Shown here: positions 1 to 45,372 of the stretch, in pieces
How the letters are laid out: the number at the start of each line of letters is the position of its first letter
How positions within the stretch are numbered: position 1 is the first letter of the stretch
Source: an uncultured Candidatus Saccharibacteria bacterium
Lineage (GTDB): Bacteria; Patescibacteriota; Doudnabacteria; UBA920
Direction of reading: 5' to 3'
Length of the DNA stretch: 45,372 bases
Assembly (NCBI GenBank): GCA_964473815.1
Contig: CAYYQK010000003.1
Location: 108,966-154,337, forward strand
Made by a program: the position numbers and the translations under genes
The notes under the pieces: model-generated
Databases searched by the model: none
What the model saw: only the letters and a program-made list of their open reading frames with translations
What the model was told of the DNA's origin: nothing

Positions 1-1023
1 TAAACCATTTGCCAAATCACCCTCGTATCGCGTGCGCAACTTTTCTTCACTAACATCACCATGGGAATCAAACGGTACTTCACGCAGCAAGAAATAACGC
101 ACAGCGTCAGTGCCGTACTTTTCTATCCAGTCATTAGGATCAATAATATTTCCAGTGGACTTAGAAATTTTTTGATTATTTAAAGTCAAAAATCCATGCA
201 CTGCTACTCCCTTTGGCATTTCAATGCCTGCTGCAAGCAACAACGCTGGCCAAATGATGCAATGGAACTTGGCAATATCCGGACCAATCAAATGAATATC
301 AGCAGGCCAAAAACCGTCTGCGCCAGAATAATAATTTATCAATGCATCAACCCAAACGTAAATAGTTTGCTCTTTGTCCCATGGCACCGGAATCCCCCAC
401 TTCACGTTAGGACGGGTTACCGCAATATCGCGGAAACCTTCATCCAACATAGACAAAATTTCCTTACGTGAATGCTCAGGATAAATTTTAAATTCTCCTG
501 ATTCAATCTTTTCTTTAATTTGTGCAGTGAATTCCGAAACTTTAAAAAACCAATTTTTTTCTTTAATTACTTCAGGCTTTGTTTTGTGTTCTGGACACAA
601 ACCATCAACCAAATCTTTTTCAGTGATGAACGCCTCATGACCCACACAATACAATCCTTCATAATCTGCTTCGTATAAATAGCCGTTATCTTTAATTTTG
701 GTAATCAATTCTTCAACTACTTTAATATGATCTGAATCGGTTGTGCGAATGAAGCGATCGTAAGACAAATTTAGATTATCCCATGCGAGTTTAAACCCTG
801 CAGAATTTTCATCAGCGAACTTTTCAATTGGTAAACCAGATTTTTCGGCATACTCGGCGATCTTGGCGCCATGTTCATCAGTGCCAGTCAAAAACCGTAC
901 TTCGTCCCCTTGGGCGCGATGAAAACGCGCCAGCACATCTGCTGCCACTTTTTCGTAGGAATGCCCAATATGAGGCTTCCCATTGATGTAATCAATAGCG
1001 GTTGTGATGTAGAATTTGTTCAT
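1..1023 (-). CDS. metG: Methionyl-tRNA synthetase, N-terminal part (runs off the window's left edge; absent from the ORF track)
   Basis: Manual translation from ATG at 1023: MNKFYITTAIDYINGKPHIGHSYEKVAADVLARFHR...FLTGTDEHG; HIGH and GTDEHG motifs of MetRS. Confidence 0.95.
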   Translation of the reverse strand, partial: MNKFYITTAIDYINGKPHIGHSYEKVAADVLARFHRAQGDEVRFLTGTDEHGAKIAEYAEKSGLPIEKFADENSAGFKLAWDNLNLSYDRFIRTTDSDHIKVVEELITKIKDNGYLYEADYEGLYCVGHEAFITEKDLVDGLCPEHKTKPEVIKEKNWFFKVSEFTAQIKEKIESGEFKIYPEHSRKEILSMLDEGFRDIAVTRPNVKWGIPVPWDKEQTIYVWVDALINYYSGADGFWPADIHLIGPDIAKFHCIIWPALLLAAGIEMPKGVAVHGFLTLNNQKISKSTGNIIDPNDWIEKYGTDAVRYFLLREVPFDSHGDVSEEKLRTRYEGDLANGL

Positions 1024-1113
1024 TTTAGTATGTTAATTATAGCGGTTTCTAATATTTCTTCAAAGTTGTAAAATGATGGGCGCTTCTGAAGAAACACCCA
1101 CCACAGCCGATAT

Positions 1114-1713
1114 TTAAGCCTCGACCCAAGCTTCGTTAACCTCTTTCAAATCTTTCGAATATCTTTTCCAGATCGGATCGAAATCTCTTCTCAGGATTCC
1201 GAATAAAATCTGGTCAAAATATTTTCCATGACGAAAGTGATATTCCCTACGCACCCCCTCTTCCTTGTAGCCGCATTTTAATAAACAGCCGGCGCTGCGT
1301 TTGTTAAACGCAACAACAGATGAATCAATGCGGTGTAAATTCAGAAAATGAAATGCGTAATGCAGAACTTGCATCTTAGCGTCATAGCCATAACCTTTTC
1401 CCCAAAATTCTTTGTTAGCAATTAGGGCACCAGTGGTGGCTATTCGGGTTTGCCAATTGATATTGTACAAACCCATCAGACCAAGGAAGTTCTGTGAAGA
1501 TTTTTCACAAATAGCAAAGACGATGTCTTTTCCATCTTTGCCCAGATTTTCTAAATATTCCCGCTCACTCGCCGCGGTAATGGGAGGCCGCGCCAATATG
1601 AATTGGGAAATGGACACATCATTGACTGCGGGCCATAAAAGCTCGAAGTCAGTTTCGGGGTTAACGGGTCTCAAAACGGTTTTGATACCCTCCATACAAA
1701 TTACGCTACTCAT
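1114..1713 (-). CDS. GNAT family N-acetyltransferase (RimJ/RimL-like)
   Basis: VLRP start, FWGKGYG acetyl-CoA loop, N..S...L.KCGYKEEGV.R pattern. Confidence 0.85.
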   Translation of the reverse strand: MSSVICMEGIKTVLRPVNPETDFELLWPAVNDVSISQFILARPPITAASEREYLENLGKDGKDIVFAICEKSSQNFLGLMGLYNINWQTRIATTGALIANKEFWGKGYGYDAKMQVLHYAFHFLNLHRIDSSVVAFNKRSAGCLLKCGYKEEGVRREYHFRHGKYFDQILFGILRRDFDPIWKRYSKDLKEVNEAWVEA

Positions 1714-1765
1714 AGTTTTCTCTCCTGTTACTTTTCGAATTTAGATAACGTTAATTTTTTGTAAC

Positions 1766-1792
1766 AAAAAACCTCGGTTATCTAACCGAGGT
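1766..1792 (-). terminator. Intrinsic terminator-like hairpin
   Basis: Perfect 10-bp inverted repeat acctcggtta/taaccgaggt followed on the minus strand by a T run. Confidence 0.65.
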
Positions 1793-1979
1793 CGTGTTAA
1801 AGTTTTGATAAAATTTCTTTAAAATCTTTCTAAAATTTCACATAAACACTGCCATGGTCAGACAACGAAAAAACGCCCATCAACACTGAAGGGTTGGTAT
1901 TTCCGATGTGATTTTGACAGTATTTTACTTTCATATTTTAATTATGACTTATTTAAGCACAGTTGTCAAATTTACCCAT

Positions 1980-3020
1980 TTAAACATCTACTTGATCTAA
2001 TTGCGGCGGGGTGCCAGTATGCCCTTTCTCATGGAAAAGTTCGGCAATTACGACAGTGACTGCCCCGGCCAAAGGCACTGCAAGGAGTAGCCCTAAAATA
2101 CCAGCCAGCTTGAATCCAACTAGCAAGGCCAAAATAACCACCAAAGGTGATGTTCCAACAGTCTTTTCCATTATCTTTGGCACTAACACATAGCCTTCTG
2201 TTTTCTGAATCACAATGTACATGACAATAACCCCAATCACTAAAGCCGGACTTTGAATTAACGCAAAGAAAATTGCAGGTATTGCGGACAGGAAAGGTCC
2301 CACATATGGCACCACTTCCAGTAACCCTGCAATAATTGCTAAGAACAAGGCATATTTAATTCCCAGAATCGACAGGCCGATATATGTTAAAGCAAAAATA
2401 AAGATACTAAGAATCAACTGGCCTACAACCCACAATCCCATTTTGCGTTGTACCTTTTGAATTAAAGTCATCACAACTTTTTGTTGAGCGGTTGGCACAA
2501 TATCATGGATAAAATGCTTCATGCCACGATCAGCTGCCACTAAGTAAAACGAAATAACTAACACAGAAATTACTGCAAACAATCCGTTAAAGAATCCGAC
2601 CGTGCGACTGAATAGTGCATCTGTGCCACCGCCGCCAGCAAATAAGGTTTTGACAATGCTTCCAAGGTCCGCGCCACCGATCATACTAGAAAGTCCAGGA
2701 TAGCGTGCCTGAAAATCAGCAGTGTACTGCGGCAAGTTATCTTTTAACACTTGAAATTGATCGACAACTAATGGCGCCATCAAACTGATGATCAGAACAA
2801 CAAGGCCAATTAATATAATGTAAACGCCGAGTACGCTAACAGTACGGGGAATTTTATGCCGACTTAACCAGTCCACCACGGGTTCTAAAGCTGAGGACAA
2901 AACTAAGGCCAATAAAATAATTACCACGATGTCGCGTACCACCCACAAAAACGCCAGGACCAAGGCCACACCTGCCACGCGTAAAATTACTTTTGTCGAA
3001 TAATCCAGTTCAAAATTCAT
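1980..3020 (-). CDS. AI-2E family (PerM-like) transporter
   Basis: Multi-TM protein with L.P.V..L, VPYVGP and P..M..TVG.SPL.VILALL.G..L.G..G.LLAVP motifs. Confidence 0.9.
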   Translation of the reverse strand: MNFELDYSTKVILRVAGVALVLAFLWVVRDIVVIILLALVLSSALEPVVDWLSRHKIPRTVSVLGVYIILIGLVVLIISLMAPLVVDQFQVLKDNLPQYTADFQARYPGLSSMIGGADLGSIVKTLFAGGGGTDALFSRTVGFFNGLFAVISVLVISFYLVAADRGMKHFIHDIVPTAQQKVVMTLIQKVQRKMGLWVVGQLILSIFIFALTYIGLSILGIKYALFLAIIAGLLEVVPYVGPFLSAIPAIFFALIQSPALVIGVIVMYIVIQKTEGYVLVPKIMEKTVGTSPLVVILALLVGFKLAGILGLLLAVPLAGAVTVVIAELFHEKGHTGTPPQLDQVDV

Positions 3021-3061
3021 ATGCTAAGTATAGCTAATTTTCTGGAAACTAAAAACCCAGC

Positions 3062-3289
3062 CTAAGCTGGATTTTGAGTTTGTAAATCTTCTTCTTCCAA
3101 AGCTTTTTGGGCTTCTTCAATTTGAATATCAAGTCGTTTAATACCTTCTAAACAATAAGCTTTAATCTGTTCACGTAAGAAGTCAGTTAATCCTTCGGTC
3201 TGTAAATCCCGAATTAAAATGTCTTTAATAGTTTGATCCAAATCAGATTGCTGAATTAGATTAACTACCTTTTGAATTTTTTCGTCCAT
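3062..3289 (-). CDS. Small helical hypothetical protein
   Basis: 75-aa ORF filling the gap between co-oriented genes. Confidence 0.7.
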   Translation of the reverse strand: MDEKIQKVVNLIQQSDLDQTIKDILIRDLQTEGLTDFLREQIKAYCLEGIKRLDIQIEEAQKALEEEDLQTQNPA

Positions 3290-3457
3290 ATTATTGTTCC
3301 TGTTCTACTGCGTTATGAATTCTCAAGGCTTTAATTGCACGTTCAAGATCGATTGCTTTATCACCGGTCTTTTCTATAATCGTACCGGCGTACATCTCTG
3401 GGTTCGATTCCAATTGCTGCCCGGATTGGGTTTCTTGAGTTTCCATTTTTTATACCT

Positions 3458-4432
3458 TTATTTCCAGGCCTTGTCTCGCAGGGCCTTGAGTTTTTTAATA
3501 TCTGATTCAACTTTATCATGGTCGGTTTCCAAGATCAAGGGCAGGTCGAGTTTTTTCTGTTTGAAATAAGCAAAGATTGCAGAAAAACCTTTTTCGCCAA
3601 TCTCACCGTCGCCGATATGCTCGTGACGGTCCTTGTGAGAGGCAAATTCGACTTTAGAATCGTTGATATGACTCATACGCAACCACTTTAGACCAATAAC
3701 TTTATCAAACTTCGTGAAAGTTTCTTTGACTTTCTCGGGGCTGCGCAGGTCGTAACCACTACCAAATGCGTGTTGAGTGTCGAAGCAGACGCCGCCAAAG
3801 CCTTTTGTTTTTAACACTGGCGACATCAGTTCGGCAATTTCTTCAAAAGTGTCACCAATAACTTCGCCAGAGCCTGCAGAAATTTCTATTAGTAGTTCAG
3901 TAGTGCCTTTGTAGCCATCTAAGATTTTTTTCATAGCGCTTTGGGCTTGCTTCATTCCCTCTTTTTCGCCTAAGTCTTTAAAACTTCCCGGATGGAACAT
4001 CACGAACTTTGCACCTAGCTGAGAACCGCGTTCAAGATCAGTACGAATTAAATTAATGCTTCCGTGGAAAGTGGTTTTTTTCCCTGAGCCTAAATTTAAA
4101 ATATACGGCGCATGAATTACTAAAGTTTTTATTCCCGATGCTTCCAGTGCTTGTTTAAATTCATCTTCAAGTTCTTTGGTAATTGGTGCAGCTGCTCCGC
4201 CCTGAGGACTGCGCGAAAAAATTTGCATTGTTTCGCAATTTAAGAGCGCCGCGCGACCGGGTGCGTTTTGCAAACCCCCTGCTATAGAAACATGACAACC
4301 AATTAACGGTTTGCCTTTACTTGGCAAAGTTACTTTGGGAATTTCGTTGGGATCCGAAATTGTTGCAGCAGAAAGTTTGCTTTTTTTTAATTTAGCGGGT
4401 TCTTTAATTACAGTTGTCTTTTTAACTGGCAT
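3458..4432 (-). CDS. nfo: Endonuclease IV (AP endonuclease); start moved to ATG 4432 to avoid overlap with the upstream gene
   Basis: IGCHVSIAGG, HAPY, FHPGS, GVCFDTQH, HINDSK and DRHEHIG.G.IG motifs. Confidence 0.93.
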   Translation of the reverse strand: MPVKKTTVIKEPAKLKKSKLSAATISDPNEIPKVTLPSKGKPLIGCHVSIAGGLQNAPGRAALLNCETMQIFSRSPQGGAAAPITKELEDEFKQALEASGIKTLVIHAPYILNLGSGKKTTFHGSINLIRTDLERGSQLGAKFVMFHPGSFKDLGEKEGMKQAQSAMKKILDGYKGTTELLIEISAGSGEVIGDTFEEIAELMSPVLKTKGFGGVCFDTQHAFGSGYDLRSPEKVKETFTKFDKVIGLKWLRMSHINDSKVEFASHKDRHEHIGDGEIGEKGFSAIFAYFKQKKLDLPLILETDHDKVESDIKKLKALRDKAWK

Positions 4433-4433
4433 T

Positions 4434-5705
4434 TTAAAATTTGCTAATGATGTTTTTGAATACTTTGTCGCTTTTGTATGGTCCAATTATAGCAAGGTTT
4501 GCTTTTTGCGGTTTGAACAAATCTTCAGCTACATCTCGCACTTGTTTTGCCGTGACCGCATCAATCTCTTTAAAAGCTTCTTGCGGAGTCTTTGTTGATT
4601 TTTTAAATGCGACTTGTTCCAAATACCAGTCGAGTCGCGCTTGATTGTCTTCTAAGTAAAGTGTTGTCCGTCCTTTTAAGTATGCCTTTGCTTTTCCCAG
4701 TTCACGTTCTGTAACTGGAATAGAACGGATGTCTTTTAATATTTCAAGTGTAACTTTCAAAGCTTCTTCGATGCTACTGATGCGAACGCCGGCACTAATA
4801 TCGAATGACCCAACATCCTGGTACGACCCACTGCCTGCGCGTACATAGTAGGCTAAGCCGCGGCGTTCGCGGATTTCATTGAACAAACGACTAGACATAC
4901 CTCCACCCAAAATTGCGGCAAGTACTGTAGCGGCGGCATTGCGCTTATCCTCTACCGAATAAGCCTTAAATCCCAGGTCAAAATTAGCCTGCTGGATTTT
5001 TCGGAACTCAACTTTAACTTGTGGTTCTTTCTGGGCGCCTGTATAGCGTGGCCATTTGTCCCACTTTTTAGCTGGCAATTTGCTCCAGAATTTAGTAATC
5101 AACCTATTTAACGCAGCGCGATCGTACTTCCCAGAAATTCCAAGAATTATATTGCCAGGCTGGTAATTGCGAGCCATGTAACTGGCAAACATCTTCTGAT
5201 TGAATTTAGTGACTACTGGTGGAGTGCCAGCAATGTCACGCGCCAAAGGATCGCGACCCCACATAATTTCTTCTAATATATTGGAAACCCGGGCACGAGG
5301 ATTGTCGTGATACATATTGATCTCCTCTACTATTACACCTTTCTCGCGTTCCATTTCGGCTTTGTCCAAGAGTGGATTCTGCAACATGTCTGTAAGTACT
5401 TCAAAAATTACCGGTAAGTGAGTGTGACGCGCTTTGATATAGTACTGAGTGTGTTCCTTCCCTGTATTAGCATTCATTTCACCACCAATACCATCAATCA
5501 TTTCTGTAATTTCCATTGCTGTAGGATATTTTTTCGTACCTTTAAATAAGAAATGCTCCAGAAAATGCGAGATACCATTTTCTTTGGCTGTCTCTGAACG
5601 CGAACCTGTTTTTACAAAAAAATCTACAACCACGCTTTCGGCGTCGTTGCTTGGTACTTCGATAACTGTTAATCCATTTTTTAGAACTCTTTTATGATAC
5701 TTCAT
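4434..5705 (-). CDS. M16 family zinc peptidase (insulinase-like)
   Basis: GISHFLEHFLFKGT (HxxEH), GG..NA.T, LGGGMSSRLF.E.RE.RGLAY. Confidence 0.92.
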   Translation of the reverse strand: MKYHKRVLKNGLTVIEVPSNDAESVVVDFFVKTGSRSETAKENGISHFLEHFLFKGTKKYPTAMEITEMIDGIGGEMNANTGKEHTQYYIKARHTHLPVIFEVLTDMLQNPLLDKAEMEREKGVIVEEINMYHDNPRARVSNILEEIMWGRDPLARDIAGTPPVVTKFNQKMFASYMARNYQPGNIILGISGKYDRAALNRLITKFWSKLPAKKWDKWPRYTGAQKEPQVKVEFRKIQQANFDLGFKAYSVEDKRNAAATVLAAILGGGMSSRLFNEIRERRGLAYYVRAGSGSYQDVGSFDISAGVRISSIEEALKVTLEILKDIRSIPVTERELGKAKAYLKGRTTLYLEDNQARLDWYLEQVAFKKSTKTPQEAFKEIDAVTAKQVRDVAEDLFKPQKANLAIIGPYKSDKVFKNIISKF

Positions 5706-5711
5706 TTAAAA

Positions 5712-6746
5712 CTATTTAATGATCATGTCCTCAAATTTTGTAGATACACGAGCAAAGTAATTTGCCTTACCTTCTTTTAAATAAACCAAATCTTCTATTC
5801 TGATGCCACCAACTTTTGGAATATAAATTCCGGGTTCGATACTGAATACCATTTTGTTCTGTAAAATATCTTTGGAGCGTTCGTGAAGACTTGGGCCTTC
5901 GTGCACATCGATGCCAGTGCCGTGACCCAAATTGTGAATAAAATATTCACCATAACCTTTTTTGTCTATATATTCACGCGCTATCAAATCAACTTCGCTT
6001 GCTTCTCTATTATTTGTCACCCTTGCTACAGCCAAGTGATAAGCCTTTTCTGCAACGCGGTACATATCTTCTAACTCATCCGTTGCCTCTTTAAGAAATA
6101 CTGTTCTGGTAAAGTCACTGCAATAACCATCAACTTTAAAGCCAAAATCTAAGATTATACTTTCTTTTGGCTTGAGAATTTTATCGGTCGGTAAATGGTG
6201 CGGGATCGCGGCATTTGCTCCGCTGGCCACAATAGTTGGGAATGATTCATCGTGCGCGCCAAGCTTAATGCCGGCCATGCGAATGAATTGCGCCAATTCT
6301 TTTTCTGATTTCTGCGTCTGCTTTGCCAACTCTTTTTTAACTTGCGCAAAAACTTTTACAGTAATGTCGTATGCTTCCTTCATTGAAGCAAGTTCGTAAC
6401 CATCTTTTAATAAGCGTCTAACAGTGACTGGGCTATCTATTGGTTTTAACTTTATACCTTTAGTATAATTTTTTAAAATATCCAACCAAGACAAACGAAT
6501 ATTTTTGTCGATCTCTATGGTCTTGTAACGGCCAATATATTTTCCGAGATTACTAAGAGTATCGGTTTTAAGGCCATTGATTTGTTCAAGATGGCCTCCA
6601 AACAATACTACATCTTTATTAGAAATAAATAAAAATCCGCCATCAATCAAAAAACGACCTGTTAAATACAACAAGTCTTGCGGATTCGTAATGATAACAG
6701 GAGTCTTCAGATCAATTTGGAGTTTTGTGATACGAGCGTGTGCCAT
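5712..6746 (-). CDS. Xaa-Pro aminopeptidase (M24B)
   Basis: IVASG.N.A.PH, DFG...GYCSDFTRT, HNLGHG.G..VHE.P, FSIEPGIY, GGIRIED. Confidence 0.92.
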   Translation of the reverse strand: MAHARITKLQIDLKTPVIITNPQDLLYLTGRFLIDGGFLFISNKDVVLFGGHLEQINGLKTDTLSNLGKYIGRYKTIEIDKNIRLSWLDILKNYTKGIKLKPIDSPVTVRRLLKDGYELASMKEAYDITVKVFAQVKKELAKQTQKSEKELAQFIRMAGIKLGAHDESFPTIVASGANAAIPHHLPTDKILKPKESIILDFGFKVDGYCSDFTRTVFLKEATDELEDMYRVAEKAYHLAVARVTNNREASEVDLIAREYIDKKGYGEYFIHNLGHGTGIDVHEGPSLHERSKDILQNKMVFSIEPGIYIPKVGGIRIEDLVYLKEGKANYFARVSTKFEDMIIK

Positions 6747-6749
6747 GAC

Positions 6750-8117
6750 CTAACTGTAAATTTTAGAATGTAAGTAGTTTTGTAATTCAGAAATTTTTAC
6801 GCGTTCTTGCTCGGTTGTGTCGCGGTGACGAACAGTCACGCTTTGATCTTCAAGGGTGTCGAAGTCTACGGTAATACCAAATGGCGTACCAATTTCGTCT
6901 TGGCTGTAGTAACGCTTGCCCACATTACCACGGTCATCCCAGGCTACAGAAAAATGCTTGGAAAGTTCTGTGTAAATTTCTTTAGCTTTGTCGACAAGTT
7001 CAGGTTTATTTTTGAGCAATGGAAAAACAGCCACTTTGTAAGGGGCCAATTTCGGAGGCAAGGCGAGCCAAACGCGCTTACTGTCACCACTATCATTTTC
7101 TGGGGCTTCTTCACGGTAAGCGGACAATAATACTGCTAACAAGGAACGATCAACACCCCAAGTTGGTTCAATCACATGGGGAACATATTTTTCGTTTGTT
7201 TGCGGATCTAAGTACGACATGTCTTCACCGCTCGCTTTAATATGATTTTGTAAATCAAAATCACCCCGGTATGCCAGCCCATATAGCTCTTTCGTTCCAA
7301 AAGGATAATCAAACTCAAAATCTAAAGTGCGTTTGCTGTAATGAGCCCGGTCCTCTTCTGGAACTTCAAGCTCGTGAACTGCATCCATATTAAGTTGCAA
7401 GTCGTCTCGCATCCAGGCAATCATTTCTTCTTTCCATTCTTCAAAGTACTTGTTCCACTCAGCATCAGTTTTTGGAACAGGAATGAAATATTCAATTTCC
7501 ATTTGTTCAAACTCGCGAGTTCGGAAAATAAAATTCCCAGGGGTGATTTCATTGCGAAACGCTTTTCCAATTTGCGCTATCCCAAATGGAATTTGTTTGC
7601 GAGAAGTAATTTGTACATTTTTAAACTGCACAAACATTGCTTGCGCTGTTTCTGGGCGGAAGTAAGCAACATTAGCAGCTTCTTCTGCCGGGCCCAAAAA
7701 AGTTTTTAACATCAAGTTAAACATTTTTGGTTCACTAAAGCCATCAGTTTTTTTGCAGTTGCTACATGCGGCAGATAAATCAATTTGGTCAGCACGGAAG
7801 CGCGCATGGCAAGCTTTGCACTCAACAAGAGGATCAGAAAAAGTTGCAACATGACCAGAAGCTTCCCAAACTTTTGGATTCATTATTAAAGCAGCATCGA
7901 TACCAACCATATCTGGTCTGCCTTGAACGAAACGCTTCCACCAAAGTTGCTTAATATTATTTTTTAATTCAGTACCTAAAGGACCGTAGTCCCAAGAGTT
8001 TGCAAGACCGCCATAAATTTCTGAACCAGGGTACACAAAACCACGCCGCTTTGCCAGCGACACAATTTTTTCCATTGCCTCAGGATGGTTTTTCTGTGTA
8101 TTTTTCTCGTTAGACAT
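6750..8117 (-). CDS. glyQS: Glycyl-tRNA synthetase, alpha2 (archaeal/eukaryote-like) type
   Basis: KRRGF..PGSEIYGG, RPETAQ, QIGKAFRNEITP..FIFRTREFEQME, IEP..G.DR, anticodon-binding domain. Confidence 0.96.
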   Translation of the reverse strand: MSNEKNTQKNHPEAMEKIVSLAKRRGFVYPGSEIYGGLANSWDYGPLGTELKNNIKQLWWKRFVQGRPDMVGIDAALIMNPKVWEASGHVATFSDPLVECKACHARFRADQIDLSAACSNCKKTDGFSEPKMFNLMLKTFLGPAEEAANVAYFRPETAQAMFVQFKNVQITSRKQIPFGIAQIGKAFRNEITPGNFIFRTREFEQMEIEYFIPVPKTDAEWNKYFEEWKEEMIAWMRDDLQLNMDAVHELEVPEEDRAHYSKRTLDFEFDYPFGTKELYGLAYRGDFDLQNHIKASGEDMSYLDPQTNEKYVPHVIEPTWGVDRSLLAVLLSAYREEAPENDSGDSKRVWLALPPKLAPYKVAVFPLLKNKPELVDKAKEIYTELSKHFSVAWDDRGNVGKRYYSQDEIGTPFGITVDFDTLEDQSVTVRHRDTTEQERVKISELQNYLHSKIYS

Positions 8118-8132
8118 AAGAAAATTATACCA

Positions 8133-9290
8133 TTATTTGGTTAAATCCTTAAAATCTGCCAGGAATTGCGGGAAAAAATCATACTGAATGGCATTCCGAA
8201 CTTTTTCCATTAAATTCAAATAGTAGCGCAGGTTGTGCATGGTGGTCAGGCGCTCGCCCAAACTCTCCCCTGCTTTCAACAGATGATTGATGTACGCACG
8301 GGTATGATTAACACACGCATAACAATTACAAGTCGAGTCTATTGGAGTAAAGTCTTCGGCGTACTTTGAAAGTCTGATATCAATGGTTTCGTATCCTTCT
8401 TTTCCTTCTTCATCACGCGCATTTATATATAGACGACCATGTCGAGCCTCGCGCGTCGGGATAACGCAATCAAAAGTATCACACCCCCGTGCGACTGCCT
8501 GAATAATATTGTATGGAGTACCAACACCAAGTAAATGTTTCGGTGCTGTTTCTGGTAAGTGCGGAATCGCGTATTCAACGGCTTTCATCATTTCGTCGTG
8601 TGGTTCGCCGACAGCAACGCCGCCAATTGCAAAACCTTCGAAACCAAGTTCAACCATATTTTCCGCCGACTGCTTTCGCAAATCTTCAAAGCTCGCACCT
8701 TGAACAATCCCCCACAACTTTTGTCCGGGGTTCACGGGATCGCCGTGTTCCATAATTCGTGCATGCTCTGCAACCGCGCGCTCAGCCCAACGCTTGGTTA
8801 ATTCAATGGACTGCTTGCTGCGTTCGTATTCAAACGGGAAACCCGGAAAGTCATCTAAGATTAAGCAGATGTCGCTACCTAAGTTTGCCTGAATATCAAT
8901 AGATTTTTCTGGTGATAAAATTTCTTGCTTGCCGTCTAAATCAAATTGGAACAACACACCAGCTTCCAAAACTTTTCGCATTTTAGACAAAGAGTAAACC
9001 TGAAAGCCACCAGAGTCTGTAAAGATCGGTCCTTTCCAGTTCATGAATTTGTGTAAACCGCCCGCTTTGTAAATTAAGGCATCCCCGGGACGTTGCCACA
9101 AATGGTAAGTGTTGGCCAACACCATTGATGCACCCCAAAATTTGATCTCTTCACTAGTTACTGTTTTGATTGTCCCCTTGGTACCAATAGGCAAAAACTG
9201 CGGTGTGTTAACATCGCCGTGCGCAGTGTGAATAATCCCGGTTCGCGCTCGCGAACCAGGATCTTTTTTTAGGATTTCGAAGTATTCCAT
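8133..9290 (-). CDS. tgt: Queuine tRNA-ribosyltransferase
   Basis: TDSGGFQV, GIVQG, GGVAVG, HLLGVG, FDCV.PTR.ARHG, C.C..C zinc site. Confidence 0.96.
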   Translation of the reverse strand: MEYFEILKKDPGSRARTGIIHTAHGDVNTPQFLPIGTKGTIKTVTSEEIKFWGASMVLANTYHLWQRPGDALIYKAGGLHKFMNWKGPIFTDSGGFQVYSLSKMRKVLEAGVLFQFDLDGKQEILSPEKSIDIQANLGSDICLILDDFPGFPFEYERSKQSIELTKRWAERAVAEHARIMEHGDPVNPGQKLWGIVQGASFEDLRKQSAENMVELGFEGFAIGGVAVGEPHDEMMKAVEYAIPHLPETAPKHLLGVGTPYNIIQAVARGCDTFDCVIPTREARHGRLYINARDEEGKEGYETIDIRLSKYAEDFTPIDSTCNCYACVNHTRAYINHLLKAGESLGERLTTMHNLRYYLNLMEKVRNAIQYDFFPQFLADFKDLTK

Positions 9291-9295
9291 TTAAT

Positions 9296-11569
9296 TTAAC
9301 GTCTTGGGCGGTCACCGCTGCGACGATCATGACCTCCGCGACCACCAAATCCTCCGCGTGCACCACCGCCACCACCACGTGGGCGATCGAAACTTCGTCC
9401 ACCATTCCCAGCGGCTTCTGACTGTGCTAATTGTTCTGGAGTTGGATCACCAGCAAATGGTTTGTGAGTTAAGTTAATGCGGCCCTGATCATCAATTTCA
9501 ATAACCTGAACCTTCAAACTGTCGCCAACTTTTACAACATCTTCTGGTTTGTTCACACGATAATTTGCAAGTTGCGAAACGTGAACCATCCCGTCGCGAC
9601 CTGGCAAAATTTCTACGAATGCACCGAAATCCATAATGCGAACTACTTTACCGTCGTAAATTTCGCCTGGTTCCACTTCTTTAACAATGTCTTGAATCAT
9701 CTTCATGGCTTTTTCTGCAGCTTCGGCATCAGTTGAAGTGATCATGACCAAACCATCGTCTTCAATGTCGATTTTCACACCAGGGCATTCCGCAATAATA
9801 CCATTGATGATTTTACCGCCACTACCAATAACATCGCGAATTTTTTCCGGATCAATTTTCAAACTAGTAATACGTGGAGCGTACGGAGAAAGTTCAGGAC
9901 GAGGCGCACTTAGCGCTTCCTTCATTTTCGAAATGATGTGCATACGTGCTGGATGCGCTTGCTGCAAAGCTTGTTCCAAAATTTCCGCAGTTAAACCTTT
10001 AACTTTAATATCGAGCTGAAGTGCTGTAACCCCTTCTTCGTTACCAGTTACTTTAAAGTCCATGTGACCATTGAAGTCTTCAATACCAGCAATATCTGTT
10101 AACACTTTAAAGTTATTTGTGTTGGATTCATCCATAACCAAACCCATTGCAACACCACCAATAATTTCTTTGATTGGCACACCAGCGTCCATGAGTGAAA
10201 GAGTCGAACCGCAAGTGCTCGCCATAGAAGTTGAACCGTTACTAGACATAGTTTCGGAAACTAAGCGCATAGTGTATGGGAATTCTTCTTGTGGTGGAAG
10301 TGCAACTTCTACAGCGCGTTCTGCCAAAGCCCCATGACCAATTTCACGGCGACCTGGACCACGAATCGGCGCTACTTCACCGACAGAGAAACCGGCCATA
10401 TTATAGTGGTGTATGTAACGCTTGCCGCGGCCTTCTGCCGGGTCTTCCATGCCATCAAGCATTTGTTCATCACCTTTACTGCCCAAAGTTACTACTGTTA
10501 GGACTTGGGTTTCACCGCGGGTAAACAAAGCACTGCCATGCGCGCGCGGTAAAATGCCGACTTCTGCAGTAATCTGACGAGTCTCGTTCATGGCGCGGCC
10601 ATCAACGCGACGATCGTGTTCCAAAATTTGCTTCTGCTGATACTTCTTCAAAATTTTATCAACCGCATTGTGAACTTCTTTTTCAAAATTAATATCTTCA
10701 TTTTCGCCAATTGCAACGGCAACCGCTTGCACAGCTTCGGCTTCCAGAGCAGCAACGTTAGCATCTCGTTCTTCTTTGGTTTTCACGTAAATGGCAGAGT
10801 CGATTTTTTCAGGCGTCAACAAATTAGCCACGTGTTCAAGAACACGAGGTTCAATTTCTTTACGGACAATCTTGTCAGTTTTTTCCCGACCAGCATCTTT
10901 GCGGAAATCTTCCTGCATTTTTGCAAGAGCAGCAAGATGAGTTTGAGCAAATTTGATACCTTCAACAATTTCACTCTCCGGCACAAACTGCGCACCAGCT
11001 TCCACCATAATAATGTGTTCAGCGGTACCGCAAACAATTAAATCTAGCGCGGATTTTTCGCGCATATCATGAGTCGGATTAGCCACAAACTGACCATCAA
11101 CTTTGGCAACACGAACTCCTGCAACTGGACCATCGAAAGGAATATCGGAAATATGCAATGCAGCACTAGCAGCGTTTACAGCCAACATGTCGGGATCGTT
11201 TTCACCATCAACAGAAAGAACTGTAACCACAACTTGCACATCGTTGCGCATAGAATCTGGGAACATTGGACGCAATGAACGGTCGATAACACGACCAGTC
11301 AAAATTGCATCATCGGTTGCGCGACCTTCGCGCTTTACCCAACGAGAGCCTTTAATTTTTCCAGCAGCGTACAGACGTTCTTCGTAATCTACTAATAGAG
11401 GGAAGAAGTCGATGCCGTCGCGCGGCTGAGTTTTCATAACAGCAGTTGCTAACACAACCGTGTCGCCAAGACGCGCCACAACAGCGCCATTGGCTTGACG
11501 CGCCAATTTGCCAGTTTGTAATTTCCACTGGCTTCCCGCAATATCTGCGGAAATTTCTTTAATATCCAT
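9296..11569 (-). CDS. pnp: Polyribonucleotide nucleotidyltransferase (PNPase) with an RGG-rich tail
   Basis: FFPL.VDY.ER.YAAGKI, SNGSTSMAS.CG, KH and S1 domains. Confidence 0.97.
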   Translation of the reverse strand: MDIKEISADIAGSQWKLQTGKLARQANGAVVARLGDTVVLATAVMKTQPRDGIDFFPLLVDYEERLYAAGKIKGSRWVKREGRATDDAILTGRVIDRSLRPMFPDSMRNDVQVVVTVLSVDGENDPDMLAVNAASAALHISDIPFDGPVAGVRVAKVDGQFVANPTHDMREKSALDLIVCGTAEHIIMVEAGAQFVPESEIVEGIKFAQTHLAALAKMQEDFRKDAGREKTDKIVRKEIEPRVLEHVANLLTPEKIDSAIYVKTKEERDANVAALEAEAVQAVAVAIGENEDINFEKEVHNAVDKILKKYQQKQILEHDRRVDGRAMNETRQITAEVGILPRAHGSALFTRGETQVLTVVTLGSKGDEQMLDGMEDPAEGRGKRYIHHYNMAGFSVGEVAPIRGPGRREIGHGALAERAVEVALPPQEEFPYTMRLVSETMSSNGSTSMASTCGSTLSLMDAGVPIKEIIGGVAMGLVMDESNTNNFKVLTDIAGIEDFNGHMDFKVTGNEEGVTALQLDIKVKGLTAEILEQALQQAHPARMHIISKMKEALSAPRPELSPYAPRITSLKIDPEKIRDVIGSGGKIINGIIAECPGVKIDIEDDGLVMITSTDAEAAEKAMKMIQDIVKEVEPGEIYDGKVVRIMDFGAFVEILPGRDGMVHVSQLANYRVNKPEDVVKVGDSLKVQVIEIDDQGRINLTHKPFAGDPTPEQLAQSEAAGNGGRSFDRPRGGGGGARGGFGGRGGHDRRSGDRPRR

Positions 11570-11635
11570 TTACGGATCTTTCTCGCAACCCTCAGACAGG
11601 TTTCCAAACTCTAGGTTTTCATAGATCGAGGAAAT

Positions 11636-11720
11636 GTTTTGCCTAACGAACTCTCATGGCCACAGTTTGCCTAGCCGAAGGCTAGTAGCAAACGTAGGAC
11701 ATCTGAGTGAGGTGGCAAAC
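11636..11720 (-). promoter_or_regulatory. Structured pnp 5' leader (long imperfect hairpin)
   Basis: Core gtttgc-ctagcc-gaa-ggctag-ta-gcaaac (11665-11693) with further imperfect outer pairing, in the ~215-nt gap upstream of pnp. Confidence 0.45.
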
Positions 11721-11786
11721 AATTCCGAGATCTTATCAAAAACTAAACTCTGGGAACTTGTGTATGGGGCTTGCGTTAATTAATAA

Positions 11787-12182
11787 TTAAGATTTATTTA
11801 CATCAAAATCTTTAAGGAAAGCATCTGGATCAGGAGTTGATCCGAACAACAAATGATAAATATTCTCTTCAAACATATTCTGTGGTTTTGGCATTCCAGT
11901 ACCTTTGTTGTTGTGCCAATTCAACCACGCTTTTGCAAACGACTTATAGCTATCAGAATTTTCGTTGCCAAAGTGCTTGTAGATTACTTCGTACTTAATT
12001 TGATTCACTAAGTGAATAAACTGATCGCGGTCTTCAAAAGCCACGTGTCCTTGTGAGCGCACCTTTTGTTTGATCTTTTCGATTTCAGCGTTTGCCATCA
12101 GATGATTAACTACATCTTCAGCAACTTTTATCCACTGTTGTTCAAATTCTTTTGGGTCTTGGGAAGCGGTTTGGAATTCCAT
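11787..12182 (-). CDS. Hypothetical protein
   Basis: 131-aa ORF between rpsO and pnp, co-oriented. Confidence 0.75.
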   Translation of the reverse strand: MEFQTASQDPKEFEQQWIKVAEDVVNHLMANAEIEKIKQKVRSQGHVAFEDRDQFIHLVNQIKYEVIYKHFGNENSDSYKSFAKAWLNWHNNKGTGMPKPQNMFEENIYHLLFGSTPDPDAFLKDFDVNKS

Positions 12183-12237
12183 ATGTCAATAAAAACAATT
12201 TCAAGCTCTACCGAAATCGATAGAGCTTGATCAAAAA

Positions 12238-12513
12238 TTAATTAGAATCTTTCTTCAATTTCAATTTGTCGACAATCTTGTCGTAGCGTTTCGCATCTTC
12301 ACCTTTTAAGTAGCGAAGCAAACGGCGGCGGTTACCAACCATCTTTAGAAGACCACGACGAGAGTGATTATCTTTTTTATGAACTTGCAAGTGTTCACTA
12401 ACCTGCTCAATCTCTTTGGTTAAGACAGCAATTTGTACTTCGGGAGAACCAGTATCATCTTTATGAGTTTGATACTTCTTGATAACTGCGTCTTTTTCCT
12501 TTTTCGATAGCAT
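12238..12513 (-). CDS. rpsO: 30S ribosomal protein S15 (start moved to ATG 12513)
   Basis: [35 protein letters not shown]. Confidence 0.97.
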
Positions 12514-12615
12514 ACTTCTGAATCCTTTCTGCACGACAGCGACAGTATACGGTTCACTGCGTGGTTAATTTATATAGATATTATAGCGAATCTGCGATAT
12601 TTTGGCAAGTTTATT

Positions 12616-13407
12616 CTAGGCCTTTTTTAGTAAGCGAATTCGCAAAAGACCCGGCATTTTGAGCAATTCTGAATGCTGTACGATGTAGTGCTTGCCATCG
12701 GGTTCGTTGGGATCTAATCTTTTGGTCATTTCGTCTGCATCCATCTCGGATTTTTTAAAAAGAAATTCCTCCCGGTTATACTGCGGCTGACCGCTTCTTA
12801 CCTGGCCATCACTCAGGTTAACCTTAATATAGTCATCGGGATTATTCTGGTAATCTTCGAACCATTCGCGGTTTTTTTCTGTTGCAAAGTCAAAGCCGTT
12901 CTTTTGGAGCCAAGCAATGACTTCTTCCTGGGAACAATCTGCAGTAATATTTTCAAATTTAATATAGCTTTTTTCTGCTAAAGCCTTCATGTACTCTTCG
13001 CATTGCTGCAAAAATTCTGAACCTGATATTCCCAAGTCGCCAGTTCGAACCAATCGATGAGACAGATCCCATTCATCAGATGCACCGTACTCAGTATCCT
13101 GCATAAAAATTACATTTGCCAGCTTTTCTTTGTTTCGGCCAGTGATCTGGAATTCTATTTGTCTTAAATCTGCAACGGCATTCAAGCCGATGGCAAAATC
13201 AAATCCATCCATACTGCGATGTAATAGTTCTGTGCGAGGTGGTAATGCATCTTGCTTACGCCCTTTAACCTTAGACCAACCTTCTTCGATCTCTTGATCG
13301 TCGAAAGGTCGTAATAATTCGGCTTTGATTTTTTCGTATTCTTCTGCAGTTGGCTCAGGATTGGGTTCTTTCCAGATGTGAAATGGCTGTTTTTGATATT
13401 CAGACAT
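12616..13407 (-). CDS. Hypothetical acidic protein
   Basis: 263-aa ORF with no recognised motif. Confidence 0.75.
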   Translation of the reverse strand: MSEYQKQPFHIWKEPNPEPTAEEYEKIKAELLRPFDDQEIEEGWSKVKGRKQDALPPRTELLHRSMDGFDFAIGLNAVADLRQIEFQITGRNKEKLANVIFMQDTEYGASDEWDLSHRLVRTGDLGISGSEFLQQCEEYMKALAEKSYIKFENITADCSQEEVIAWLQKNGFDFATEKNREWFEDYQNNPDDYIKVNLSDGQVRSGQPQYNREEFLFKKSEMDADEMTKRLDPNEPDGKHYIVQHSELLKMPGLLRIRLLKKA

Positions 13408-13516
13408 GCTTAAATTTTAGCAAATTTCCCTAATTTTTCCATCGTGTCGCATAATCGAATAATTTACGACGCGTAATTTTAGGTGTATACTTAGGTTGTT
13501 GAATAACTGACGAAAA

Positions 13517-14500
13517 ATGGCTGAAACTAAAACCAAAAAAACTCCTATTGAAAAGTTGGCTCAAGATTTTCTAGAATATTGTGAAATCGAGAAGAACAAA
13601 AGCATGTTAACGGTGCGCAATTATGCCCACTATCTCGCCCGCTTTTGTGACTTTGCCAAAACTCATGGAATTAGTCGGCCCGAGGACATTACTTTAGACA
13701 CTGTTCGCTCCTATCGCCTGTTTCTGAACCGGTTAAGTGATGAACATGGTCGCAATTTAAAATTGGTTACACAAAATTATCATGTCATTGCTTTGCGGGC
13801 GTTTTTAAAATATTTAGCCAAGCGTGACATTGATACTTTGTCTGCCGAAAAAATAGAATTGGCCAAGAATCCGGCTCGTGAGGTCGAAATTATGACCAAC
13901 GATGAAGTGCAGCGCATAAAGGATGCTGTGAAGAGCGAAGAAAACGACCTCGCCCGCATGCGCGATGCTGCAATTTTGGAATTGTTGTTTTCGAGTGGAG
14001 TGCGTATTTCTGAATTAGTGCAGCTGCAGCAAAAACAACTCAACTTTGAGCGAGGAGAATTTACTGTGCGTGGTAAAGGTGACAAACTTCGGTTAGTGTT
14101 TATGTCGGATGAAGCTGCAAAACTACTGAAAGAATATTTAAAAAAACGTGATGACAACAGCCCTGCCTTGTTTGTGAGTCACAGCCAAGTTGGCAATACG
14201 GTTACCAAACAAATGGAAGCTATGTCAGCGAAGTCTGATCAACATCATGCCGCAGGCTTAACAGCGCGCAGCGTGCAACGTCTGGTAAAAAAATATGCTG
14301 GATTGGCTGGCATTATGCACAAAGTGACACCGCACACCTTCCGACACTCTTTTGCCACAGACTTGCTGCAAAATGGTGCAGACATTCGCAGTGTGCAAAC
14401 TTTGCTTGGTCACGCCTCTATTACCACCACTCAAATTTACACCCACGTCACAAACGCACAATTGCGCGACGTGCATCGCAAATTTCATAATAAAAAATGA
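13517..14500 (+). CDS. XerC/XerD-like tyrosine recombinase
   Basis: RD.AILELLFSSG.RISEL, GKG.K.R, TPHTFRHSFAT.LL..GAD.RSVQ.LLGHASITTTQIYTH. Confidence 0.93.
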   Translation: MAETKTKKTPIEKLAQDFLEYCEIEKNKSMLTVRNYAHYLARFCDFAKTHGISRPEDITLDTVRSYRLFLNRLSDEHGRNLKLVTQNYHVIALRAFLKYLAKRDIDTLSAEKIELAKNPAREVEIMTNDEVQRIKDAVKSEENDLARMRDAAILELLFSSGVRISELVQLQQKQLNFERGEFTVRGKGDKLRLVFMSDEAAKLLKEYLKKRDDNSPALFVSHSQVGNTVTKQMEAMSAKSDQHHAAGLTARSVQRLVKKYAGLAGIMHKVTPHTFRHSFATDLLQNGADIRSVQTLLGHASITTTQIYTHVTNAQLRDVHRKFHNKK

Positions 14501-14549
14501 GCGATCTCTTCGGTTGAAGGAAATAGGTCAGTACATTATAATATCCTTT

Positions 14550-15551
14550 ATGACTTACGGCTTTTGGAAAAAATTACTAAAACCTTTTTTTGCACTCGCT
14601 CCAATGCATGATGTTACTGATGCAGCTTTTCGACGCATCATTGCAAAGTATGGAAAACCTGATGTGTTTTACACAGAATTCGCTTCCACTGATGGTTTAA
14701 GTAACGAAGTTGGACGGCCAAAGTTAATGCACTATTTAAAGTTCTCAAAAGAAGAACATCCAATAGTAGCGCAAATTTTTGGCTCAAAATCAGAAAAGTT
14801 TAAAGAAACAACTAAACTTGTTGCGTCTTTGGGCTTTGATGGCGTAGATATAAATATGGGTTGCCCAGAAAAAAATGCCGTGAAGAGTGGTTCCTGCGCG
14901 GGTCTTTTCCATACCCCAGAACTTGCTAAAGAAATTATTTTAGCCTGCAAAGAAGGGGCGCGTGAATACGCCACTGAAAACAAAACAGAAGAAATTCCTG
15001 TGTCTATTAAAATTCGCATTGGTGATACTAAAGTTGATTGGCAAAACTGGATAACCAAACTTTTGGAAGGGCAACCTGCTGCCATTGCTATTCACCTGCG
15101 CACTCGCAAAGAGATGTCTAAAGTCCCAGCTCACTGGGAAGTAATGCCAGAAATTGTAAAATTCATTCACGAGCACACAACCGAAGCCACTCGCCCGCTG
15201 ATTATTGGTAACGGTGATGTTTATACAATTGATGAAGCGCGCCAAAAAATTACTGATACAAATGCGGACGGCGTCATGCTGGGCCGAGGAATTTTTGGCA
15301 ATCCATGGTTGTTTGCAAAAGGTGCTGCTCCTACCTTAGAACAACGTTTGCATGTATTAATAGAGCACACCAAACTTTACGAAGAATTATTCTCTGGTAT
15401 AAAGCACTGGGATATTATGAAGCGTCATTTCAAAGCCTATGTTTCTGATTTCGAAGGGGCTGCTGACTTGCGTGCAAAATTATACGAAACAAAAAACTCC
15501 CACGACGTGCAAGCAGTCGTAAGAGCTTTTTTGGATCAACCCTCGGATTAA
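14550..15551 (+). CDS. tRNA-dihydrouridine synthase (Dus family); start moved to ATG 14550
   Basis: LAPM..VTD..FR, YTEF, VDINMGCP, IGNGDV, DGVMLGRG..GNPWLF. Confidence 0.92.
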   Translation: MTYGFWKKLLKPFFALAPMHDVTDAAFRRIIAKYGKPDVFYTEFASTDGLSNEVGRPKLMHYLKFSKEEHPIVAQIFGSKSEKFKETTKLVASLGFDGVDINMGCPEKNAVKSGSCAGLFHTPELAKEIILACKEGAREYATENKTEEIPVSIKIRIGDTKVDWQNWITKLLEGQPAAIAIHLRTRKEMSKVPAHWEVMPEIVKFIHEHTTEATRPLIIGNGDVYTIDEARQKITDTNADGVMLGRGIFGNPWLFAKGAAPTLEQRLHVLIEHTKLYEELFSGIKHWDIMKRHFKAYVSDFEGAADLRAKLYETKNSHDVQAVVRAFLDQPSD

Positions 15552-15721
15552 CTATTGTTGCCGTCCTCACCGCGGACTGCATCTTCTACATCATCTTTAG
15601 TCTGTTCGGCATCGCGTTTAATTGCATGCCCGGCTTCTTCAGCGCCATGAGCTACCCCACCAGCGATTCCTTCGGCAGTATCCGAGACATCTTGAGTATT
15701 ATCATCATCTTCAAAGAACAT
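15548..15721 (-). CDS. 57-aa acidic small protein (below the ORF-track cutoff)
   Basis: MFFEDDDNTQDVSDTAEGIAGGVAHGAEEAGHAIKRDAEQTKDDVEDAVRGEDGNNS*, preceded by a strong SD (gaaaggag). Confidence 0.7.
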   Translation of the reverse strand: MFFEDDDNTQDVSDTAEGIAGGVAHGAEEAGHAIKRDAEQTKDDVEDAVRGEDGNNS

Positions 15722-15780
15722 AAAAACTCCTTTCTTAATTATCGCAAGGAGTATAAATATTTTTTATGAAAATTTCTTGA

Positions 15781-16794
15781 TTACAATGCCGGCGATTCTT
15801 CCCGCTTAGGTCCGCGACGTTTTTCGAGAGCCAATAAATATTGCAAAGCGAATAATACTACTAAATTTATGCCCAAAGCGATAATTGGACCAAAGGTTGC
15901 TACGTACAAAGCAAAAGGCTGCATCAGTAATACTGAAATTAAATTTCCTCTGTAAAACTTTCTGTAACCCTCTATGCGGCTCGTTCCAAGATCAAAAATT
16001 CCCCACAAAATATTTGTTGCGGCAATTACTGCAAACCCTGCGCCGAGTACCACAATAATTTGCTCAGCAACGTTCGGATTGCGCATTTCTAAAAATCTTT
16101 GGAAAGAAAAAGTTAGCAAGCCACTTTGCACCAACCAAAGACCGATTACAGAAGGCACAAAGTATTTTGATTCAGCAAAGTGGAAATACATCTCTTTGCA
16201 TCGCTGTTTAAATTTAAACCAACGCGTTTCTGGTGTGACGGTGGCCTGGGCAATGATCATCCGTAACTGTTCAAATAATTTTTCATGGCCACTTGGCGCC
16301 TCTATTAACTGCAGCAGCTGGCGGCGTTCTTCCGCATCAACTTGTTTTAACACTGCTTCCTGAGACAAATCTAAAACATTCACCAGCCGTTCGGTGTCGT
16401 TTAACTGCATGGACTTTTCGAGTTGGCGGATTGTGAAGTATAAACCAACAAAAATTAAATACATCAACATGAATGTTGGCTGGAAAAAATAATCGTTATT
16501 GCGGGTAATGAATTTTCCTAGTTCATCAATAAAAAATCCAAAGCCTACGCCACCTAAAATTGCACTAAAATGTTGGATCCGATGACCTAAAAATGCGAGC
16601 AGTAAAATAATGGCGGCAATCATAAAAAAGCCGCCCCATAGCATATGGGCAATATGTAACCGTTCACCGCCAATAATTGGCCAGCCAGTTAAAAATAAAA
16701 ACGCACGGATCACCAGGACAGTGGCCACTGCCGAGACAAACAAATTATCCAGCATGTGCCTGATCGAAACGTTGCGGGTTAAAGTCTTGAACAT
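15781..16794 (-). CDS. Multi-pass membrane protein, hypothetical
   Basis: Several hydrophobic segments; LHIAHMLWGG and G.GFG.FIDELGKF motifs. Confidence 0.8.
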   Translation of the reverse strand: MFKTLTRNVSIRHMLDNLFVSAVATVLVIRAFLFLTGWPIIGGERLHIAHMLWGGFFMIAAIILLLAFLGHRIQHFSAILGGVGFGFFIDELGKFITRNNDYFFQPTFMLMYLIFVGLYFTIRQLEKSMQLNDTERLVNVLDLSQEAVLKQVDAEERRQLLQLIEAPSGHEKLFEQLRMIIAQATVTPETRWFKFKQRCKEMYFHFAESKYFVPSVIGLWLVQSGLLTFSFQRFLEMRNPNVAEQIIVVLGAGFAVIAATNILWGIFDLGTSRIEGYRKFYRGNLISVLLMQPFALYVATFGPIIALGINLVVLFALQYLLALEKRRGPKREESPAL

Positions 16795-16847
16795 TATTTT
16801 TGTTTCAGGTTTTGAGAATTGCTCTTTTATCTAATTATATCATGCAC

Positions 16848-16876
16848 TTGATTAAATCCCCTTTTTTCTATATAAT
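16848..16876 (+). promoter_or_regulatory. Sigma70-type promoter for tRNA-Arg(GCG)
   Basis: TTGATT-N17-TATAAT. Confidence 0.6.
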
Positions 16877-16893
16877 TGGTTGGTATTAAATAT

Positions 16894-16970
16894 GCACCCG
16901 TAGCTCAGCTGGATAGAGCGTTCGCTTGCGGAGCGAGAGGTCATAGGTTCGAATCCTGTCGGGTGCACCA
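16894..16970 (+). tRNA. tRNA-Arg, anticodon GCG
   Basis: Cloverleaf: acceptor gcacccg/cgggtgc, anticodon loop TT-GCG-GA, T loop TTCGAAT, encoded CCA. Confidence 0.93.
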
Positions 16971-17000
16971 GAAAAATATCGAAATTTTTTTACAAAATTA

Positions 17001-17031
17001 AAAAGCCGCGGCGTAGAAGCTGCGGCTTTTT
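17001..17031. terminator. Bidirectional terminator-like hairpin
   Basis: aaaagccgcggc...gctgcggctttt between the tRNA and a convergent ORF. Confidence 0.65.
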
Positions 17032-17085
17032 GCGAGGAAATTATTACTGCGGATAATAGCTATGCGGATAACTGCGTGTAATTGC

Positions 17086-17355
17086 TTAGAGAGTGGTGGG
17101 TTTCTTGTTCATAACGAATGCTGCACCCAGCGGCAACAACCCCATTATGAGAAAGTAAAGAGTGATCCAAAAACACTGATCAGCGGTATAATCAAGTTCC
17201 CTAAAACAACACAGCAGGTAAAAGATTAGATCGCCAATGAGTATTGAAGCACCCATGAAAAACAAAATCCAGTACAAAACTCTTTTATCTGAAAAAAGGT
17301 TTCGTCTTGACATAGCGAGTGTCCTCCGGATCCAATGCTTGCGCAAAGTCAACAA
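17086..17355 (-). CDS. Small two-TM membrane protein, hypothetical
   Basis: Two hydrophobic segments; true start probably later (MSRRN). Confidence 0.55.
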   Translation of the reverse strand: MLTLRKHWIRRTLAMSRRNLFSDKRVLYWILFFMGASILIGDLIFYLLCCFRELDYTADQCFWITLYFLIMGLLPLGAAFVMNKKPTTL

Positions 17356-17403
17356 ATGTTAAACAACTACATTTGAACAAAATTATACTATACGAACTCA
17401 CAT

Positions 17404-17432
17404 TTGTCAATAGTCTAAAAACCCACTATAAT
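17404..17432 (+). promoter_or_regulatory. Sigma70-type promoter for tRNA-Arg(TCT)
   Basis: TTGTCA-N17-TATAAT. Confidence 0.65.
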
Positions 17433-17441
17433 TACTCATAT

Positions 17442-17517
17442 GACTCCGTAGCTCAGTTGGAAGAGCAGGGGACTTCTAAGCCCAAGGTCGCAGGTTCGAT
17501 CCCTGCCGGAGTCGCCA
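17442..17517 (+). tRNA. tRNA-Arg, anticodon TCT
   Basis: Acceptor gactccg/cggagtc, loop CT-TCT-AA, T arm gcagg-TTCGATC-cctgc, CCA; anticodon stem has two mismatches. Confidence 0.85.
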
Positions 17518-17543
17518 GCTAAAATAAAACTCAAGAAAATAAA

Positions 17544-18896
17544 ATGCCTAAATACCCTTTCATAATGTTCCGGTCAAGATTGTTTTTTTCAATTTTGATC
17601 GCAGTAATTGTTCTTGCCGGAACAGTGCTTACTTATTATGTTTATCGGTTTGTTAATCAATCAGATCTTGACTCGATTTCCCGCGGCGCGCAAACAGTTG
17701 CTTCTTCGATAGACATTTCCGAAATCACTGCCCTCAAAGCGTCTAATGATGATTTGGAAAATCCAGCATATCAATCTTTGAAAGGCAAATTGATGAAAAT
17801 TCGTTCAGTGGATGCCGATGTAAGATTTGTCTATCTAACAGGACGGAACCAAAAAGGTGATTTTTTCTTTTACGCGGACTCGGAAGATCCAAGCTCCGAA
17901 GACTACTCCCCTCCTGGCCAAATATATAGTGAGGCTGATCAATCTTTTATTGATGCATTTAATACCAAAGAACCAAATATAACTGGTCCGAGTTCAGATC
18001 GCTGGGGTACCTGGTATACAGCACTTGCTCCGATTATTAATCCTGAGACTCATAAGGTTATTGCTGTAGTTGGTGAAGACATCGAAGCATCAACGCATCG
18101 CAAATATGTTGTGACCAACACAATGATTCCCGCGTTAATAACTTTGTTGTTATTAGCTTTTGCAATTATCGGCCAACGCATCAGTAAGCACGAGCAACAG
18201 ATGGTGGAATTGAAATCTGAATTTGTGTCTATCGCATCCCATGAATTGCGCTCCCCTCTTAATGGTATTACTTGGGCACTCGATACAATAAGCAAAGCAC
18301 CGAATCTGACTGCCCCACAAACCGATATGCTTACAGAGATTAAGACCACAGCCGGCAACTTGATGGGCAACATTAACGACATTCTTAATGCTTCGGCTAT
18401 TACAGGACAAAAATCCACGCGATTAATTTTGGACCATGTTGATATCGCTGAATTGGTAAAATCTGTAGCTGACCAACAAATTTTAACCGCTAAAGAAAAA
18501 GGAATTAAAATCAGTTTAGAAAATATTCCTGCTGGTAGTCATATTATTAAAGCAGACCGAGAAAAACTGAAACGCGTATTTAACAATATTTTATCTAACT
18601 CGATTAAATATTCGCATCCTGATTCCAGTATTGAAATTTCGTTTGAACAAACTAAAGACTTTTACGTTTTGCATTTCACCGACCATGGCATAGGTATTCC
18701 TGCTGCGGATCAGAAAAAGGTATTCGATGGTTACTTCCGGTCTGAAAACGCAGTTAATTCCGGAGCTAGTGGTACTGGCTTGGGACTCTATTTTGCTCAA
18801 AAAATTGTGGAATTACATGGTGGTAAAATGTGGTTAAAGTCTGAAGAAAACAAAGGTACTGTTGTATTTGTTCAACTTCCAATTTCTAAAGCCTAG
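17544..18896 (+). CDS. Membrane sensor histidine kinase
   Basis: Two TMs flanking a sensor domain; H box FVSIASHELRSPL, N box NILSNSIKYS, D.GIGI, G.GLGL. Confidence 0.93.
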   Translation: MPKYPFIMFRSRLFFSILIAVIVLAGTVLTYYVYRFVNQSDLDSISRGAQTVASSIDISEITALKASNDDLENPAYQSLKGKLMKIRSVDADVRFVYLTGRNQKGDFFFYADSEDPSSEDYSPPGQIYSEADQSFIDAFNTKEPNITGPSSDRWGTWYTALAPIINPETHKVIAVVGEDIEASTHRKYVVTNTMIPALITLLLLAFAIIGQRISKHEQQMVELKSEFVSIASHELRSPLNGITWALDTISKAPNLTAPQTDMLTEIKTTAGNLMGNINDILNASAITGQKSTRLILDHVDIAELVKSVADQQILTAKEKGIKISLENIPAGSHIIKADREKLKRVFNNILSNSIKYSHPDSSIEISFEQTKDFYVLHFTDHGIGIPAADQKKVFDGYFRSENAVNSGASGTGLGLYFAQKIVELHGGKMWLKSEENKGTVVFVQLPISKA

Positions 18897-18937
18897 AAAT
18901 TAAGAAAAATTTAAAATTCATTTTAACCTGATACTTT

Positions 18938-19648
18938 ATGCTTGAACGCGTTCAGAAATTTTTAAGTGAGGCTGGAATAGCTTCTCGCCGAAAGGCTGAG
19001 GAGTTTATTAAGTCAGGCCAGGTTTCGATTAATGGGCGGCGCGCCAAGCTTGGTGATAAAGCTGACCCTAGCAAAGACGAAATTAAGGTTTACGGCAAAA
19101 TCGTAAACTCCCCTGGTAGCACGAAAATAAAAAAGATTTATATTGCTCTAAACAAGCCGGCTGGATATGTTGTCAGTAAACGTGATCCGCGCGGGCGTAA
19201 AACGGTTTTCTCGTTACTACCCGAAGACTTGCGAAGTAAAGTGCATAATGTTGGTCGCCTCGATTTTGATACCGAGGGTTTGTTGTTACTCACGAACGAT
19301 GGTGACTTAACTCAAAAATTGGCTCATCCAAAATACGAACACGATAAAGAATACGAAGTCATTACTAATGCGCCTGCTAAACCAGTACAACTTGAACGAC
19401 TCCGCGACGGAATAGAACTGCCGACAGGCATGACTTCCCCAGCCCAAATTCGCCAACGCAATGGCAAAATTTACATAACTGTACATGAAGGTAAAAAACG
19501 CCAAGTACGCCGTATGTTTAATGCAGTCGGCCTAGGTGTCCACAATTTAAAACGAATGCGCATAGGCAAACTCGAACTTGGCAAAGCCCCCCTTGGCAAA
19601 CTGGCACCTGGTGAATTTTTGGAAATCAAAAAAACTGACATTATCTAA
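18938..19648 (+). CDS. rRNA pseudouridine synthase (RsuA/RluB family)
   Basis: S4 domain ERVQKFLSEAG.ASRRKAE; VGRLD.DTEGLLLLTNDG; EGKKRQVRRMF. Confidence 0.93.
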   Translation: MLERVQKFLSEAGIASRRKAEEFIKSGQVSINGRRAKLGDKADPSKDEIKVYGKIVNSPGSTKIKKIYIALNKPAGYVVSKRDPRGRKTVFSLLPEDLRSKVHNVGRLDFDTEGLLLLTNDGDLTQKLAHPKYEHDKEYEVITNAPAKPVQLERLRDGIELPTGMTSPAQIRQRNGKIYITVHEGKKRQVRRMFNAVGLGVHNLKRMRIGKLELGKAPLGKLAPGEFLEIKKTDII

Positions 19649-19655
19649 AACTCAA

Positions 19656-20396
19656 ATGAAGTATAAACATTTAGTTGTTTTGATAATTCTTGTAATTCTG
19701 GCAACAGTAGGTTATTGGTTCTGGAAAGCACATCGACCAAAAGCCACTTCACCGGTTGTCTCGCAGACTCAATCTAACATTCAGCCGCCGCCGCAAACAA
19801 TTTTACCAGACACTTACAAAGCCAAAGTTGATTTCACTGTTCAAGCACCTTTTCATGTTTGGGATGAACTTCACAATCAAGCTTGCGAAGAAGCAGTAAC
19901 AATTATGGCTGTAAATTTTTATGAGCACTTCATTCCTGTTGGTCCTGATGGCAGAATGGATCCCCAAAAAGTTGATGACGAAATTTCCAAACTCACAGAT
20001 TGGCAACAAGATGTTTATAAAAATAATTTAAGCATCACTACAGAACAAACAGCGAGCATGATGCGTAAAGTCTACGGCCTTCACGCTAAAGTTGTGAAAT
20101 ATGATGTTTATGAGATGAAGAAAGCAATTGCGCTCGAAAATGGTTTGGTAGTTCTCCCGCTTAATGGCCGCGACTTAAACAATCCATATTTCAAACAACC
20201 CGGACCAGTCTATCACATGGTTTTAGTTAAAGGTTATGACAAAGATAACATTATTACTAATGACCCTGGTATAGGCAAAGGCTTTGATTATACTTATCCA
20301 TACGATATAATAGACAAAGCGCTCGGGAGCTGGGATTTACAAACCGAGAGTCTCGATCAAAACATTAAAGAAATGATACTTATTTACCCAGAATGA
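19656..20396 (+). CDS. C39-like cysteine peptidase with an N-terminal membrane anchor (start moved to ATG 19656)
   Basis: Q.CEEA (Cys), HMVLVKGYD (His), NDPG. Confidence 0.75.
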   Translation: MKYKHLVVLIILVILATVGYWFWKAHRPKATSPVVSQTQSNIQPPPQTILPDTYKAKVDFTVQAPFHVWDELHNQACEEAVTIMAVNFYEHFIPVGPDGRMDPQKVDDEISKLTDWQQDVYKNNLSITTEQTASMMRKVYGLHAKVVKYDVYEMKKAIALENGLVVLPLNGRDLNNPYFKQPGPVYHMVLVKGYDKDNIITNDPGIGKGFDYTYPYDIIDKALGSWDLQTESLDQNIKEMILIYPE

Positions 20397-22138
20397 ATTT
20401 ACTACTTAAATACTTAAAAAATTATAAAAGATTGCTTATTGCAGCCTTAGTGCTGGCGACTATTAACCAGGCTTTTTCTTTAGTTGAACCACAGTTGCTG
20501 CGAATTTTAGTTGATAAATACGCTGCCAACTTTCATCAATTTACCCAAACCGCTTTTCTTCGCGGAGTTGGTTTAGTTTTGCTTGCTTTTATTGTTACAG
20601 CGTTTATTTCCCGCGTTGCGAAAAATTTCCAAGACTATTACACCAATGTTATTATCCAACGCCTTGGTGCAAAAATGTACAACGACAGTGTCACCCATTC
20701 GTTCTCTTTGCCGTACGCTGTGTTCGAAGACCAACGTTCAGGAGAATTTTTGTCGAAGTTAACGTCCGCTCGCAACGACACTCAAAAATTCATGAACTTG
20801 GCGATCGGAACTTTGTTCGTTTCTTTAATTAGCGTCATTATTGTTCTGGCTTACGCTACTTATGTTCATTGGCTAATCGGCGTTCTCTATTTATTAATGA
20901 TTCCGACTATTGGAATCTCTACTTTCTACATCAGTAAAAAGATTCAAGCTGCGCAGGCACCGATTGTTGCCGAAACTCAAGGCCTGGCTGGATCAACTAC
21001 AGAAACTTTGCGCAATGTTGAATTGGTAAAATCGCTTGGTTTGGAAGGTCAAGAAATTAAAAGACTCAATAGCACTAATGTTGCAATTCTGCAGTTGGAA
21101 CTAAAAAAGGTACGCCTCATTCGTGCTTACTCATTTTTGCAAGGTACAATCCTGAATGCACTTCGCGCTGTGTTGATGTTTGCCATGTTCTGGTTAATTT
21201 TCCACGGGAGTTTAACAATTGGTGAATTCTTCACTTTGCAAATTTATTCCTTCTTTTTATTTGCTCCTCTTGGCGCGCTTGGTGACATCGCTACTAGTTA
21301 CGGGGAAACAAAAGCTAGTTTGGCTAAGTTGGAAGAAGTGTTGCAACAAGAACCAGACAAACAACCTGACAATCCAAAGCCAGTTGGTAAAATTGAAAAT
21401 ATTTCTTTTGATAACGTGTCGTTTGGTTATGCCACCGGAAATACTGATGCCATCGATAAAGTAAATTTAGATATTACTTCTGGGAAAACTGTCGCTTTTG
21501 TTGGCCCGTCTGGTAGCGGAAAATCCACTATGATTAAACTAACCGTGGGTTTGTATCAACCAACCGAAGGACAAGTGAAGTTTAATGGTATTCCAAGCAC
21601 AGAAATAGACTTAGTATCATTGCGTAATCGAGTTGGTTTAGTGGCGCAGGAAACTCAGTTGTTCTCGGGAACAATTCGCGAGAATTTGTTGTTCGTCCGT
21701 CCAACTGCGACAGATAGCGAATGTATCGAGGCATTGCAGTCTGCCAGTGCTGATTCTTTGCTAGAGCGCGGCGGCGAAAGTTTGGATACAAAAATTGGTG
21801 AAGGTGGTTTAAAACTATCTGGTGGTGAAAAACAACGCTTGGCAATTGCCCGTGCCCTACTCCGCCAACCTGACCTACTAATTTTTGACGAAGCGACTTC
21901 TTCACTCGACTCTATCACTGAAGAATCTATTACTCAAACAATAAAAGAAATTGAAAAGAACCGACCAAGTTTAATTCGAATTTTGGTGGCTCATAGACTG
22001 TCTACAATTATGCACGCAAACATTATTTACGTTTTGGAAAAAGGTAAATTAGTTGAGCAAGGTACACACGAAGAGTTACTAGCGAAGAATGGTTTGTACA
22101 ATGCACTTTGGCGACAACAGATTTCATCAAAAGAATAA
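20393..22138 (+). CDS. ABC exporter, fused permease and ATPase
   Basis: TMD plus Walker A GPSGSGKS, LSGGEKQR signature, LIFDEATS, VAHRLST. Confidence 0.95.
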   Translation: MNLLLKYLKNYKRLLIAALVLATINQAFSLVEPQLLRILVDKYAANFHQFTQTAFLRGVGLVLLAFIVTAFISRVAKNFQDYYTNVIIQRLGAKMYNDSVTHSFSLPYAVFEDQRSGEFLSKLTSARNDTQKFMNLAIGTLFVSLISVIIVLAYATYVHWLIGVLYLLMIPTIGISTFYISKKIQAAQAPIVAETQGLAGSTTETLRNVELVKSLGLEGQEIKRLNSTNVAILQLELKKVRLIRAYSFLQGTILNALRAVLMFAMFWLIFHGSLTIGEFFTLQIYSFFLFAPLGALGDIATSYGETKASLAKLEEVLQQEPDKQPDNPKPVGKIENISFDNVSFGYATGNTDAIDKVNLDITSGKTVAFVGPSGSGKSTMIKLTVGLYQPTEGQVKFNGIPSTEIDLVSLRNRVGLVAQETQLFSGTIRENLLFVRPTATDSECIEALQSASADSLLERGGESLDTKIGEGGLKLSGGEKQRLAIARALLRQPDLLIFDEATSSLDSITEESITQTIKEIEKNRPSLIRILVAHRLSTIMHANIIYVLEKGKLVEQGTHEELLAKNGLYNALWRQQISSKE

Positions 22139-22148
22139 ATACAAAACT

Positions 22149-22178
22149 AAAGGCCGTGAGTTCCTCACGGCCTTTTTT
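22149..22178 (+). terminator. Intrinsic terminator
   Basis: aaaggccgtgag-ttc-ctcacggccttt followed by a T run. Confidence 0.8.
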
Positions 22179-22194
22179 GTTCACTGGAAACGTT

Positions 22195-22668
22195 TTACGA
22201 ACCCGACGTCAAAGTGTAGATTCTCGCCTTTTCTTGAAGGTACTTGTAACCGACCGTATACCAATACCCAGCCGGAGTTGTTCCGTCGAGATCATCGATG
22301 GTCAAGATAGATCTCTCTCTCGCAACCTTCCTCAATCGAGCCAGGTTGTCCTTGAACATTTCTTCGCGACTATCGTCGCTCGTTGGAACGTCGATCTTGT
22401 CCAAAAGGATATCAGGAACTTTGAGACGGCGGCGGCTCGAAACTTTGCAGCCAAACTTCTCGTCTTCCTCGGCCTCGTCGAGCAGGCAAAAGAAGATGTC
22501 ATCGTCCTCGACCACGCAAGCGATGCATTTGTCTCGGATGCTCAAATCGACTTTGCCTTTGAGCGGCGGTGTCCACCCATGAGACAAAACCTCACTTAGT
22601 TGATGATAGGCCCGTTCAAAACGGTTCATGATCATAACACTACTTTGTGTTTCCATAATTTTATCCAT
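22195..22668 (-). CDS. Hypothetical protein
   Basis: 157-aa ORF; upstream promoter and SD-like aaggatgg. Confidence 0.6.
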   Translation of the reverse strand: MDKIMETQSSVMIMNRFERAYHQLSEVLSHGWTPPLKGKVDLSIRDKCIACVVEDDDIFFCLLDEAEEDEKFGCKVSSRRRLKVPDILLDKIDVPTSDDSREEMFKDNLARLRKVARERSILTIDDLDGTTPAGYWYTVGYKYLQEKARIYTLTSGS

Positions 22669-22686
22669 CCTTTATTTTGTAATACA

Positions 22687-22730
22687 AAAACCGTATAGCA
22701 CAGTATACGGTTTTCTAATGGTTTTGTCAA
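22687..22730 (-). promoter_or_regulatory. Consensus promoter whose -10 box lies inside an 11-bp terminator-like hairpin
   Basis: Minus strand TTGACA-N17-TATACT; hairpin aaaaccgtata/tatacggtttt at 22687-22714. Confidence 0.6.
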
Positions 22731-22741
22731 GAGATCTAGTT

Positions 22742-23239
22742 TTACTTTTTTTGTTCTTTAAGTAGCTGAATGTCTTCCATGAGTTTCATCATATCAGTTT
22801 GGATTTGATTCAAAGTTTTCATTGTAGCCGCGTCATGTAAGTCATCTTCTTCATCATCCTTTTCGATCTCATCCACGTCTTCCTGAATTTCATCAATATC
22901 TTTTTCAATACCTTCAACGTCTTCTTGGATTTCATCGATGTCTTTTTCAATACCTTCAACGTCTTCTTGGATTTCATCGATGTCTTCTTCTACTTCGGCC
23001 AAGCTCAAGGTGTTTTTGTTTACAGTCATCTGAATGAACAGGGCTAAATAAATCGCTTCTAAAGAAACCGCTGTGGTCAAAATGAGTAATACTGAATCGA
23101 GCTTCGCTCCCAACAAGACAAATACAAAAGCCGCGATGAACAAAATTGTGTGCACCACTATCGATGTTGTTGAACCGATCCACACTGTGAATCGTTCGGC
23201 AACTGGTAAATTATTTTTCTTATCTTGTTTGTCAGCCAT
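22742..23239 (-). CDS. DUF1003-like membrane protein with an acidic heptad-repeat coiled coil
   Basis: Two TMs, LSLEAIYL.LFIQMTVN motif, repeats of DIDEIQE/DVEGIEK. Confidence 0.75.
   Translation of the reverse strand: MADKQDKKNNLPVAERFTVWIGSTTSIVVHTILFIAAFVFVLLGAKLDSVLLILTTAVSLEAIYLALFIQMTVNKNTLSLAEVEEDIDEIQEDVEGIEKDIDEIQEDVEGIEKDIDEIQEDVDEIEKDDEEDDLHDAATMKTLNQIQTDMMKLMEDIQLLKEQKK
22857..22987. repeat. In-frame 42-bp tandem repeat (2 exact copies plus 1 degenerate)
   Basis: tctttttcaataccttcaacgtcttcttggatttcatcgatg at 22899-22940 and 22941-22982; degenerate copy 22857-22898. Confidence 0.9.
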
Positions 23240-23286
23240 ACAAGCAATTATAACATTATTTTAACCGCATTTGCTATAATATATCC

Positions 23287-24942
23287 ATGGACTTTGAGTC
23301 GCTGAAACAAAACTTTAAAGGCGAAATTACAACAAGTGAAGCAGACATTGAGCATTACAGCCGTGATGCGAGCATTTTTCAGATTGCGCCACAGGCTATT
23401 GCCTTTCCAAAAGATCTCGCAGATGTGCAGACGTTGGTTCGTTTTGTTAATGACCATAAAAAAGATAACCCTGGTCTTTCCCTAACTCCTCGTGGAGGTG
23501 GCACCGACATGACTGGCGGCAGTGTAAACGACTCTATAATTGTTGATTTCAGTCGTCATCTCAATGCAGTTTCTGATTTAACAGATACTTCAGTCACAAC
23601 CGAAAGTGGTGTGATGTTTCGAGACTTAGAAGTAAAACTCTCTGCCAAAAACCGAATTATGCCTGCCTACCCTGTTTCCAAAGCATGGGTATCGGTTGGT
23701 GGAATGGTTGGTAATAATTGTGGTGGTGAAAAAACTTTTAAATATGGGCAAGCTATCGACTTTGTCGAAGAGCTTGAGGTAGTTTTAAACGATGGTAATG
23801 TTTACAAAATCAAACCATTAAGCGAAGCAGAGCTGAAAGCCAAAATGGCTCAACCAAATTTTGAGGGCCAATTCTACAAAAACATTTACAATCTTATTCA
23901 AAGCAACTACAAAATTATCGAAGATGCCAAGCCTACCACTTCGAAAAATTCTTCTGGTTACTTTTTGTGGGATGTCTGGGATGGTAAAACTTTTGATTTA
24001 GTAAAATTGTTTGTTGGCTCGCAAGGAACGCTTGGGTTAATTACAAAAATTAAATGGCGCATTGTACCAATTCAACGTTATAGCAAGTTGCTAGTATTCT
24101 TCCTCAAGGATTTAAAACAGCTTGGTCAATTAGTAACCCACGTGAATGAACTATCACCTGAAAGTTTTGAAATTTTTGACAAACATACTTTTCACCTTGC
24201 TTTAAAATACTTGCCCGAGATTGTAAACAAGATGCGAAAGTCCCCTACCAACAAAGGTTCTTTGCTAAAATTGTTTTGGCAATTTTTACCCGAGGTCTTT
24301 ATGATGTTGCGCGGCGGATTACCGGAATTAGTTTTGCTTGCCGAATTTACTGGAGACAATGAAGCCGAAGTTTTAAAGCGCGCAAAAACCGCGCAACAAA
24401 ATATTGAATCACATTTCAATTTACCAACACACATCGCGAAAAGTTTTGAAGAAGCCCAAAAGTATTGGACCATTCGCCGTGAAAGCTACAACTTACTCCG
24501 CCAGCACAACGCTCGAAAGCTTTCTGCTCCGTTCATTGAGGATATTGTTGTTCACCCAAATCAATTGCCTGAATTCATGCCTAGGATTGATGCAATTATT
24601 GGCAAATACCCTGATTTTATTTACACGATCGCCGGTCACGCTGGCGATGCGAATTTCCACATCATTCCCCTGGTTGATATTTCCATTGAGAAACACCGCC
24701 AGCAGATAGTGCAGATGAGTGATGAGATTTTTGCTCTAGTTAAAAAATATAACGGCTCGATGTCTGCTGAACACAATGACGGTTTAGTGCGTGGTACATT
24801 TCTCAAATTTATGTTTGGTGATAAAATCTACGACCTCTTTAAAGAAACCAAAAATATTTTTGATCCACAAAACATTTTCAACCCACATAAAAAGTCAGAC
24901 GCAGACCTACAATTTTATGTAGACCACGTGCGACATAATTAA
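23287..24942 (+). CDS. FAD-binding oxidoreductase (GlcD/D-lactate dehydrogenase-like)
   Basis: PRGGGT...G FAD motif, GSQGTLG.IT, GHAGD.N.H, S.EHNDG..R. Confidence 0.9.
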   Translation: MDFESLKQNFKGEITTSEADIEHYSRDASIFQIAPQAIAFPKDLADVQTLVRFVNDHKKDNPGLSLTPRGGGTDMTGGSVNDSIIVDFSRHLNAVSDLTDTSVTTESGVMFRDLEVKLSAKNRIMPAYPVSKAWVSVGGMVGNNCGGEKTFKYGQAIDFVEELEVVLNDGNVYKIKPLSEAELKAKMAQPNFEGQFYKNIYNLIQSNYKIIEDAKPTTSKNSSGYFLWDVWDGKTFDLVKLFVGSQGTLGLITKIKWRIVPIQRYSKLLVFFLKDLKQLGQLVTHVNELSPESFEIFDKHTFHLALKYLPEIVNKMRKSPTNKGSLLKLFWQFLPEVFMMLRGGLPELVLLAEFTGDNEAEVLKRAKTAQQNIESHFNLPTHIAKSFEEAQKYWTIRRESYNLLRQHNARKLSAPFIEDIVVHPNQLPEFMPRIDAIIGKYPDFIYTIAGHAGDANFHIIPLVDISIEKHRQQIVQMSDEIFALVKKYNGSMSAEHNDGLVRGTFLKFMFGDKIYDLFKETKNIFDPQNIFNPHKKSDADLQFYVDHVRHN

Positions 24943-24949
24943 TGCAGGG

Positions 24950-24978
24950 TTGACTAAATCATCAAACTCTGCTAAAAT
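24950..24978 (+). promoter_or_regulatory. Sigma70-type promoter for the helicase gene
   Basis: TTGACT-N17-TAAAAT with TG extension. Confidence 0.55.
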
Positions 24979-24984
24979 CAACTA

Positions 24985-26538
24985 ATGATAAAACAGCCTA
25001 CTGAAGAGGCTAATGGTATAAAGTTTAGTGCACTAGGGATTGCACCAAAGCTGCTCGAAATTTTGCAGCGAAACAAATTCATTACTCCTACTCCGATTCA
25101 GGAACAATCTATTCCTGCTGCTTTAACCGGCAGCGATATTATGGGTATTGCCCAAACCGGGACTGGCAAGACCCTGGCTTTTGGTTTGCCCATGATTCAA
25201 CGTCTTGCCCAAGACAACAGTAAACCAGACAGCAAAAAAATTGGCCTAGTAGTTTTGCCGACTCGCGAATTAGCTTTGCAAGTTAACGAAACTTTAAAAA
25301 AAGTTGGTGGCCCGATTGGTTTGAAAACTGCCATTCTAATTGGTGGTGAAAATATTGGTCGCCAAATTTCTGCTTTGAAAAAAGATCCGCATGTGTTAAT
25401 TGCAACACCCGGTCGCTTAATTGATCACATTGATCAGAAAACGGTAAACCTTGCCCGCACATCAGTGTTAGTTTTAGACGAAGCTGATCGCATGCTCGAC
25501 ATGGGTTTTGCACCGCAGATCAATAAGATTTTAGAAAAGGTGCCAAAACTTCGCCAGACAATGTTATTCTCGGCAACCATGCCTCACGAAATTGTAAAGA
25601 TCGCTAATTCGTACATGCGTACACCAGTGCGAATCGAAGTGGCACCTGCTGGCAGTGCAGTGAAATCTGTTAGTCAAGAAATTTACTTTTTGGATCGTGG
25701 TCAAAAACTTTCTTTACTCAAAAAGTTACTTGCAGACTACGATGGCACAGTACTAGTTTTCTCACGTACAAAATACGGTGCCAAGAAAATTGCTCGTGAT
25801 ATTCGCAACATGAAGATCACTGCAACTGAGATCCATTCTAACCGCTCGCTTAACCAACGCCTCGAAGCCCTTGATGGCTTCAAAAAAGGCAAGTACCGCG
25901 TGCTCGTTGCCACAGATATTGCCGCTCGCGGTATCGATGTAACTGGTATTCAATTGGTTATTAACTACGACTTACCTGATCAAGCCGAAGACTATGTGCA
26001 CCGCATTGGCCGTACTGGCCGTGCAAATATGAAAGGTCATGCAATTTCGTTTGCAACGCACGACCAACGCCGCGATGTAAATATTATCGAAAAACTTATT
26101 CGCAAGGCTTTGCCTGTAGCGACTTTACCGGAACTGGAAAAAGTTACCTCAGTTACACCATCTCGCCCACCTCGCGAGGATTCTCGAGGTCGGGGGCGCG
26201 ACAGTGGACGAGGTCGTGAGAGTGGGCGCAGCCGCGACTCTGGTCGCCGAGACTCTCGCCCGAGACACCACGACAATACTCGTAGCACGACGCCTGCAAG
26301 TGACAGACCACAACGATATGGTTCTCCTCGCCAAAATTCACGCTCCCGAAGCGACAAACCACGCAACAGTTACGAACGAAGTCAATCAGGATCCAAATCT
26401 AAACCAAACTCCCGGGGCAAAAAGAAATGGTCTGATTACGAACGCGGCCGTAAACCTGCACCACAATCACTCAAGAAAATCTCCCAAAGTAGCCGAGGAT
26501 TCTTCATCAGCAGAAAATCCCACCTCGAAGACGAATAG
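24985..26538 (+). CDS. DEAD-box RNA helicase with an R/S/G-rich C-terminal tail
   Basis: PTPIQ, AQTGTGKT, PTRELA, LDEAD, SAT, ARGID, HRIGRTGR. Confidence 0.96.
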   Translation: MIKQPTEEANGIKFSALGIAPKLLEILQRNKFITPTPIQEQSIPAALTGSDIMGIAQTGTGKTLAFGLPMIQRLAQDNSKPDSKKIGLVVLPTRELALQVNETLKKVGGPIGLKTAILIGGENIGRQISALKKDPHVLIATPGRLIDHIDQKTVNLARTSVLVLDEADRMLDMGFAPQINKILEKVPKLRQTMLFSATMPHEIVKIANSYMRTPVRIEVAPAGSAVKSVSQEIYFLDRGQKLSLLKKLLADYDGTVLVFSRTKYGAKKIARDIRNMKITATEIHSNRSLNQRLEALDGFKKGKYRVLVATDIAARGIDVTGIQLVINYDLPDQAEDYVHRIGRTGRANMKGHAISFATHDQRRDVNIIEKLIRKALPVATLPELEKVTSVTPSRPPREDSRGRGRDSGRGRESGRSRDSGRRDSRPRHHDNTRSTTPASDRPQRYGSPRQNSRSRSDKPRNSYERSQSGSKSKPNSRGKKKWSDYERGRKPAPQSLKKISQSSRGFFISRKSHLEDE

Positions 26539-26568
26539 AAGCTGAGTAATCGGATTTATTAAAATACG

Positions 26569-26597
26569 AAAGCCCCGCCATATTGGCGAGGCTTTTT
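26569..26597. terminator. Terminator between convergent genes
   Basis: aaagccccgcca-tat-tggcgaggcttt. Confidence 0.7.
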
Positions 26598-26629
26598 CTA
26601 TATCAGAGTATCGGTGTTGCTGTTGTCGA

Positions 26630-27418
26630 TTATAACAGCTTTACTTTGATTGCATTAAATACATTTAGAACCGAATCCCAGAATCCCAGCACTTTCGCCT
26701 TCATACCAACTTGTACATCAGCGGAAGTTAAATTGCTGTCGTTTGTATTGCTGTTGTTGTCACTGAAGTGGGTATCGCTATCGGTGTTTACAGTGATAGT
26801 TGTACCGTCATCTTTAGTTTGAACAGTCAACGCACCAGTCGTGCTATTCACTGCAGTAACAGTTCCAGTGGCGATCGCTGGCTTCAAGTTAACTGGCAAC
26901 ACATAAACTACAGAGGCGTTTATATCATTCCCAGATTTTTGTCCGGTGATATGAACGGCATCTCCAACATTGATGTCAGCTAAAGCAATTACTGTGCGCG
27001 GTATGCGAACGATTTTAGCTGAGTCGGCATCAATAGTGAAGATGGTGCCATCTTTGGCTTTGATAGTAAAGCCAGAACTTGAAGTTGCAGTTACTGTGCC
27101 GTTATAAAAGAGGTTGGCAATGAAGCCGTGATCTTTTAATTCGCCCAGACGCAGGTGTAACCCGCGGTTATTTAATCGACCATGATTATCTTCCTTATTT
27201 TGGTCTTTATCTTGGTCGTTATCATCTTTGACTTGAGTATTACTGTTAACATTAGTGTTTGCATTCGAGTCAAAAACTTTTACGCCAAACTCATTTGTTA
27301 CCCAAGCACCTGTACGGTTGTCACCACGGCTATCCATCCCATGAGCCAAGGCCAAACTTGGAAAGATTACTGCAGCGATAGCGAACACCGCTACAAATTT
27401 GGATATGTTTTTCAACAT
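26630..27418 (-). CDS. Secreted protein with two DUF5666-like beta domains
   Basis: Signal peptide (ALA-H); two G.VTA......T..T.D.T..I...D..VG..V...G repeats. Confidence 0.75.
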   Translation of the reverse strand: MLKNISKFVAVFAIAAVIFPSLALAHGMDSRGDNRTGAWVTNEFGVKVFDSNANTNVNSNTQVKDDNDQDKDQNKEDNHGRLNNRGLHLRLGELKDHGFIANLFYNGTVTATSSSGFTIKAKDGTIFTIDADSAKIVRIPRTVIALADINVGDAVHITGQKSGNDINASVVYVLPVNLKPAIATGTVTAVNSTTGALTVQTKDDGTTITVNTDSDTHFSDNNSNTNDSNLTSADVQVGMKAKVLGFWDSVLNVFNAIKVKLL

Positions 27419-27465
27419 AAGGTGTCCTTTCTTTCTTAAATTTCTAAATTGATCCCTCTAGGTAA

Positions 27466-27495
27466 TATATCGTTCTCATTAAGCGAAATGTTTCA
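27466..27495 (-). promoter_or_regulatory. Putative ECF-sigma promoter for the DUF5666-like gene
   Basis: Minus strand TGAAAC-N17-CGATATA. Confidence 0.65.
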
Positions 27496-27575
27496 AAGAA
27501 AACTAGGCTAAAATAAGCGTTATTTTATCTTCATGAAAAAATGTTAGAATTATTTAGAAATATTGTAAGATTTCT

Positions 27576-27605
27576 TGAAACATTCTTTAACTATTTAGCG
27601 ATATA
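27576..27605 (+). promoter_or_regulatory. Putative autoregulatory ECF-sigma promoter
   Basis: TGAAAC-N17-CGATATA, same motif and spacing as the divergent promoter. Confidence 0.65.
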
Positions 27606-27616
27606 CGTACTGACGG

Positions 27617-28171
27617 ATGAATATAGACAAAAACCAAGTATTAGGGTTGGTTAACAGAATGAAGTCCGGAGATCAGGAAGCTTTTTCTGACCTCTACGAC
27701 CAATTCGCCAAACAAATATATGCCTATATCCGTATCAAGGTAAGTGATCAGTCTTTAGCTGAGGATATTTTACAAGAAGTATTCTTAAAAGCTTGGACGG
27801 GCGCTAAAGGCCTTGATGTAACTAATCTTAATTTTTCTGCGTGGCTTTACAAAGTCGCGGGGAACACAATCAATGATTATTACCGGAAAAAATATCGACA
27901 ACCACCGGAAGTCGCGCTCGAAGAAGCCAGAGAGCTTGCAGGTCAAGATGACTTGGCCGCTGATGCGAGCAACCGATTTGAAAAAGAATCTGTTAAGCGT
28001 GTCATGGCTTCTCTCCCAACCCACTACAAAGAAGTGATAGAACTGAGATTTTTTCAAGATTTTTCGATTGCTGATACAGCAAAGATTATGGGAAAAAATA
28101 GCGTTACTGTCCGGGTGTGGCAGCATCGCGCTTTGGCGTCTTTAAAAAAATTATTTGAAAACTATGAATGA
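27617..28171 (+). CDS. ECF (extracytoplasmic function) sigma-70 factor
   Basis: GD.EAF..LY, AEDILQEVFLKAW, F.AWLY.VA.N...D.YR, region 4 S..DTA..MG....TV.V...RA. Confidence 0.92.
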   Translation: MNIDKNQVLGLVNRMKSGDQEAFSDLYDQFAKQIYAYIRIKVSDQSLAEDILQEVFLKAWTGAKGLDVTNLNFSAWLYKVAGNTINDYYRKKYRQPPEVALEEARELAGQDDLAADASNRFEKESVKRVMASLPTHYKEVIELRFFQDFSIADTAKIMGKNSVTVRVWQHRALASLKKLFENYE

Positions 28172-28910
28172 AGAACTAAAAAAATTTTATAGTGAACATC
28201 GCGAGGTTACGGAACTTTCCGAAGCTCAATCTGCACGAGTTAAGGAAAAAGTTTTTGCGCGATTAGGTGAAGCCGTTCAAGATGAACCACCCATTGTTTC
28301 ATTGTTAGAAAAATTACGTCGCTTGTTTTTGCATTCGTATATTGTGGCGCCTCTTGTCGTAATTTTATTTGTCGGCGGCACTGCTTACGCCTCTGCCAAC
28401 TCTTTACCTGGTGACACTTTATACCCAGTTAAACGCGGCGTGGAAAACGTACGCTTATTTGTTGCGCCTACACAGGATGATAAGTTACAACTCCAAGAAG
28501 AGTTTGCCCAAAAGCGTTTGGATGAGGTAGCCGCTGTAGAAGCAATAGATTCCCCTGATTCTTCTGAACAACAAAGTCAAAAAAATATAAAACCAGACTC
28601 TCAAACGAAAGTAGAGATTGATGGAAAAGATGTAAAGAGCGACAATGGTGAGGGTCAAAATCAACCAGAGCATCAAGGTCAAAATCGACGTAATCGCCAA
28701 AACCAAGCTCGACATGAGGCTAATCAGGCTTTGGATCAATTAAATCAGACTGGTGAAAATTGGAGCCATCGTGGCAACAAGGAAAAAGCTCAAGAGATTC
28801 AAGATAAAGTTAATCGATTCCGTGAGCAATTGAAACAGCATGACGGGGACCATGAAGGTGGCAATGATTTCCACTCTTCAGGCGAGTCATTGACTCCCCT
28901 GCTAAAATAA
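28164..28910 (+). CDS. Putative membrane-anchored anti-sigma factor (DUF5667-like)
   Basis: Overlaps the sigma stop codon; single TM followed by ASANSLPGD.LYPVKR..E. Confidence 0.75.
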   Translation: MNEELKKFYSEHREVTELSEAQSARVKEKVFARLGEAVQDEPPIVSLLEKLRRLFLHSYIVAPLVVILFVGGTAYASANSLPGDTLYPVKRGVENVRLFVAPTQDDKLQLQEEFAQKRLDEVAAVEAIDSPDSSEQQSQKNIKPDSQTKVEIDGKDVKSDNGEGQNQPEHQGQNRRNRQNQARHEANQALDQLNQTGENWSHRGNKEKAQEIQDKVNRFREQLKQHDGDHEGGNDFHSSGESLTPLLK

Positions 28911-28956
28911 GCTAAGATATTGCTATCTGACACAGCAGATATTTGAACGGATTTTG

Positions 28957-28986
28957 AAACTCGCTGTGCAGGCGAGTTTTTCTTTT
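28957..28986 (+). terminator. Intrinsic terminator
   Basis: aaactcgc-tgtgcag-gcgagttt plus T run. Confidence 0.7.
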
Positions 28987-29007
28987 GAGATTTGGTGAGC
29001 AAAATAT

Positions 29008-29061
29008 GGTGGATGTAGTTCAGTGGTAGAGCGCCGCTCTGTGGCAGCGGATGTCGCGGGT
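29008..29061 (+). pseudogene. 5' part of an interrupted tRNA-His(GTG); putative attL
   Basis: G-1, acceptor 5' gtggatg, D arm, anticodon arm ccgct-CTGTGGC-agcgg and T-stem gcggg are intact, but the local 3' sequence cannot pair with the acceptor strand. Confidence 0.8.
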
Positions 29062-29151
29062 CCGAATCCGCTTGACCCAACACTTTCCTATATGGAAACA
29101 GGTCAGGCTTATGGGTTGCGAGCGATTTACAATTGAATAGTTCCTACTTAT

Positions 29152-29227
29152 GGTGGCTGTAGTGTAATGGCAACACGGCGCTCTGTGGCAGCGCAATCGC
29201 GGGTTCGATTTCCCGTCAGCCACCCCA
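29152..29227 (+). tRNA. tRNA-His, anticodon GTG (complete second copy)
   Basis: G-1, acceptor gtggctg/cagccac, discriminator C, CCA, loop CT-GTG-GC; 8-nt T loop. Confidence 0.88.
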
Positions 29228-29231
29228 GACC

Positions 29232-29257
29232 AAAAATCGCCTGAAAGGCGGTTTTTT
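29232..29257 (+). terminator. Terminator after tRNA-His
   Basis: aaaaatcgcc-tgaaa-ggcggttttt. Confidence 0.75.
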
Positions 29258-29271
29258 GTTAAGATACAATT

Positions 29272-29811
29272 ATGAAGAATATTACTTTTATTACTGGTAA
29301 CCAAAATAAGGCTGATTACTTAGCAAAGTATCTTGGGTTTCCTGTAAAGCATTTAAAGCTGGATTTAGAAGAATTACAATCGCTCGACTTAAAAGAAATC
29401 GTTGAGCATAAAGTTAAGCAGGCTTATGAGATTGTTAAAGAACCAGTGATTGTTGAAGATGTATCTTTGGAGTTTTCTGCGTTAGGTAGATTGCCAGGAA
29501 CTTTCATAAAATTTTTTGTCGATGAAGTTCCATTTGAGACAATCTGTTCAATGCTAAACGATAAGACCCGCAAAGCTACTGCTCGATGCGTTTTTGGTTA
29601 TTACGACGGTAACGATTTACAATTATTTGAAAGTAGTCTCGATGGTGAAATAGCCGAAAGCCCGTCAGGAGAAAATGGTTACGGCTGGGATAAAATTTTT
29701 ATTCCTCAGGGATATACTCAAACCCGAGCTTCTTTAAATGAAGAAGACGACCGTAAAACATACCTTAAGATAAAACCTTTTGCACAGCTAAAAAGTTTCT
29801 TGGAAAAATAA
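29272..29811 (+). CDS. Non-canonical purine NTP pyrophosphatase (Ham1/ITPase family)
   Basis: FITGN.NK, EELQ, VED..L....L..LPG..IK, GENGYGWD.IF.P. Confidence 0.9.
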   Translation: MKNITFITGNQNKADYLAKYLGFPVKHLKLDLEELQSLDLKEIVEHKVKQAYEIVKEPVIVEDVSLEFSALGRLPGTFIKFFVDEVPFETICSMLNDKTRKATARCVFGYYDGNDLQLFESSLDGEIAESPSGENGYGWDKIFIPQGYTQTRASLNEEDDRKTYLKIKPFAQLKSFLEK

Positions 29812-29845
29812 CGGGTGCAAACCCTTATTTTTATAAACCCCCTCT

Positions 29846-30577
29846 ATGCCAAAGTTAAAACCTACAAAGAAATCTAAACCCGAAGTTCACAAACCGAAAA
29901 GAATTACTATCGGCGAATTGGTGTATCGCCAAATGAGAGAAGACCACGCTAAGTTTGGGACTATGCTAAAAGCTCAGCAGCCATACTTTGAGGCCACTCA
30001 AGATGCTTTGGAAAAGGTAAGACTAATTGGCGAGGCGTTAAATAAACAACCTCAACTGTGGGATAGTTTTAGAAAAGCGGCTGAAATAGAGCGCCAACTT
30101 TCTGAACCTATGCGGAAATTAGCAGAGCCGATGCGTCAGTTAAATGAGCATTTAGAAAAACTTAAAGGTATAGGCACATTTAGATTATCACCCGCACTGA
30201 CAGAGATGATAAAAAATATCTCTAAATTACCTATTCCCGAGCTACTGAAGCCAGACCCTGATGAAATGGAAATAATTACTTATTCACCGCCTCCAATCAC
30301 TGTTGTAAAAAATCAACTTAATAACTTGGAAAGTAAATTAGAAGATTTTAGCGAACAAATTAAAAACACAGTAACAGAACAATTTGACAAACTGGCCGAG
30401 CGAAGTATAATAAATGCAGGATATAAAGAGCAGATAGTGTATTGTGGAGCTTGTAACGCTCCTATATGCAAAGTGAAAAACCCTGTTCTCTATACCTTAA
30501 GTATTCGTTCTCAAATTTGCCCTAAATGCAACAAAAGATTAGAGCAACCACGAGACTTTAAAATCAAGGATATTTAG
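29846..30577 (+). CDS. Hypothetical coiled-coil protein with a C-terminal CxxC...CxxC zinc finger
   Basis: CGAC and CPKC near the C-terminus. Confidence 0.7.
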   Translation: MPKLKPTKKSKPEVHKPKRITIGELVYRQMREDHAKFGTMLKAQQPYFEATQDALEKVRLIGEALNKQPQLWDSFRKAAEIERQLSEPMRKLAEPMRQLNEHLEKLKGIGTFRLSPALTEMIKNISKLPIPELLKPDPDEMEIITYSPPPITVVKNQLNNLESKLEDFSEQIKNTVTEQFDKLAERSIINAGYKEQIVYCGACNAPICKVKNPVLYTLSIRSQICPKCNKRLEQPRDFKIKDI

Positions 30578-30599
30578 TTTTGTAAAAATTTAACTGTCA

Positions 30600-30686
30600 T
30601 AAGGCCTACGAGGTCTTATGGCTTGGCTTTACGAAGTCCAATTAGGATAACTCTTACGAGGGTTGCCCTAATTGGGCTTTTTTTGT
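30600..30686 (+). ncRNA. Putative structured RNA/attenuator upstream of the rep gene
   Basis: Three hairpins each capped by TACG with G-U pairs; the last sits on a 9-bp perfect stem ccaattagg/cctaattgg followed by a T run. Confidence 0.45.
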
Positions 30687-30691
30687 TTTCT

Positions 30692-30874
30692 ATGCCACAA
30701 CCTGAGCAAAATAAACTCAACAAGAAACAAAAAGAAGCTATGGCCGATGCCTTAGCCAGTTTTTTCTTTGATTTTTGGCAAAACAGTTCTAACCGACGGG
30801 GTAATGAAGTAGCTACCTTAGAAGTAGGTTCATCTTGTAGAGGGGGTTTCCCTACACCTAAGGTGGCTTCTTAA
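30692..30874 (+). CDS. Small hypothetical protein upstream of rep (60 aa, start moved to ATG 30692)
   Basis: MPQPEQNKLNKKQKEAMADALASFFFDFW...; follows the hairpin cluster. Confidence 0.45.
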   Translation: MPQPEQNKLNKKQKEAMADALASFFFDFWQNSSNRRGNEVATLEVGSSCRGGFPTPKVAS

Positions 30875-30896
30875 TTATCTCGGTAAAATCCCCTCT

Positions 30897-32057
30897 ATGG
30901 ACACAATAAGAATTAAAATTCCTAACGATAAGTTTCTGATTAAAGACCCTGCTTTTTTCAACGAAGTAAAAAGTAGCCATTTTACTAATTCCCCGAGGTT
31001 CAAAGTAGAAAAAACCAACAACGGTTTTAGGAACGAACAAAGTAAAAAAGGTTTTTATGCTCCCAAATTTAAGCTCTTGGATATGCTATTTGGTATTGCA
31101 GATAACCACTTGGTGGTAGAATTTTCAGCACCAAAACTTCTATACGGAACTAACTTAAAAGAGGTAACAGAAGCGGATTTACCCGAAATCATTACTAAAC
31201 TAAAACTATATCTTAAATCCATAGGAATAGGGATATTTGAAAAGAACTTAGAAAACGCCACTGTAACTTTAGTCGCCTACGCAAAGAATATTCCCATTTC
31301 ACATTTAGGCAAAACAACCGAAGTTTTACGAGTGTTATTACCGTTTGATTATCGACCTCGCTCAGAATTTAGGTTTACTTACAAACAAGATAATAGCCAC
31401 GCAGAGCTAAAATACTTCAACAATAATACTCATCTCGTCCTATATGACAAGCTCGCTGAATTGCTGGGTAAGCCCATTACAGACGAAGAAAAAAAGATTG
31501 CTGACTACTACAAAAAAGGAGTTATACCGCCAGAATACGAAAGCATCATCACAGAAACTTTGCGCTTTGAGCTAACATTGCACACTAAATTCGCGGTTAA
31601 GCAAGTTATGGAAAAACATTACGGCCGCAAGAATGACTATACCCTGAGTGAGGTTTTTAAGGACAAAATTAGAGACGAGGCTTTAAAGGCGGAAGTTAGT
31701 AATATTTTCAACCACCCGCTCAAGGAAATCGTATTATTGAGGTCATACGACCAAACCACATTCAATAAAATCATCGACCAGTTATGCAAAAACTTTTCCC
31801 AGTCTGCCGAATTACGGACTATGTTTGACATTATTTATACTCGTGGAATTGGCGAACTGAGAAAAGAAGTAACCAGCAAATCTTCTAAACGCACTTGGTT
31901 CAGGAAGAAGCAAAAGATAAAACAACTACTCAAAGAAATTGACTTACCACCACCGCAAGGCAACATTGATAACGCAAAAGTTATTGAATATATACTGTCT
32001 CAATTTGGCATTGAACCCAATATACGAGAACCGAAACAATTAGAAATCTTTACCTAA
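30897..32057 (+). CDS. Putative replication initiator (Phage_CRI/Rep_trans-like, rolling-circle type)
   Basis: N-terminal DT, EFSAPKLLYG.N, LYDK..E and LRFE motifs recalled from that superfamily; not verified by search. Confidence 0.5.
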   Translation: MDTIRIKIPNDKFLIKDPAFFNEVKSSHFTNSPRFKVEKTNNGFRNEQSKKGFYAPKFKLLDMLFGIADNHLVVEFSAPKLLYGTNLKEVTEADLPEIITKLKLYLKSIGIGIFEKNLENATVTLVAYAKNIPISHLGKTTEVLRVLLPFDYRPRSEFRFTYKQDNSHAELKYFNNNTHLVLYDKLAELLGKPITDEEKKIADYYKKGVIPPEYESIITETLRFELTLHTKFAVKQVMEKHYGRKNDYTLSEVFKDKIRDEALKAEVSNIFNHPLKEIVLLRSYDQTTFNKIIDQLCKNFSQSAELRTMFDIIYTRGIGELRKEVTSKSSKRTWFRKKQKIKQLLKEIDLPPPQGNIDNAKVIEYILSQFGIEPNIREPKQLEIFT

Positions 32058-32226
32058 ATAAGTATGACACTACCACCCTCTACTATGTTACCCTCGCTCA
32101 CCATACAAAAACCTTCAAAAATCACTCCCAAGTATTACCACAATAAGTATGCCAAAAGTGGCACTATTAGATACGGCAATATGTATGACACAGGCTTTGA
32201 AAGACCGCCCTGAATATGTATGACAC
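32057..32226. repeat. Iteron-like direct repeats AATA(A/T)GTATG(A/C)CA
   Basis: Copies at about 32058, 32142, 32178 and 32213; the last two are identical 14-mers aatatgtatgacac. Confidence 0.7.
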
Positions 32227-32265
32227 CTTCCCACTCTAATTAACCCTTAAAAATCTCTAATCACT

Positions 32266-32655
32266 ATGGATACTAATAACCAAACCTACGAAGAAAAAAT
32301 CATATATTCTATCTACGAAGAAACAATCGTCGAAATCTTGGATACCCAATTTGAAACCGAGGCTACGCCACAGCTCATTGAAGATATTACCAACGAACTT
32401 TACGCTCAAGATTATATTTACCCCGCCCTCATAGACTGTGTTCACCACACTCTCGAATACAACGAGTTAATAGAGCGAAACAAAAAAGCCAAAGATAGCA
32501 AACCGCATTACATAGTTAAATATAAAAATCCCAACGCTTATGTTGTGGATTTTACGGAAATAGGTATTTTCTTAACAGAGCAGGATGCAGAAAAATATAT
32601 ACAATTTCAAGACAAAGACGAATTTACTGAATACCTTATTGAGAAAATACAGTAA
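32266..32655 (+). CDS. Acidic hypothetical protein
   Basis: 129-aa ORF ending at a terminator. Confidence 0.7.
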   Translation: MDTNNQTYEEKIIYSIYEETIVEILDTQFETEATPQLIEDITNELYAQDYIYPALIDCVHHTLEYNELIERNKKAKDSKPHYIVKYKNPNAYVVDFTEIGIFLTEQDAEKYIQFQDKDEFTEYLIEKIQ

Positions 32656-32661
32656 AATCTA

Positions 32662-32688
32662 AAAACCCCAGCAACGGTCTGGGGTTTT
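32662..32688. terminator. Bidirectional terminator
   Basis: aaaaccccag/ctggggtttt between convergent genes. Confidence 0.75.
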
Positions 32689-32705
32689 ATTTCAAAAGAG
32701 TAGCC

Positions 32706-32927
32706 TTAAAACTTAAACAAATCTTCGACAGATACGCCTAAAGCTTTGGCGATTTTCTCAACATTTTTAAGCCCGACATTCCTTTCCCCTCTTTCAACTC
32801 CACCCATATAAGTTCTGTCTAAACCAGCCTTATTCGCTAAAGCCATTTGAGAAATATCCCCTTTTTGTAAGCGTATATCTCTTACTCTTTTGCCAAATTT
32901 TATTAGTATTTCGTCGCTTTTATTCAC
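32706..32927 (-). CDS. XRE-family HTH regulator, restriction-modification controller (C protein)-like
   Basis: FGKRVR..R...SQ..LA..AGLDRTY...VERG.RN..L.N...IA.AL.V. Confidence 0.88.
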   Translation of the reverse strand: MNKSDEILIKFGKRVRDIRLQKGDISQMALANKAGLDRTYMGGVERGERNVGLKNVEKIAKALGVSVEDLFKF

Positions 32928-32949
32928 CCTTTAAGGGTAGGCCTTAGAC

Positions 32950-32974
32950 GACTATAAGGCGACGGACTATGAGT
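32950..32974 (-). promoter_or_regulatory. Tandem C-box-like operator
   Basis: Minus strand actcATAGTC-cgtcgcc-ttATAGTC, about 22 nt upstream of the GTG start of the C-like gene. Confidence 0.65.
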
Positions 32975-33053
32975 ATCCTGATATTTATGATATATTATTG
33001 GAAACTACTGATACTTATAAGTATTCAGTAAAATAAGATAATCATATAATTCA

Positions 33054-34028
33054 ATGAAAAAATGTCCCTTTTGTGCAGAGGAGATACAAGAAAGTGCAGT
33101 GGTGTGTAAGCACTGTAAAAGCCCTCTGACCGCAACCTCCCCTGCTGTTGCGACAACAACGCCAACCAAACAACCGACACAGGTAAACTGGAAAAAGATT
33201 GGAAATATTTTTGGCACAATCTTTTTGATAGGTCTTGTCTTGAAGTTTTGGTATATTGGCATACCCGCAGTTGTTGCGTGGTATTTGTTTAAGAAGCGTA
33301 AGAACAAGTTTAGCCAACGCACCAACATAATTGCCACTGCGGTAGTAGCGGTAATCTTTATTGGGGCTGGCATAGCCAACGCTCACGGAAACAGGAAGCC
33401 CGAATTGACCATTACCGAACCGCAAGCCAATGCAAGTGTGCAGGCAAAGAGCATAACAATTAAGGGAAAGGTAAATCCTGCCAGCTCAACTGTGGTGGTT
33501 AATAACACACCTGCACAAGTAGACAGTAGTGGTAACTTCACCTATGACGCACCGCTTGAAAACGAAGCCAACACCATTACGGTTATTGCCACCAACGCTG
33601 GAAAAACTACACCACAAACTTTAACCGTCAGTCGTATTTTTACCCCAGAGGAAATGGCAGAGCGTGAACGGTTAAAGGCAGAAGCGGAAGCAAAGAAGCA
33701 GGCACAATTGGAAGCCCAACAAAAAGCCCAAGCGGAAGCTGACGCAAAGGCAAAGGCTGACCAAGCCGCTTACGAGCGAAGCAAAGCAGGTCAGTTATGT
33801 AAGGCTCACCCTGATTGGGATAAGGAAACCTGCCAAAGAGTTGCAGACCGCAACTACTGGGTAGGTATGACATATGAACAACTTGTCGCTTCATACGGTA
33901 GTAAACCTAACAGTGCCAACCCTTCAAACTATGGTGGTAAAACACAGTGGCAGTGGTGCTGGCACAGTTACAGTCCGTCTTGCTTCTACGACAACAATGA
34001 TGACGGTATAATTGACAGTTACAACTAA
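33054..34028 (+). CDS. Membrane-anchored surface protein: zinc ribbon, TMs, Ig-like domain, Ala/Lys coiled coil, small C-terminal domain
   Basis: CPFC...CKHC, three hydrophobic segments, P.LTITEP...G.F...PL....NTITV.ATN..G, AEAKKQAQ repeats. Confidence 0.8.
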   Translation: MKKCPFCAEEIQESAVVCKHCKSPLTATSPAVATTTPTKQPTQVNWKKIGNIFGTIFLIGLVLKFWYIGIPAVVAWYLFKKRKNKFSQRTNIIATAVVAVIFIGAGIANAHGNRKPELTITEPQANASVQAKSITIKGKVNPASSTVVVNNTPAQVDSSGNFTYDAPLENEANTITVIATNAGKTTPQTLTVSRIFTPEEMAERERLKAEAEAKKQAQLEAQQKAQAEADAKAKADQAAYERSKAGQLCKAHPDWDKETCQRVADRNYWVGMTYEQLVASYGSKPNSANPSNYGGKTQWQWCWHSYSPSCFYDNNDDGIIDSYN

Positions 34029-34032
34029 CCCT

Positions 34033-34323
34033 ATGGCTGAAAAAGAACTAAACCCGCAGGCAGTAAAAGACTGCCCATATTGTGCGGAACATATACAAGC
34101 AGAAGCGATAGTATGTAAGCACTGTGGCTATAATCTCACTACTGGCAAGCCTGTCGAATGGTTGAAGCCCAGCCCACCTACTTCGCCACCCACTCAAAAT
34201 CAAGTTACAGCAAAAAGCGGTATAGGAGACGGGGTTCGGTTAGGATGCGGGATGTTTATTGTCTTACCTATTCTGATAATTATCGGTATAATCATATTTA
34301 TTGCTATTGTCGGTAGCTTCTAA
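34033..34323 (+). CDS. Small zinc-ribbon membrane protein
   Basis: CPYCAE.IQ..A.VCKHCG plus C-terminal TM; start moved to ATG 34033. Confidence 0.75.
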   Translation: MAEKELNPQAVKDCPYCAEHIQAEAIVCKHCGYNLTTGKPVEWLKPSPPTSPPTQNQVTAKSGIGDGVRLGCGMFIVLPILIIIGIIIFIAIVGSF

Positions 34324-34346
34324 TAAAAACAAAAAATAACTTTTTG

Positions 34347-35369
34347 TTATCGCAACAGGAAGTTATTTTTAATTGTATTTTCTAAGGAGTAATTATTAGA
34401 GTGCTTTAGCATACCCAAATATGACTGTACGGTTTGGTAGAAACTATCAAATTCAAGCTCGCCTGCCGTTAATAAATCATCCTTATAAGATAATTTCTTT
34501 AACATCCTGTTTTTGGTCTTTCGTCTTATTCCAATATATTTAGGCAAAATAATGTATCCTAAGAAGTCTATCCCCTGTGTATACTTACGCAGTTCAATTT
34601 TATTAGGATGTAAATAAACCCCTAACCTACCTGATACAAAGACTGAAACCCATTTCAGTATTTCTTCCAAGTAATTTCTATCTTTATGGACAATTGCAAA
34701 ATCATCAGCATAACGAAAGTAATACTTTACCCCAAGTTTATGTTTTACAAACTGGTCTAATTCATTCAGGAAAATGTTGGCAAAGATTTGTGATGTCAGA
34801 TTACCAATAGGAATGCCTTTGCCCTGTGAAAAGCTCCCGAGTATTTCTCGTATCAACCATAGAAATCGCTTATCCTTTATTCTCTTTTCGATAATTTGCA
34901 GAAGCAAGTTATGAGGAACACTGTGAAAAAATTGTTTTATATCACACTTCAAAACATATGTTTGCCGAGAGCCATTCTGACTTTCTTCCCTTAATGCTTT
35001 TCTGAGGTTTTCGACGGCGCGATGCGAACCCTTATCAAGCCTTGATGAGTAAGAATGAAAGATAAAAGTAGGGTCAAAAATTTCATACAATTTAGCAAAG
35101 ACCAAATGGTGAACCAGCCTATCTCTTACAGTAGCTTTGCTTATAATTCTGTGTTTTGGGTCATAGATGTGAAAGGTTGTATACCGCCCGTGTCTGTATG
35201 TTTGATTGACGAGCTGATGATGCAAGTTGAACATATTGTCTTCCAAATATCGTTCAAAGTGCATTACATCACTTTTCGAAATCTTACCGCGCTTAAACTC
35301 ATCCCAAGAAACCAGTATGTTTTCCAAACTAACTAAGAAAGGATAATTAACACTATGAACAACTTGCAT
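34347..35369 (-). CDS. DGR reverse transcriptase
   Basis: DPK.R.I.KA.VRDR.VHH, KCDIKQFF.S, GIPIGNLTSQIFAN, RYADDF, IDFLGY; no internal stops. Confidence 0.96.
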   Translation of the reverse strand: MQVVHSVNYPFLVSLENILVSWDEFKRGKISKSDVMHFERYLEDNMFNLHHQLVNQTYRHGRYTTFHIYDPKHRIISKATVRDRLVHHLVFAKLYEIFDPTFIFHSYSSRLDKGSHRAVENLRKALREESQNGSRQTYVLKCDIKQFFHSVPHNLLLQIIEKRIKDKRFLWLIREILGSFSQGKGIPIGNLTSQIFANIFLNELDQFVKHKLGVKYYFRYADDFAIVHKDRNYLEEILKWVSVFVSGRLGVYLHPNKIELRKYTQGIDFLGYIILPKYIGIRRKTKNRMLKKLSYKDDLLTAGELEFDSFYQTVQSYLGMLKHSNNYSLENTIKNNFLLR

Positions 35370-35720
35370 AATAAAGATTATTTAGACGAAATCCCGATAA
35401 TTAGAAAAGTATACGAACTTTACAAACTATACTACGGTTATTTAGAATTGTTCCCGAAAAAAGACAAATATGCTTTAGGCAGTAAATGTGAATTATACAT
35501 TATCGCCGTCCTCGAGCTCTTGCTATCCGCAGGTAGTCTTCCCAAAGAAAGCAAGGGTGAAGTAATACAACAAGCCAGTGTTAAGTTTGATACGCTAAAA
35601 GTTTTGTTGCGGATGGCCAGAGAGCTTGGGTTATTAGATAACAAGAAGTATATTGCGCTACAAACCTGTATCCAAGAAATAGGCCGTATGCTCGGTGGAT
35701 GGCAACGCTCCTTAAAGTAA
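35355..35720 (+). CDS. avd: DGR accessory variability determinant (Avd, four-helix bundle)
   Basis: FPKKDKYALG, LK.LLR.A.EL, KY.....I.EIGRMLGGW. Confidence 0.9.
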   Translation: MNNLHNKDYLDEIPIIRKVYELYKLYYGYLELFPKKDKYALGSKCELYIIAVLELLLSAGSLPKESKGEVIQQASVKFDTLKVLLRMARELGLLDNKKYIALQTCIQEIGRMLGGWQRSLK

Positions 35721-35751
35721 CAGGAGTTCCTCAATCAAGAGGAACTCCTGT
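35720..35751. other. Perfect 13-bp hairpin just 3' of the TR (minus-strand sense)
   Basis: acaggagttcctc-aatcaa-gaggaactcctgt. Confidence 0.85.
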
Positions 35752-35763
35752 AACCAGACACAA

Positions 35764-35884
35764 CCCGAGAACGACGAGACCACCAGCGTAGTTGTCGTTG
35801 GCATTGTCGAGGTTGATCCTGTTGTCGAAGTTGAGGTTGTCGTCGTTGGCGTTGAAGTAGAGCGAGTTGTCAGACGACTGCCAC
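35764..35884 (-). repeat. DGR template repeat (TR)
   Basis: 121 nt; in the VR frame it has 10 AAY codons and 31 adenines, none at third codon positions. Confidence 0.97.
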
Positions 35885-36141
35885 CACTCAACGAAAATTG
35901 CCGTTTCCCATCCATACCACCAGAACATTAGCCTTACCGCATTTCTACTTATACTCTAATTGTTCTTGTATTTAATCCGCCTATAACAGGCTTAAGAAAC
36001 AGCAAGTAGTGTCTGATGTTTTGGTATACTCTCTTGCAATCCACTCGAACTGCAAAACTCTGATACTTAGAAAACTCAGGATTTCGGTAACGACAATCCG
36101 TAGACGGCCGTGTATTAACCTACTTTCAGAGATATTATACC

Positions 36142-36184
36142 AAAAAGAAAAGCGGGGGCAATGATATTTCACATTGCGCCCCGT
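36142..36184 (-). terminator. Hairpin/terminator downstream of target 1
   Basis: cgggggcaatg...cattgcgccccg with a minus-strand T run. Confidence 0.7.
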
Positions 36185-36267
36185 ACGATTGATAGATTTC
36201 GGAGACCAAAGTCCAAGAGCCAAAGCCCTGAACCAAAAACAAGTTTCCAAAATCCGAAGACCTTTCA

Positions 36268-37260
36268 CTACCCGAGAACGACGAGACCACCAGCGCAGTA
36301 GTCGTAGGCATCGTCGAGGACGATCCCGTAGTCGAAGAGGAGGTTGCCGTCGCGGGCGCCGAAGTAGAGCGAGCAGTCAGACGACTGCCACTGCATTACG
36401 GCAAGGTCGAGCAAGGGCGTTTTGCTGTCCCGAGCTAATACATCTGGAAAAGCCACCATCGCTCCCGCAGCGTCGAAACCGCCAGCAAGCAGGAACTTGT
36501 CAGGCAGGCTCGCCATCTGTTCACGGTCGGCGTGGACGCTGAAACCTTGCAGGCAATTCGGAAAGTAAATCCCGACCACGTTGCCTTGCTTCATCGCTTC
36601 GACGAGCCGTTCGTGACGAGAGCCTTCCACTATAGTGGTCTGACCAGCGAGAGTTCCTTTGCGGTAGTTGTAAAAACTGCGCTTGGGAAACTCTGCCTTG
36701 TAGCTTCGCTCAACGGCGGGCAGGAACACTTCGTCCAATACCCGACCATAGTCGTCAACCTGTGTCTGCGGCAGATAGAACGGCAAATGAACGCCGTTGG
36801 TGATGAGTTGGGTCTTTTCGTCAACCCGCAAACCATCCAAGATTGCCTCGGCACGGTTCTCAAACTCGTCCGCCGAAATCGCCTCTTTCAGGACAAAGCA
36901 ATCAACAATGCGAGCAAGCCGCTCGGCGTAGTTAAGCTTCGTGTGTTTCAGAAAGTAGTTGCGACTTGCGTCCGTGACTGAAGCGGTAAGTGTGCGAGGC
37001 GGGATGCGACGACCGTGCTTGTCGAACCACTTAATAATCGCATCGGTCAAACTAACTTCTTTCTCGCCACGCAGGATAGCTTCAACCGCTTCCATTCCGC
37101 CGAGAATGTTCACAAGGGCTTCGTTCTGCCCAAGGTTCATCTCGCCGTATTTGGGTGTTGCAAGCTGCTTCCCCGCCAGCAGTCCGTCAATGCCTTTACG
37201 CCCATTGAGCAAATCAGCAAGCGTAATAACTTCGTTAATTTTCAAATCTCCGTGTTTCAC
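36268..37260 (-). CDS. DGR target protein 1 (330 aa from GTG 37260), C-terminal variable region
   Basis: Ends in VR1; SD aaggagga 7 nt before the GTG; paralog of target 2. Confidence 0.92.
   Translation of the reverse strand: MKHGDLKINEVITLADLLNGRKGIDGLLAGKQLATPKYGEMNLGQNEALVNILGGMEAVEAILRGEKEVSLTDAIIKWFDKHGRRIPPRTLTASVTDASRNYFLKHTKLNYAERLARIVDCFVLKEAISADEFENRAEAILDGLRVDEKTQLITNGVHLPFYLPQTQVDDYGRVLDEVFLPAVERSYKAEFPKRSFYNYRKGTLAGQTTIVEGSRHERLVEAMKQGNVVGIYFPNCLQGFSVHADREQMASLPDKFLLAGGFDAAGAMVAFPDVLARDSKTPLLDLAVMQWQSSDCSLYFGARDGNLLFDYGIVLDDAYDYCAGGLVVLG
36271..36391 (-). repeat. Variable repeat VR1
   Basis: 17 mismatches to TR, all at TR adenines. Confidence 0.97.
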
Positions 37261-37350
37261 TGTAAAATCCTCCTTCAGGCTATTTGCCCGAATTTTCTGC
37301 AAATTCCACTACCCGTGGATTGGGAACTTTCCGTGATGAAAAGATGTATA

Positions 37351-37379
37351 AATATAGCATATTTTTAGCTTTTAGTCAA
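37351..37379 (-). promoter_or_regulatory. Promoter of target 1
   Basis: TTGACT-N17-TATATT with TG extension. Confidence 0.7.
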
Positions 37380-37410
37380 CCCTTCGACCAAAAGCTATTT
37401 TTGACTTAAT

Positions 37411-37452
37411 AAACAAAAAAACGGGGCGATGAAATTGCACATCGCACCCGTT
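37411..37452 (-). terminator. Hairpin/terminator downstream of target 2
   Basis: aacggggcgatg...catcgcacccgtt with a minus-strand T run; homologous to the target 1 hairpin. Confidence 0.7.
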
Positions 37453-37527
37453 GTAGAAAATTCGAGACCAAAGACCAGAACCCAAAAGCCGAGACAAGCC
37501 CAAGCTTCCGAACTCCAAAATCCGACA

Positions 37528-38463
37528 CTACCCGAGAACGACGAGACCACCAGCGCAGAAGACGCTGGCACCGTCGAGGCCGATCCCGCTGCCGAAGCTG
37601 AGGTAGTCGCCGCTGGCGAAGAAGTAGAGCGAGCGGCCAGACGACTGCCACTGCATTGCGGCAAGGTCGAGAAGCGGAGTAGAGCCGTCCCGAGCAAGAA
37701 CGTCGGGATAAGCAATCATTGCAGCTGCGGCATCAAAGCCACCTGCCAGCAAAAACTGCTCTGGCAAACTATCCATCTGCTCACGGTCGGCATCCACCGA
37801 ATACCCTTGCAGGCAATTCGGGAAGTAAATGCCAACCACTGTGGCTTTCTTCATTGCCTCGACCAACCGCTCGTGGCGAGAACCAGCGACGATTGTCGTT
37901 TGTTCCGCCAAAGAACCTTTACGGTAGTTATTGAATGGTCGGTTACCGCCGAAATGCTCTGCATAGGAGTTATTCACTCCCGTCAGGAACACCTCGTCCA
38001 GAACCTGACCGTAGTCTTCGACATCCATCTGCGGAATGACGAAAGGCAGATAAGTGCCTTTGAGCAGATTGCTCACCCTATCGTCTTCACGGATGCCATC
38101 GATAATTGCTTCGCTCCTCGTCTCAAAGTCCGCCGCCGAAATGTTGTAAAGATACTTTGGCGAGTTGAGATAAGTTTGCAACCGAGCCAGTCGCTGACCG
38201 TAGTCGAGCGTTGGCTGATTGAAGCGATAGTCACGGTCGGGTTTCGTGGTATTAGCCTTCAACCCCCGAGGGCGAATGCGAACACCGTTACGGTTGAACA
38301 GGGACACGTTCTGCGGTCTTGCCTTGAGCAGCAGTTTACTGTCAACGACTTCCGTCGCCAATGTTCCTGCGGCTATGGCTCTGGCGTTGTTTTCGCCAAG
38401 ATTTTTGACCAAAGCGTTAAGGTCGCCTGTTTTCCAGTCCTTAATAAAAAATTCCGATTTCAT
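37528..38463 (-). CDS. DGR target protein 2 (311 aa), C-terminal variable region
   Basis: Ends in VR2; SD aaggagga; paralog of target 1. Confidence 0.93.
   Translation of the reverse strand: MKSEFFIKDWKTGDLNALVKNLGENNARAIAAGTLATEVVDSKLLLKARPQNVSLFNRNGVRIRPRGLKANTTKPDRDYRFNQPTLDYGQRLARLQTYLNSPKYLYNISAADFETRSEAIIDGIREDDRVSNLLKGTYLPFVIPQMDVEDYGQVLDEVFLTGVNNSYAEHFGGNRPFNNYRKGSLAEQTTIVAGSRHERLVEAMKKATVVGIYFPNCLQGYSVDADREQMDSLPEQFLLAGGFDAAAAMIAYPDVLARDGSTPLLDLAAMQWQSSGRSLYFFASGDYLSFGSGIGLDGASVFCAGGLVVLG
37531..37651 (-). repeat. Variable repeat VR2
   Basis: 21 mismatches to TR, all at TR adenines. Confidence 0.97.
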
Positions 38464-38548
38464 TGTCTTCCTCCTTGGGCTTCATTGCCCGAATGGTGAT
38501 TTGCCTCTACCCCGAGGCAGGGACTGCTTGGTATCAAGCAGATGTATA

Positions 38549-38577
38549 AATATAACATATTTGAGCGCATTAGTCAA
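38549..38577 (-). promoter_or_regulatory. Promoter of target 2
   Basis: TTGACT-N17-TATATT with TG extension; same architecture as the target 1 promoter. Confidence 0.7.
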
Positions 38578-38639
38578 TAATTTGACTGTCCCCTAACTTT
38601 CCTATATAATCTTATATAGCTAACTATATACGATTTAAT

Positions 38640-39692
38640 ATGACTAATTACGAAAAGCGACTACTAACTATACCCGCCTCTGTTGCCACCAAAATTGGCC
38701 AAATTGACGAGTTAAAAGGTCAATGGGTGTCTGGGGCGCAATTAAACCCACAGGTGCTGGGACGGCTTAAAAAGTCTGTTCTTGTTACATCCACAGGAGC
38801 TTCTACTCGCATAGAGGGAGCTATATTGTCGGATGAAGATGTAGAAAAATTCGTGAAAGGGATTGGTTTGCAAAAATTCTCCGATAGAGATAAAGGCGAA
38901 GTAAAAGGTTACTACGAATTACTGAACACAGTTTTTGATAACTGGCGGGCTATACGATTAAGCGAAAGCACTGTAAAACACTTCCACAAAGAACTGCTGA
39001 AATATGTAGGCAAAGACGAGAGGCATCGCGGTGAATACAAGATTGCCGACAACACTGTAGAAATGAAAGATGCATCTGGGAAAACAATTGCTGTGATGTT
39101 CAAACCAACACCAGCATACTTAACACCCAAAGAGATGCAAGAACTGGTTGAGTGGACGCAAACAGCAACAAAGGAAAAGAAATACCACCCGCTACTGATA
39201 ATTGCAAACTTCATAGTTGAGTTCTTAAACATCCACCCTTTCACAGACGGGAACGGCAGACTTAGCCGAATTTTAACTAACCTCTTATTGTTAAAAGAGG
39301 GCTATTTATATGCGCCTTATGTGTCGCACGAAAAGATTATTGAAGATAACAAACCAGACTACTATTTAGCATTACGAAAAAGTCAAAAGACCATTAAGAC
39401 TGCAAAGGAGGACATAATCCCGTGGCTTGAATTTTTCTTAGACACATTTTTACAACAATCTCGTATGGCCGTTGAACTCCTATCTGCTGAGAATGTAGAA
39501 AAGTTATTCTCCCCTACCCAGCTTAAAGTGTGGGAGTATTTACAAAAAGTAGATGAGGCAACTCCTATGGAAATTAGCGAACAAATGAGTGTTCCTCGCC
39601 CAACTGTCAATCAAGTGTTAGACAAACTGCTCAAATTAAAACGCATTGAACGGCTTGGTGCGGGTAGAGCAACAAGATACAAAAAACTATAA
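38640..39692 (+). CDS. Fic family protein with a C-terminal winged-helix
   Basis: HPFTDGNGRLSR catalytic motif; N-terminal STRIEG inhibitory-type motif. Confidence 0.93.
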   Translation: MTNYEKRLLTIPASVATKIGQIDELKGQWVSGAQLNPQVLGRLKKSVLVTSTGASTRIEGAILSDEDVEKFVKGIGLQKFSDRDKGEVKGYYELLNTVFDNWRAIRLSESTVKHFHKELLKYVGKDERHRGEYKIADNTVEMKDASGKTIAVMFKPTPAYLTPKEMQELVEWTQTATKEKKYHPLLIIANFIVEFLNIHPFTDGNGRLSRILTNLLLLKEGYLYAPYVSHEKIIEDNKPDYYLALRKSQKTIKTAKEDIIPWLEFFLDTFLQQSRMAVELLSAENVEKLFSPTQLKVWEYLQKVDEATPMEISEQMSVPRPTVNQVLDKLLKLKRIERLGAGRATRYKKL

Positions 39693-39697
39693 AAGTT

Positions 39698-41329
39698 ATG
39701 GTAAAAACTCCCTCTCAAAAACCAAAGCTTGGTGTTGGTTATATTCGGGAAAGCACCGAGGAACAGGACAAGGGCTTTTCCCCTGCCAACCAAAAACGCA
39801 CTATAGAAGATTACGCGGCTAAGAACAATATCAAAATTACGGATTGGTATAAAGACTTAGTAACTGGAACGAAAGCCAGCAAACGCGATGACTTTCAACG
39901 AATGATTACCGATGCAATGGAAAAGAAGTTTGAAGTTATTTTAGTATTCCATACTTCGCGCTTTGCCCGTAATGTATCAGAAGCCCGACAATACAAAGAC
40001 CTACTTCGTAAGAAACAAGGTATTGATGTAATTTTCGTAACTCAACACTTTGGCGATTATGATAGCCCAAGTGGCTTTTTGAACGAAGGCGTAAACGAGT
40101 TGTTTGATGAATACTACTCTAAGCAACTCAGTTTTTGGGTGCGTTCAACACTAATGGAAAAGCGGAAACAAGGAAAACAAATTGGAAGCGTTCCATTGGG
40201 TTATTACAAAAAGAAGCTGGGTTTTGATAAGGATAAAGGTAGAGCAATTTATGCCAAAGAATGGTTAGTGCATCCACAGGAAAGTAAATTGGTGAAAAAG
40301 ATATTTACACTCTACGCTACTGGCAAATATTCTTATGCTGATGTAGCCGCAGAGCTAAATAAAATGGGAGCTAAGACAAAAAGCGGTTATCCTTTCACTT
40401 ATAGTTCAATCAAAGATATTTTGGACAACCAAACTTATCTTGGCAAAGTATTTTCTAAACGGAGAGGTTATCCAACCCACACAGGTGAACATCCAGCTAT
40501 TATTACACAAAAGCTTTTTGATAAGGTGCAAGAAGTTATTGCGCAACGACGAAATACACAGGGTAGACCCGTTGCTCAACATAGGTTTTATCTCTTGCAG
40601 GATTTAATCTACTGCTGGAATTGCCGTAAATATCTAAAGGGTAAGGAAGATAATCCCAATCCTCGCGCTCAGATGTTACCAAAAATGTATTGTGAAACTC
40701 ACCAATATGTAGACGCCAAAGGTGTTAGACACGAAAAGCTAACTTACCACTGCAAGATTGCGAGGGAAACCAAATCGTGCAAACAGCCCATTGTTGCGGC
40801 AGATATAATTGATAAGCAAGTTATCGCTTTAATGGAAGGGTTTAAGCTTCCTAATGATGTGATTGAGATGACAGTCAATAGATTAAAGGTCTTATTCAAG
40901 CACGCTCAGCGTTCAGTAAAAGATTTAGATACTGTTGCAAAATTAGAAGCTAAAAAGAAAAAACTAAACTGGATGTTCGCCAATACCGAAGAACTAACCG
41001 AGGCTGACTATATAAAACAGTTGCGGGAGCTTAACAACGAGCTTCAAAAATATGATGATTTGGGTTTAGTAAAAAATAACTCTGTAACCAAAGAAACCGA
41101 ATACATAAAAAAGACCGAGAAGTTCTTAAAGAATTTCAAACAATTCTGGCGTTCTGACATTGGTGACGAAGAACGCAGGGCTTGGATACAAATGACAATT
41201 AAGCGGGTATGGGTTAAAAATCAGAAAGTTATAGCCATAGAACCGCACGATGATTTTAAGCCTTTATTCGCAGCGCATAGAAAAGTCTTGGTTCAAGCCC
41301 CGTCATCCACCCCACAAAGAACGAACTGA
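39698..41329 (+). CDS. Large serine recombinase A
   Basis: GYIRESTEEQ catalytic motif, SRFARN, recombinase domain, zinc ribbon, coiled coil. Confidence 0.93.
   Translation: MVKTPSQKPKLGVGYIRESTEEQDKGFSPANQKRTIEDYAAKNNIKITDWYKDLVTGTKASKRDDFQRMITDAMEKKFEVILVFHTSRFARNVSEARQYKDLLRKKQGIDVIFVTQHFGDYDSPSGFLNEGVNELFDEYYSKQLSFWVRSTLMEKRKQGKQIGSVPLGYYKKKLGFDKDKGRAIYAKEWLVHPQESKLVKKIFTLYATGKYSYADVAAELNKMGAKTKSGYPFTYSSIKDILDNQTYLGKVFSKRRGYPTHTGEHPAIITQKLFDKVQEVIAQRRNTQGRPVAQHRFYLLQDLIYCWNCRKYLKGKEDNPNPRAQMLPKMYCETHQYVDAKGVRHEKLTYHCKIARETKSCKQPIVAADIIDKQVIALMEGFKLPNDVIEMTVNRLKVLFKHAQRSVKDLDTVAKLEAKKKKLNWMFANTEELTEADYIKQLRELNNELQKYDDLGLVKNNSVTKETEYIKKTEKFLKNFKQFWRSDIGDEERRAWIQMTIKRVWVKNQKVIAIEPHDDFKPLFAAHRKVLVQAPSSTPQRTN
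41290..41314 (+). other. Displaced 3' end of tRNA-His (T arm, acceptor strand, CCA); putative attR of element A and junction of element B
   Basis: gg-TTCAAGC-cccgt-catccac-c-cca; catccac pairs 7/7 with gtggatg at 29009-29015. Confidence 0.85.
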
Positions 41330-42901
41330 TGTTAATTCATCGGTTCGTTCTTTGTTTATAGGGTGTTTCGTTGGTTCTGATTTTTGATATTGCACTTCGA
41401 GCTTTTTATAACCGCTCAGAACTGGCTCAAACCACTTATGCATTTCAATATTCAATGCTCCATCTTTAAGTGTGAATGCCGAACCCATTGCAGAAAATAT
41501 CTCTTTTTTAGTATTGATACTACCACTCGTGAACTTTTCTTTAGCGTGAGTTGCAAAATCAAACACCTTCTCAGTTAGCTCCAACCAGTTTACAGCACGA
41601 ACCTCTGTTTCTTCTCGCAGCTGCTTTAACTGTACTATTTTAGATTGCAATATTTTCTTTTCTGATAAATACTCATCATCAGTAATAAGATCCCGATATC
41701 GCATTTTAGTCAGATTATCTAATTGATTTTGTAACTCCAGCAAGGTGCTGCTCTGTGATTGATGCTTATCACTACGAATAGCGATCTCCTGATCATTCCA
41801 GTTATTCAGAATTTCTACTGCCCAGTCACGAAATTCAGGAAGTATCTGGAGTTGTGACAACTTTACCGTTATCTGATTATCTAATTCAGATTCTGCTATT
41901 ACCTTCTTTTGAGAACAACTCACATACTTCTTTTTACCCGTACAGTGATAATAATCATATCGCTTGTTTTCACCAGTCGATTTGATCTTTTTAAATTTAG
42001 TTTCAGCAGTTACATGGGCGCCGCATTCTCCACATCTAATAATCCCGGAGAAAGGATGTTCATGACGTTTAGGACGTGGTTTACCTTGTTTTTGTCCTAA
42101 TAATTCTTGCACACGTTCATATTGCTGAATGGTTACCATCGGCTCATGAATACCCTGATAAGTATGGCCATTCCATTCGATTATACCAGCGTAGAACTTG
42201 CTATAGAACATACTATATAACCCACTCAAAGATAAAGGCTTTCCACCTCTTAGCTTTCGTTGTATTGTACGGAAGCCCCAGTCATCATTCACAATTTTTA
42301 AAATCTGTCGTACAGAGTAGTTGCCAGTCAGCATTAGCATCCACATCTGCTTTACCATATCAAAGCGTTCAGGATCCTTTACAATCGTCTTTTCCAACTT
42401 GTCATTTAAGTAACCCAAACGAGCAAGGTTAGGTTGCCATCCCTTTTGTAATTTGCTCTCCATTCCACGTAAAGTATTCTTCCTAAGGTCTAAAATAAAC
42501 TGGTTGGCCATACCACTTTCAAGACTGAGCAATAATACACTATCTTCTGGAAGATAAGTACGATCATAAGTCTGAATAGCTTTAATTACACCATTCTGCA
42601 ACATCCATTGGATAGTACCACTATCAACCGGATTGCGTGAAAGACGATTAATTTGCCAGCATAAAATTCCATCAGCTTTACCCTGCTGAATTGCGTTTAA
42701 CATCTCTCCAAATAAAGGACGATCAGATGGCTTTTTGGCTGATTTGGATTCTTTATAAATCCCAACAACTTCTAGCTGTTGATCAGTAGCCAAATTCGTT
42801 AAACGATTTACTTGATCTTCAATGGATTGGATTTGGCGATCTTCGGATTCACTACTCTTTCTAGCGTATAGGAAATATCGCAGAGGTGGTTTTATGGTCA
42901 T
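41303..42901 (-). CDS. Large serine recombinase B
   Basis: YARKSSE...Q..SIEDQ, RL.RN..D, P.GY, C.ECG zinc ribbon; stop codon lies in the tRNA 3' fragment. Confidence 0.93.
   Translation of the reverse strand: MTIKPPLRYFLYARKSSESEDRQIQSIEDQVNRLTNLATDQQLEVVGIYKESKSAKKPSDRPLFGEMLNAIQQGKADGILCWQINRLSRNPVDSGTIQWMLQNGVIKAIQTYDRTYLPEDSVLLLSLESGMANQFILDLRKNTLRGMESKLQKGWQPNLARLGYLNDKLEKTIVKDPERFDMVKQMWMLMLTGNYSVRQILKIVNDDWGFRTIQRKLRGGKPLSLSGLYSMFYSKFYAGIIEWNGHTYQGIHEPMVTIQQYERVQELLGQKQGKPRPKRHEHPFSGIIRCGECGAHVTAETKFKKIKSTGENKRYDYYHCTGKKKYVSCSQKKVIAESELDNQITVKLSQLQILPEFRDWAVEILNNWNDQEIAIRSDKHQSQSSTLLELQNQLDNLTKMRYRDLITDDEYLSEKKILQSKIVQLKQLREETEVRAVNWLELTEKVFDFATHAKEKFTSGSINTKKEIFSAMGSAFTLKDGALNIEMHKWFEPVLSGYKKLEVQYQKSEPTKHPINKERTDELTSVRSLWGG
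41315..41354 (+). terminator. 17-bp hairpin directly after the tRNA CCA
   Basis: caaagaacgaactgatg-ttaatt-catcggttcgttctttg (one G-U pair), followed by ttta. Confidence 0.8.
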
Positions 42902-42905
42902 AATA

Positions 42906-43094
42906 TTATGTTAATTTAATTTCTGATTTTTCTAAAGACCCCTTAGGATAATCAGAACTACTTTCCTTTATTACGACTTGAAACAAACGAATCAGCTTCA
43001 AACCATATTCAAGAGCCTGATCTCGGCTAAGTTCTTTGCCGAACCGATCCATCCATATGCTTTGAAATTTTTTTAATTGTTCGTCTGTTAGCAT
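42906..43094 (-). CDS. Small protein immediately upstream of recombinase B (possible directionality factor)
   Basis: 62 aa, 4 nt upstream of the recombinase start; function inferred from position only. Confidence 0.55.
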   Translation of the reverse strand: MLTDEQLKKFQSIWMDRFGKELSRDQALEYGLKLIRLFQVVIKESSSDYPKGSLEKSEIKLT

Positions 43095-43145
43095 TTAATT
43101 TATTGTTTTTACCAAACGAAAATAGCAGCAATGAGATCATCCACC

Positions 43146-43577
43146 CTAATTCGTGGAAGATTGACCAGATTTTATAGTTTTGTATTCATGAATTGCTTTG
43201 TAAAAGCTACGCAAAATGGACGAATTGTAGCGAGTTAACAATTCTAAAGAATTATTATCTTTCAAAAAGTCCGCCAAAATGGGTATAAAATCTCGCTCAG
43301 CATCCCTTGGATATTTAGGAGTACCGCCAAAGATAAGTAATTCATTCTCAACTTTAAGGAATCGCCGCAATCGCCAATACTGTAATATGATTTGTTCAGC
43401 CAATATATTTTCTAGAACATTTTGTGGATCAAGTTCCGCATAAAGTTGCTTAGCTAATTTGTTGAAAGGTCGCGATTCTTCTGGGCTTACTATTACGCTC
43501 TTAGCTAACAAGCCATGCTTAATAGCATTGAGTTTGCTCAAGCTTGAGTTCTTTGAATTGTTTGTTTCTGTATTCAT
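43146..43577 (-). CDS. Hypothetical protein
   Basis: S..NA.KHGL motif near the N-terminus; helical composition. Confidence 0.7.
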   Translation of the reverse strand: MNTETNNSKNSSLSKLNAIKHGLLAKSVIVSPEESRPFNKLAKQLYAELDPQNVLENILAEQIILQYWRLRRFLKVENELLIFGGTPKYPRDAERDFIPILADFLKDNNSLELLTRYNSSILRSFYKAIHEYKTIKSGQSSTN

Positions 43578-43685
43578 CGTGGAGAGGACCTTTCCCGAAT
43601 TCCGACACCATAGGGTATATATTTTTCTTATTCCCCTTCCTGTTAGGATTTCGGGAAAGGTCTATTAATAATTAGCAGAACCCTT

Positions 43686-44921
43686 TTAGGTTTCCGGGAA
43701 CGCGTATCCCTTAAGCATATCTACGAAATAGTCTTTTAAGATTTTTTGATACGAGTCTTTAATTTTCCAAGTATCAGCATTACCTGATCCATGTTTAAAG
43801 CGATCTATCACACCCAGGGCATTTAAATCTTCCAATATCCGTCTTGTACTACCTGTGGGAAGATTTAATGCAGTTGCTACTTCTTCTGTTTTCCAGACTT
43901 GATCTACTTGATTGCTATCTATTGAGTCAACTCCTAGTGTCGCCTCAATAGTAGTTAAATCAATTTCTTTTTCTGAGACCAATACAGCGAGAACATTGAT
44001 GCGATTCTTGGGTAATGAGTCTAAAGCTATTTTACGTAGAATTATTTTACCTACCTCAGGAACCCCCATCATGACAAATGCCTTGGCGAGCAACGTAAGT
44101 TGCTTTGAGAAGCGTATGGGCATCTCTGCAGCGAAGACGTGGCTAATTTCTCGGTCTTTTGGATCACGTTTTATACCACTTCGGGCCAGGGTAGCAAAAT
44201 CACTTATCTCAACAATTTCATCGATCCACCCGCCATCAAGCTCTGGATAATCCTCAAGGTACTCGAAACCTTCCAAATATTCGTTAAACATTTCTTCTAG
44301 CTCTTGTCGGATAGAAATTATATTGTCTGAATTAGACATACCCTTCTTAGTAGCTGCGCGACGATCAGGCTGGAGCATTCGATACTGAAGAAAACGTTCA
44401 CCTAAAATACTGTACATTCCTTGATATAAATCTATCGCCTCAGTTACACCAGCAATAAAACCTACCTTCCCAATCCAAGAAACCTCCTCCCCTGTTCCAA
44501 ATGATTTAGCATATTGCCCATCATAAACTTCCCGCAATTGTGAAAGTATCTCCTGCCGCGCTGAATCGTATAGTGACAATACTGTCGTAAAGTCTTTGAA
44601 GGTAAAAATAGTCTGCGGATCTATCCGATGTAACAACGAGCTTTGTTTACCAGAGTTTCGTTGACCAGATATTAATGTTTGTGGAGTTAAAGATGACAAA
44701 GGGAAGATTCGCTTTGTTTTACTCAATGCTCGGATCAATTCGCTTTTAAGACCGCTAGGTGGTGAAACAACAAATAACCAAACTGGATCACCAGGAAACT
44801 TATTAGCAATTACGGTAGCGCATACTAAATAAAGTATTCCCTGGTCCTTAACCAAAAAGTTGTTATTTATTTTTTCTTCTAATGCAGTGAGAAGTTCACG
44901 ATTGATTATTGAGGTGGACAT
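43686..44921 (-). CDS. Putative AAA+/MCM-like replication ATPase with a C-terminal winged-helix
   Basis: Walker A-like SPPSGLKS, F.FKDF, LREVYDG, GERF; start codon uncertain. Confidence 0.55.
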   Translation of the reverse strand: MSTSIINRELLTALEEKINNNFLVKDQGILYLVCATVIANKFPGDPVWLFVVSPPSGLKSELIRALSKTKRIFPLSSLTPQTLISGQRNSGKQSSLLHRIDPQTIFTFKDFTTVLSLYDSARQEILSQLREVYDGQYAKSFGTGEEVSWIGKVGFIAGVTEAIDLYQGMYSILGERFLQYRMLQPDRRAATKKGMSNSDNIISIRQELEEMFNEYLEGFEYLEDYPELDGGWIDEIVEISDFATLARSGIKRDPKDREISHVFAAEMPIRFSKQLTLLAKAFVMMGVPEVGKIILRKIALDSLPKNRINVLAVLVSEKEIDLTTIEATLGVDSIDSNQVDQVWKTEEVATALNLPTGSTRRILEDLNALGVIDRFKHGSGNADTWKIKDSYQKILKDYFVDMLKGYAFPET

Positions 44922-45264
44922 ATTTTTTATTTGTTTTTAGGTGATTAATTATTTTGTCTAATAGGCTTGGCCATGTTGTCGGAAATGACACATATATTCC
45001 TGCATTTTGCAGAGAGAATGCAATTACGTTGCGAACATCATCATCAATATCTTTTAGATACCAATTAGATATCAACAATACTTCTTTACTCATCGTAGAC
45101 ACCACACAGATTGCTCCGATTAGGTCTATACGTTTCCAACATACTTTCTCCTTTGATCCTACAGGCTCAAAAGCGAAGCGCAGCTTTGGATCCTTGGAGT
45201 AATAAGATATGGGCCAATCCAAGCAATTTTGTTTTAATTTATCAATACTTTTATACCCGAACAT
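44896..45264 (-). CDS. Hypothetical protein
   Basis: 122-aa ORF overlapping the ATPase start. Confidence 0.55.
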   Translation of the reverse strand: MFGYKSIDKLKQNCLDWPISYYSKDPKLRFAFEPVGSKEKVCWKRIDLIGAICVVSTMSKEVLLISNWYLKDIDDDVRNVIAFSLQNAGIYVSFPTTWPSLLDKIINHLKTNKKYVHLNNQS

Positions 45265-45372
45265 AAATCTACTTTCTCCTGACCAGTAACCACCTCGTTA
45301 ACCGGCCAGGAGATAATAGGTTTAGAGGTGGTATAAAAAACAAAAAACCAGCTTACGCTGGTTAACAAAATG

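Follow-up and report, generated by a model that had tools for sequence, protein, structure and literature searches.

Serine integrases are generally described as entering protein-coding genes, tRNA genes being the territory of tyrosine integrases, whose phages and islands have a core of 25-76 bp in common with the tRNA, the 3' end of which (rarely the 5') is made whole again at the junction (PMC8092301), so that no gene is lost. Integrases that disrupt their own genes, the 'suicidal' type of SSV1, pTN3 and pT26-2, occur according to a review only in archaea (PMC8371274). In the integration-dependent immunity of mycobacteriophages attP lies inside the repressor gene, the C-terminus of which is altered by reading into host or tRNA-adjacent DNA (PMC8092301).

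The window analysed here, the full 45,372-nt stretch of contig CAYYQK010000003.1 with coordinates counted from its first letter, comes from the chromosome of a member of the Patescibacteria (CPR) and contains a 12,231-bp element at 29070-41300 (Table 1). We consider it very probable that this is an integrative element which its own large serine recombinase (LSR A) placed in the host tRNA-His at the dinucleotide CC, positions 61-62, in the T-stem 3' strand, and which brings with it a replacement tRNA-His and an exchange of the recombinase tail. As in known LSR elements (phage integrases phiC31, Bxb1 and A118, SPbeta SprA, SCCmec CcrA/B, Anabaena XisF), the enzyme of ~540 aa has resolvase catalytic and recombinase domains, attP forms an imperfect inverted repeat centred on a 2-bp dinucleotide, with almost no attP/attB core homology, and the target gene is disrupted in an orientation that would follow the dinucleotide. 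Unlike them, its target is the T stem of tRNA-His and not a protein-coding gene, its hosts are Patescibacteria, it brings a full replacement of the gene that it destroys, and its attP lies within the coding sequence of the recombinase itself, the C-terminus of which changes on integration. The literature searched yielded no comparable LSR case (tRNA target, replacement gene, attP in the recombinase), an absence limited to that library.

Table 1. Features of the split tRNA-His locus, of the element within it and of the neighbouring recombinase (window coordinates)
Feature	Position	Strand	Basis
Host tRNA-His 5' fragment, G-1 to C62	29008-29069	+	Rfam alignment, ARAGORN, direct reading
Central dinucleotide CC at attL, predicted crossover	29068-29069	+	Comparative evidence, dyad symmetry
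Right arm of attP (gcttgacccaacac...) and last 23 codons of excised-form recombinase (RLTQHFPIWKQVRLMGCERFTIE), stop tag 29138-40	29070-29140	+	
Element-borne intact tRNA-His, replacement copy	29152-29227	+	ARAGORN; Rfam 57 bits
Terminator-like hairpin (cgcc-tgaaa-ggcg and T run) 3' of replacement tRNA	29238-29257	+	Read from sequence
Cargo: Ham1/RdgB-family non-canonical NTP pyrophosphatase	29272-29811	+	Pfam PF01725, E 1e-33; NCBIfam
Candidate rolling-circle replication initiator	30897-32057	+	Phage_CRI/G2P Pfam match, borderline, E 1.8e-4 at cut-off
XRE-type HTH regulator	32706-32927	-	PHROG transcription regulators; Pfam HTH_3/HTH_31 on same gene in L201
Cargo: diversity-generating retroelement (DGR)	34347-38463	.	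RT, bAvd, TR, VR1, VR2
DGR RT	34347-35369	-	
DGR bAvd	35355-35720	+	
DGR TR	35752-35884		
DGR VR1	36259-36391 (in ORF 36268-37302, whose strand is given)	-	
DGR VR2	37519-37651 (in ORF 37528-38463, whose strand is given)	-	
Fic/DOC protein with C-terminal winged helix	38640-39692	+	Pfam PF02661
LSR A, integrated form, 543 aa	39698-41329	+	Resolvase and Recombinase domains (Pfam)
Left arm of attP, gtcttggttcaagc	41285-41298	+	12/14 dyad symmetry with 29070-29083
Central CC (41299-41300) and host tRNA-His 3' fragment	41299-41314	+	
Large serine recombinase B (LSR B), separate neighbouring element	41303-42901	-	

The tRNA-His gene of the host is split in two, its halves lying 12.2 kb apart. In this region ARAGORN calls one tRNA-His only, at 29153-29227; the first copy, at 29008, goes uncalled as it stands, and 29009-29079 scores only 31.6 bits against the Rfam tRNA model with four of the seven acceptor pairs broken, in keeping with the preliminary description, which had denied this copy a usable 3' acceptor strand. 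Its 5' fragment retains the acceptor 5' strand gtggatg, the D arm, the anticodon arm (GTG), the T-stem 5' strand gcggg, the T loop TCCGAAT and C61-C62, while 41299-41314 (CCCGTCATCCACCCCA) supplies the T-stem 3' strand (the central CC, then C63-U65, cgt), the acceptor 3' strand catccac, discriminator C and CCA. Since catccac pairs 7/7 with gtggatg of the first copy (A5:U68) and the second copy (29152-29227) has C5:G68, the 3' fragment is assigned to the first copy and not the second, again as had been proposed. The 16-mer occurs in the window once exactly and once with one mismatch (copy 2), against 0.14 chance matches expected, and none of 100 shuffles reaches two occurrences. The same layout, a broken tRNA-His with a distant 3' strand at the recombinase stop, is repeated at four related loci, each with its own matching acceptor, and the pairing between first copy and 3' fragment covaries across them: in L036 it is gtggctg/cagccac (7/7), copy 2 differing there (gtgctcg) and pairing poorly with the fragment, and it is likewise 7/7 in L206 with L038 and in L122, and 6/7 in L130. 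The intervening 12,231 bp had been ascribed to a serine-recombinase element in the T arm, and its recombinase does carry Resolvase and Recombinase domains.

With tyrosine-integrase elements the locus shares a tRNA gene as landing site and a cell that would be left with a working tRNA, but here the shared core is 2 bp, there is no functional junction, a separate complete gene supplies the function, and the enzyme family and its chemistry are different. A tRNA-restoring element of the tyrosine type was rejected, as attL is not called as a tRNA, with the four broken acceptor pairs noted above, and the enzyme is a serine recombinase.

Strand exchange most likely takes place at CC, tRNA positions 61-62 (29068-69 / 41299-41300), and not at the shared GGT (29059-61 / 41290-92) favoured in the preliminary description. 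Joining the fragments at GGT does give, as claimed, a 76-nt sequence that ARAGORN calls tRNA-His, and a join placed 9 nt further, at CC, is by the same program no less valid as a 76-nt tRNA-His, so tRNA plausibility alone does not decide the crossover in the window. A relative with 73% identity shows the attP junction directly in two assemblies, L038, where it follows an N gap, and L206, where the SPAdes contig is continuous; together with attL and attR of the same lineage this junction confines the exchange to CCC 61-63 in the 3' strand of the T stem. In six loci (window, L036, L038, L122, L130 and L121) CC lies exactly 20 nt past the recombinase's conserved His codon and 14 nt past the Lys codon. 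An attP inverted repeat surrounds CC in five elements, matching at 12/14 positions in the window, 11/14 in L130 and 9/14 in each of L036, L038 and L122. The same dinucleotide stands at attL and attR in four of five loci; the exception, L036, has CC at attL and CT at attR, requiring one later C-to-T change if the exchange is at CC. The left arm of attP imitates the T-stem end plus the T loop, and ggttcaagc at 41290-98 is element DNA resembling a T loop. Of 41290-41314, which had been taken as the missing piece of the gene, only 41299/41301-41314 is host-derived, 41290-41298 being the element's own arm. This mimicry is a warning for annotation, as the most obvious tRNA reconstruction misplaces the crossover. 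Exchange at CC would predict a circle junction reading ...cttggttcaagcCCgcttgaccc... and an empty site reading ...gcgggtccgaatCCcgtcatccacccca.

Pattern scans of viral contigs for both predicted attP sequences gave no match, neither a circle junction nor an empty site came to light for this particular element or host, and a search with the host flank protein found no close relatives. The attP junction of L038/L206 might reflect tandem copies instead of free circles. L121 and the proteins ending in ..ESDP or ..SNP have GG after the left arm (..caagc), and the 5' part of the tRNA comes next as its reverse complement. This comparative evidence, insertion in the opposite orientation with GG, is what would be expected if the central dinucleotide sets orientation.

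An exchange at GGT, tRNA positions 52-54, would involve the same element and the same split gene, with a host T loop TTCAAGC, an attP or circle junction reading ...aagtcttGGTccgaatccgc... and an empty site reading ...gtcgcgGGTtcaagcccc...; a circle junction ...ggttcaagcCCgcttgaccc... or an empty site ...gggtccgaatCCcgtcatcc... would be incompatible with it. GGT is common to attL and attR and in register, the join is a fully canonical tRNA-His whose junction 26-mer recurs in intact tRNA-His genes from 35 species, and in L036 both ends share GGTTC and join without an extra mutation. We nevertheless regard exchange at GGT as unlikely: it conflicts with the attP of L038/L206, the distance from crossover to recombinase codons would differ between the window and L121, and the resulting attP would lack the dyad symmetry, whether centred on GG or on GT. 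In addition, where family members have ..G-Q.. or ..A-Q.. tails, the DNA read there cannot be a canonical G53-T54-T55, and the codons concerned are therefore the element's own. The C55 T loop of the host (TCCGAAT), a seeming oddity of exchange at CC, is natural in relatives, the intact tRNA-His genes of L204 and L205 having a C55 T loop themselves (TCCGATT).

Two further readings concern the neighbours of the split gene. A crossover at GGTTC in the second tRNA (29202-06), with a circle junction reading cttGGTTCgatttccc, would make copy 2 the 5' part of the host gene, completed by DNA of the element in the classic manner of tRNA-restoring elements, and copy 1 an unrelated decayed duplicate; GGTTC is indeed common to copy 2 and 41290-94, but the join leaves C5:U68 mismatched in the window, and L036 would have three bad pairs. 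Moreover, the stretch from copy 1 to copy 2 belongs to the element, continues the recombinase frame and is conserved among elements in unrelated hosts, and in the observed attP the recombinase end runs into the sequence after copy 1, not copy 2. The preliminary description was right to dismiss this crossover, to which we give hardly any credence. On the other side, LSR B, unrelated to A, abuts the CCA end of the split gene, its last codons (WGG, stop) being the reverse complement of the tRNA acceptor and CCA end, and the adjacent, convergent positions of A and B, with the same 27-nt ORF overlap in the window and L036, would suit one composite two-recombinase element of the CcrA/CcrB kind, the short tRNA-like piece in the middle being an internal part of it and not a host fragment. 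That is very improbable, however, as the intervening piece differs between the window and L036 and in each matches the host's first copy 7/7, A is found without B in L038, L039 and L122, and B-type genes without A adjoin intact tRNA-His genes in L204 and L205. Furthermore, A and B are only 20% identical to each other, and between the window and L036 the identity is 70% for B against 91% for A.

Insertion leaves the host gene restored at neither junction, and to that extent the integration was correctly called destructive; the term is incomplete, since the element brings a whole replacement tRNA-His. An intact copy lies just inside the left end in all five elements with a captured left end (window, L036, L038/L206, L122 and L130), and carrying it is a conserved part of the element design. 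The window copy has G-1, the acceptor gtggctg/cagccac, anticodon GTG and an encoded CCA. It is probably functional and needed by the cell, which would keep a tRNA-His through the complete one that the element carries.

LSR A has a catalytic domain (PF00239, E 3.5e-26, residues 13-160), with R17, S19 and R63 invariant in a 39-sequence alignment, and a recombinase domain (PF07508, E 3e-20). Cys 306, 332, 352 and 361 are conserved in the alignment; the zinc ribbon PF13408 is precomputed for several homologues and unreported for the window protein. NCBIfam indicates weak similarity to CcrB and XisF. The family comprises 267 proteins, mostly from Patescibacteria, and most of their C-termini read ..Q-x-P-x-x-T-P, the tRNA-His 3' end read in frame; in the window the last 10 codons of the integrated form (PSSTPQRTN, from 41300) are supplied by the tRNA 3' fragment and by what lies beyond it. 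The frame also continues from 41300 to 29070 across the reconstructed attP, giving 557 aa, and the observed attP of P0248/L206 is likewise crossed by the recombinase ORF (558 aa). As attP lies within the 3' end of this ORF, integration swaps a conserved 23-aa tail; only these last 23 codons are exchanged, and the 543-aa form keeps all Pfam domains. The tail, with the motif L-[TSA]-[KQ]-[HD]-F ... [KR]-L-[MIL]-x-C-[ES], reaches ~70 nt past the crossover and is conserved, with synonymous codon changes, in L036, L038/L206, L122 and L130.

This layout resembles that of the SSV1, pTN3 and pT26-2 integrases in that the ORF of the recombinase contains the attachment site, the gene is altered by integration, and att site and gene form a compact module. 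Those are tyrosine recombinases cut into inactive N and C halves, whereas here the last 23 residues only of a bacterial serine recombinase are exchanged and the recognised domains are kept; a self-splitting integrase of the SSV type was rejected, the catalytic domain not being separated from the rest. Mycobacteriophage immunity likewise involves an altered C-terminus of a phage protein on integration, but there the repressor is affected (with tagged integrases) under a tyrosine integrase, and here it is the recombinase itself, with no degradation tag evident.

Beyond these parts the element carries a DGR, identified by its RT, its accessory protein Avd and TR/VR pairs whose differences fall on TR adenines (in the repeat core T-to-N on the + strand, equivalent to A-to-N on the coding strand). 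The Fic/DOC gene is always directly upstream of the recombinase, its product being 81% identical in L036, 72% in L038 and 68% in L039; when the window is compared with L036, identity is 40% for the host DUF5667 protein against 91% for recombinase A and 81% for Fic, which we take as a sign of mobility. The candidate replication initiator (identity 65% in L036, 52% in L038 and 34% in L039) had no match in PHROG, NCBIfam or PDB. An inovirus or filamentous prophage was rejected, there being only the borderline Phage_CRI match and no PHROG match to structural or morphogenesis proteins (pI/Zot, coat). No close relatives were found in IMG/VR.

In the proposed assembly a dimer of LSR A on attP (gtcttggttcaagc CC gcttgacccaacac, the imperfect inverted repeat) would synapse with a dimer on the tRNA T arm, four strands would be cut with a 2-nt stagger at CC, and the half-sites would rotate before the ends are religated, steps drawn from established serine-integrase chemistry; by the same analogy LSR A would probably catalyse both integration and excision. 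The products would be 62 nt of the tRNA at attL and its last 14 nt at attR, 12.2 kb off, neither junction being functional, and the complete tRNA-His with its own terminator ~85 nt inside attL would compensate for the lost host gene, which precise excision would rebuild. The free element would encode the 557-aa recombinase with its 23-aa tail, the integrated element the 543-aa protein ending in residues from the tRNA 3' end, and this exchange may have a regulatory role. It is conceivable, though we advance it only tentatively, that LSR A is a two-isoform switch in which the exchange helps set recombination direction or enzyme stability, in place of or alongside a directionality factor. Coupled with the destruction and supply of tRNA-His, such a switch might make the element self-regulating and hard to lose, so that over time the tRNA-His alleles of hosts across the Patescibacteria would be replaced by horizontal spread.

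The att sites, short and defined, come in many natural variants, including the flipped-dinucleotide class, and so offer a comparative set for LSR site recognition. Together with LSR A they are a possible genetic tool for CPR bacteria, for which we know of no such tools at present. The self-alteration of the LSR A C-terminus represents, in a bacterium, a milder form of the archaeal own-gene-disrupting layout. In Patescibacteria a serine recombinase family targets one base step of the tRNA-His T stem, breaking the gene and compensating for it, and breaking the gene while carrying a copy is a different solution to landing in an essential, conserved site.

The window carries a tRNA-His gene split by a 12.2-kb element with a serine recombinase (recombinase A) inside it, and in this core reading the preliminary description was right; joining the two pieces at GGT does give a 76-nt tRNA-His. 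ARAGORN accepts one tRNA-His only, the intact copy carried by the element, and not the host copy, which the Rfam tRNA model also matches (31.6 bits) with 4/7 acceptor pairs broken. The missing piece follows recombinase A, where CCCGTCATCCACCCCA supplies the 3' strand of the T stem, the acceptor strand catccac, discriminator C and CCA. It forms 7/7 pairs with the acceptor strand of the broken copy (gtggatg), the telling pair being A5:U68, which is C5:G68 in the element-borne tRNA, and this 16-mer is unique except for the element-borne tRNA itself (chance expectation 0.14). The strongest evidence that the broken copy is the split gene is the covariation of fragment and first copy in independent hosts: gtggctg/cagccac in the related locus L036 and again in L206 and L038 (7/7 pairs in each), gtgagtg/cactcac in L122 (7/7) and gcgacct/aggccgc in L130 (6/7). 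The second copy of L036 (gtgctcg) is mismatched to the L036 3' fragment.

Integration had been described as destructive, and the resident gene is indeed destroyed; the qualification is that the element brings a conserved replacement. An intact tRNA-His lies 70-640 nt inside the left junction (attL) in 5/5 elements with a captured left end, and with this putative replacement copy the cell would not be left without tRNA-His. The element-borne tRNA-His has a T loop of 8 nt (gcggg ttcgattt cccgt), seen also in L038, which Rfam aligns with a one-base insertion. The enzyme and att anatomy of the element are those of described serine integrases, from which it departs in its tRNA target, its carried replacement gene and its intragenic attP, the site of the free element. 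Tyrosine-integrase elements also use tRNA genes but rebuild them via a 25-76 bp core (PMC8092301), whereas here the gene is destroyed and a separate copy carried; an att site within the recombinase's own gene has been described as a feature exclusive to tyrosine enzymes of archaea (PMC8371274). Nothing pertinent on serine integrases at tRNA genes, at tRNA-His or in CPR was found in the literature searched, which is no proof of novelty.

In register, attL and the right junction (attR) of the window share GG/GT at tRNA positions 52-54 and CC at positions 61-62. The crossover had been placed at the shared GGT, with a predicted circle junction ...aagtcttGGTccgaatccgc... and empty site ...gtcgcgGGTtcaagcccc..., and either point gives an element of 12,231 bp and a valid tRNA. 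The junction 26-mer expected from GGT occurs in 35 intact tRNA-His genes of unrelated bacteria, so the sequence is plausible, yet this does not discriminate between the two. A crossover at GGT is nonetheless improbable, and the point very probably moves 9 nt, to CC, for which the circle junction would read ...aaaagtcttggttcaagcCCgcttgacccaacac..., the empty site ...gatgtcgcgggtccgaatCCcgtcatccacccca... and attB, the empty host site, GGGTCCGAATCCCGTCATCCACC. The attP junction of the L038 lineage reads gtgttgggtcagccCCccttgagcaaacac and was seen in three ways, in the scaffold after an N gap, in the independent continuous SPAdes contig L206 and as a 558-aa ORF (P0248); with the attL and attR of the same lineage it confines the exchange to CCC at positions 61-63 and excludes GG. 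CC also lies exactly 20 nt past the conserved His codon of the recombinase and 14 nt past its Lys codon in the window, L036, L038, L122, L130 and L121, whereas with GGT the distance from codon to crossover differs by 15 nt between the window and L121. The window attP predicted from CC, gtcttggttcaagc CC gcttgacccaacac, is an inverted repeat (12/14, with 9-11/14 in the other four elements), but that predicted from GGT has no symmetry around GG or GT. At the end of the L121 recombinase stands ..gctcaagc GG, and next to it a tRNA-His 5' part, as far as its T loop, in reverse complement, so '..tcaagc' belongs to the element. Judged from this arrangement, the L121-type element appears to have inserted the other way round with its dinucleotide flipped, and a flipped dinucleotide with reversed orientation is what serine-integrase chemistry predicts. 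Proteins whose tails read ..AQAESDP or ..SNP show the same arrangement. The opposite-orientation class, to which L121, P0003, P0005, P0006, P0049 and P0102 belong within the A family, has GG, not CC, on the recombinase strand.

A crossover at CC gives the host a T loop TCCGAAT with C at position 55, where U is almost universally conserved in tRNA. This objection was dropped, as intact tRNA-His genes called by ARAGORN in the related genomes L204 and L205 have the T loop TCCGATT; the form TCCGAWT occurs in several Patescibacteria tRNA-His, intact ones included. The remaining difficulty for CC is L036, with CC in attL and CT in attR, where one later transition must be assumed. L202, a Logan contig from the same organism, breaks off inside the first tRNA copy, at 4293, its last bases being exactly ...gtcgcgggt, and was considered as evidence for a branch point at GGT. 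This was rejected. The L038 lineage, which comes from the same study, is identical over the 37 nt before that point and diverges there (T versus C). Such a divergence is enough by itself to end a de Bruijn contig, and a co-occurring strain of the L038 lineage is the likely cause of the stop. IMG/VR gave no match to the attP sequence predicted from either crossover, and the short attP core expected from CC is absent from the related loci compared here.

The reading frame of recombinase A crosses the attP reconstructed at CC into 29070-29140, giving a protein of 557 aa that ends RLTQHFPIWKQVRLMGCERFTIE, and the integrated form ends PSSTPQRTN, translated from the tRNA fragment. L036, L122 and L130 have the conserved tail of the 557-aa form too, as does L038/L206, where it was observed directly (P0248). 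Its codons change synonymously (ttt/ttc, cct/ccg, ctt/ttg, tgc/tgt, gag/gaa) and conservation spans ~70 nt, more than an att half-site requires, which points to selection on the tail peptide. That the tail swap acts in directionality or stability is speculation.

Recombinase A has 267 relatives, mostly in Patescibacteria. The order is the same in all five lineages whose left end was captured: a broken tRNA-His and an intact one with a short spacer between them, then cargo and recombinase. These lineages are the window itself and L036, L038/L206, L122 and L130, with recombinases 91%, 73%, 61% and 52% identical to that of the window. A Fic gene stands directly before the recombinase in the window, L036 and L038/L206, and a tRNA 3' fragment after it wherever the right junction shares the contig or scaffold. 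Between the window and L036 the host DUF5667 proteins are 40% identical, the recombinases 91% and the Fic proteins 81%, and such close elements in distant hosts argue that the element moves horizontally. In L038 a second tRNA 3' remnant (ggattcccgtcgatcacccca and a terminator) lies ~170 nt past the attR fragment, before a copper-resistance cluster, and may have been left behind by an earlier event there; L203 has a similar copper cluster downstream of its recombinase. The tail of P0082, encoded in L203 (..THFPTTIWKQ), was considered as a possible attP form but not kept as evidence; L203 is not circular and has no tRNA. The 3' fragment tactcgc at the attR of L129 matches the element-borne tRNA-His of L130, and the broken host copy and the carried copy of L122 are almost the same. 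These matches hint at exchange or serial replacement of tRNA-His alleles between host and element.

To the left of the split gene the gene content is that of an ordinary bacterial chromosome, and both the flanking protein and the element proteins have their closest relatives among sequences annotated as Patescibacteria/CPR. A search for an element-free relative via the host flanking protein returned the organism's own protein and one 44% match, nothing else. GC is ~0.40 across the window and 0.45-0.52 over 36-39 kb, at the retroelement targets. Recombinase A (543 aa, Resolvase and Recombinase domains) closes the 12.2-kb element. Upstream of it are a Fic protein, a complete diversity-generating retroelement with two target genes, zinc-ribbon proteins and an HTH regulator, together with a borderline rolling-circle Rep, a Ham1 pyrophosphatase and, at the far left, the intact tRNA-His. 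The differences between template (TR) and variable (VR) repeats fall nearly all on TR adenines; the L038/L206 element has a diversity-generating retroelement too, in which the reverse transcriptase (RT) points the opposite way. PHROGs revealed no virion genes in the window element, and IMG/VR gave no close recombinase relatives (the best only ~35% identical), which argues for an integrative element and not a phage. It probably replicates by rolling circle; PHROGs, NCBIfam and PDB searches gave no match for the Rep-like protein or the 243-, 83- and 129-aa proteins.

Coordinates of features in the window and related loci
Locus	Feature	Position (strand)	Remarks
Window	Host chromosome	1 to ~29000	PNPase, tRNA-guanine transglycosylase, aminoacyl-tRNA synthetase, Xer-like recombinase, Dus, DEAD-box helicase, ECF sigma factor, DUF5667 protein
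Window	ORF, 165 aa	22742-23239 (-)	Acidic, repetitive protein; 21/42-nt repeat array at 22847-22993
Window	Broken tRNA-His	29009-29079	Rfam match; T loop 29061-29067
Window	Element-borne tRNA-His	29152-29227	ARAGORN 29153-29227; G-1, CCA, terminator-like hairpin; T arm 29198-29215
Window	65-nt repeat, 71% identical	33052-33116, 34061-34125	Zinc-ribbon motif starting two neighbouring genes, one also with a Glucodextranase-B/cadherin-like domain
Window	Retroelement	34347-38463	RT (-), bAvd (+), one TR (35752-35884), two VRs at 3' ends of two paralogous (-) genes
Window	Recombinase A	39698-41329 (+)	
Window	tRNA-His 3' fragment	41299-41314	
Window	Recombinase B	41303-42901 (-)	B-type region continues right to 45372
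L036	B-type region	9144-17514	
L038	T arm, element-borne tRNA-His	~388-405	
L038	Second 3' remnant	10680-10700	
L121	Opposite-orientation junction	1937-2040	T loop ~1999-2010
L122	Broken and carried tRNA-His	1758-1830 vs 2497-2571	
L129	attR	~5400-5440	
L130	Element-borne tRNA-His	1510-1581	
L204	Intact tRNA-His	7591-7664 (-)	B-type region
L205	Intact tRNA-His	1690-1763 (-)	B-type region

Directly after the tRNA fragment, and convergent with recombinase A, lies a second large serine recombinase, B, only 20% identical to A, whose family has 4374 matches at E below 1e-30 in many phyla. The C-terminal tails of this family are translated reverse complements of tRNA 3' ends, ..SVRSLWG then RRESDPRSRCHRAVLYH for tRNA-His and WLPGQDSNLQ for other tRNAs, and the reading frames of B-type genes extend into intact tRNA 3' ends on the opposite strand (tails such as ..WGARRESDPRSRCHRAVLYH). 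Family size and tails together hint that serine-recombinase elements docked at tRNA CCA ends form a widespread class. A occurs without B in L038, L039 and L122, and B without A in L204 and L205; A and B are independent elements at one common hot spot. In both L204 and L205 the B-type gene adjoins an intact tRNA-His, and L205, with downstream sequence nearly the same as that of the window, would be the best available picture of the site before the arrival of A. B-type elements at the CCA end thus leave the tRNA undestroyed.

Follow-up and report, generated by a model that had tools for sequence, protein, structure and literature searches.

A large serine recombinase element splits a tRNA-His gene and carries a complete tRNA-His copy in an uncultured Candidatus Saccharibacteria bacterium

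The window analyzed here, by which we mean the whole stretch of 45,372 nucleotides from contig CAYYQK010000003.1 (assembly GCA_964473815.1) of an uncultured Candidatus Saccharibacteria bacterium, originates from a wastewater metagenome scaffold. ARAGORN calls three tRNAs within it, one of which is a tRNA-His(gtg) at 29153–29227 on the forward strand; with the preceding nucleotide as G-1, the gene spans 29152–29227 and is recovered by Rfam as RF00005 (57 bits, E 8.5e-10). When G-1 (29152) is included, the minimum-free-energy fold is a cloverleaf whose acceptor stem has 8 bp (G-1:C73) and whose D stem has 4 bp; the variable loop is 4 nt long, the T loop (TTCGATTT) 8 nt, and CCA is encoded. The hallmarks of a bacterial tRNA-His—a GUG anticodon, G-1 paired with C73, and a cloverleaf—are all met, and these results bear out a preliminary description of this DNA, made from the sequence alone, that had placed a full tRNA-His(GTG) inside a mobile element. 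Behind the gene, at approximately 29234–29257, a hairpin (CGCC-TGAAA-GGCG) followed by TTTTTT forms the terminator that the same description had assigned to this copy; a terminator scan flags this hairpin on the minus strand, the structure being terminator-like whichever strand is read, and a weak RNAI-like Rfam match is explained by the same structure. The window also contains two intact tRNA-Arg genes, with anticodons GCG and TCT (16894–16970 and 17442–17517), in its host part and unrelated to the element.

A second, weaker Rfam match (31.6 bits) lies just upstream, at approximately 29008–29079, and does not fold as a cloverleaf. Its first 62 nucleotides (29008–29069, forward strand) are the 5′ part of a host tRNA-His, from G-1 to C62, with the acceptor strand GGTGGATG; together with the sequence from 29070 onward they make up a nonfunctional hybrid, attL, that is not a tRNA. 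The missing 3′ end, CATCCACCCCA, is found 12.2 kb away at approximately 41290–41314 (one match, where 0.01 would be expected by chance), and the host 3′ part proper comprises the 14 nt from C63 to A76 (CGTCATCCACCCCA) at 41301–41314, also on the forward strand. It is followed by a hairpin at 41318–41355 (AAAGAACGAAC...GTTCGTTCTTT), read from the sequence, that is likely the host tRNA-His terminator. Paired with one another, the two host parts form a complete acceptor stem (8/8) and T stem (5/5), and T68 in the 3′ part compensates for A5 in the 5′ part; because the fragments pair fully and share this private A5:T68 pair, which is absent from the element copy, they must once have been one working gene. 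Over the 62 nt present, the 5′ part matches the intact genes of two MAG loci (L007 and L008) except at A5 and C55. The element copy lies in the same orientation as this broken gene, and the differences between the two that had been listed earlier all hold on comparison: the D arm is GTGT/ACAC in the copy and GTTC/GAGC in the host gene, the variable loop is AATC rather than ATGTC, and the T loop has 8 nt rather than 7.

It had also been proposed that decay of either host half would leave the host dependent on the element. This finds no support in the halves themselves, which still pair completely. We considered C55 (29062) as a sign of decay, given that T occupies this position in runs X2–X4 and in MAGs and that C is found in the attL of the window, L009, L092, and L095; this reading was dropped because an intact and perfectly paired tRNA-His in L099 (4120–4194) also carries C55. 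Other hints of decay are confined to L024, with an A4:C69 mismatch, and L089, whose core is ambiguous; host decay leading to dependence on the element is speculation. As a separate observation, T loops with C55 (TCCGAWT) are shared by a number of the split tRNA-His 5′ halves and by one tRNA-His that is intact. Almost all other tRNAs have U55, and the variant may be a lineage trait of some Patescibacteria tRNA-His.

The point at which the host gene is interrupted can be placed precisely from two relatives (L035 and L011) whose element copy shows few or no differences from the host gene. At these loci the agreement of attL with the gene extends through C62 and that of attR begins at C61, such that the crossover core must be the dinucleotide CC at tRNA positions 61–62, corresponding to window positions 29068–29069 and 41299–41300. 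The element occupies 29070–41300 (12,231 bp). At its left end, the arm at 29070–29151 (forward strand) begins with the half-site GCTTGACCCAACACT (29070–29084), and at its right end the half-site AGTCTTGGTTCAAGC (41284–41298) is followed by the core (element right end 41284–41300, forward strand). Joining these ends gives a deduced attP of AGTCTTGGTTCAAGC-CC-GCTTGACCCAACACT, whose half-sites match as an inverted repeat at 13/15 positions, and a deduced attB of ...GCGGGTCCGAAT-CC-CGTCATCCACCCCA. What is expected of serine-integrase sites, namely an imperfect inverted repeat around a non-palindromic 2-bp core in attP, with attL and attR sharing the core only, is met here, and the deduced attP has the layout of a classical serine-integrase attP. 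In L006, a contig that comes from another study, the left arm has the same sequence, and it is also conserved in L091, L089, and L035.

The preliminary description had put the left junction at about 29062 and the tRNA 90 nt inside it. The copy does lie within the element, but the alignment of L035 and L011 and the symmetry of attP move the junction to the CC core, and the distance from core to tRNA becomes 83 nt. An exchange within the GGT at approximately 29059–29062 was considered and rejected: T55 is missing from the 'T loops' at the attR of relatives (GGTCAAGCCCC), whose conservation follows the recombinase rather than the host, L035 and L011 fix the core at C61–C62, and attP is palindromic only with that core. 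The recombinase genes of relatives finish in ...AAAGTCnTnGGTCAAnCCCC and then run into a host-specific acceptor strand, and the T-loop-like stretch must therefore belong to the element.

The recombinase itself (LSR1; 39698–41329, forward strand; 543 aa) is a large serine recombinase with a resolvase domain (PF00239, E 3.5e-26) and a Recombinase domain (PF07508, E 3.3e-20). Across 58 relatives, Y15, R17, S19, and Q23 are invariant and cysteines C306, C309, C332, C352, and C361 are conserved; a zinc ribbon (PF13408) is precomputed for several relatives and not called by Pfam in LSR1 of the window. The last LSR1 codons cross attR into the host tRNA 3′ part. Translating the att half-site, then the core, and then the 3′ end of tRNA-His yields the C-terminal consensus of the family, KVxxQxPxxTP, and the overlap of attP with the last codons is conserved across the family. 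As a consequence, the protein read from the integrated form ends in ...VQAPSSTPQRTN (543 aa), and that read from the excised form would end in ...VQARLTQHFPIWKQVRLMGCERFTIE (557 aa); the window positions concerned are 41284–41329 and 29070–29150. This swap of the C-terminal tail on integration may act as a switch of directionality or expression.

An actual attP junction is present in a sister element (L091, positions 208–300, after a gap of Ns), where the LSR 3′ end is joined through CC to the element left end; this arrangement indicates a circular or tandem form of the sister element. For the window element, neither empty-site (attB) nor circle (attP) joints were found in Logan contigs from 8 runs, an assembly set that drops rare forms, and no recombination directionality factor was identified within the element. 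That LSR1 integrates attP into attB, and excises the element with the aid of a directionality factor, is an inference with indirect support from the L091 junction and from the mobility between hosts described below; that this particular element still excises is likewise inferred.

The remainder of the element is arranged as follows. Behind the tRNA and its terminator is a cargo gene for a Ham1/ITPase-family NTP pyrophosphatase (29272–29811, forward strand; PF01725, E 1e-33), present in L006 and absent from L089 and L091. A backbone (29846–32927) follows, comprising proteins of 243, 60, 386, and 129 aa and a 73-aa XRE-type HTH protein on the minus strand (approximately 32706–32927); its gene order is the same in L089, L091, and L099, and the 386-aa protein has a weak match, at the Pfam cutoff, to rolling-circle Rep (Phage_CRI/G2P). 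The next segment (33054–38463) holds two Zn-ribbon/membrane proteins and a diversity-generating retroelement (DGR; 34347–38463), with a reverse transcriptase (34347–35369, minus strand), bAvd (35355–35720, forward strand), a template repeat (TR; 35752–35884), and variable repeats (VRs) in two target genes (36259–36391 and 37519–37651). The features that define a DGR are all present, as reverse transcriptase, Avd, and a TR/VR pair with mismatches almost only at template adenines, and VR2 differs between samples whose element is otherwise identical; the DGR is complete and appears active. Between it and LSR1 is a Fic-domain protein with a C-terminal wHTH (38640–39692, forward strand; PF02661). 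Among relatives for which the gene immediately before the LSR is in view, most have a Fic gene there (L089, L091, L092, L096, L098, and L099), though L095 and L101 do not.

Searches with Pfam and PHROGs recover no phage structural genes (capsid, terminase, portal, or morphogenesis) in the element, and a tailed prophage or inovirus identity was rejected on the basis of this absence of structural matches, the weak Phage_CRI/G2P match being the only one of its kind. The family is also essentially absent from IMG/VR, where neither the attP pattern nor the B-type tRNA pattern has a match and an LSR profile search returns only two distant ones. A tRNA-restoring tyrosine-integrase island was similarly ruled out: Pfam detects no tyrosine recombinase among the 12 largest element ORFs, the element ends share no direct repeat longer than the core, the repeated tRNA 3′ segment of such islands being absent, and the hybrid at attL does not amount to a tRNA.

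The same tRNA-His 3′ end is approached from the other side by an unrelated second LSR element, E2 (41303–45372, minus strand), which runs off the contig end. Its recombinase, LSR2 (41303–42901), identified with Pfam, converges on the tRNA-His 3′ end and is only 20% identical to LSR1. In the source sample, read depth falls from 12.3 to 8.1 at approximately 41407–41416, suggesting that E2 is present in about two-thirds of the population. The same LSR1/LSR2 pair is found in another host (L089, 9144–17514).

Comparison with L006 addresses whether the complete tRNA-His belongs to the element or to the host. That contig carries the same element, tRNA included, in an alignment covering the element at 99.6% identity, and the upstream host flank gene is merely 72% identical to its counterpart in the window; the element and its tRNA are thus horizontally mobile, as these paired alignments show. 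In a scan of GTDB species representatives with a 44-nt pattern, the host-type tRNA-His is intact, once each, in two Candidatus Saccharibacteria MAGs, and a minor contig from the source sample also holds an intact host-type gene. It could be supposed that the gene at 29152 is the vertically inherited one and that the fragments are relics of an old duplication or rearrangement unrelated to the recombinase, particularly as the copy is approximately 80% identical to the host-lineage tRNA-His and has the same acceptor stem as the L007-type gene. This is scarcely tenable, however, for a gene that sits between attL and attR, has traveled with the element to a host whose flank is only 72% identical, and stands beside fragments of a type that is intact in relatives; moreover, the same architecture recurs in unrelated Patescibacteria. 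Vertical inheritance of the copy, which the preliminary description had named as a possible refutation of its own proposal, is therefore contradicted by the contrast between element and flank, by the intact genes in related MAGs, and by the lack of A5:T68.

LSR1 belongs to a family of such elements. Searches recover 267 relatives at E < 1e-20, and those with a source name are from Patescibacteria. At nearly all of approximately 30 loci examined (42–91% identity), the LSR gene terminates either in a 3′ fragment of tRNA-His, with an acceptor strand specific to the host, or in a 5′ half that is inverted. Where both attL and the LSR are in view (the window, L011, L024, L031, L032, L035, L089, and L091), a full tRNA-His lies between them in every case (8/8), beginning within 140–740 nt of the start of the attL hybrid in six of the eight. 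Two more elements whose left ends are out of view (L040 and L099) also carry a full tRNA-His, and no other tRNA type was found inside any element examined.

Nine of the element copies were compared in detail, with L099 left out of this set. Every one has GTG and G-1:C73, the stem pairs are canonical throughout (198/198), and double-sided, compensatory changes are seen at 16/22 stem positions; the copies are evidently under selection for tRNA structure, to judge from this covariation. The copy in L091 is a homolog of that in the window, with the same D arm, 4-nt variable loop, and 8-nt T loop, and differs from it by two compensatory pairs (6:67 and 27:43). Elsewhere the relationship to the host gene is closer: beyond the identical or nearly identical copies of L035 and L011, the L099 copy corresponds, up to the T stem, to the 5′ two-thirds of the host gene split in L009. 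These matches show an exchange of sequence between host and element copies, and L011 and L035 blur which copy came first. The copies seem to be resampled from successive hosts and would, if so, record past hosts. A contig from run X30 holds a B-type tRNA-His without the extra T (window 29209–29211), with a 7-nt T loop and a different downstream sequence, and may represent a progenitor or another carrier of the element's tRNA lineage.

Such exchange could also mean that the copy is a redundant passenger that arose incidentally, through target capture or gene conversion, in cells that keep another functional host tRNA-His elsewhere, with no essential complementation. The tRNA-His copy number in the genome is unmeasured, and that the copy is the sole tRNA-His in the cell remains an inference without a whole-genome count. 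Yet mere capture does not readily account for the finding that all ten elements with enough sequence carry exactly tRNA-His and no other tRNA, nor for purifying selection of the kind implied by nine perfect cloverleaves and 16/22 covarying pairs. The host-type 44-nt pattern is, furthermore, matched only once per MAG, and Patescibacteria genomes are small and usually have one tRNA gene per anticodon. We consider a redundant copy improbable.

Whether the copy is expressed and charged with histidine is likewise inferred. Metatranscriptome and RNA contigs (four runs, low depth) cover neighboring element ORFs and include one ambiguous contig over 29014–29168, leaving the tRNA unresolved. The 8-nt T loop is unusual and might impair the function of the copy; the covariation at 16/22 pairs argues for function. 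The terminator scan found no terminator ahead of the copy between 28981 and 29151, and read-through expression is possible because the copy has the same orientation as the host gene, no terminator between, and one behind.

Taken together, these observations favor the interpretation that the element splits the host tRNA-His and supplies a complete replacement copy, that is, that it complements the gene broken by its own insertion. We hold this to be well supported, at a probability of roughly 0.8, and not proven; the preliminary description had reached the same inference, and the full tRNA-His in 8/8 relatives with attL and LSR in view, along with the strong covariation, now stands behind it. 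LSR1 would take the tRNA-His T arm as attB, with strand exchange at C61–C62. Serine recombinases need only 2 bp of identity between attP and attB. With so little shared, the element cannot rebuild its target from a copied 3′ end as tyrosine-integrase islands do, and insertion leaves a dead 5′ part of 62 nt and a dead 3′ part of 14 nt. The loss would be covered by the element's own complete tRNA-His(GTG), 83 nt inside the left junction and transcribed either by read-through from the host tRNA promoter or from its own promoter, and excision between attL and attR would rejoin the host gene exactly.

Orientation within the family is consistent with recombination at this core. A sub-clade of relatives (L009, L092, L095, L098, and L099/L100; 65–70% identity) lies in the opposite orientation relative to the tRNA, with the core reading GG on the LSR strand, and in L009, L092, L095, L098, and L099 the LSR end is joined to an inverted tRNA-His 5′ half. 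The central dinucleotide alone sets the polarity of integration in phiC31 and Bxb1, and the GG core and flipped orientation of this sub-clade fit that rule. L092 also contains an isolated 34-nt tRNA-His 5′ fragment (3774–3807), approximately 350 nt from the occupied att site, and this was probably left behind by an earlier event at the hotspot.

It is conceivable that the copy mainly serves the element, whether as a second attB landing pad, as an escape from tRNA-targeting defense, or as an aid to translation of the element's own genes. The copy has an attB-like T arm, the tRNA-His locus is a hotspot with two LSR elements, and phage tRNAs with such roles are known. We regard this as quite unlikely, given that the tRNA carried is always the one destroyed and never another, that the elements are small with few genes to translate, and that one inserted nucleotide interrupts the attB-like site, in its left half, in the copies of the window and L091, which argues against selection as a landing pad. 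Under complementation, the same 1-nt insertion, which produces the 8-nt T loop of the window and L091 copies, may instead protect the copy from the element's own integrase. The copy is usually about 145 bp from the attP core, and this short distance may hinder self-recombination between attP and the copy. A further extension, which we put forward only tentatively and think doubtful, is that these elements are addiction-type symbionts of ultra-small bacteria: having destroyed the sole tRNA-His and supplied the sole working copy, they would be indispensable unless excision were exact, and the 8-nt T loop, the distance to attP, and the LSR tail would perhaps be adaptive.

Several known systems share parts of this arrangement. 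The closest in mechanism are gene-splitting LSR elements, such as SPbeta in spsM, skin in sigK, comK prophages, and Bxb1 in groEL1, an arrangement termed 'regulated gene integrity'. Like the window element, these combine a recombinase of Resolvase and Recombinase domains and a cysteine-rich, zinc-ribbon-like region with an attP that is an inverted repeat around a 2-bp core, without long direct repeats, and their target is physically split in such a way that exact excision would rejoin it. However, their targets are dispensable or developmentally regulated protein genes for which no substitute is brought, whereas the window element enters an RNA gene, presumably essential and single-copy, and brings a full replacement; its recombinase gene, moreover, extends at the 3′ end into the att site.

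In the choice of target, the closer parallel is with the tyrosine-integrase islands and prophages of tRNA and tmRNA genes (P4, HP1, pSAM2, and Islander-type elements), which also use a tRNA gene and the T-loop region as sublocation, and after whose integration the host keeps a working tRNA, as is proposed here. Those islands regenerate the gene through an identical tRNA 3′ segment in attP, leaving direct repeats at both ends, and their recombinase is of a different family; in the window, the shared sequence amounts to just 2 bp, the target gene is lost, and a complete gene is supplied separately. The family described here can thus be regarded as combining the target of tyrosine-integrase islands with the enzyme of serine integrases and an added replacement gene. 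Phage-encoded tRNAs, such as those of T4, T5, and mycobacteriophages, are similarly functional-looking tRNAs with host-like identity elements on a mobile element, but they are thought to adjust codon usage or to replace depleted or cleaved tRNAs, whereas the tRNA in the window is the one inactivated by the integration of its own carrier, which is small and not a phage. Finally, SSV1-type integrase partitioning and the integration-dependent immunity of mycobacteriophages also involve an attP that overlaps coding sequence and a C-terminus that changes on integration; these are tyrosine integrases for which the change is known to matter, while any functional effect of the LSR1 tail swap is untested. 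A full-text literature search found no serine-recombinase element that splits a tRNA and carries a replacement, although its coverage was incomplete and prior description is not excluded.

If complementation is correct, these elements represent a third way into a conserved gene, in which the gene is destroyed and a spare brought along, as opposed to being regenerated (tyrosine integrases) or to a dispensable gene being split (known serine integrases). This would explain how a target that ranks among the most conserved sequences of any genome lies open to a recombinase with which it has only 2 bp in common, and it is a plausible way for bacteria with minimal genomes to become obligately dependent on a mobile element. 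The tRNA-His locus is also a recurrent integration hotspot in Patescibacteria, carrying DGRs and Fic proteins. For genome engineering, the family provides a large natural set of serine integrases with an attB that is defined, short, and nearly universal (the tRNA-His T arm), including natural variants in which the core dinucleotide, and with it the orientation of insertion, is flipped. For annotation, the pairing of a 'tRNA-His pseudogene' with a tRNA-His gene in MAGs should be read as an occupied att site.

More distant recombinases point to another use of tRNA genes. The LSR genes of a clade with 33–35% identity (L041–L088), found mostly in metagenomes of soil and peat, are convergent with an intact tRNA-Asp(GTC), whose 3′ end is reached 20–130 nt past the LSR stop; in one member (L054), the 3′ end of tRNA-Asp recurs as a direct repeat 6.8 kb upstream. 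The arrangement suggests a different, putatively gene-preserving form of tRNA targeting by serine recombinases.

Follow-up and report, generated by a model that had tools for sequence, protein, structure and literature searches.

The locus described here is a diversity-generating retroelement (DGR) in which the avd gene is reversed between the template (TR) and the reverse transcriptase (RT) gene and meets the latter head-to-head, the two start codons being contained in a shared stretch of 15 nucleotides. The organization of the region and of its relatives indicates that the template is probably transcribed as a self-contained RNA unit, and that avd and RT probably constitute a divergent gene pair with promoters located inside each other's coding sequence. 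The analysis concerned the whole stretch of DNA of 45,372 nucleotides, hereafter the window, to which all the positions refer. The features of the retroelement are the following:

34347 to 35369, minus strand: DGR reverse transcriptase (RT), 340 aa, with IGNLTSQ and YADD.
35355 to 35369, both strands: head-to-head overlap of the avd and RT starts, 15 nt, ATGAACAACTTGCAT.
35355 to 35720, plus strand: avd (accessory variability determinant), 121 aa, antisense to TR and RT, stop TAA at 35718-35720.
35717 to 35754, minus strand: hairpin of 13-16 bp (13-bp core), overlapping the avd stop and followed by UACUUUAA.
35763 to 35884, minus strand: TR, whose GC-rich invariant 3' segment (35763-35787) is IMH*-like.
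35891 to 36021, minus strand: core of an RT-16-like structured RNA, directly 5' of TR.
36122 to 36114, minus strand: TAGGTTAAT motif, upstream limit of the conserved sequence around the structured RNA.
36134 to 36161, minus strand: predicted promoter of the TR RNA, TTGCCC-16-TATAAT with extended TG; TGGTATAAT at 36142-36134.
36268 to 37302, minus strand: target gene 1, 344 aa (longest ORF), with VR1 (36270-36391) at its 3' end.
37528 to 38463, minus strand: target gene 2, 311 aa, a paralogue of target 1, with VR2 (37530-37651).

Along the minus strand the order is target 2 with VR2, target 1 with VR1, TR, the reversed avd and RT, and the interval between TR and RT harbours no further ORF besides avd. 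Pfam searches returned a match of the RT ORF to RVT_1 (1.1e-25) and of the avd ORF to bAvd, PF22296 (1.3e-16, residues 15-119); the product of target gene 1 has no Pfam match. The IGNLTSQ and YADD of RT correspond to the [I/L]GxxxSQ and YxDD motifs that distinguish reverse transcriptases of DGRs. TR, VR1 and VR2 form a three-copy repeat family: both VRs finish at the stop codon of the target gene, and a GC-rich, IMH-like segment of 25 nt, GCTGGTGGTCTCGTCGTTCTCGGGT, is identical across the three copies. A cruciform-type inverted repeat following the IMH of the VR is not a universal attribute and accompanies 34% of the DGRs in Wu et al. 2018 (PMC5758913). Inside the repeat, all the mismatches between template and variable copies fall on minus-strand adenines of TR, 17 of 17 in VR1 and 21 of 21 in VR2. 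As the mismatches sit on the adenines of this strand, TR and RT are assigned to the minus strand with avd antisense between them, an arrangement that the initial annotation had already proposed and with which the ORF positions agree.

The same signature is visible across environmental samples. When VR2 in runs X1, X3 and X7 is compared with the window, 22 of 22 differences are on TR adenines and the flanks are identical; the TR stretch used in the alignment (35752-35884) has 133 positions, of which no more than 31 are adenines. These differences between metagenomes indicate that the element is active in nature. Each of the defining DGR features tested, namely RT motifs, adenine-only TR/VR mismatches, a 3' VR with an IMH-like segment and ongoing mutagenesis, was found, and the locus is an ordinary diversity-generating retroelement of CPR type that is active in nature.

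The host is a member of the Patescibacteria (CPR), as its PNPase (9296-11569) shares 75-83% identity with proteins of Patescibacteria/Doudnabacteria. The DGR resides on a chromosomal island adjoining tRNA-His. The sequence is found in wastewater and activated-sludge metagenomes, and metagenome assemblies break at the VRs.

The layout belongs to a catalogued class. In Wu et al. 2018 (NAR 46:11, PMC5758913), architecture B3 is defined as 'TR-(avd)-RT', with parentheses denoting the reverse strand, and makes up 90% of the CPR set. The locus displays precisely this organization, with a reversed avd, no other accessory gene and a CPR host, the last being a typical rather than a strictly defining trait. 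It has in common with B3 DGRs the TR/avd/RT order and orientation, the CPR host and the upstream targets with a C-terminal VR; the targets are devoid of a recognisable domain in both, and there is no defining difference. A survey of avd orientation, which the initial annotation had proposed as a check, covered 80 genome loci encoding RT relatives with 42-56% identity, which come almost entirely from Patescibacteria MAGs. In 78 of them a homologue of avd is placed on the opposite strand and abuts the 5' end of RT; the two exceptions are L059, in which avd is downstream of RT, and L078, in which the contig is cut. The order VR, 245-470 nt, TR, (avd), RT recurs in the ∼55 loci in which TR and VR are detectable by adenine-only mismatches. 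The head-to-head abutment is thus a feature of the entire RT clade and not a peculiarity of this locus. The geometry described in the initial annotation is sound, but the layout is not unusual: it proves to be a routine, described class, as the initial annotation had allowed that it might, reversed avd is the norm for CPR DGRs in the catalogue, and the locus is one more example. The word promoter is absent from the main text of Wu et al. 2018 (PMC5758913), and the parts of that paper examined contain no account of start-codon overlap or of TR-flanking RNA for B3; newness cannot be claimed for either feature on the strength of these parts.

The first component of the proposed template unit is a structured RNA domain at the 5' edge of TR. 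Rfam RT-16 (RF03019) gives sub-threshold full-length matches to the window (36065-35892 on the minus strand, 28.3 bits) and, at the equivalent place, to L003 (29.7 bits) and L040 (40.5 bits), against a gathering score of 50; at the gathering threshold, 14 relatives returned no RT-family matches. As the scores are below the Rfam threshold, the element is designated RT-16-like and not a member of RT-16. In all three loci the RT-16 alignment falls on the 5' edge of TR, and the two RNAs share the blocks CUAC..GC, AUAAAAUACA and GGU together with the enclosing helix. RT-16 is one of the RT-1 to RT-19 motifs reported by Weinberg et al. 2017 (PMC5737381); the main text of that study assigns only RT-10 to a DGR, that of BPP-1, where it is situated between TR and brt.

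Conservation of the fold is supported by covariation. RNAalifold applied to a MAFFT alignment of 41 loci yielded 28 consensus pairs, 25 of which exhibit compensatory changes. For a seed of 23 sequences, 87.8% of cells pair compared with 61.6% after shuffling, and the covariation score is 0.76 compared with 0.26 for shuffled alignments (0 of 500 shuffles reach 0.76) and 0.13-0.23 with slid partners. A covariance model comprising a 113-position core and built without the window sequence matches the window at 36021-35891 on the minus strand (55.2 bits, E 7.7e-11) and makes a single match in each of 47 further non-seed loci. Wherever TR has been mapped, the match is at its 5' edge and on its strand, including L040 and L059, in which TR is inverted relative to RT. 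As the matches follow the inverted TR in these two loci, the RNA domain travels with TR and not with RT.

Upstream of this domain lies the predicted promoter. Among the relatives an extended -10 element (TGnTAnAAT) is located ∼100-135 nt upstream of the RNA core, and a conserved TAGGnnAAT motif follows it at a distance of 11 nt. Extended -10 matches on the TR strand peak between -850 and -750 from the RT start, with 29 in ∼72 loci, and the other bins of the histogram mostly contain 0-3 matches. The TGGTATAAT of the window was also picked by an independent sigma-70 scan and would direct transcription from a start site at ∼36127. Promoter rules for CPR are not established, and the scan, which covered 34000-38700, yielded convincing sites solely upstream of the TR RNA and of the individual target genes; it disclosed no usable promoter for avd or RT in this interval. 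The RNA data consist of three runs (two metatranscriptomes and an RNA-Seq library that bears the label metagenomic), represented by unstranded Logan contigs with a depth of 2-4: one contig, X25 (35953-36103), lies within the RNA leader, and two others, X25 (35323-35473) and X26 (35302-35498), cross the avd/RT start junction.

At the opposite end of the template, a hairpin begins just past the end of the TR/VR homology (MFE -31.9 kcal/mol, z -5.5). Stems of at least 8 bp between the end of TR and the avd stop are present in 55 of 78 loci, compared with 14% of control windows, and for stems of at least 10 bp the proportions are 54% of loci and 5% of control windows. Read on the TR strand, the hairpins of relatives have a T-rich tail (4 T or more in 8) in 41 of 55 cases and an A-rich head in just 8 of 55; this asymmetry indicates that the orientation of the hairpin is that of a TR terminator and not of an avd terminator. 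Many of the relatives' hairpins are textbook terminators. In the window the stem is followed by 4 U in 8 nt (UACUUUAA) and a terminator scan made no call there: the hairpin is terminator-like for the TR RNA, and it may terminate poorly.

Taken together, promoter, 5' structured domain, TR and terminator would define an autonomous template RNA of ∼420 nt, extending from ∼36127 to ∼35710 on the minus strand. Since a unit of this kind is self-contained, avd and RT can be a divergent pair of protein genes that would need no operon with the template RNA. A different reading, less likely but to be taken seriously, is that RT has no promoter of its own and is translated from a TR transcript running through the hairpin and the antisense strand of avd. 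The hairpin would then act as an attenuator that keeps the ratio of RT to TR RNA low, and avd transcription would converge with this transcript over 366 bp. The initial annotation had pointed out that the RT mRNA must either begin in the antisense of avd or read through it, possibly as part of the TR transcript, an alternative that follows directly from the geometry. The weak U-tract of the window hairpin leaves room for read-through at this locus, and the RT strand has no strong promoter apart from that preceding TR. In addition, histograms of RT promoter-like sites inside antisense avd across 67-77 loci show no positional peak, which is what read-through would lead one to expect, and BPP-1 co-transcribes TR and brt (PMC12875486). 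On the other hand, the T-rich tail seen in 41 of 55 relatives is typical of an efficient intrinsic terminator, and the conservation of a terminator-like hairpin therefore argues against simple co-transcription from TR to RT in most relatives. The RNA contigs point weakly in the same direction, as they cover 35302-35498 and none covers 35510-35670, at very low depth. The self-contained template RNA is retained as the preferred reading.

The second half of the proposal concerns the junction between avd and RT. On the plus strand ATGAACAACTTGCAT reads ATG AAC AAC TTG CAT (M-N-N-L-H), the start of avd, and on the minus strand ATG CAA GTT GTT CAT (M-Q-V-V-H), the start of RT; the codon for His5 in each gene is the complement of the partner's ATG. 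The idea that the N-terminal His of RT is maintained as the complement of the avd ATG was considered and rejected as a general rule: in a subclade with His7, the codon lies outside the avd ORF. The overlap itself, 15 nt between avd starting at 35355 on the plus strand and RT starting at 35369 on the minus strand, was reported in the initial annotation and is borne out both by the sequence and by the N-termini of homologues. RT homologues that are 50-60% identical can be aligned from residue ∼3-5 (P0005, MNVVHKSYEDIVSLDNI; P0004, MKVFHDIYDNLITPENL; P0008, MIHNIYDNLISLENI). The ATG at 35369 is the sole RT start that retains the conserved L-[IV]-S-x-E-N-L block; a start at the in-frame TTG (35327) would interrupt this block. 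In the database, RT (P0001) is called from M36 with a length of 305 aa and the loss of 35 conserved residues; this truncation looks like that of a gene caller avoiding an overlap. For avd, the only candidate starts between the upstream stop and the region matching the bAvd profile are the ATG at 35355 and a TTG at 35364. Even the worst-case combination of starts (RT at 35327, avd at 35364) leaves a gap of 36 nt, which is still too short for two promoters.

The tight spacing is shared by the relatives. In 25 confident loci, where both starts are ATG and neither is more than 8 codons away from its expected place in the alignment, the relation between the two starts ranges from a 14-nt gap to a 36-nt overlap (-14 to +36), with a median of +2, equivalent to a shared CATG. 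By comparison, 109-176 nt separate the genes in each of the three remaining divergent pairs of the window. The near-zero spacing of avd and RT is not due to chance, given that it recurs in relatives and that the other pairs of the window are wider. As there is no intergenic DNA, the promoter of avd must lie inside the RT ORF, as the initial annotation had maintained. More generally, the promoter and any 5' UTR of either gene would fall within the coding sequence of its partner, and with no DNA between the genes the two mRNAs would carry complementary 5' ends.

The antisense overlap of the mRNA 5' ends could itself be regulatory, as the initial annotation had suggested, either through transcriptional interference or through an RNA duplex, thereby limiting or coupling the levels of Avd and RT and throttling mutagenesis. 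This further step is rather unlikely. It is consistent with the near-zero or overlapping spacing being conserved rather than drifting in the 25 loci, with the greater distance kept by the other divergent pairs of the window, and with the two unstranded RNA contigs that span the junction; but overlaps may just be tolerated in genomes as compact as those of CPR, the element is evidently active, and the duplex would amount to only 15 nt if the mRNAs were leaderless.

Leaderless mRNAs would have -10 boxes in the first codons of the partner gene and a 5'-terminal AUG as start; they would require no 5' UTR and be complementary over only 15 nt. Such an organization is improbable, even though two hexamers occur at a fitting distance: AATAAT, which occupies -12 to -7 relative to the RT ATG, and GATAAT (35342-35347), which occupies -13 to -8 relative to the avd ATG. 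Nor does any of the 25 loci have a Shine-Dalgarno 4-mer in the interval 5-12 nt before RT. However, a -10-like hexamer is present at the right distance in only 2-4 of 25 relatives, avd is preceded by AAGGA 12 nt upstream of its start, and AT-rich sequence yields hexamers of this kind by chance, those of the window deriving from conserved RT codons (N-Y). The GATAAT of the window occupies a place equivalent to that of TGATATnAT, which occurs on the avd strand at RT codons 10-13 in 16 of 77 loci, all from one subclade. As a candidate avd promoter this subclade motif was set aside: it may be a by-product of the conserved D-x-I-I-S codons, and the window does not have the TG.

It is very improbable that the true starts are located downstream (for example RT M36) and leave an ordinary intergenic promoter region, an eventuality that the initial annotation had envisaged: an automatic gene caller did choose M36 for RT, giving 305 aa, but RT residues 3-35 align to the N-termini of homologues only 50-60% identical, avd contains after codon 4 no in-frame ATG, GTG or TTG that would keep the bAvd domain starting at residue 15, and both ATGs find support in the N-termini of homologues.

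A divergent avd/RT pair alongside a self-contained template RNA remains the favoured interpretation, and a bolder generalization can be put forward tentatively. The template of B3 (CPR) elements might be an autonomous small RNA in which the structure that recruits protein or primes synthesis is placed 5' of TR, RT-16-like, and not 3' as in BPP-1, implying a different geometry of cDNA priming; the conserved avd/RT overlap might in turn render the mRNAs antisense at the 5' end, coupling or limiting the synthesis of Avd and RT. In this form the proposal is rather unlikely and is offered as speculation.

Some consequences are of a practical nature. The N-termini of DGR RTs annotated in CPR genomes are likely to be systematically short, because gene callers truncate RT to avoid the overlap (305 versus 340 aa). 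To our knowledge, all the mechanistic understanding of DGR RNA derives from BPP-1, and the largest natural group of DGRs has another layout. The unit made of promoter, 5' domain, TR and terminator would provide a concrete RNA of ∼420 nt, with which the mechanism of the DGR layout most common in nature could be tested. As intergenic DNA is consistently lacking between them, avd and RT likewise form a clean case for asking whether a mutagenic enzyme is regulated by divergent, overlapping promoters.

Two known systems offer a term of comparison. An 'excludon'-type antisense organization consists of overlapping divergent transcription units. The avd/RT pair is alike in being formed by divergent genes whose transcripts would have to overlap at their 5' ends. 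The DGR of Bordetella phage BPP-1 (mtd-VR, avd-TR-brt) is built from the same parts, namely RT, Avd, adenine-specific TR/VR and a GC-rich invariant 3' segment, and both elements have a structured RNA adjacent to TR. The arrangement of these parts is different. In BPP-1 avd is co-oriented with TR and located upstream of it, whereas the avd of this locus is reversed and follows TR, ahead of RT. The structured spacer of BPP-1 (Rfam RT-10) is 3' of TR, before brt; in the locus described here the structured RNA is 5' of TR. Finally, the TR of BPP-1 is embedded in the avd-TR-brt transcript, whereas here a terminator-like hairpin follows TR and the template RNA is probably autonomous.

The diversity-generating retroelement (DGR) is active in natural populations. 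Between metagenomes, VR2, the repeat of the second target gene, displays 22 differences across window positions 37559-37637, all of which (22/22) fall on TR adenines, and metagenome contigs break up at both VRs, at 36266-36299 and 37530-37555. One low-depth contig from a single metagenome run, X7, joins the region just 3' of VR1 to VR2 (36263 / 37544), leaving out 1280 nt and including 19 letters without a match; it represents either a population variant that has only one target gene or a chimera formed in assembly, where the ends of the VRs are repeated.

The GC content of the target genes (36268-38463) is far above that of RT, of avd and of the genome around them, with values in the window of 0.51-0.54 versus 0.35 for RT and approximately 0.40 for the genome, and a peak beside the VR (0.59-0.63). 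This difference extends across the clade: among 48 related loci its median is +12.5 points, it exceeds +5 in 41 and target-gene GC is lower in none.

The DGR looks to be housed in an integrated element spanning 29153-42901, whose components are as follows.

29153-29227: tRNA-His, at one end of the putative element
30897-32057: rolling-circle Rep-like protein, with a Phage_CRI match at threshold
within 29153-42901: HTH regulator
within 29153-42901: zinc-ribbon membrane proteins
38640-39692: Fic/HTH protein
39698-41329: large serine recombinase, first of two
41303-42901: large serine recombinase, second of two, at the other end of the putative element

The public call of the RT gene (34347-35369, minus strand) yields a protein of 305 aa starting from M36, and the conserved N-terminus is thereby lost. 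The short call was apparently made to avoid the overlap with avd, and other CPR annotations probably share this truncation: several database homologues, for example, begin at V/L of SLENL.

Three features characterize the surroundings of TR.

35717-35754: strong hairpin located between the end of TR and the stop codon of avd; its tail on the TR strand is T-rich
35891-36122, minus strand: conserved structured RNA with strong covariation, directly 5' of TR
36114-36161, minus strand: predicted extended -10 promoter TGGTATAAT and conserved TAGGnnAAT motif

The hairpin, which has a counterpart at this position in 55 of 78 loci, has the orientation of a predicted terminator of the TR RNA. On the other side of TR, the TAGGnnAAT motif lies 11 nt past the extended -10 TGGTATAAT, and the same pair recurs in approximately 20 relatives. 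Target gene 1 has a terminator-like hairpin (∼36150-36184) that overlaps the -35 region of this candidate promoter; it was spotted by eye, the sigma-70 scan making no call there, whereas the scan did pick up the homologous hairpin downstream of target gene 2 (37445-37426). The -10 region of the TR promoter (36130-36145) is complementary over 16 nt (88%) to a segment at the beginning of the core RNA domain (36019-36034), and this inverted repeat yields a second extended -10-like site, TGGTATACT, on the plus strand and directed away from TR.

The same RT clade includes variant architectures. In one locus (L040, 196-911) the RNA domain and TR share the strand of avd and lie downstream of it, so that avd-RNA-TR run leftward and RT rightward, and the 15-nt overlap of the avd and RT starts is retained; in another (L059, 6008-6646) avd lies downstream of RT and co-oriented with it, and TR is inverted. 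In L018 (region 5409-8122) the DGR lies ∼450 nt upstream of the 16S rRNA gene, with a group I intron match following at 7837-8122, and L006 harbours a LOOT RNA (679-808, 74.6 bits) ∼1 kb upstream of the first VR.

The structured RNA 5' of TR is found in approximately 70 of the 80 related loci, seeds and model matches combined, and keeps company with TR where the latter is inverted (L040, L059). Among known RNA families it bears a likeness to RT-16 of Rfam, with a score under the threshold.

Follow-up and report, generated by a model that had tools for sequence, protein, structure and literature searches.

How the cDNA of a DGR locates and enters its target is an unsolved question (PMC12875486), and the target family described here, from a Saccharibacteria genome from wastewater, is a natural case in which the IMH cannot discriminate the VR from the template repeat (TR). 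Within the window (the whole 45,372-nt stretch of DNA that was analysed), two tandem paralogs on the minus strand, targets 1 and 2, encode proteins that are 56% identical. The IMH of the VRs and the IMH* of the TR are identical except for TAG versus TTG in the window and in L048, L020 and L053, and they differ by a 1-nt indel in L057. With indistinguishable IMH and IMH*, recognition must reach downstream (Wu et al. 2018, PMC5758913). The identity of IMH and IMH* save for the stop codon therefore makes a downstream VR/TR discriminator plausible, to which the tract that follows each VR, or a hairpin 80 nt away, could contribute. As a whole, the explanation that we consider likely is that the targets are autonomous cassettes served by an active DGR, that their 3′ hairpins are terminators, and that the tract between VR and hairpin is constrained in pattern and has an undecided role in cis.

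The layout of the element (Table 1) resembles that of CPR-type TR-(avd)-RT DGRs (Wu et al. 2018, PMC5758913), in which avd lies antisense between TR and RT, the targets lie upstream on the TR/RT strand and the VR type is unclassified. It differs in having a tandem pair of targets that each possess a separate promoter and terminator. TR and RT share a strand, with the TR 394 nt upstream of the RT start, and the avd product scores 61.4 bits against Pfam bAvd (cut-off 40) and 78.6 bits against NCBIfam DivGenRetAVD (NF033474), just below the cut-off of 80. The same layout is found in four related intact loci (L048/L007, L019/L020/L025, L053/L054 and L057).

Over 122 nt, all 35 mismatches between the TR and the two VRs fall at TR adenines. 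A single difference lies at a non-adenine position: where both VRs have the TAG stop, the TR reads TTG. With that exception the first-pass annotation was right that every non-adenine VR position matches the TR. Its further proposal, that both genes have been overwritten by retrohoming since they diverged, is borne out by a codon comparison of the paralogs: where residues are identical, the codons are also identical in 25 of 25 cases inside the VR versus 28 of 74 in the 100 codons upstream. Synonymous sites outside the VRs are scrambled. The active DGR, consisting of TR, antisense avd and RT, has overwritten both VRs after the target duplication.

Public metagenomes contain three VR2 alleles among otherwise identical contigs of four runs. 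These differ between samples by 18-22 substitutions, and all 22 variable sites are TR adenines. VR1 hardly varies from sample to sample: X5 has 2 changes, both at TR adenines. Because VR2 differs between metagenomes at TR adenines alone, the element is active now, and DGR rewriting is still going on today. The locus accordingly combines an RT gene beside a TR/VR pair, differences confined to adenines, an Avd and ongoing VR diversification, and public metagenomes give a direct readout of DGR activity in this target family. Breaks of contigs at the VRs were discarded as a sign of heterogeneity, since the shared 31-nt IMH by itself would break k-mer assembly.

Table 1. Positions in the window of the cassette and DGR features, in order along the minus strand
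Feature	Position	Strand	Remarks
Predicted promoter of target 2	38549..38577	-	TTGACT-17-TG-TATATT; equivalent box kept in L045, L047, L051, L001
Predicted 5′ leader of target 2	38464..38542	-	MFE folds; covariance model R1 match 67.7 bits
Target gene 2	37528..38463	-	311 aa; without Pfam or NCBIfam family
VR2	37530..37651	-	19 mismatches to TR, all at TR adenines; TAG stop 37530-37528
Tract 2	37451..37527	-	77 nt; A 12%, G+T 71%; 3′ UTR; degenerate GGnyTTT heptamer array
Predicted terminator of target 2	37411..37450	-	stem-loop 37450-37422, -19.2 kcal/mol; T-run 37421-37411
Predicted promoter of target 1	37351..37379	-	TTGACT-17-TG-TATATT; 35/35 identical in ortholog L048
Predicted 5′ leader of target 1	37264..37344	-	P1, CCC, P2 CCAC-GGGTA-GTGG, P3, SD; MFE folds; covariance model 60.2 bits
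Target gene 1	36268..37263	-	331 aa; GTG start
VR1	36270..36391	-	16 mismatches to TR, all at TR adenines; TAG stop 36270-36268
Tract 1	36184..36267	-	84 nt; A 19%, G+T 64%; 3′ UTR; degenerate GGnyTTT heptamer array
Predicted terminator of target 1	36140..36183	-	stem-loop 36183-36153, -18.6 kcal/mol; T-run 36152-36140
Promoter-like site	36134..36161	-	TTGCCC-16-TG-TATAAT; overlaps terminator 1
Structured RNA region upstream of TR	35892..36065	-	Rfam RT-16 match 28.3 bits, E 0.15
Template repeat (TR)	35763..35884	-	122-nt block, 31 adenines
13-bp hairpin directly 3′ of TR	35722..35753	.	-27 kcal/mol; between TR and avd stop codon
avd	35355..35720	+	antisense to TR and RT; bAvd 1.3e-16
Reverse transcriptase (RT)	34347..35369	-	RVT_1 1.1e-25

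Each target probably forms an autonomous expression cassette running from promoter to terminator. Specifically, a predicted sigma-70-type promoter precedes a structured leader of approximately 80 nt. A strong SD comes next, the CDS ends in the 122 nt of the VR, and a GU-rich 3′ UTR and a predicted Rho-independent terminator complete the unit. The earlier description of the targets as self-contained holds up well, in that the complete promoter-leader-CDS-tract-terminator unit recurs at unrelated genomic sites (L049/L050 and L051). Relatives come from Saccharibacteria and other CPR bacteria, and a search of viral contigs found none; the targets belong to a CPR-specific gene family. A confident AlphaFold model of the target 2 product (pLDDT 90.6) gave no match in a PDB fold search. 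A long antisense ORF over target 2 (37429-38499) has no counterpart in cassette 1 and was dismissed as a composition artefact.

The promoter, shared sequence and SD that had been ascribed to each target are all present. The sequence TATATTTATACATCT follows both promoters, and the SD AAGGAGGA is located at 38476-38469 (-) for target 2 and at 37278-37271 (-) for target 1. Promoter-like sites in the region are not more numerous than in shuffles (12 versus 7.1 +/- 3.1); what supports these promoters is that related loci have kept them. Downstream of each promoter, the predicted three-hairpin 5′ leader is conserved and specific to the target gene family. In target 2 it comprises a 5′-terminal hairpin (P1), a CCC motif, P2 (GCCTC-GGGGTA-GAGGC), P3 (GGGC-AATGAA-GCCC) and the SD, and the leader of target 1 is 93% identical to that of L048, where 4-fold sites are 67% identical. 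A MAFFT alignment of the leaders given to RNAalifold recovered P3 alone, and P2 remains in two registers after realignment with the covariance model.

The 3′ hairpin of each cassette is best read as a predicted intrinsic terminator, since a stable stem, a sense-strand T-run where the gene ends and a promoter directly after it make up a standard structure of this kind. The two hairpins are homologous and carry the compensatory change reported for them at first pass (GCAATG/CATTGC versus GCGATG/CATCGC). Across seven sequences each of the 10 stem positions is paired, 4-5 of them showing compensatory changes, and in all homologous loci the hairpin (-17 to -27 kcal/mol) has a T-run on the sense strand only. 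As in Rho-independent terminators, a GC-rich stem of 10-11 bp (about -19 kcal/mol) is followed immediately by 7-11 T-rich bases at the gene end; the transcribed strand has its U-run directly after the stem, downstream of the stop codon. The predicted terminators are otherwise ordinary, the one unusual thing being the long GU-rich 3′ UTR that precedes them. Hairpin and T-run would end each transcript and insulate the next unit, which after cassette 2 would be the promoter of target 1 and after cassette 1 the candidate TR RNA promoter; the T-run of hairpin 1 falls within the spacer of that following promoter. On that reading, selection to keep an RNA stem, and not a signal specific to the DGR, would account for the covariation. 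Two metatranscriptome contigs (37297-37526 and 37302-37476; unstranded Logan contigs, depth 2-3) cross hairpin 2, and either termination is incomplete or this RNA is antisense. Among DGRs, terminators after the IMH occur in a minority, and a tract or leader is not described (Wu et al. 2018, PMC5758913).

Between VR and hairpin, each 3′ UTR consists of about nine degenerate GGnyTTT heptamers that start 2-5 nt after the stop codon. These segments had been described as G/T-rich, A-poor tracts of roughly 75-85 nt. Their length and GT-richness stand; their A-poverty holds for the cores (63-65 nt; A 6-10%, G+T 73-77%) and fails for the last 12-20 nt before the hairpin, where adenines are present. 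Successive GG pairs are spaced by 7,7,8,11,7,7,7 nt in tract 2 (autocorrelation at lag 7, z +2.7) and by 7,7,14,6,7,7,7 nt in tract 1 (z +6.2), although Tandem Repeats Finder did not call the heptamer tract. The two are the only GT-rich heptamer tracts in the 45 kb, and the 80-mer with the highest G+T in the whole window comes from tract 2.

An A-poor tract follows the VR in all five intact DGR loci fetched (41-90% protein identity) and in remote copies, with a 7-nt period that is weak in L019/L020 and L057, the two most distant loci. Tract 1 is 89% identical to its counterpart in L048, and tract identity exceeds that of 4-fold sites, with little excess left after allowing for composition. The tract is conserved more in pattern than in sequence, and the VR flank in this family is a repeat conserved in kind and not a hairpin. 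Constraint would act on composition, the 7-nt period and the position right after the IMH and not on the sequence itself, and we read the tract as a putative cis element of the cassette, for which the candidates are an aid to retrohoming on the VR side, an element acting at the mRNA level and an insulator against antisense transcription. Identification of the heptamers as a cyanobacterial STRR repeat was dropped, since the relatives are Saccharibacteria and other CPR bacteria.

That the tract serves gene expression, as an element of the mRNA or of its antisense strand, is a tenable reading, if on balance an unlikely one. On the sense strand it may be a GU-rich repeated platform for protein binding or stability in the 3′ UTR; on the antisense strand, a C-rich, G-poor (AAAGACC)n rut-like site halting convergent transcription before the VR. 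Its position between stop codon and terminator is consistent with such a role, as are its retention in remote copies far from any DGR, the antisense composition (C 30-35%, G 17%) and the coverage of the region by metatranscriptome contigs of two studies (unstranded), and the elaborate conserved leader suggests post-transcriptional control. However, there is no convergent gene downstream of cassette 2.

Slightly more doubtful is the idea that the tract is a VR-side retrohoming determinant by which the VR is marked as recipient and the TR as donor; it might, for example, leave the sense strand beside the IMH accessible to cDNA. The differences between IMH and IMH* described above, confined to the stop codon in four loci and to an indel in the fifth, argue for it, as do the presence of the tract just after the stop codon in every intact DGR locus fetched and a TR flank that carries a hairpin and no tract. 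The current model, furthermore, stresses single-strand access at the target (PMC12875486). Yet VR1 and VR2 both bear tracts and differ greatly in variability, and the rate at which the tract sequence drifts is near neutral. Its complementarity to the DGR RNA does not exceed that of shuffles (RNAduplex z +1.2, +0.3, +0.6 and -2.1). The rU:dA-rich hybrids that the tract would form are poor R-loop formers, and we know of no DGR with such a tract element. A target that lacks the tract (L003) was static in three studies, as a determinant would predict; its DGR is deleted, however, and its stasis is therefore uninformative on the tract.

Distinctly doubtful, in our estimate, is the fuller proposal that donor and recipient are told apart by their downstream flanks, with the GT-rich, A-poor heptamer array of the sense strand marking the VR and aiding cDNA access and the stable hairpin marking the TR. 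If true, the recognition logic would be inverted relative to Bordetella. Should the tract matter for homing, it would be a second way of marking a target, unrelated to the first, and engineered DGRs would gain a portable element; if it is irrelevant, the cassettes still show that CPR DGR targets travel as whole units from promoter to terminator, each with a structured leader dedicated to it.

It is improbable that the tract has no function and is the remnant of a microsatellite, born by slippage and carried along with the cassette. Such an origin would fit a tract identity near that of 4-fold sites once low complexity is allowed for, the range in length between loci (26 to 90 nt) and the absence of the tract from L045, L046 and L005/L006, whose ORFs show no visible damage. 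Against it, period and A-poverty persist even in lineages with nearly saturated synonymous sites (4-fold identity 0.43-0.44), and the tract keeps a constant position right after the stop codon. The heptamer units are also degenerate, which indicates that recent slippage is not regenerating the tract.

Least probable by far is the suggestion of the first-pass annotation that the hairpin is itself a DGR recognition structure, acting at a distance farther from the IMH than in Bordetella: its stem is kept by compensatory changes, but termination alone accounts for the sense-strand T-run and the abutting promoter, and the form and position of the hairpin are not those of the Bordetella type. Elements of that type have a GC-rich stem of 7-10 bp with a 4-nt GRNA loop and lie 4-34 bp after the VR, and in BPP-1 a 6-bp shift left no more than measurable activity (Guo 2011, PMC3240598). 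The target hairpins have bulged stems of 10-11 bp and 8-nt non-GRNA loops (TGAAATAT and TGCAATTT), and their stems start 84 nt after the stop codon in cassette 1 and 77 nt after it in cassette 2. A small Bordetella-like hairpin directly after the VR is not present; the tract is not a Bordetella-type recognition hairpin module.

The locus is like the BPP-1 DGR (GC14-IMH plus hairpin/cruciform) in having a VR at the 3′ end of the target that ends in an IMH repeated at the TR, and an inverted repeat downstream of the VR. Unlike in BPP-1, IMH and IMH* are identical save for the stop codon, the inverted repeat is distant and is followed by a T-run, the heptamer tract fills the gap between VR and inverted repeat, and the strong hairpin that abuts a repeat adjoins the TR, not the VR. 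Homologs of this TR hairpin are found in L048, L053 and L057. A Chi-like GCTGGTGG in the IMH is not kept in relatives and was put down to coincidence.

The promoter-like site that overlaps terminator 1 is a probable TR RNA promoter: its -10 box, followed by GAAAGTAGGTTAAT, is kept in L002, L019, L048 and L057. Between this site and the TR, the full-length model of the Rfam RT-16 RNA (RF03019) is matched in the window and, at the same position, in L020 (30.4 bits); at 28-30 bits, both matches fall short of the gathering score of 50, and membership of the RNA in this family is therefore not established. An RNA contig spans 35953-36103, upstream of the TR.

The minus strand of the window carries a diversity-generating retroelement (DGR) at positions 34347-38577, with two tandem target genes that are paralogous, their products sharing 56% identity. 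As the first-pass annotation reported, each target is a self-contained cassette. Both have a TTGACT-17-TATATT promoter with an upstream TG, followed by TATATTTATACATCT, and in both genes a AAGGAGGA Shine-Dalgarno sequence lies 5-7 nt ahead of the start codon. The GC content of the target cassettes (36400-38400) is 53-56%, versus 35-40% around them (33-40% for RT, avd and the surrounding element), which suggests that the cassettes differ in origin or in the constraint acting on them. The stretch is present in wastewater, sludge and bioreactor metagenome runs. Flanking the DGR are a tRNA-His gene (ARAGORN), a Fic-domain gene and a large serine recombinase (29153-29227 and 38640-41329).

Features of the DGR and its target cassettes
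Feature	Position	Strand	Remarks
RT	35369-34347	minus	RVT_1 1.1e-25
avd	35355-35720	opposite RT	bAvd 1.3e-16; DivGenRetAVD 78.6 bits
TR, 122 nt	35884-35763	minus	
RT-16-like region	35892-36065; 6063-6184 in related locus L020	minus (window)	between target 1 terminator and TR
Target 1 gene	37263-36268	minus	VR1 36270-36391, final 122 nt
Target 2 gene	38463-37528	minus	VR2 37530-37651, final 122 nt
5′ leaders	38464-38542; 37264-37344	minus	three hairpins and invariant CCC

The proposal that both genes have been overwritten by retrohoming since they diverged is well supported by codon identity in the VRs and by substitutions at TR adenines. Specifically, all 16 mismatches of VR1 and all 19 of VR2 fall at TR adenines, and the sole difference from the TR at a non-adenine position is the middle base of a TTG that is a TAG stop codon in the VRs (35763 versus 36269 and 37529). 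Residues shared by the paralogs use identical codons at 25 of 25 sites in the VR, versus 28 of 74 in the 100 codons upstream, confirming the synonymous divergence noted earlier. Furthermore, outside the VRs, contigs of four independent DNA runs are identical to the window across 35700-38620. Compared with the window, VR2 carries 22 substitutions in contigs X1 and X3, which have one allele in common, and 18 in contig X5, where VR1 carries two. All 24 positions that vary between runs are TR adenines. Because the runs differ only in the VRs, and there only at TR adenines, the DGR is active at present. VR2 is far more variable than VR1: three VR2 alleles occur among the four metagenome runs and the window, and VR1 is nearly invariant. 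Despite this unequal variability, the two share TR, IMH, tract type and terminator type. The match of VR2 to the TR flank extends five bases (GTGTC) beyond that of VR1.

Past each TAG stop codon lies the G/T-rich tract noticed in the first reading, 84 nt long in cassette 1 and 77 nt in cassette 2. Its description as A-poor is accurate for cores of 63-65 nt (A 6-10%, G+T 73-77%); adenines occur in the final 12-20 nt ahead of the hairpin. The 80-mer with the highest G+T content in the entire window overlaps tract 2. The tract is a degenerate heptamer array with the consensus GGnyTTT, in which the spacing of successive GG starts is mostly 7 nt; co-occurrence of G with G at lag 7 exceeds that of shuffled sequences by 2.7 to 6.2 standard deviations in all long tracts. 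A search of either strand of the 45-kb window found no further such array beyond the two tracts.

Related loci fetched from other contigs (L-numbers) carry the same feature. An A-poor tract (52-90 nt) follows the VR in five of the five intact DGR loci of this family that were retrieved (the window, L048/L007, L019/L020/L025, L053/L054 and L057; 41-90% protein identity), with the 7-nt period weak in the two most distant, L019/L020 (lag-7 z of +1.9) and L057 (irregular GG spacing). Remote copies L049/L050 and L051, which have no DGR in the available 1-8 kb of flank, likewise carry the tract after the VR, and L055 has a shorter one. Tract identity between orthologs was 0.89, 0.77, 0.73 and 0.69 against 0.67, 0.55, 0.44 and 0.43 at fourfold sites, an excess that is modest because even shuffled tracts reach about 0.53 when aligned. 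The pattern is more conserved than the sequence. We conclude that the tract is a real, family-specific and previously undescribed feature.

Beyond each tract is a 3′ hairpin that folds at about -19 kcal/mol, and the compensatory change between the two (caatg/cattg versus cgatg/catcg) was confirmed. In 3′ flanks taken from genome, metagenome and Logan contigs, the tract is followed by a homologous hairpin in L002, L048, L049/L050, L051 and L053, and analogous hairpins are present at L019/L020, L055 and L057; all have folding energies of -17 to -27 kcal/mol and are directly followed by a sense-strand T-run. When seven hairpin sequences were aligned by hand on their structure, 10 of 10 stem positions were paired in each, with double changes at four or five positions and G-T intermediates. 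The cassette 1 promoter lies within 40 nt after cassette 2, and the spacer of a TTGCCC-16-TATAAT site contains the T-run of the cassette 1 hairpin. A stable stem, a sense-strand T-run and the next promoter close behind form the anatomy of an intrinsic terminator, predicted to insulate one unit from the next. Terminators at the end of some DGR targets have been recorded (Wu 2018, PMC5758913).

The hairpins had instead been put forward as candidate target-recognition elements. In Bordetella-type structures, a stem of 7-10 bp carries a 4-nt GRNA loop; they are found 4-34 bp from the VR, and this distance matters (Guo 2011, PMC3240598). The hairpins examined here differ from these in stem, loop and distance alike, and we read them as ordinary predicted terminators. 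Two RNA contigs (37297-37526 and 37302-37476; two runs from different studies, unstranded Logan assemblies, depth 2-3) cross hairpin 2, covering tract 2, the hairpin, the cassette 1 promoter and part of the cassette 1 leader. Either terminator 2 is leaky, in which case the RNA could be readthrough with a 3′ end past leader hairpin P2, or the RNA could be an antisense transcript whose start would lie at about 37280-37300. On the plus strand, a weak promoter-like site ends at 37268. The contig ends at 37297 and 37302 lie within 5 nt of each other inside the target 1 leader.

The tract, too, had been put forward as a candidate target-recognition element. Where IMH and IMH* match, recognition must reach downstream (Wu 2018, PMC5758913). 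The TTG/TAG change is the sole IMH*/IMH difference in the window, L048, L020 and L053, and at that position L057 carries a 1-nt indel. The VR flank is the tract, whereas the TR flank is a strong hairpin in the window, L048, L053 and L057; no strong hairpin follows the TR in L020. Given this near-identity of IMH and IMH* and the consistently different flanks, a role of the tract in retrohoming stays conceivable. However, complementarity between the tract and the DGR RNA does not exceed chance. In the favoured model of a reconstitution study, cDNA exploits transient single-strandedness of the sense strand, assisted by a stem-loop (PMC12875486), and by analogy the tract might conceivably act through such single-strandedness.

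The tract is absent from L045 (90% identical to target 2), L046 and the target of L003/L052. In L003/L052 the VR adjoins a TR-type hairpin and is invariant in runs of three studies; just 87 nt of TR flank and the avd 3′ end are left, so the DGR has been lost. Direct fusions of a VR to a TR-type flank (hairpin and last avd codons) occur at L003 2493-2580, L052 6997-7085 and L045 6937-6985. The remainder of the DGR has been deleted at each, and they look like fossils of VR-TR recombination.

Gene order indicates that target cassettes travel as whole units. In L049/L050, an entire promoter-leader-CDS-tract-terminator unit is flanked by a Zip transporter gene and a methyltransferase gene, the tract-less version in L045 adjoins rpsF and ychF, and the arrangement with two cassettes is seen again in L048 and in the MAG from which L001 and L007 come. 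In L053, a LOOT RNA (RF03000; 152-280, minus strand; 65.5 bits, above the gathering score) closely precedes the target cassette.

The leader is conserved over its whole length of about 80 nt, beyond the common TTATACATCT, and is also found in L001-L007, L019/L020, L038, L045-L055 and L057. The 5′-terminal hairpin P1 varies freely in sequence and keeps its pairing, P2 occurs as CCUC/GAGG, CCAC/GUGG and CUGC/GCAG, and the conserved P3 (GGGC/GCCY) adjoins the Shine-Dalgarno sequence. A P2-P3 covariance model gave one match ahead of every CPR family member (23 matches in 427 kb), with none elsewhere in the 427 kb and none before proteobacterial non-diversified homologs. Formal covariation support is modest, with P2 in two registers in the alignment, and an Rfam search of the leader returned no match. 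The leader is a candidate cis-regulatory RNA.

The TTGCCC-16-TATAAT site precedes a conserved region, marked by GAAAGTAGGTTAAT, that leads to the TR. In the window and in L020, the match of this region to Rfam RT-16 is full-length but sub-threshold (28-30 bits; gathering score 50). Conserved blocks (GAAAGTAGGTTAAT and ACGGATTG...CCGAAATCC) occur in five loci, and one RNA contig covers the region, which probably forms the 5′ portion of the DGR RNA.

An AlphaFold model of the target 2 protein (37528-38463) is confident, with a pLDDT of 90.6 and a pTM of 0.83. Foldseek found no match to it in the PDB (best E 0.18, TM about 0.1), and thus the VR scaffold is not recognised as either a C-type lectin or an Ig fold. 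In Beta- and Gammaproteobacteria there are non-diversified homologs whose C-terminus is fixed; they adjoin HAD-type and sugar-modifying genes.

Follow-up and report, generated by a model that had tools for sequence, protein, structure and literature searches.

A serine integrase gene with its attachment site inside the coding sequence encodes different C-termini in the excised and integrated states of a Patescibacteria element

Our analysis of the window, that is, of the whole 45,372-nt stretch of DNA considered here, indicates that the attachment site of an integrative element lies inside the gene of its own serine integrase, Recombinase A. The element measures 12,231 bp (29070-41300) and sits within the T-arm of a Patescibacteria (CPR) tRNA-His gene. 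Because the site falls inside the last codons of the integrase, integration exchanges a conserved 23-residue tail for 9 residues. With the ends of the element joined at CC, the excised form has 557 aa and ends in ...VQA-RLTQHFPIWKQVRLMGCERFTIE, with its stop at 29138-29140, while the integrated form ends in ...VQA-PSSTPQRTN, the last 9 residues being read from the tRNA remnant. The crossover lies in codon 535 of 557, and integration displaces the 23 tail codons by 12 kb, to attL. The existence of two isoforms, excised and integrated, with different C-termini throughout the family is well supported. A layout with attP inside the integrase's own gene was previously known for tyrosine integrases only, and our literature search found no serine integrase with attP inside its own coding sequence. 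As an overall explanation we lean, though not strongly, towards one in which attP resides in the integrase gene, the tail is under selection, and the tail swap changes the behaviour of the integrase according to the state of the element.

Recombinase A is a large serine recombinase. Pfam finds a Resolvase domain (PF00239, 3.5e-26) at residues 13-160 and a Recombinase domain (PF07508, 3.3e-20), and the PHROG match is to integrase (2.5e-87). Throughout 41 homologues Y15, R17, E18 and S19 are unchanged, as in a resolvase-type catalytic domain with a serine nucleophile; in the same set C306, C352 and C361 are invariant and C309 is nearly so. In the AlphaFold2 model (mean pLDDT 81; a run from the single sequence gave 43.5) residues 386-485 form long helices with beta hairpins on either side, so that the protein has a Recombinase domain and a zinc ribbon with an embedded coiled coil. 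The best Foldseek matches of this model are the full-length SPbeta, Bxb1, LI and phiC31 integrases (E 1e-20 to 1e-13). The fold ends at about residue 528, upstream of the swapped segment; the tail has a pLDDT of about 30 and no confident structure, in a model whose alignment contained almost no tail sequences. In the integrated state the ORF ends in ...HRKVLVQAPSSTPQRTN and a stop. A conserved gene with Fic and winged-helix domains adjoins that of Recombinase A, and several further ORFs of the element have no assignment. Recombinase B is a distant relation (20% identity to Recombinase A) whose ORF also runs into the terminator and tRNA remnant; its conserved end, ...LEVQYQKSEP, lies at about 41375-80 and is followed by diverged read-through, and it is context, outside the Recombinase A system.

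The anatomy of the two junctions is collected in Table 1. When 29008..29067 is joined to the sequence from 41299 onward, ARAGORN recovers a tRNA-His of 75 nt whose acceptor stem is perfect, the remnant CGTCATCCACCCCA being complementary to the 5' acceptor strand GGTGGATG (29008 onward). For the attL hybrid (29008-29082) ARAGORN called no tRNA there within the window, and by our reading its 3' strand TTGACCC is unpaired with the 5' strand GGTGGAT. The reconstructed attP, which for this exact element is deduced from relatives of 51-91% protein identity, is an imperfect dyad about the non-palindromic CC, with extended arms that match at 19 of 24 positions. The attB arms match at 9 of 24, and identity between attP and attB is confined to the 2-bp core. 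Both sites are thus short imperfect dyads with a 2-bp common core, as in serine-integrase att sites. Since attP and attB have only this core in common, the host tRNA-His is destroyed on integration. A tRNA-His gene equivalent to the element's own lies just inside attL in the relatives L008, L027, L011, L163 and L166, and the P' arm motif is found again at the attL of L008, L017, L027, L011, L093, L104, L161 and L163. While the element is integrated, the remaining tail segment (29089..29140) is detached from the body of the gene, and the stop in use, TGA at 41327-29, falls within the hairpin and T-run region, likely the host tRNA-His terminator. Under a CC crossover the circle junction is predicted to read ...AAAGTCTTGGTTCAAGCCCGCTTGACCCAACACTTTCC... 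and the empty site ...GTCGCGGGTCCGAATCCCGTCATCCACCCCA.... Searches with Pfam and PHROG recognised no virion genes among those of the element.

Table 1. Features of the integrated element and its junctions (positions in the window).
Feature	Position	Strand	Description
Host tRNA-His(GTG), 5' part (attL B arm)	29008..29067	+	acceptor stem through T-loop TCCGAAT
attL central (crossover) dinucleotide CC	29068..29069	+	centre of attP dyad
attP P' arm GCTTGACCCAACACTTTCC	29070..29088	+	encodes (R)LTQHFP of the excised-form integrase; reverse-complement partner of P arm
Remaining excised-state tail CDS, IWKQVRLMGCERFTIE + TAG (29138-40)	29089..29140	+	in frame with Recombinase A across attP
Element's own intact tRNA-His(GTG)	29153..29227	+	ARAGORN; replaces the broken host gene
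Recombinase A ORF, integrated form	39698..41329	+	543 aa; large serine integrase; Pfam, PHROG, AlphaFold2/Foldseek
attP P arm GAAAAGTCTTGGTTCAAGC	41280..41298	+	codons R528-A534 (RKVLVQA), last conserved Recombinase A residues
attR central dinucleotide CC	41299..41300	+	swap starts in codon 535
Host tRNA-His 3' remnant CGTCATCCACCCCA	41301..41314	+	T-stem end, acceptor strand, discriminator, CCA; encodes (P)SSTP
Hairpin, then T-run, 3' of tRNA remnant	41316..41353	+	sequence reading; also kept in L161
Recombinase B	41303..42901	-	second large serine recombinase (Pfam), convergent with Recombinase A

We place the crossover at CC (29068-69 / 41299-41300) because this is the centre of the attP dyad, because in the attL of relatives the T-loop of the respective host persists as far as CC, and because attP can be read directly in L163 and L166 as GGGTCAGCC-CC-CCTTGAGC. 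CC is also the sole 2-nt core compatible with the C-run counts of attL and attR given a 5-bp T-stem. The original prediction had instead put the exchange 9 nt upstream, at a GGT of the 5' T-stem strand (29059-61 / 41290-92), with an excised tail of the form VRIRLTQ..., or alternatively at a GGT in the element's own tRNA (tail VRFPVSHPRPKIA). Joining at the first GGT also yields a tRNA-His, accepted by ARAGORN, in which the T-loop is the canonical TTCAAGC. However, there is no dyad around it, and the attL sites of L008, L027 and L163 keep the host T-loop as far as CC. At the counterpart of TCAAG the relatives have GGTCAAG or GCTCAAG; as neither is a T-loop, this stretch is element DNA; moreover, in the direct attP sequences of L163 and L166, CAGCC stays with the recombinase. 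This geometry, which implies a circle junction reading ...CTTGGTCCGAATCC..., is refuted by the attP junctions observed in relatives, and the GGT inside the element's tRNA is ruled out by a mismatch in the acceptor stem and a missing dyad. We give a GGT crossover practically no credence. For the excised tail, the predicted reading frame and its stop before the element's tRNA hold good, but two residues were wrong. Similarly, a tail encoded by the tRNA 3' fragment was right for PSSTPQRTN (codon 535 onward), the only host-encoded part, but not for VQA, which is the element's own sequence. The two broader claims, that the att site lies inside the Recombinase A ORF and that the two states encode different C-termini, are borne out, the former by a P arm at codons 528-534 and the latter by the conservation of the tail peptide and by attP-form ORFs in public assemblies.

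The attP junction itself is present in three public assemblies, two of them from a 73%-identical relative and one from a 51%-identical subfamily member. The corresponding attP-form ORFs are those of L158, L163 and L166, the last from a differently named assembly, and the 558-aa excised-form protein predicted for the L163 element (the 73% relative) occurs letter for letter as P0132 in a collection of 15 billion proteins. The junctions in L163 and L166 could reflect tandem copies or autonomously replicating circles instead of fresh excision.

How general is this layout? A P arm could be detected at 52 related loci. Each time it occupies the 3' end of the recombinase ORF, in frame with it and terminating on a codon boundary, a regularity that argues against chance as the reason for attP lying in the gene. 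The core dinucleotide is CC at 47 of these loci, GG at 4 and CT at 1. Where the core is CC the recombinase runs parallel to the tRNA, while at the GG loci (L001, L002, L019 and L026) the element is inverted and the recombinase antiparallel. A crossover dinucleotide that sets polarity would be expected to behave in just this way, and from the comparison of loci the central dinucleotide would indeed determine the polarity of integration. Homologues range from 348 to 700 aa, their integrated tails stopping at a stop codon of the host flank; as judged from sequence, such tails are host-encoded, unconstrained and highly variable in length. A scan of viral contigs with a degenerate attP pattern gave 0 matches and the recombinase profile only two distant ones, so that the family is essentially absent from the viral collection scanned. 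A regular-expression search for additional attL sites found none; in most of the remaining loci the element exceeds the 10-kb flank or the contig ends earlier.

Our case for a selected tail comes from 16 elements in which attP was rebuilt or directly read. The frame is open across attP in 16 of 16, and it stays open for 17-40 codons (median 22), compared with medians of 1 and 11.5 for the other two frames. In 14 of the 16 the tail contains the motif [IL]W[KN]x[IV][KR][LI][ML](xC[ED]), the spacers measuring from 1 to 6 whole codons. Across codon positions 1/2/3, pairwise differences amount to.39/.23/.54 in the motif and.39/.28/.35 in the P' arm; the third position is thus the one that varies most in the motif, which does not hold for the P' arm, and the substitution pattern of the motif is of the coding type. 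The tails of L008, L017 and L104 stop directly past the W..[IV][KR][LI] motif and that of L014 is divergent, leaving only about 8 residues that the majority share. The endings are varied (FTIE, FTIK, KLIV, RIM, EYEQ, NKLK), and across these tails there is no common degradation-tag-like C-terminal ending. Searching 5.8 billion proteins with a profile of the tail region returned 11 fragments only, all of them integrated forms.

What, then, might the exchange of tails accomplish? In the circular state the 557-codon gene closes with the P' arm (RLTQHFP) followed by the conserved peptide IWKQVRLMGCE..., and because this tail is under protein-level constraint we infer that it has a working role in the excised-state enzyme. 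Integration sends the 23 tail codons to attL and leaves the gene to finish with 9 codons from the tRNA remnant, the element's tRNA-His replacing the destroyed host tRNA-His. Since the fold ends near residue 528, the catalytic and DNA-binding domains all survive integration, and an integrated element should therefore make a catalytically complete but tail-less integrase. We expect that the full-length form would carry out attP x attB integration and that the tail-less form would differ in activity, in partner binding or in control, for example of the nearby coiled coil and zinc domain that govern directionality. The most likely consequence of the tail swap is a state-dependent change in integrase behaviour, and a putative built-in directionality or stability switch, as first suggested for this gene, is plausible, its stability version being weakened because the tails have no common tag-like ending. 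That changes at the C-terminus can alter an integrase has precedent in Myxococcus phage Mx8 (PMC6070905) and in a fusion of phiC31 integrase with its directionality factor (PMC5737554). We are doubtful of a stronger version, a putative directionality controller in which the full-length integrase of the circle would only integrate and the tail-less form would excise attL x attR without a separate factor. Serine integrases act in one direction even when no directionality factor is present (PMC3783163), so that a switch is not strictly required. Were the controller real, the location of the element would programme the reaction of its integrase, and this serine integrase would amount to a recombination switch with one gene and two states.

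The one-directionality of serine integrases also speaks for a tail exchange that has no regulatory meaning (PMC3783163). Here attP would overlap the 3' end of the gene by chance, perhaps through a P arm that evolved out of the gene end or through genome compaction, and the tail, whose job would be constant or mildly useful, could be lost with nothing important changed. The folded domains do stop before the swap, and three elements have much shorter tails. Against such a by-product, every family member examined has retained the layout, and the tail motif combines a coding substitution pattern with whole-codon insertions and deletions among integrases that are only 40-60% identical. This pattern implies selection on the full-length form, and hence that the integrated form is without something selected. 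We therefore rate the by-product reading as unlikely, though as a serious competitor. It is considerably less probable that conservation of the region past the P' arm acts at the DNA level, say for an accessory binding site or for a promoter of the element's tRNA-His or of other genes at the left end, with the open frame incidental. To be sure, DNA-level constraint is certain for the P'-arm portion of the tail, and in L161, in L163 and in the window the final FTI(E/K)-stop codons overlap a TACAAT box that lies about 20 nt ahead of the tRNA of the element. Yet the distance from the W-K-x-I-K-L motif to the P' arm varies, always by a multiple of 3 nt, and the gap between the motif and the tRNA gene of the element ranges from 50 to 670 nt across elements. 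The excess of differences at the third codon position and a frame open in every element, where the other frames close early, likewise speak for a protein.

Directionality is the central problem of serine integrases, both in their biology and in genome engineering, and the usual solution is a separate directionality factor that is hard to find; we know of no common sequence signature among such factors. The Recombinase A family alters its own C-terminus at every integration and excision, and the altered part is conserved. Our results carry the arrangement in which an integrase gene contains the attachment site over from tyrosine recombinases to serine ones, and they likewise extend tRNA-dependent lysogeny to serine integrases. 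They also provide a fully defined attP/attB pair, with a known crossover base pair, for Patescibacteria, for which to our knowledge there are almost no genetic tools.

Among known systems, the layout recalls Mx8, whose attB sites are said to lie in tRNA genes and whose swap reportedly replaces about 112 residues. According to a review that cites Tojo 1996 and Magrini 1999, attP of Mx8 is inside the integrase coding sequence, and integration turns IntP into IntX by giving the recombinant gene another 3' end; the altered integrase is still active, though its behaviour differs (PMC6070905). While Mx8 uses a tyrosine recombinase, Recombinase A belongs to the serine integrases, with dyad att sites and a core of 2 bp, and its swap concerns a 23-residue tail outside the fold. 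In the SSV-type "suicidal" integrases carried by viruses and plasmids of archaea (SSV1, pTN3, pT26-2) the site is within the integrase's own gene, so that integrase, site and directionality control form what a review describes as an all-in-one module; integration splits the gene into two inactive halves, and according to that review the arrangement is found in archaea only (PMC8371274). Those enzymes are tyrosine recombinases, archaeal, and split by integration, whereas Recombinase A is a bacterial serine enzyme whose domains stay intact while the tail alone is exchanged. As it lacks the tyrosine chemistry of the Mx8 and SSV-type systems, its likeness to them is one of gene layout, not of membership.

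In tRNA-dependent lysogeny (actinobacteriophage Fionnbharth and others), as here, attB overlaps a host tRNA and the core is too short to rebuild it. We find integration into a tRNA gene with no functional tRNA rebuilt, together with an element-borne tRNA-His(GTG) at 29153-29227 and its counterparts in the relatives. Those systems, however, are true temperate phages with a tyrosine integrase and a core of about 10 bp, whose tRNA the lysogen needs to survive, and ours is a small element, without recognisable virion genes, that has a serine integrase and a 2-bp core. Integration-dependent immunity in mycobacteriophage BPs and its relatives reportedly involves a truncation that removes a degradation tag. 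Its attP lies within a gene whose product is truncated by integration and changes its properties (PMC4557955). There the gene encodes a repressor and the integrase is of the tyrosine type, whereas here it is the integrase itself whose gene holds attP, and its tails have no common tag-like ending to remove. In phiC31, Bxb1, SPbeta and LI/A118-type systems, as far as is known, attP is located away from the ORF of the integrase, and a separate directionality factor is required for excision. With the phiC31, Bxb1, SPbeta and LI/A118 integrases Recombinase A shares its domain architecture and its fold, and it is like them in having dyad att sites, a central dinucleotide that would set polarity, and little identity between attP and attB.

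The gene for recombinase A, the serine integrase of the ~12-kb element, spans attP, the site carried by the circular form, and integration trades a conserved tail of 23 residues for nine host-encoded ones while leaving the folded enzyme otherwise intact. The original prediction of an attachment site inside the ORF of A is thus partly confirmed: the P arm lies in frame at the 3' end of the ORF across the family, so that the observation is real and family-wide, but the junction has to be moved by 9 nt. Coordinates are collected in the table.

Features of the element and of its second-recombinase neighbor (window coordinates)
Feature	Position	Strand	Remarks
5' part of second tRNA-His	29008 onward		directly upstream of intact tRNA-His
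P' arm GCTTGACCCAACACTTTCC	29070-88		far end of element
Core CC	29068-69 and 41299-41300		both junctions, centre of arm dyad
Intact tRNA-His(GTG) of element	29153-29227		ARAGORN; 64 nt inside attL
Reverse transcriptase	34347-35369	-	retroelement
Avd protein	35355-35720	+	retroelement
Template repeat	35752-35884		retroelement
Two variable copies	36259-36391 and 37519-37651		82-83% identical; 3' ends of two paralogous ORFs
Paralogous ORFs bearing variable copies	36268-37302 and 37528-38463	-	
Fic/DOC protein	38640-39692		C-terminal winged-helix domain; directly upstream of A
Recombinase A ORF	39698-41329	+	543 aa; end ...HRKVLVQAPSSTPQRTN, stop
P arm GAAAAGTCTTGGTTCAAGC	41280-98		end of recombinase gene
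Missing tRNA-His 3' end ...CATCCACCCCA			at end of recombinase A ORF
Recombinase B, large serine recombinase	41303-42901	-	convergent with A, 20% identical to A

That the element breaks a tRNA-His gene, as first proposed, is borne out, since the 5' part of the gene and its missing 3' end lie on opposite sides of the element. The P and P' arms are inverted copies of each other (19/24 positions match over the extended arms). The C-run has two C at attL and four at attR, the integrated ends, and with a 5-bp T-stem only one 2-nt core fits, giving an attB (empty site) of ...GAAT[CC]CGTC... and an attP of ...CAAGC[CC]GCTTG...; ARAGORN still calls the rebuilt attB a tRNA-His of 75 nt, and its acceptor stem is perfect. 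A crossover at the shared GGT had been proposed earlier, and that join also gives an acceptable tRNA, but three independent lines confirm CC. The bases after GG in relatives (GGTCAAG, GCTCAAG or GGCCAG) never form a T-loop and are therefore element DNA; the attL of four relatives (L008, L027, L017 and L163) keeps the host's own canonical T-loop until CC and then enters the conserved P' arm; and the attP junctions that public assemblies show directly have the order P arm-CC-P' arm. This places the element at 29070-41300, a length of 12,231 bp. An alternative junction inside the element's own tRNA was rejected.

With only 2 bp common to attP and attB, integration destroys the host tRNA-His, for which the element brings its own substitute. 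The rebuilt host gene (29060-29069 plus 41301-41305) has the T-loop TCCGAAT, in which C takes the place of U55, a base that is usually invariant; this loop or TCCGATT, again with C for the near-universal U55, occurs in several seemingly otherwise intact Patescibacteria tRNA-His genes. L002 shows the same oddity in its host-derived part, as do the complete genes of L010 and L011. The 3' half of the element's tRNA (...TTTCCCGTCAGCCACCCCA) resembles the B' arm of the attB sites used by the family, so that it might act as a decoy or secondary site very near attP in the circle.

Relatives of A were gathered from genome and metagenome collections and by exact-protein look-ups. In all 52 loci with a detectable P arm (some redundant), the arm is in frame at the 3' end of the ORF and the core is the next 2 nt. 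The core is CC in 47 of these, followed by the tRNA-His 3' remnant, CT in one, and GG in four (L001, L002, L019, L026), where the ORF enters the reverse complement of the tRNA-His T-arm and the element is therefore inverted. A near-palindromic attP that flips orientation with its central dinucleotide is as expected from the mechanics of serine integrases, and the pattern pins the crossover to that dinucleotide.

Several loci vary this layout. The attR core is CT in the 91% relative L161 (9137-9150) and in L101, and the L161 attL core is CC; mismatched central dinucleotides are expected to prevent attL x attR recombination, so these copies may no longer be able to excise. In the L018/L158 subfamily the P' arm copies the 3' end of the tRNA (TTAGCCACCCA), so that attL regenerates an intact tRNA-His; neither locus has a separate element tRNA-His called by ARAGORN, and this looks like the ancestral form of the P' arm. 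Among the more distant Solirubrobacterales relatives (L028-L044, 33-35% identity) the ORF enters an antisense tRNA-Asp in half of the 16 loci checked, with the tail ...GSDGTRTRDL..., and an att site at the ORF 3' end aimed at a tRNA T-arm thus seems to characterize a far wider clade.

The GGT and CC junctions give the same reading frame. When excised, the gene is 557 codons long and finishes with ...HRKVLVQA followed by RLTQHFPIWKQVRLMGCERFTIE (stop at 29138-40), and the integrated gene ends ...VQA followed by PSSTPQRTN; the excised tail as originally drawn had the right frame, with two residues wrong (RI for QA). The original interpretation is partly supported: its claim that the two states encode different isoforms is well supported by the family-wide open frame, the conserved tail and the attP junctions of relatives, and the switch that it proposed is a hypothesis. 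We rebuilt attP for the 13 elements with both ends in reach (the window's own, L008, L011, L013, L014, L017, L018, L020, L021, L026, L027, L093 and L104); with L161 as a fourteenth, the directly read L163 and L158, which is naturally in attP form, the total is 16. The recombinase frame is open across attP in all 16 and runs a further 17-40 codons (median 22), as compared with medians of 1 and 11.5 for the other two frames. Common to 14 of the 16 is the peptide [IL]W[KN]x[IV][KR][LI][ML], often then xC[ED], which lies 1, 4, 5 or 6 whole codons past the P'-arm-encoded xLTx[HD]F. Pairwise differences at codon positions 1/2/3 are.39/.23/.54 in the motif, a signature of coding constraint, and.39/.28/.35 in the P'-arm codons, which fits DNA-level constraint on a binding site. 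In the three closest elements the tails remain in agreement as far as the stop codon (window, FPIWKQVRLMGCERFTIE; L161, FPMWKQVKLMGCSQFTIK; L163, FPKWKEIKLIGCEQFTIK). The integrated tails, by contrast, are dictated by the tRNA remnant and the host flank, and homologue lengths run from 348 to 700 aa. The apparent Q-x-P-x-x-T-P conservation in database proteins comes from the P arm, which supplies Q-x, and from the conserved 3' end of the tRNA after it, which supplies P-x-x-T-P.

Relatives provide junctions, from circles or tandem copies, that match the prediction exactly in sequence. In L158 (Logan SRR30758783), a contig with no tRNA present, the ORF continues straight through the P' arm to ...PLATHFPTTIWKQITIR and stop, in agreement with the tail rebuilt for its relative L018. 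In L163 (ENA ERZ28614697; integrase 73% identical to A), attL occupies positions 1-107 and, after a scaffold gap, a contig opens with 60 nt from the 3' end of the recombinase gene, which lead into the P' arm and the left end of the element. Eight predicted excised-form proteins were sought letter for letter among 15 billion database proteins, and that of L163 (558 aa) was found exactly, as P0132, on NODE_96 of a differently named assembly, ERZ15185093; this contig (locus L166) runs attL, element, recombinase, CC, P' arm, tail and ends within a second copy of the element's left end. No attP junction of the window's own element was found in the public assemblies and databases searched, and its geometry would follow that of relatives at 51-91% protein identity.

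Recombinase A is a large serine recombinase (Pfam Resolvase 3.5e-26, Recombinase 3.3e-20; PHROG "integrase" 2.5e-87), and a regular one by fold, domains, att-site architecture and polarity rule. Its AlphaFold2 model (51 sequences, mean pLDDT 81) best matches the full-length SPbeta, Bxb1, LI and phiC31 integrases in Foldseek (E 7e-20 to 1e-13); the last confident secondary structure is at about residue 528, which places the catalytic, DNA-binding and coiled-coil parts all upstream of the swap. The window is cellular chromosome, not phage, its flanks encoding a sigma factor, a DEAD-box helicase, an ABC transporter, a histidine kinase and DUF5667/DUF5666 proteins, and the organism-named close homologues of A are all labelled Patescibacteria or CPR.

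How could the tail act? We infer that it matters to the excised-state enzyme, in which case the integrated state would make a different enzyme. The tail comes immediately after the last strands of the zinc ribbon, and the coiled coil projects from this domain. The directionality factor of phiC31 binds the zinc-ribbon domain and is proposed to change the path of the coiled coil (PMC5814800), and fusing the factor to the integrase alters the preferred reaction (PMC5737554). By this analogy a tail-dependent change in directionality or activity, in either direction, would be mechanistically reasonable; if the L163 and L166 junctions come from excision, the tail-less form is at least excision-competent, but the circles might instead persist on their own, given the Rep-like protein described below. 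The tails have no common C-terminal ending, which makes a mycobacteriophage-like stability switch less attractive.

The element carries other genes. A 386-aa protein (30897-32057) borderline matches a filamentous-phage rolling-circle Rep family (PF05144, E=1.8e-4), with a fainter match in L161, so excised circles might persist or replicate alone. A diversity-generating retroelement occupies 34347-38463, and L163 too has a reverse transcriptase and a bAvd protein. The Fic/DOC winged-helix protein, whose pairing with an A-type recombinase is kept in L161, L163 and L164, is a candidate regulator, toxin or recombination accessory factor. Recombinase B has a conserved end, ...LEVQYQKSEP, at ~41375-80, beyond which diverged read-through crosses the tRNA-His terminator and enters what remains of the tRNA gene. 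In L161, the segment comprising A, this remnant and B is 76% identical in nucleotides. B probably belongs to a second, tandem element at the same tRNA and has an att site of its own at the 3' end. This presumed element runs on to 45372, its other end lying beyond the window.

For specialists in site-specific recombination, A offers a natural, readily testable case of a serine integrase with a C-terminus set by whether its own element is integrated or excised. We found no serine integrase with attP inside its own ORF described in the full-text literature searched, which is absence of evidence rather than proof. The layout resembles that of Mx8 IntP/IntX, where attP lies inside int and integration creates a new 3' end and an active protein with altered properties (PMC6070905), and that of the archaeal "suicidal" SSV-type integrases (PMC8371274); integration-dependent immunity (PMC4557955) is alike in general principle. 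However, all three use tyrosine recombinases, and A therefore belongs to none of them. Likewise, tRNA-dependent lysogeny (PMC10865867) has a tRNA arrangement like that of the present element, but its integrase is again a tyrosine recombinase.

Follow-up and report, generated by a model that had tools for sequence, protein, structure and literature searches.

Introduction

The closest known mechanism for one of the two elements described here is the tRNA-dependent lysogeny of actinobacteriophages (Fionnbharth, cluster L and Gaia; Guerrero-Bustamante & Hatfull 2024, PMC10865867). In these systems the attB site lies across a tRNA gene of the host, integration does not rebuild a functional tRNA at attL or attR, and the element, a temperate phage, carries a tRNA that its lysogens need to survive. 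The phages rely on tyrosine integrases, whose common core is 8-10 bp, and the anticodon loop is the usual mycobacteriophage site (PMC10865867). [quoted passage not shown] A further relevant system is the integration-dependent immunity of mycobacteriophage BPs, where attP is within a coding sequence and integration alters the C-terminus of the protein. The altered gene is the repressor and its truncation is functionally proven (PMC4557955).

Large serine integrases (phiC31, Bxb1, A118, SPbeta SprA) combine Resolvase, Recombinase and zinc-ribbon domains and use short palindrome-like att sites in which identity is limited to a few central bases. They catalyse integration between attP and attB, and a directionality factor is required for excision. 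To our knowledge, those that have been studied target protein-coding genes and have attP beside the integrase gene, not inside it. Archaeal tyrosine integrases of the SSV1 type have attP within int and a tRNA target, and integration splits int in two.

The window analyzed here is the whole stretch of DNA of 45,372 nt. In this window one chromosomal tRNA-His gene of a Patescibacteria host is the home of two unrelated elements, A and B, which lie back to back and each have a large serine integrase. It is quite likely that these are two independent serine-integrase elements that each entered the same host tRNA-His by its own integrase. No description of serine integrases with the att designs reported below was found in the literature searched.

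Layout of the locus

The region where the two elements meet contains the following features:

39698-41329, plus strand: large serine integrase A, 543 aa in the integrated state
41301-41310, plus strand: the only host DNA remaining between elements A and B, with CGT completing the T-stem 3' strand and CATCCAC as the acceptor 3' strand
41303-42901, minus strand: large serine integrase B, 532 aa
41315-41354, plus strand: hairpin of 17 bp with a 6-nt loop (arms 41315-41331 and 41338-41354), directly after CCA and followed by TTTGTTTAT

The two ORFs are convergent and overlap by 27 nt (41303-41329), and about 10 nt of host DNA separates the elements. The first-pass annotation had described a 27-nt overlap of recombinases A (plus strand) and B (minus strand) across the tRNA 3' fragment, and the ORF coordinates confirm it. 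The A-type and B-type genes of the related loci L007 and L085 likewise overlap by 27 nt.

Both proteins contain the Resolvase and Recombinase families of Pfam (plus Zn_ribbon_recom), and both are assigned to integrase phrog_95 in PHROGs. The N-terminal resolvase catalytic domain (PF00239) is matched at 3.5e-26 in A and 2e-18 in B, and its catalytic serine is invariant (S19 in the A alignment, S16/S17 in the B alignment). PF07508 occurs in A and B, and PF13408 in B and many homologues of A. Both alignments show conserved cysteine columns, and the sequence of integrase B gives matches to the integrase structures of SPbeta and A118. Both A and B have the catalytic domain, the C-terminal domains and length (about 450-700 aa), and the short att sites with imperfect dyad symmetry of large serine integrases.

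The inverted repeat at 41314-41331 and 41338-41355 is 94% complementary around its 6-nt loop. The hairpin RNA folds at -33.7 kcal/mol (z = -7.7), and none of 200 shuffles folds as well. On the minus strand the hairpin corresponds to codons KERTDELTSVRSL of integrase B and is within the last ~15 codons of the protein. It had been described as a 17-bp hairpin right after CCA that is coding on both strands; the position and length are correct, but only the 5' arm (41315-41329) is coding on both strands, the loop and the 3' arm being part of the B frame only. In the B family the mean hairpin energy is -16.3 kcal/mol versus -5.5 kcal/mol in 600 control windows, none of which reaches the observed median. 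The hairpin is terminator-like on the plus strand for the tRNA and integrase A, and it may act as a terminator. An intrinsic terminator has a stable GC-containing stem with T residues in a row directly behind it. Here the stem is very stable, and the short T-tail TTTGTTTAT is below the terminator-scan rule (5 T in 8). Most B-family relatives have GCCTCTG, then TTTTTGCTTTATTT.

The integrase ORF reads into a tRNA in most members of both families. In 18 of the 22 A-family loci the frame continues as ...KV[LI].Q.P..TP through the tRNA-His 3' part, and in 51 of the 73 B-family loci a complete convergent tRNA abuts the ORF, with 11 isotypes represented. The arrangement is beyond chance because it recurs at this frequency. 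Compact genomes often contain overlapping convergent genes and hairpins used from both sides, and two convergent genes could share a bidirectional terminator with an accidental tRNA-like overlap. This explanation is exceedingly improbable since it is refuted by the family-wide recurrence, and the z score of the hairpin and the compensating change in the two tRNA halves described below also count against it.

The split host tRNA-His

29008-29069, plus strand: 5' part of the split host tRNA-His; the rejoined product is called by ARAGORN

The 5' part is 12.2 kb upstream of the 16-nt 3' part (41299-41314). It contains G-1, the acceptor 5' strand GTGGATG, the D arm, the anticodon arm (GTG), the T-stem 5' strand GCGGG, the T-loop TCCGAAT and then the crossover dinucleotide CC (29068-29069). 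The true tRNA-derived 3' bases are 41299-41314, which comprise the T-stem 3' strand CCCGT, the acceptor strand CATCCAC, C73 and CCA. ARAGORN called no tRNA at 29008-29090 and none at 41290-41314, but positions 29008-29069 joined to 41301-41314 give a 75-nt tRNA-His. The left junction (attL) does not have an acceptor 3' strand. The complement of its GTGGATG is CATCCAC at 41304-41310, not the CAGCCAC of the intact tRNA located between the two halves.

The two halves also change together. The window has GTGGATG/CATCCAC versus GTGGCTG/CAGCCAC in run X3 and L007, so that base 41306 covaries with 29013 between the window and run X3. Since the acceptor strand covaries with the 5' half 12.2 kb upstream, the tRNA 3' fragment is, judged from these sequences, host DNA and the host tRNA-His gene's true 3' end. 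A contig of run X1 has an uninterrupted tRNA-His in which 29069 leads directly into CGTCAGCCACCCCA; by sequence comparison this contig has an empty site. An empty site of exactly this strain was absent from the runs' assembled contigs, which drop rare forms.

Element A and its own tRNA-His

29070-41300, plus strand: element A, 12,231 bp, near-identical in run X3 where the flanks differ
29153-29227, plus strand: complete tRNA-His(GTG) of element A, called by ARAGORN, acceptor GTGGCTG/CAGCCAC

Integrase A lies at the right end of element A. The cargo includes the tRNA-His, Ham1, a rolling-circle Rep-like protein (Phage_CRI), a diversity-generating retroelement (DGR) and a Fic protein. No virion genes were recognised among the scanned ORFs of element A, which gave only a weak match to a rolling-circle Rep.

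The complete tRNA-His begins 83 nt inside the left end and is followed by its own terminator (about 29232-29262). A complete tRNA-His is also found just within the left end of the A-type elements in the five relatives that could be read there (L085, L033, L024, L018 and L015), and further A-family loci have a complete tRNA-His upstream on the same strand. Element A does not rebuild the host tRNA-His and carries a whole tRNA-His gene instead, which the cell may need after integration. The 5' half at 29008-29069 and the complete tRNA-His of A as compensation for the damage had both been overlooked in the first-pass annotation.

Element A is found in at least 20 runs. In run X3 it is almost identical over 12 kb, whereas about 170 nt of the left flank differ there by 11 substitutions and 16 gapped positions. 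This near-identity despite a diverged flank indicates that element A is mobile and recent.

Integration site of element A and the tail of integrase A

29070-29086, plus strand: P' arm of A's attP, GCTTGACCCAACACTTT, which repeats the P arm in inverted form
41282-41298, plus strand: P arm of A's attP, AAAGTCTTGGTTCAAGC, also integrase A codons K-V-L-V-Q-A
41299-41300, plus strand: crossover dinucleotide CC of element A, tRNA positions 61-62

The two arms are inverted around CC, and 29070-29086 matches the reverse complement of 41282-41298 at 15 of 17 bases. The end of the P arm, GGTTCAAGC (41290-41298), resembles a T-loop and had been taken as part of the tRNA end. From its place in the palindrome, it is an att arm of element A and not tRNA. 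The P arm is conserved as DNA in 18 A-family loci, and the P' motif is also found at the left junction of L085, L033, L024, L018 and L015. A central CC accounts for both junctions in the window, L085, L033, L024 and L018. In L009 and L032 the ORF leads into the 5' half of tRNA-His in antisense, which is read as a central GG in the opposite orientation. L008 was grouped with these two loci by its matching ORF tail.

The exact crossover dinucleotides of both A and B are predictions from such alignments. A crossover of A at the shared GGT (29059-29061 and 41290-41292) was considered and rejected. Position 29062, which is C in the window and the canonical T-loop base T in runs X3, X4 and X6, is polymorphic on the host side; the canonical T-loop TTCGAAT is obtained only with host DNA up to 29069; and the centre of the palindrome is CC.

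Under the proposed mechanism, attP of element A (AAAGTCTTGGTTCAAGC-CC-GCTTGACCCAACACTTT) would have recombined with the tRNA at the CC which opens the T-stem 3' strand, at the border of T-loop and T-stem. The insertion would have split the host gene into its present 5' part (29008-29069) and 16-nt 3' part. Since attP is inside the last codons of the integrase A gene, the integrated reading frame runs out of the element, crosses the tRNA remnant and stops in B. The last 9 codons and the stop of integrase A are outside element A, with PSSTP read from the host tRNA and QRTN* from the hairpin arm of B. An excised circle of A would encode a different integrase tail. The predicted protein is 557 aa, ends in ...QARLTQHFPIWKQVRLMGCERFTIE and is 14 aa longer than the integrated form. 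No excised circle (attP) of element A was recovered from the runs' assembled contigs, which drop rare forms. The altered C-termini of the integrases may have a regulatory meaning.

Element B and its hairpin

41309-41314, no strand assigned: zone holding the element B crossover, tRNA positions 71-76, from the B-family cores, the attP forms L154/L144 and L007
41311-45372, minus strand: element B as seen in the window, integrase B and ORFs of 62, 143, 411 and 122 aa
42906-43094, minus strand: 62-aa ORF directly upstream of integrase B, kept beside B-type integrases in L007 and L085 (45 aa; 56-66% identity)

Integrase B ends ...TSVRSLWGG*, and its ...SVRSLWGG* end is antisense to the acceptor stem as stated earlier, with CCA included. 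Read in antisense, the codon TGG corresponds to CCA (41312-41314), GGT GGA to C73 with the acceptor stem, and the stop TGA to 41303-41305. The tryptophan encoded opposite CCA (W530) is invariant in the B family, and the tail after it is read from whichever tRNA adjoins.

The common core of the B family is 4-7 nt, as estimated from elements with both junctions and from the attP forms L154 and L144. Where the element is beside a called tRNA, this core is at tRNA positions 71-74, and the far junction retains the native non-CCA bases together with the host sequence downstream. The attP forms carry inverted arms. L007, the sole relative of tRNA-His type, has a B-type element of 4,072 bp in which the only shared core is CCCA (positions 73-76). 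Its far junction comes from one motif match, and that far end has no fragment of the tRNA body. The extent and crossover of B in the window are placed by analogy with these relatives, with core estimates that differ by about 2 nt between the nearest relative L007 (CCCA) and the more distant ones (positions 71-74). By the same analogy, C73 and CCA of the tRNA 3' end are probably supplied by B, and the hairpin is probably the P' half-site of B.

Element B is a member of a very large integrase family, far bigger than that of A, whose targets are many kinds of tRNA gene. It would thus integrate at the last bases of the tRNA (around positions 71-76), with its integrase gene converging on the tRNA. 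It would leave the tRNA body intact and donate (C73)CCA and the hairpin, which would replace the displaced tRNA terminator.

A different position of the crossover, in the loop of the hairpin, would make the hairpin the recombination site of B, with the 5' arm as the native terminator of the host and the 3' arm from B. The att sites of serine integrases are palindrome-like, and a first contig comparison seemed to lose identity at 41330/41331. The window and L007 differ at 41306 and again from 41315 on, so the apparent break is an alignment effect. As the peptide ...KTEA..ASVR.RW, both arms are preserved next to 11 tRNA isotypes, which is impossible for host DNA, and between B and B' a change in one arm comes with a change in the other. 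The entire hairpin is retained in L154 and L144, which are unintegrated, with the P arm after the TGG core. A boundary of B in the loop was rejected on these grounds and this reading is very unlikely.

The far end of B was not reached, since all contigs carrying its last genes end at the same place (45372). A distal tRNA-His 3' remnant had been proposed as the mark of the far end of B, but a distal repeat of at least 12 nt is absent in the 37 B-family loci scanned. Searches of B-family loci for a distal tRNA copy, or for the junction arm repeated in inverted form without gaps, gave nothing above control, and far ends in this family emerged only by way of the conserved motif ...CGTGGACAACGTTAGAAC. 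Serine integrases leave only a few common bases at their junctions, so the missing remnant does not refute B as an element. A 10-nt repeat, TCATCCACCC at 43137-43146, would give an element of 1.8 kb; it was rejected as a probable chance match (E = 0.17), the 143-aa gene beyond it keeps its order beside B-type integrases, and a matching repeat is absent from relatives.

The 62-aa ORF is a candidate accessory or directionality factor. It has no family match in Pfam or PHROGs, and neither resource gives a function for the neighbour genes of B. The viral contig collection contains no close relative of B, and this B allele was found in run X1 only.

The first-pass annotation had regarded the tRNA 3' fragment and hairpin as a copy carried by B that restores tRNA-His, with A inserted afterwards. 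B-family elements do supply a hairpin and the last tRNA bases, so the supply of the extreme 3' end and of a terminator-like hairpin by B is retained, and near-identical A beside different B-type neighbours fits an order with A last. The rest of the fragment is host DNA rather than a copy from B. The acceptor 3' strand covaries with a host 5' half which that model ignored together with the tRNA-His of A, the bases at 41290-41298 belong to attP of A, and both the short B cores and the absent distal copy disagree with it. The model as a whole is therefore unlikely, and separate integration of A and B is preferred.

Independence of the two elements

The sequence comparisons indicate that A and B are independent elements. 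No B-type gene was found at any of 26 Patescibacteria A-family loci from the genome scan, and B-family loci have intact tRNAs. Past 41314 three different sequences are found across samples, and the divergence begins exactly after this position. Two separate elements with contrasting strategies at one tRNA-His had been suggested before and are supported by these results.

The same 27-nt overlap in the window, L007 and L085 could also be explained by a single composite element with paired serine recombinases, in which the 65 nt are an internal intergenic terminator. The intervening DNA is the end of a tRNA-His whose matching 5' half is outside A, identity is about 99% for A where it is only 71% for B, and the B-type element of L007 has its own second junction at a distance of 4.07 kb. 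B is missing from the other 26 A-family loci, and genes of the B family lie against intact tRNAs of 11 isotypes in the absence of A. A composite element is largely refuted and seems highly improbable. The earlier alternative that A and B always occur together as one unit is likewise contradicted.

Within the two-element explanation, it is plausible that A inserted after B, since A is near-identical across samples with differing B-type neighbours. Later insertion of A into the same gene had been proposed before, and this evidence is short of proof. A B-type element always adjoins A in the three closest A lineages (window, L007 and L085), and some dependence between A and B inside this clade is conceivable. 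The read depth in run X1 is about 8 for the B region and about 12 for A and the host flank.

Comparison with described systems

Element A shares with tRNA-dependent lysogeny an attB that overlaps the host tRNA gene, the lack of a rebuilt functional tRNA and a tRNA carried in the element, here tRNA-His(GTG). It differs in its large serine integrase, its 2-nt core between T-loop and T-stem and its attP inside the integrase gene. Its host also belongs to the Patescibacteria, and the phage nature of A is not established, unlike that of the actinobacteriophage systems. By this analogy A works like tRNA-dependent lysogeny, but it is not a member as defined in PMC10865867 because its recombinase is a serine integrase and its core is 2 nt.

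Both A and B resemble the studied large serine integrases in domain content and att design. They differ from them in having tRNA targets, in using the last codons of the integrase as the P or P' half-site, and in an ORF that crosses the junction. Element B resembles the classical tRNA islands in the working tRNA at its junction and its position immediately 3', but only about 4-7 nt are common, only (N73)CCA is donated and the terminator-like hairpin is within the integrase ORF.

As in BPs, attP is within a coding sequence and integration alters the C-terminus (for A, 543 aa integrated versus 557 aa in the predicted circle). The altered protein in A and B is the integrase itself, in contrast to the BPs repressor. 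The SSV1-type integrases also have the recombination site inside the integrase gene and a tRNA gene as target. In A and B, which have serine integrases, the exchange is confined to the last 3-10 codons and leaves the ORF open.

Significance

Serine integrases are prized tools for genome engineering, and the difficult part is usually to locate their att sites. For the A and B families attP is readable at the 3' end of the integrase gene, with the tRNA T-arm (A) or tRNA positions 71-76 (B) as attB. Many predicted pairs of enzyme and site follow, on highly conserved targets.

The locus also suggests a more speculative function. An attP in the last codons of the integrase could be a state sensor, with tails that tune stability or directionality, and the B family could retarget tRNA isotypes in a modular way. 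This proposal is tentative and rather doubtful at present. If the first part is true, the free and integrated tails would be read from the element, the tRNA or even a neighbouring element. If the second is true, the discriminator and positions 71-72 would switch the isotype while the CCA end and terminator are rewritten.

For the Patescibacteria, the locus indicates that the tRNA-dependent strategy of actinophages with tyrosine integrases is also present with serine integrases. An integrase ORF can encode, in antisense, a terminator-like hairpin for the tRNA beside which its element lands. Two elements can occupy one tRNA gene with about 10 nt of host DNA between them, and the ORF of integrase A is made up of three genetic entities.

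The locus and its two overlapping integrase genes

The window is the end part of a 64-kb contig from a wastewater metagenome (source sample ERZ28615168, run X1). The part left of 29008 is normal chromosomal DNA (histidine kinase, pseudouridine synthase, ABC transporter, DEAD-box helicase and ECF sigma factor). This chromosomal part also contains an XerC/D-like tyrosine recombinase gene (13517-14500) and two tRNA-Arg genes (16894-16970 and 17442-17517), which have no signs of insertion. The features at issue are the following.

Features of the tRNA-His locus
29008-29069: 5' part of a second tRNA-His
39698-41329, plus strand: ORF A, large serine recombinase of element A
41303-42901, minus strand: ORF B, large serine recombinase of element B
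41312-41314: CCA
41315 onward: 17-bp hairpin, directly 3' of CCA (-33.7 kcal/mol, z = -7.7)

By sequence criteria, both proteins are large serine integrases. They are only 20% identical yet align over their full length, and the closest homologues of both are from Patescibacteria. The two ORFs overlap by 27 nt, and the tail of ORF B, SVRSLWGG*, runs onto the strand opposite CCA and the acceptor stem. The overlap, the tRNA end, the tail of B and the hairpin are therefore as the first-pass annotation described them; its statement that the hairpin is coding on both strands holds for the 5' arm only. In the predicted RNA fold, CACCC (41308-41312, the tRNA end) also pairs with GGGTG (41360-41364) beyond the hairpin and lengthens the stem, which may be due to chance.

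A split host tRNA-His

ARAGORN calls a single tRNA-His in the window, at 29153-29227. The acceptor strand of the 5' part at 29008-29069, GTGGATG, is complementary to CATCCAC (41304-41310) rather than to CAGCCAC of the intact gene. When joined, 29008-29069 and 41301-41314 form a canonical 75-nt tRNA-His, and in a contig of the source run 29069 runs directly into CGTCAGCCACCCCA, giving an uninterrupted gene. The interval of 12 kb between the tRNA halves is practically identical in run X3 (locus L007), where the flanks are different: its 5' half has GTGGCTG (29013 A>C) and its 3' piece CAGCCAC, a compensating change across 12 kb. The tRNA piece at 41299-41314 is thus half of a split host gene. 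The earlier interpretation was partly right, in that two elements with contrasting strategies are present, but its account of the tRNA piece gives way to a host half-gene. The T-loop of the split tRNA (29062) is TCCGAAT here and TTCGAAT, with the canonical U55, in X3, X4, X6 and a minor X1 contig; the difference may be a decay mutation in a disabled gene fragment.

Attachment sites of element A

The left junction (attL) of element A (29070-41300) is ...GCGGG TCCGAAT-CC-GCTTGACCCAACACTTT and the right junction (attR) is AAAGTCTTGGTTCAAGC-CC-CGTCATCCACCCCA. The deduced element site (attP) has 17-nt arms, inverted about CC at 15 of 17 positions, and forms a 36-bp palindrome overall. The excised circle would carry the joint ...AAAGTCTTGGTTCAAGC-CC-GCTTGACCCAACACTTT... 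and the empty host site would read ...GCGGGTYCGAAT-CC-CGTCAKCCACCCCA... The same arms-around-CC design explains both junctions in four related loci (L085, L033, L024 and L018). In a few relatives an integrase A-type ORF continues into the tRNA 5' half in antisense, which would be explained if a central GG replaces CC.

Because of these deduced sites, GGTTCAAGC (41290-41298) is an att arm of A that mimics a T-loop, not tRNA, and the host tRNA-His is not rebuilt by the insertion of A. The P arm encodes the integrase A codons KVLVQA; therefore, the reading frame leaves the element, continuing as PSSTP from the tRNA remnant and then QRTN* from the hairpin arm. Integrase A has 543 aa when integrated and a predicted 557 aa in the excised form. 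The pattern ...KV[LI].Q.P..TP is read through the tRNA-His 3' part in 18/22 A-family loci. In L085, L033, L024, L018 and L015 the A-type element has a complete tRNA-His immediately within its left end, and further A-family loci have a complete tRNA-His upstream on the same strand.

Cargo and spread of element A

At least 20 runs, drawn from several studies, contain element A. Its cargo includes Ham1, a Rep-like protein, a Fic protein and a complete diversity-generating retroelement (DGR; 34347-38463).

Components of the DGR
34347-35369, minus strand: reverse transcriptase, within element A
35355-35720, plus strand: bAvd
35752-35884: template repeat
36259-36391 and 37519-37651: two variable repeats, each at the 3' end of one of a pair of paralogous target genes

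The mismatches of the two variable repeats fall at template adenines in 17/22 and 21/24 cases. About 29 positions of VR2 differ between runs while the remainder of A is identical, which suggests ongoing diversification.

The element B family

The integrase B family is very large: of the candidates scored, 4422 match at E <= 1e-20. Of 73 metagenome loci, 51 have a complete tRNA directly adjoining the ORF and convergent with it; these tRNAs belong to the isotypes Asn, Trp, Gln, Ser, His, Glu, Pro, Met, Lys, Ile and Asp. The tRNAs in B-family loci are intact. The W530 codon, the antisense of CCA, is invariant, and the tails past it are antisense tRNA, such as ...WLPGQDSNL... and ...WGARRESNPR... 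Folding of the 45 nt 3' of CCA gives a conserved hairpin, ...ACGAACAGAGGC-loop-GCCTCTGTTTTTGC, with TTTATTT behind it. Its mean energy is -16.3 kcal/mol, compared to -5.5 kcal/mol in 600 same-gene control windows, none of which reaches the observed median. The hairpin comprises the integrase codons KTEA..ASVR and therefore belongs to the element, whichever tRNA adjoins. A simple terminator scan did not call the hairpin of the window.

An unintegrated site, ...GTTCGTGCACGA-TGGCTCCGC-ATCGTGGACAACGTTAGAAC, is seen in two loci (L154 and L144). Elements with both junctions (L093, L135/136, L146/148, L147, L149, L153, L164 and L170) have a common core of only 4-7 nt, corresponding to tRNA positions 71-74 in those beside a called tRNA. 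At the far junction these elements retain native host bases, in many cases lacking CCA, together with host downstream sequence. The nearest relative, L007, has a B-type element of 4,072 bp whose sole shared core is CCCA. Across samples, three different sequences follow 41314, the divergence starting exactly past that base. These cores and this divergence would place the crossover of B within 41309-41314, so B probably donates (C73)CCA along with the hairpin, and the only host DNA left between A and B would be 41301-41310.

The far end of B was not reached, as every contig ends at 45361-45372. In X1 the word depth is ~8 over the B contigs (41416-45372) versus ~12 over the host flank and A (28000-41407); possibly, part of the population is without this B allele. 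The Logan contigs of this run have an 8-nt gap at 41408-41415. In run X8 the right junction of A continues past CCA as GTAAAATTCACGCATTATTATGTGTGTTTT, a sequence distinct from both the window's B and the L007 type. On the antisense strand it reads ...KTHIIMREFYWGG, possibly a third B-like integrase tail. In the B-family locus L134, the 152 nt past the W codon (6015-6166) are repeated inverted, 100% identical, 3.5 kb downstream (9695-9846), which might reflect an invertible segment or arise from misassembly. L146 and L148 have the far-end motif (TTTGCTCCGCAC-TGTGGACGA.GTTTAGAAC) twice, at 429 and 1402, ~1 kb apart and upstream of one integrase, which could reflect tandem elements or a same-site satellite.

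Independence and order of arrival

In a genome scan, 26/26 Patescibacteria A-family loci were without any B-type gene. The window's B allele occurs in the source run only. L007 has the same A next to B', a B-type relative 71% identical to B, and L085 has a 91%-identical A next to B'. Near-identical A beside diverged B-type elements suggests that A was inserted last; sequence alone is no proof of this order, since each of them could be using a half-site that comes in part from the other.

Comparison with known systems

Solirubrobacterales genomes (L034-L084) encode proteins distantly related to integrase A (33-35% identity); there, a convergent tRNA-Asp overlaps the ORF end in 25/51 loci and tails such as ...DGTRTRDL are antisense tRNA. 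The habit of running an integrase ORF into a tRNA thus reaches well beyond Patescibacteria.

Element A follows the logic of tRNA-dependent lysogeny (PMC10865867), but runs it with a serine integrase in place of the tyrosine integrase of that system. Its attP lies inside a gene, as in BPs-type integration-dependent immunity (PMC4557955). Element B works similarly to classical tRNA-targeted islands, but differs in its few-base core and in the terminator-like hairpin inside the integrase ORF. No description of these serine-integrase att designs was found in the literature searched.
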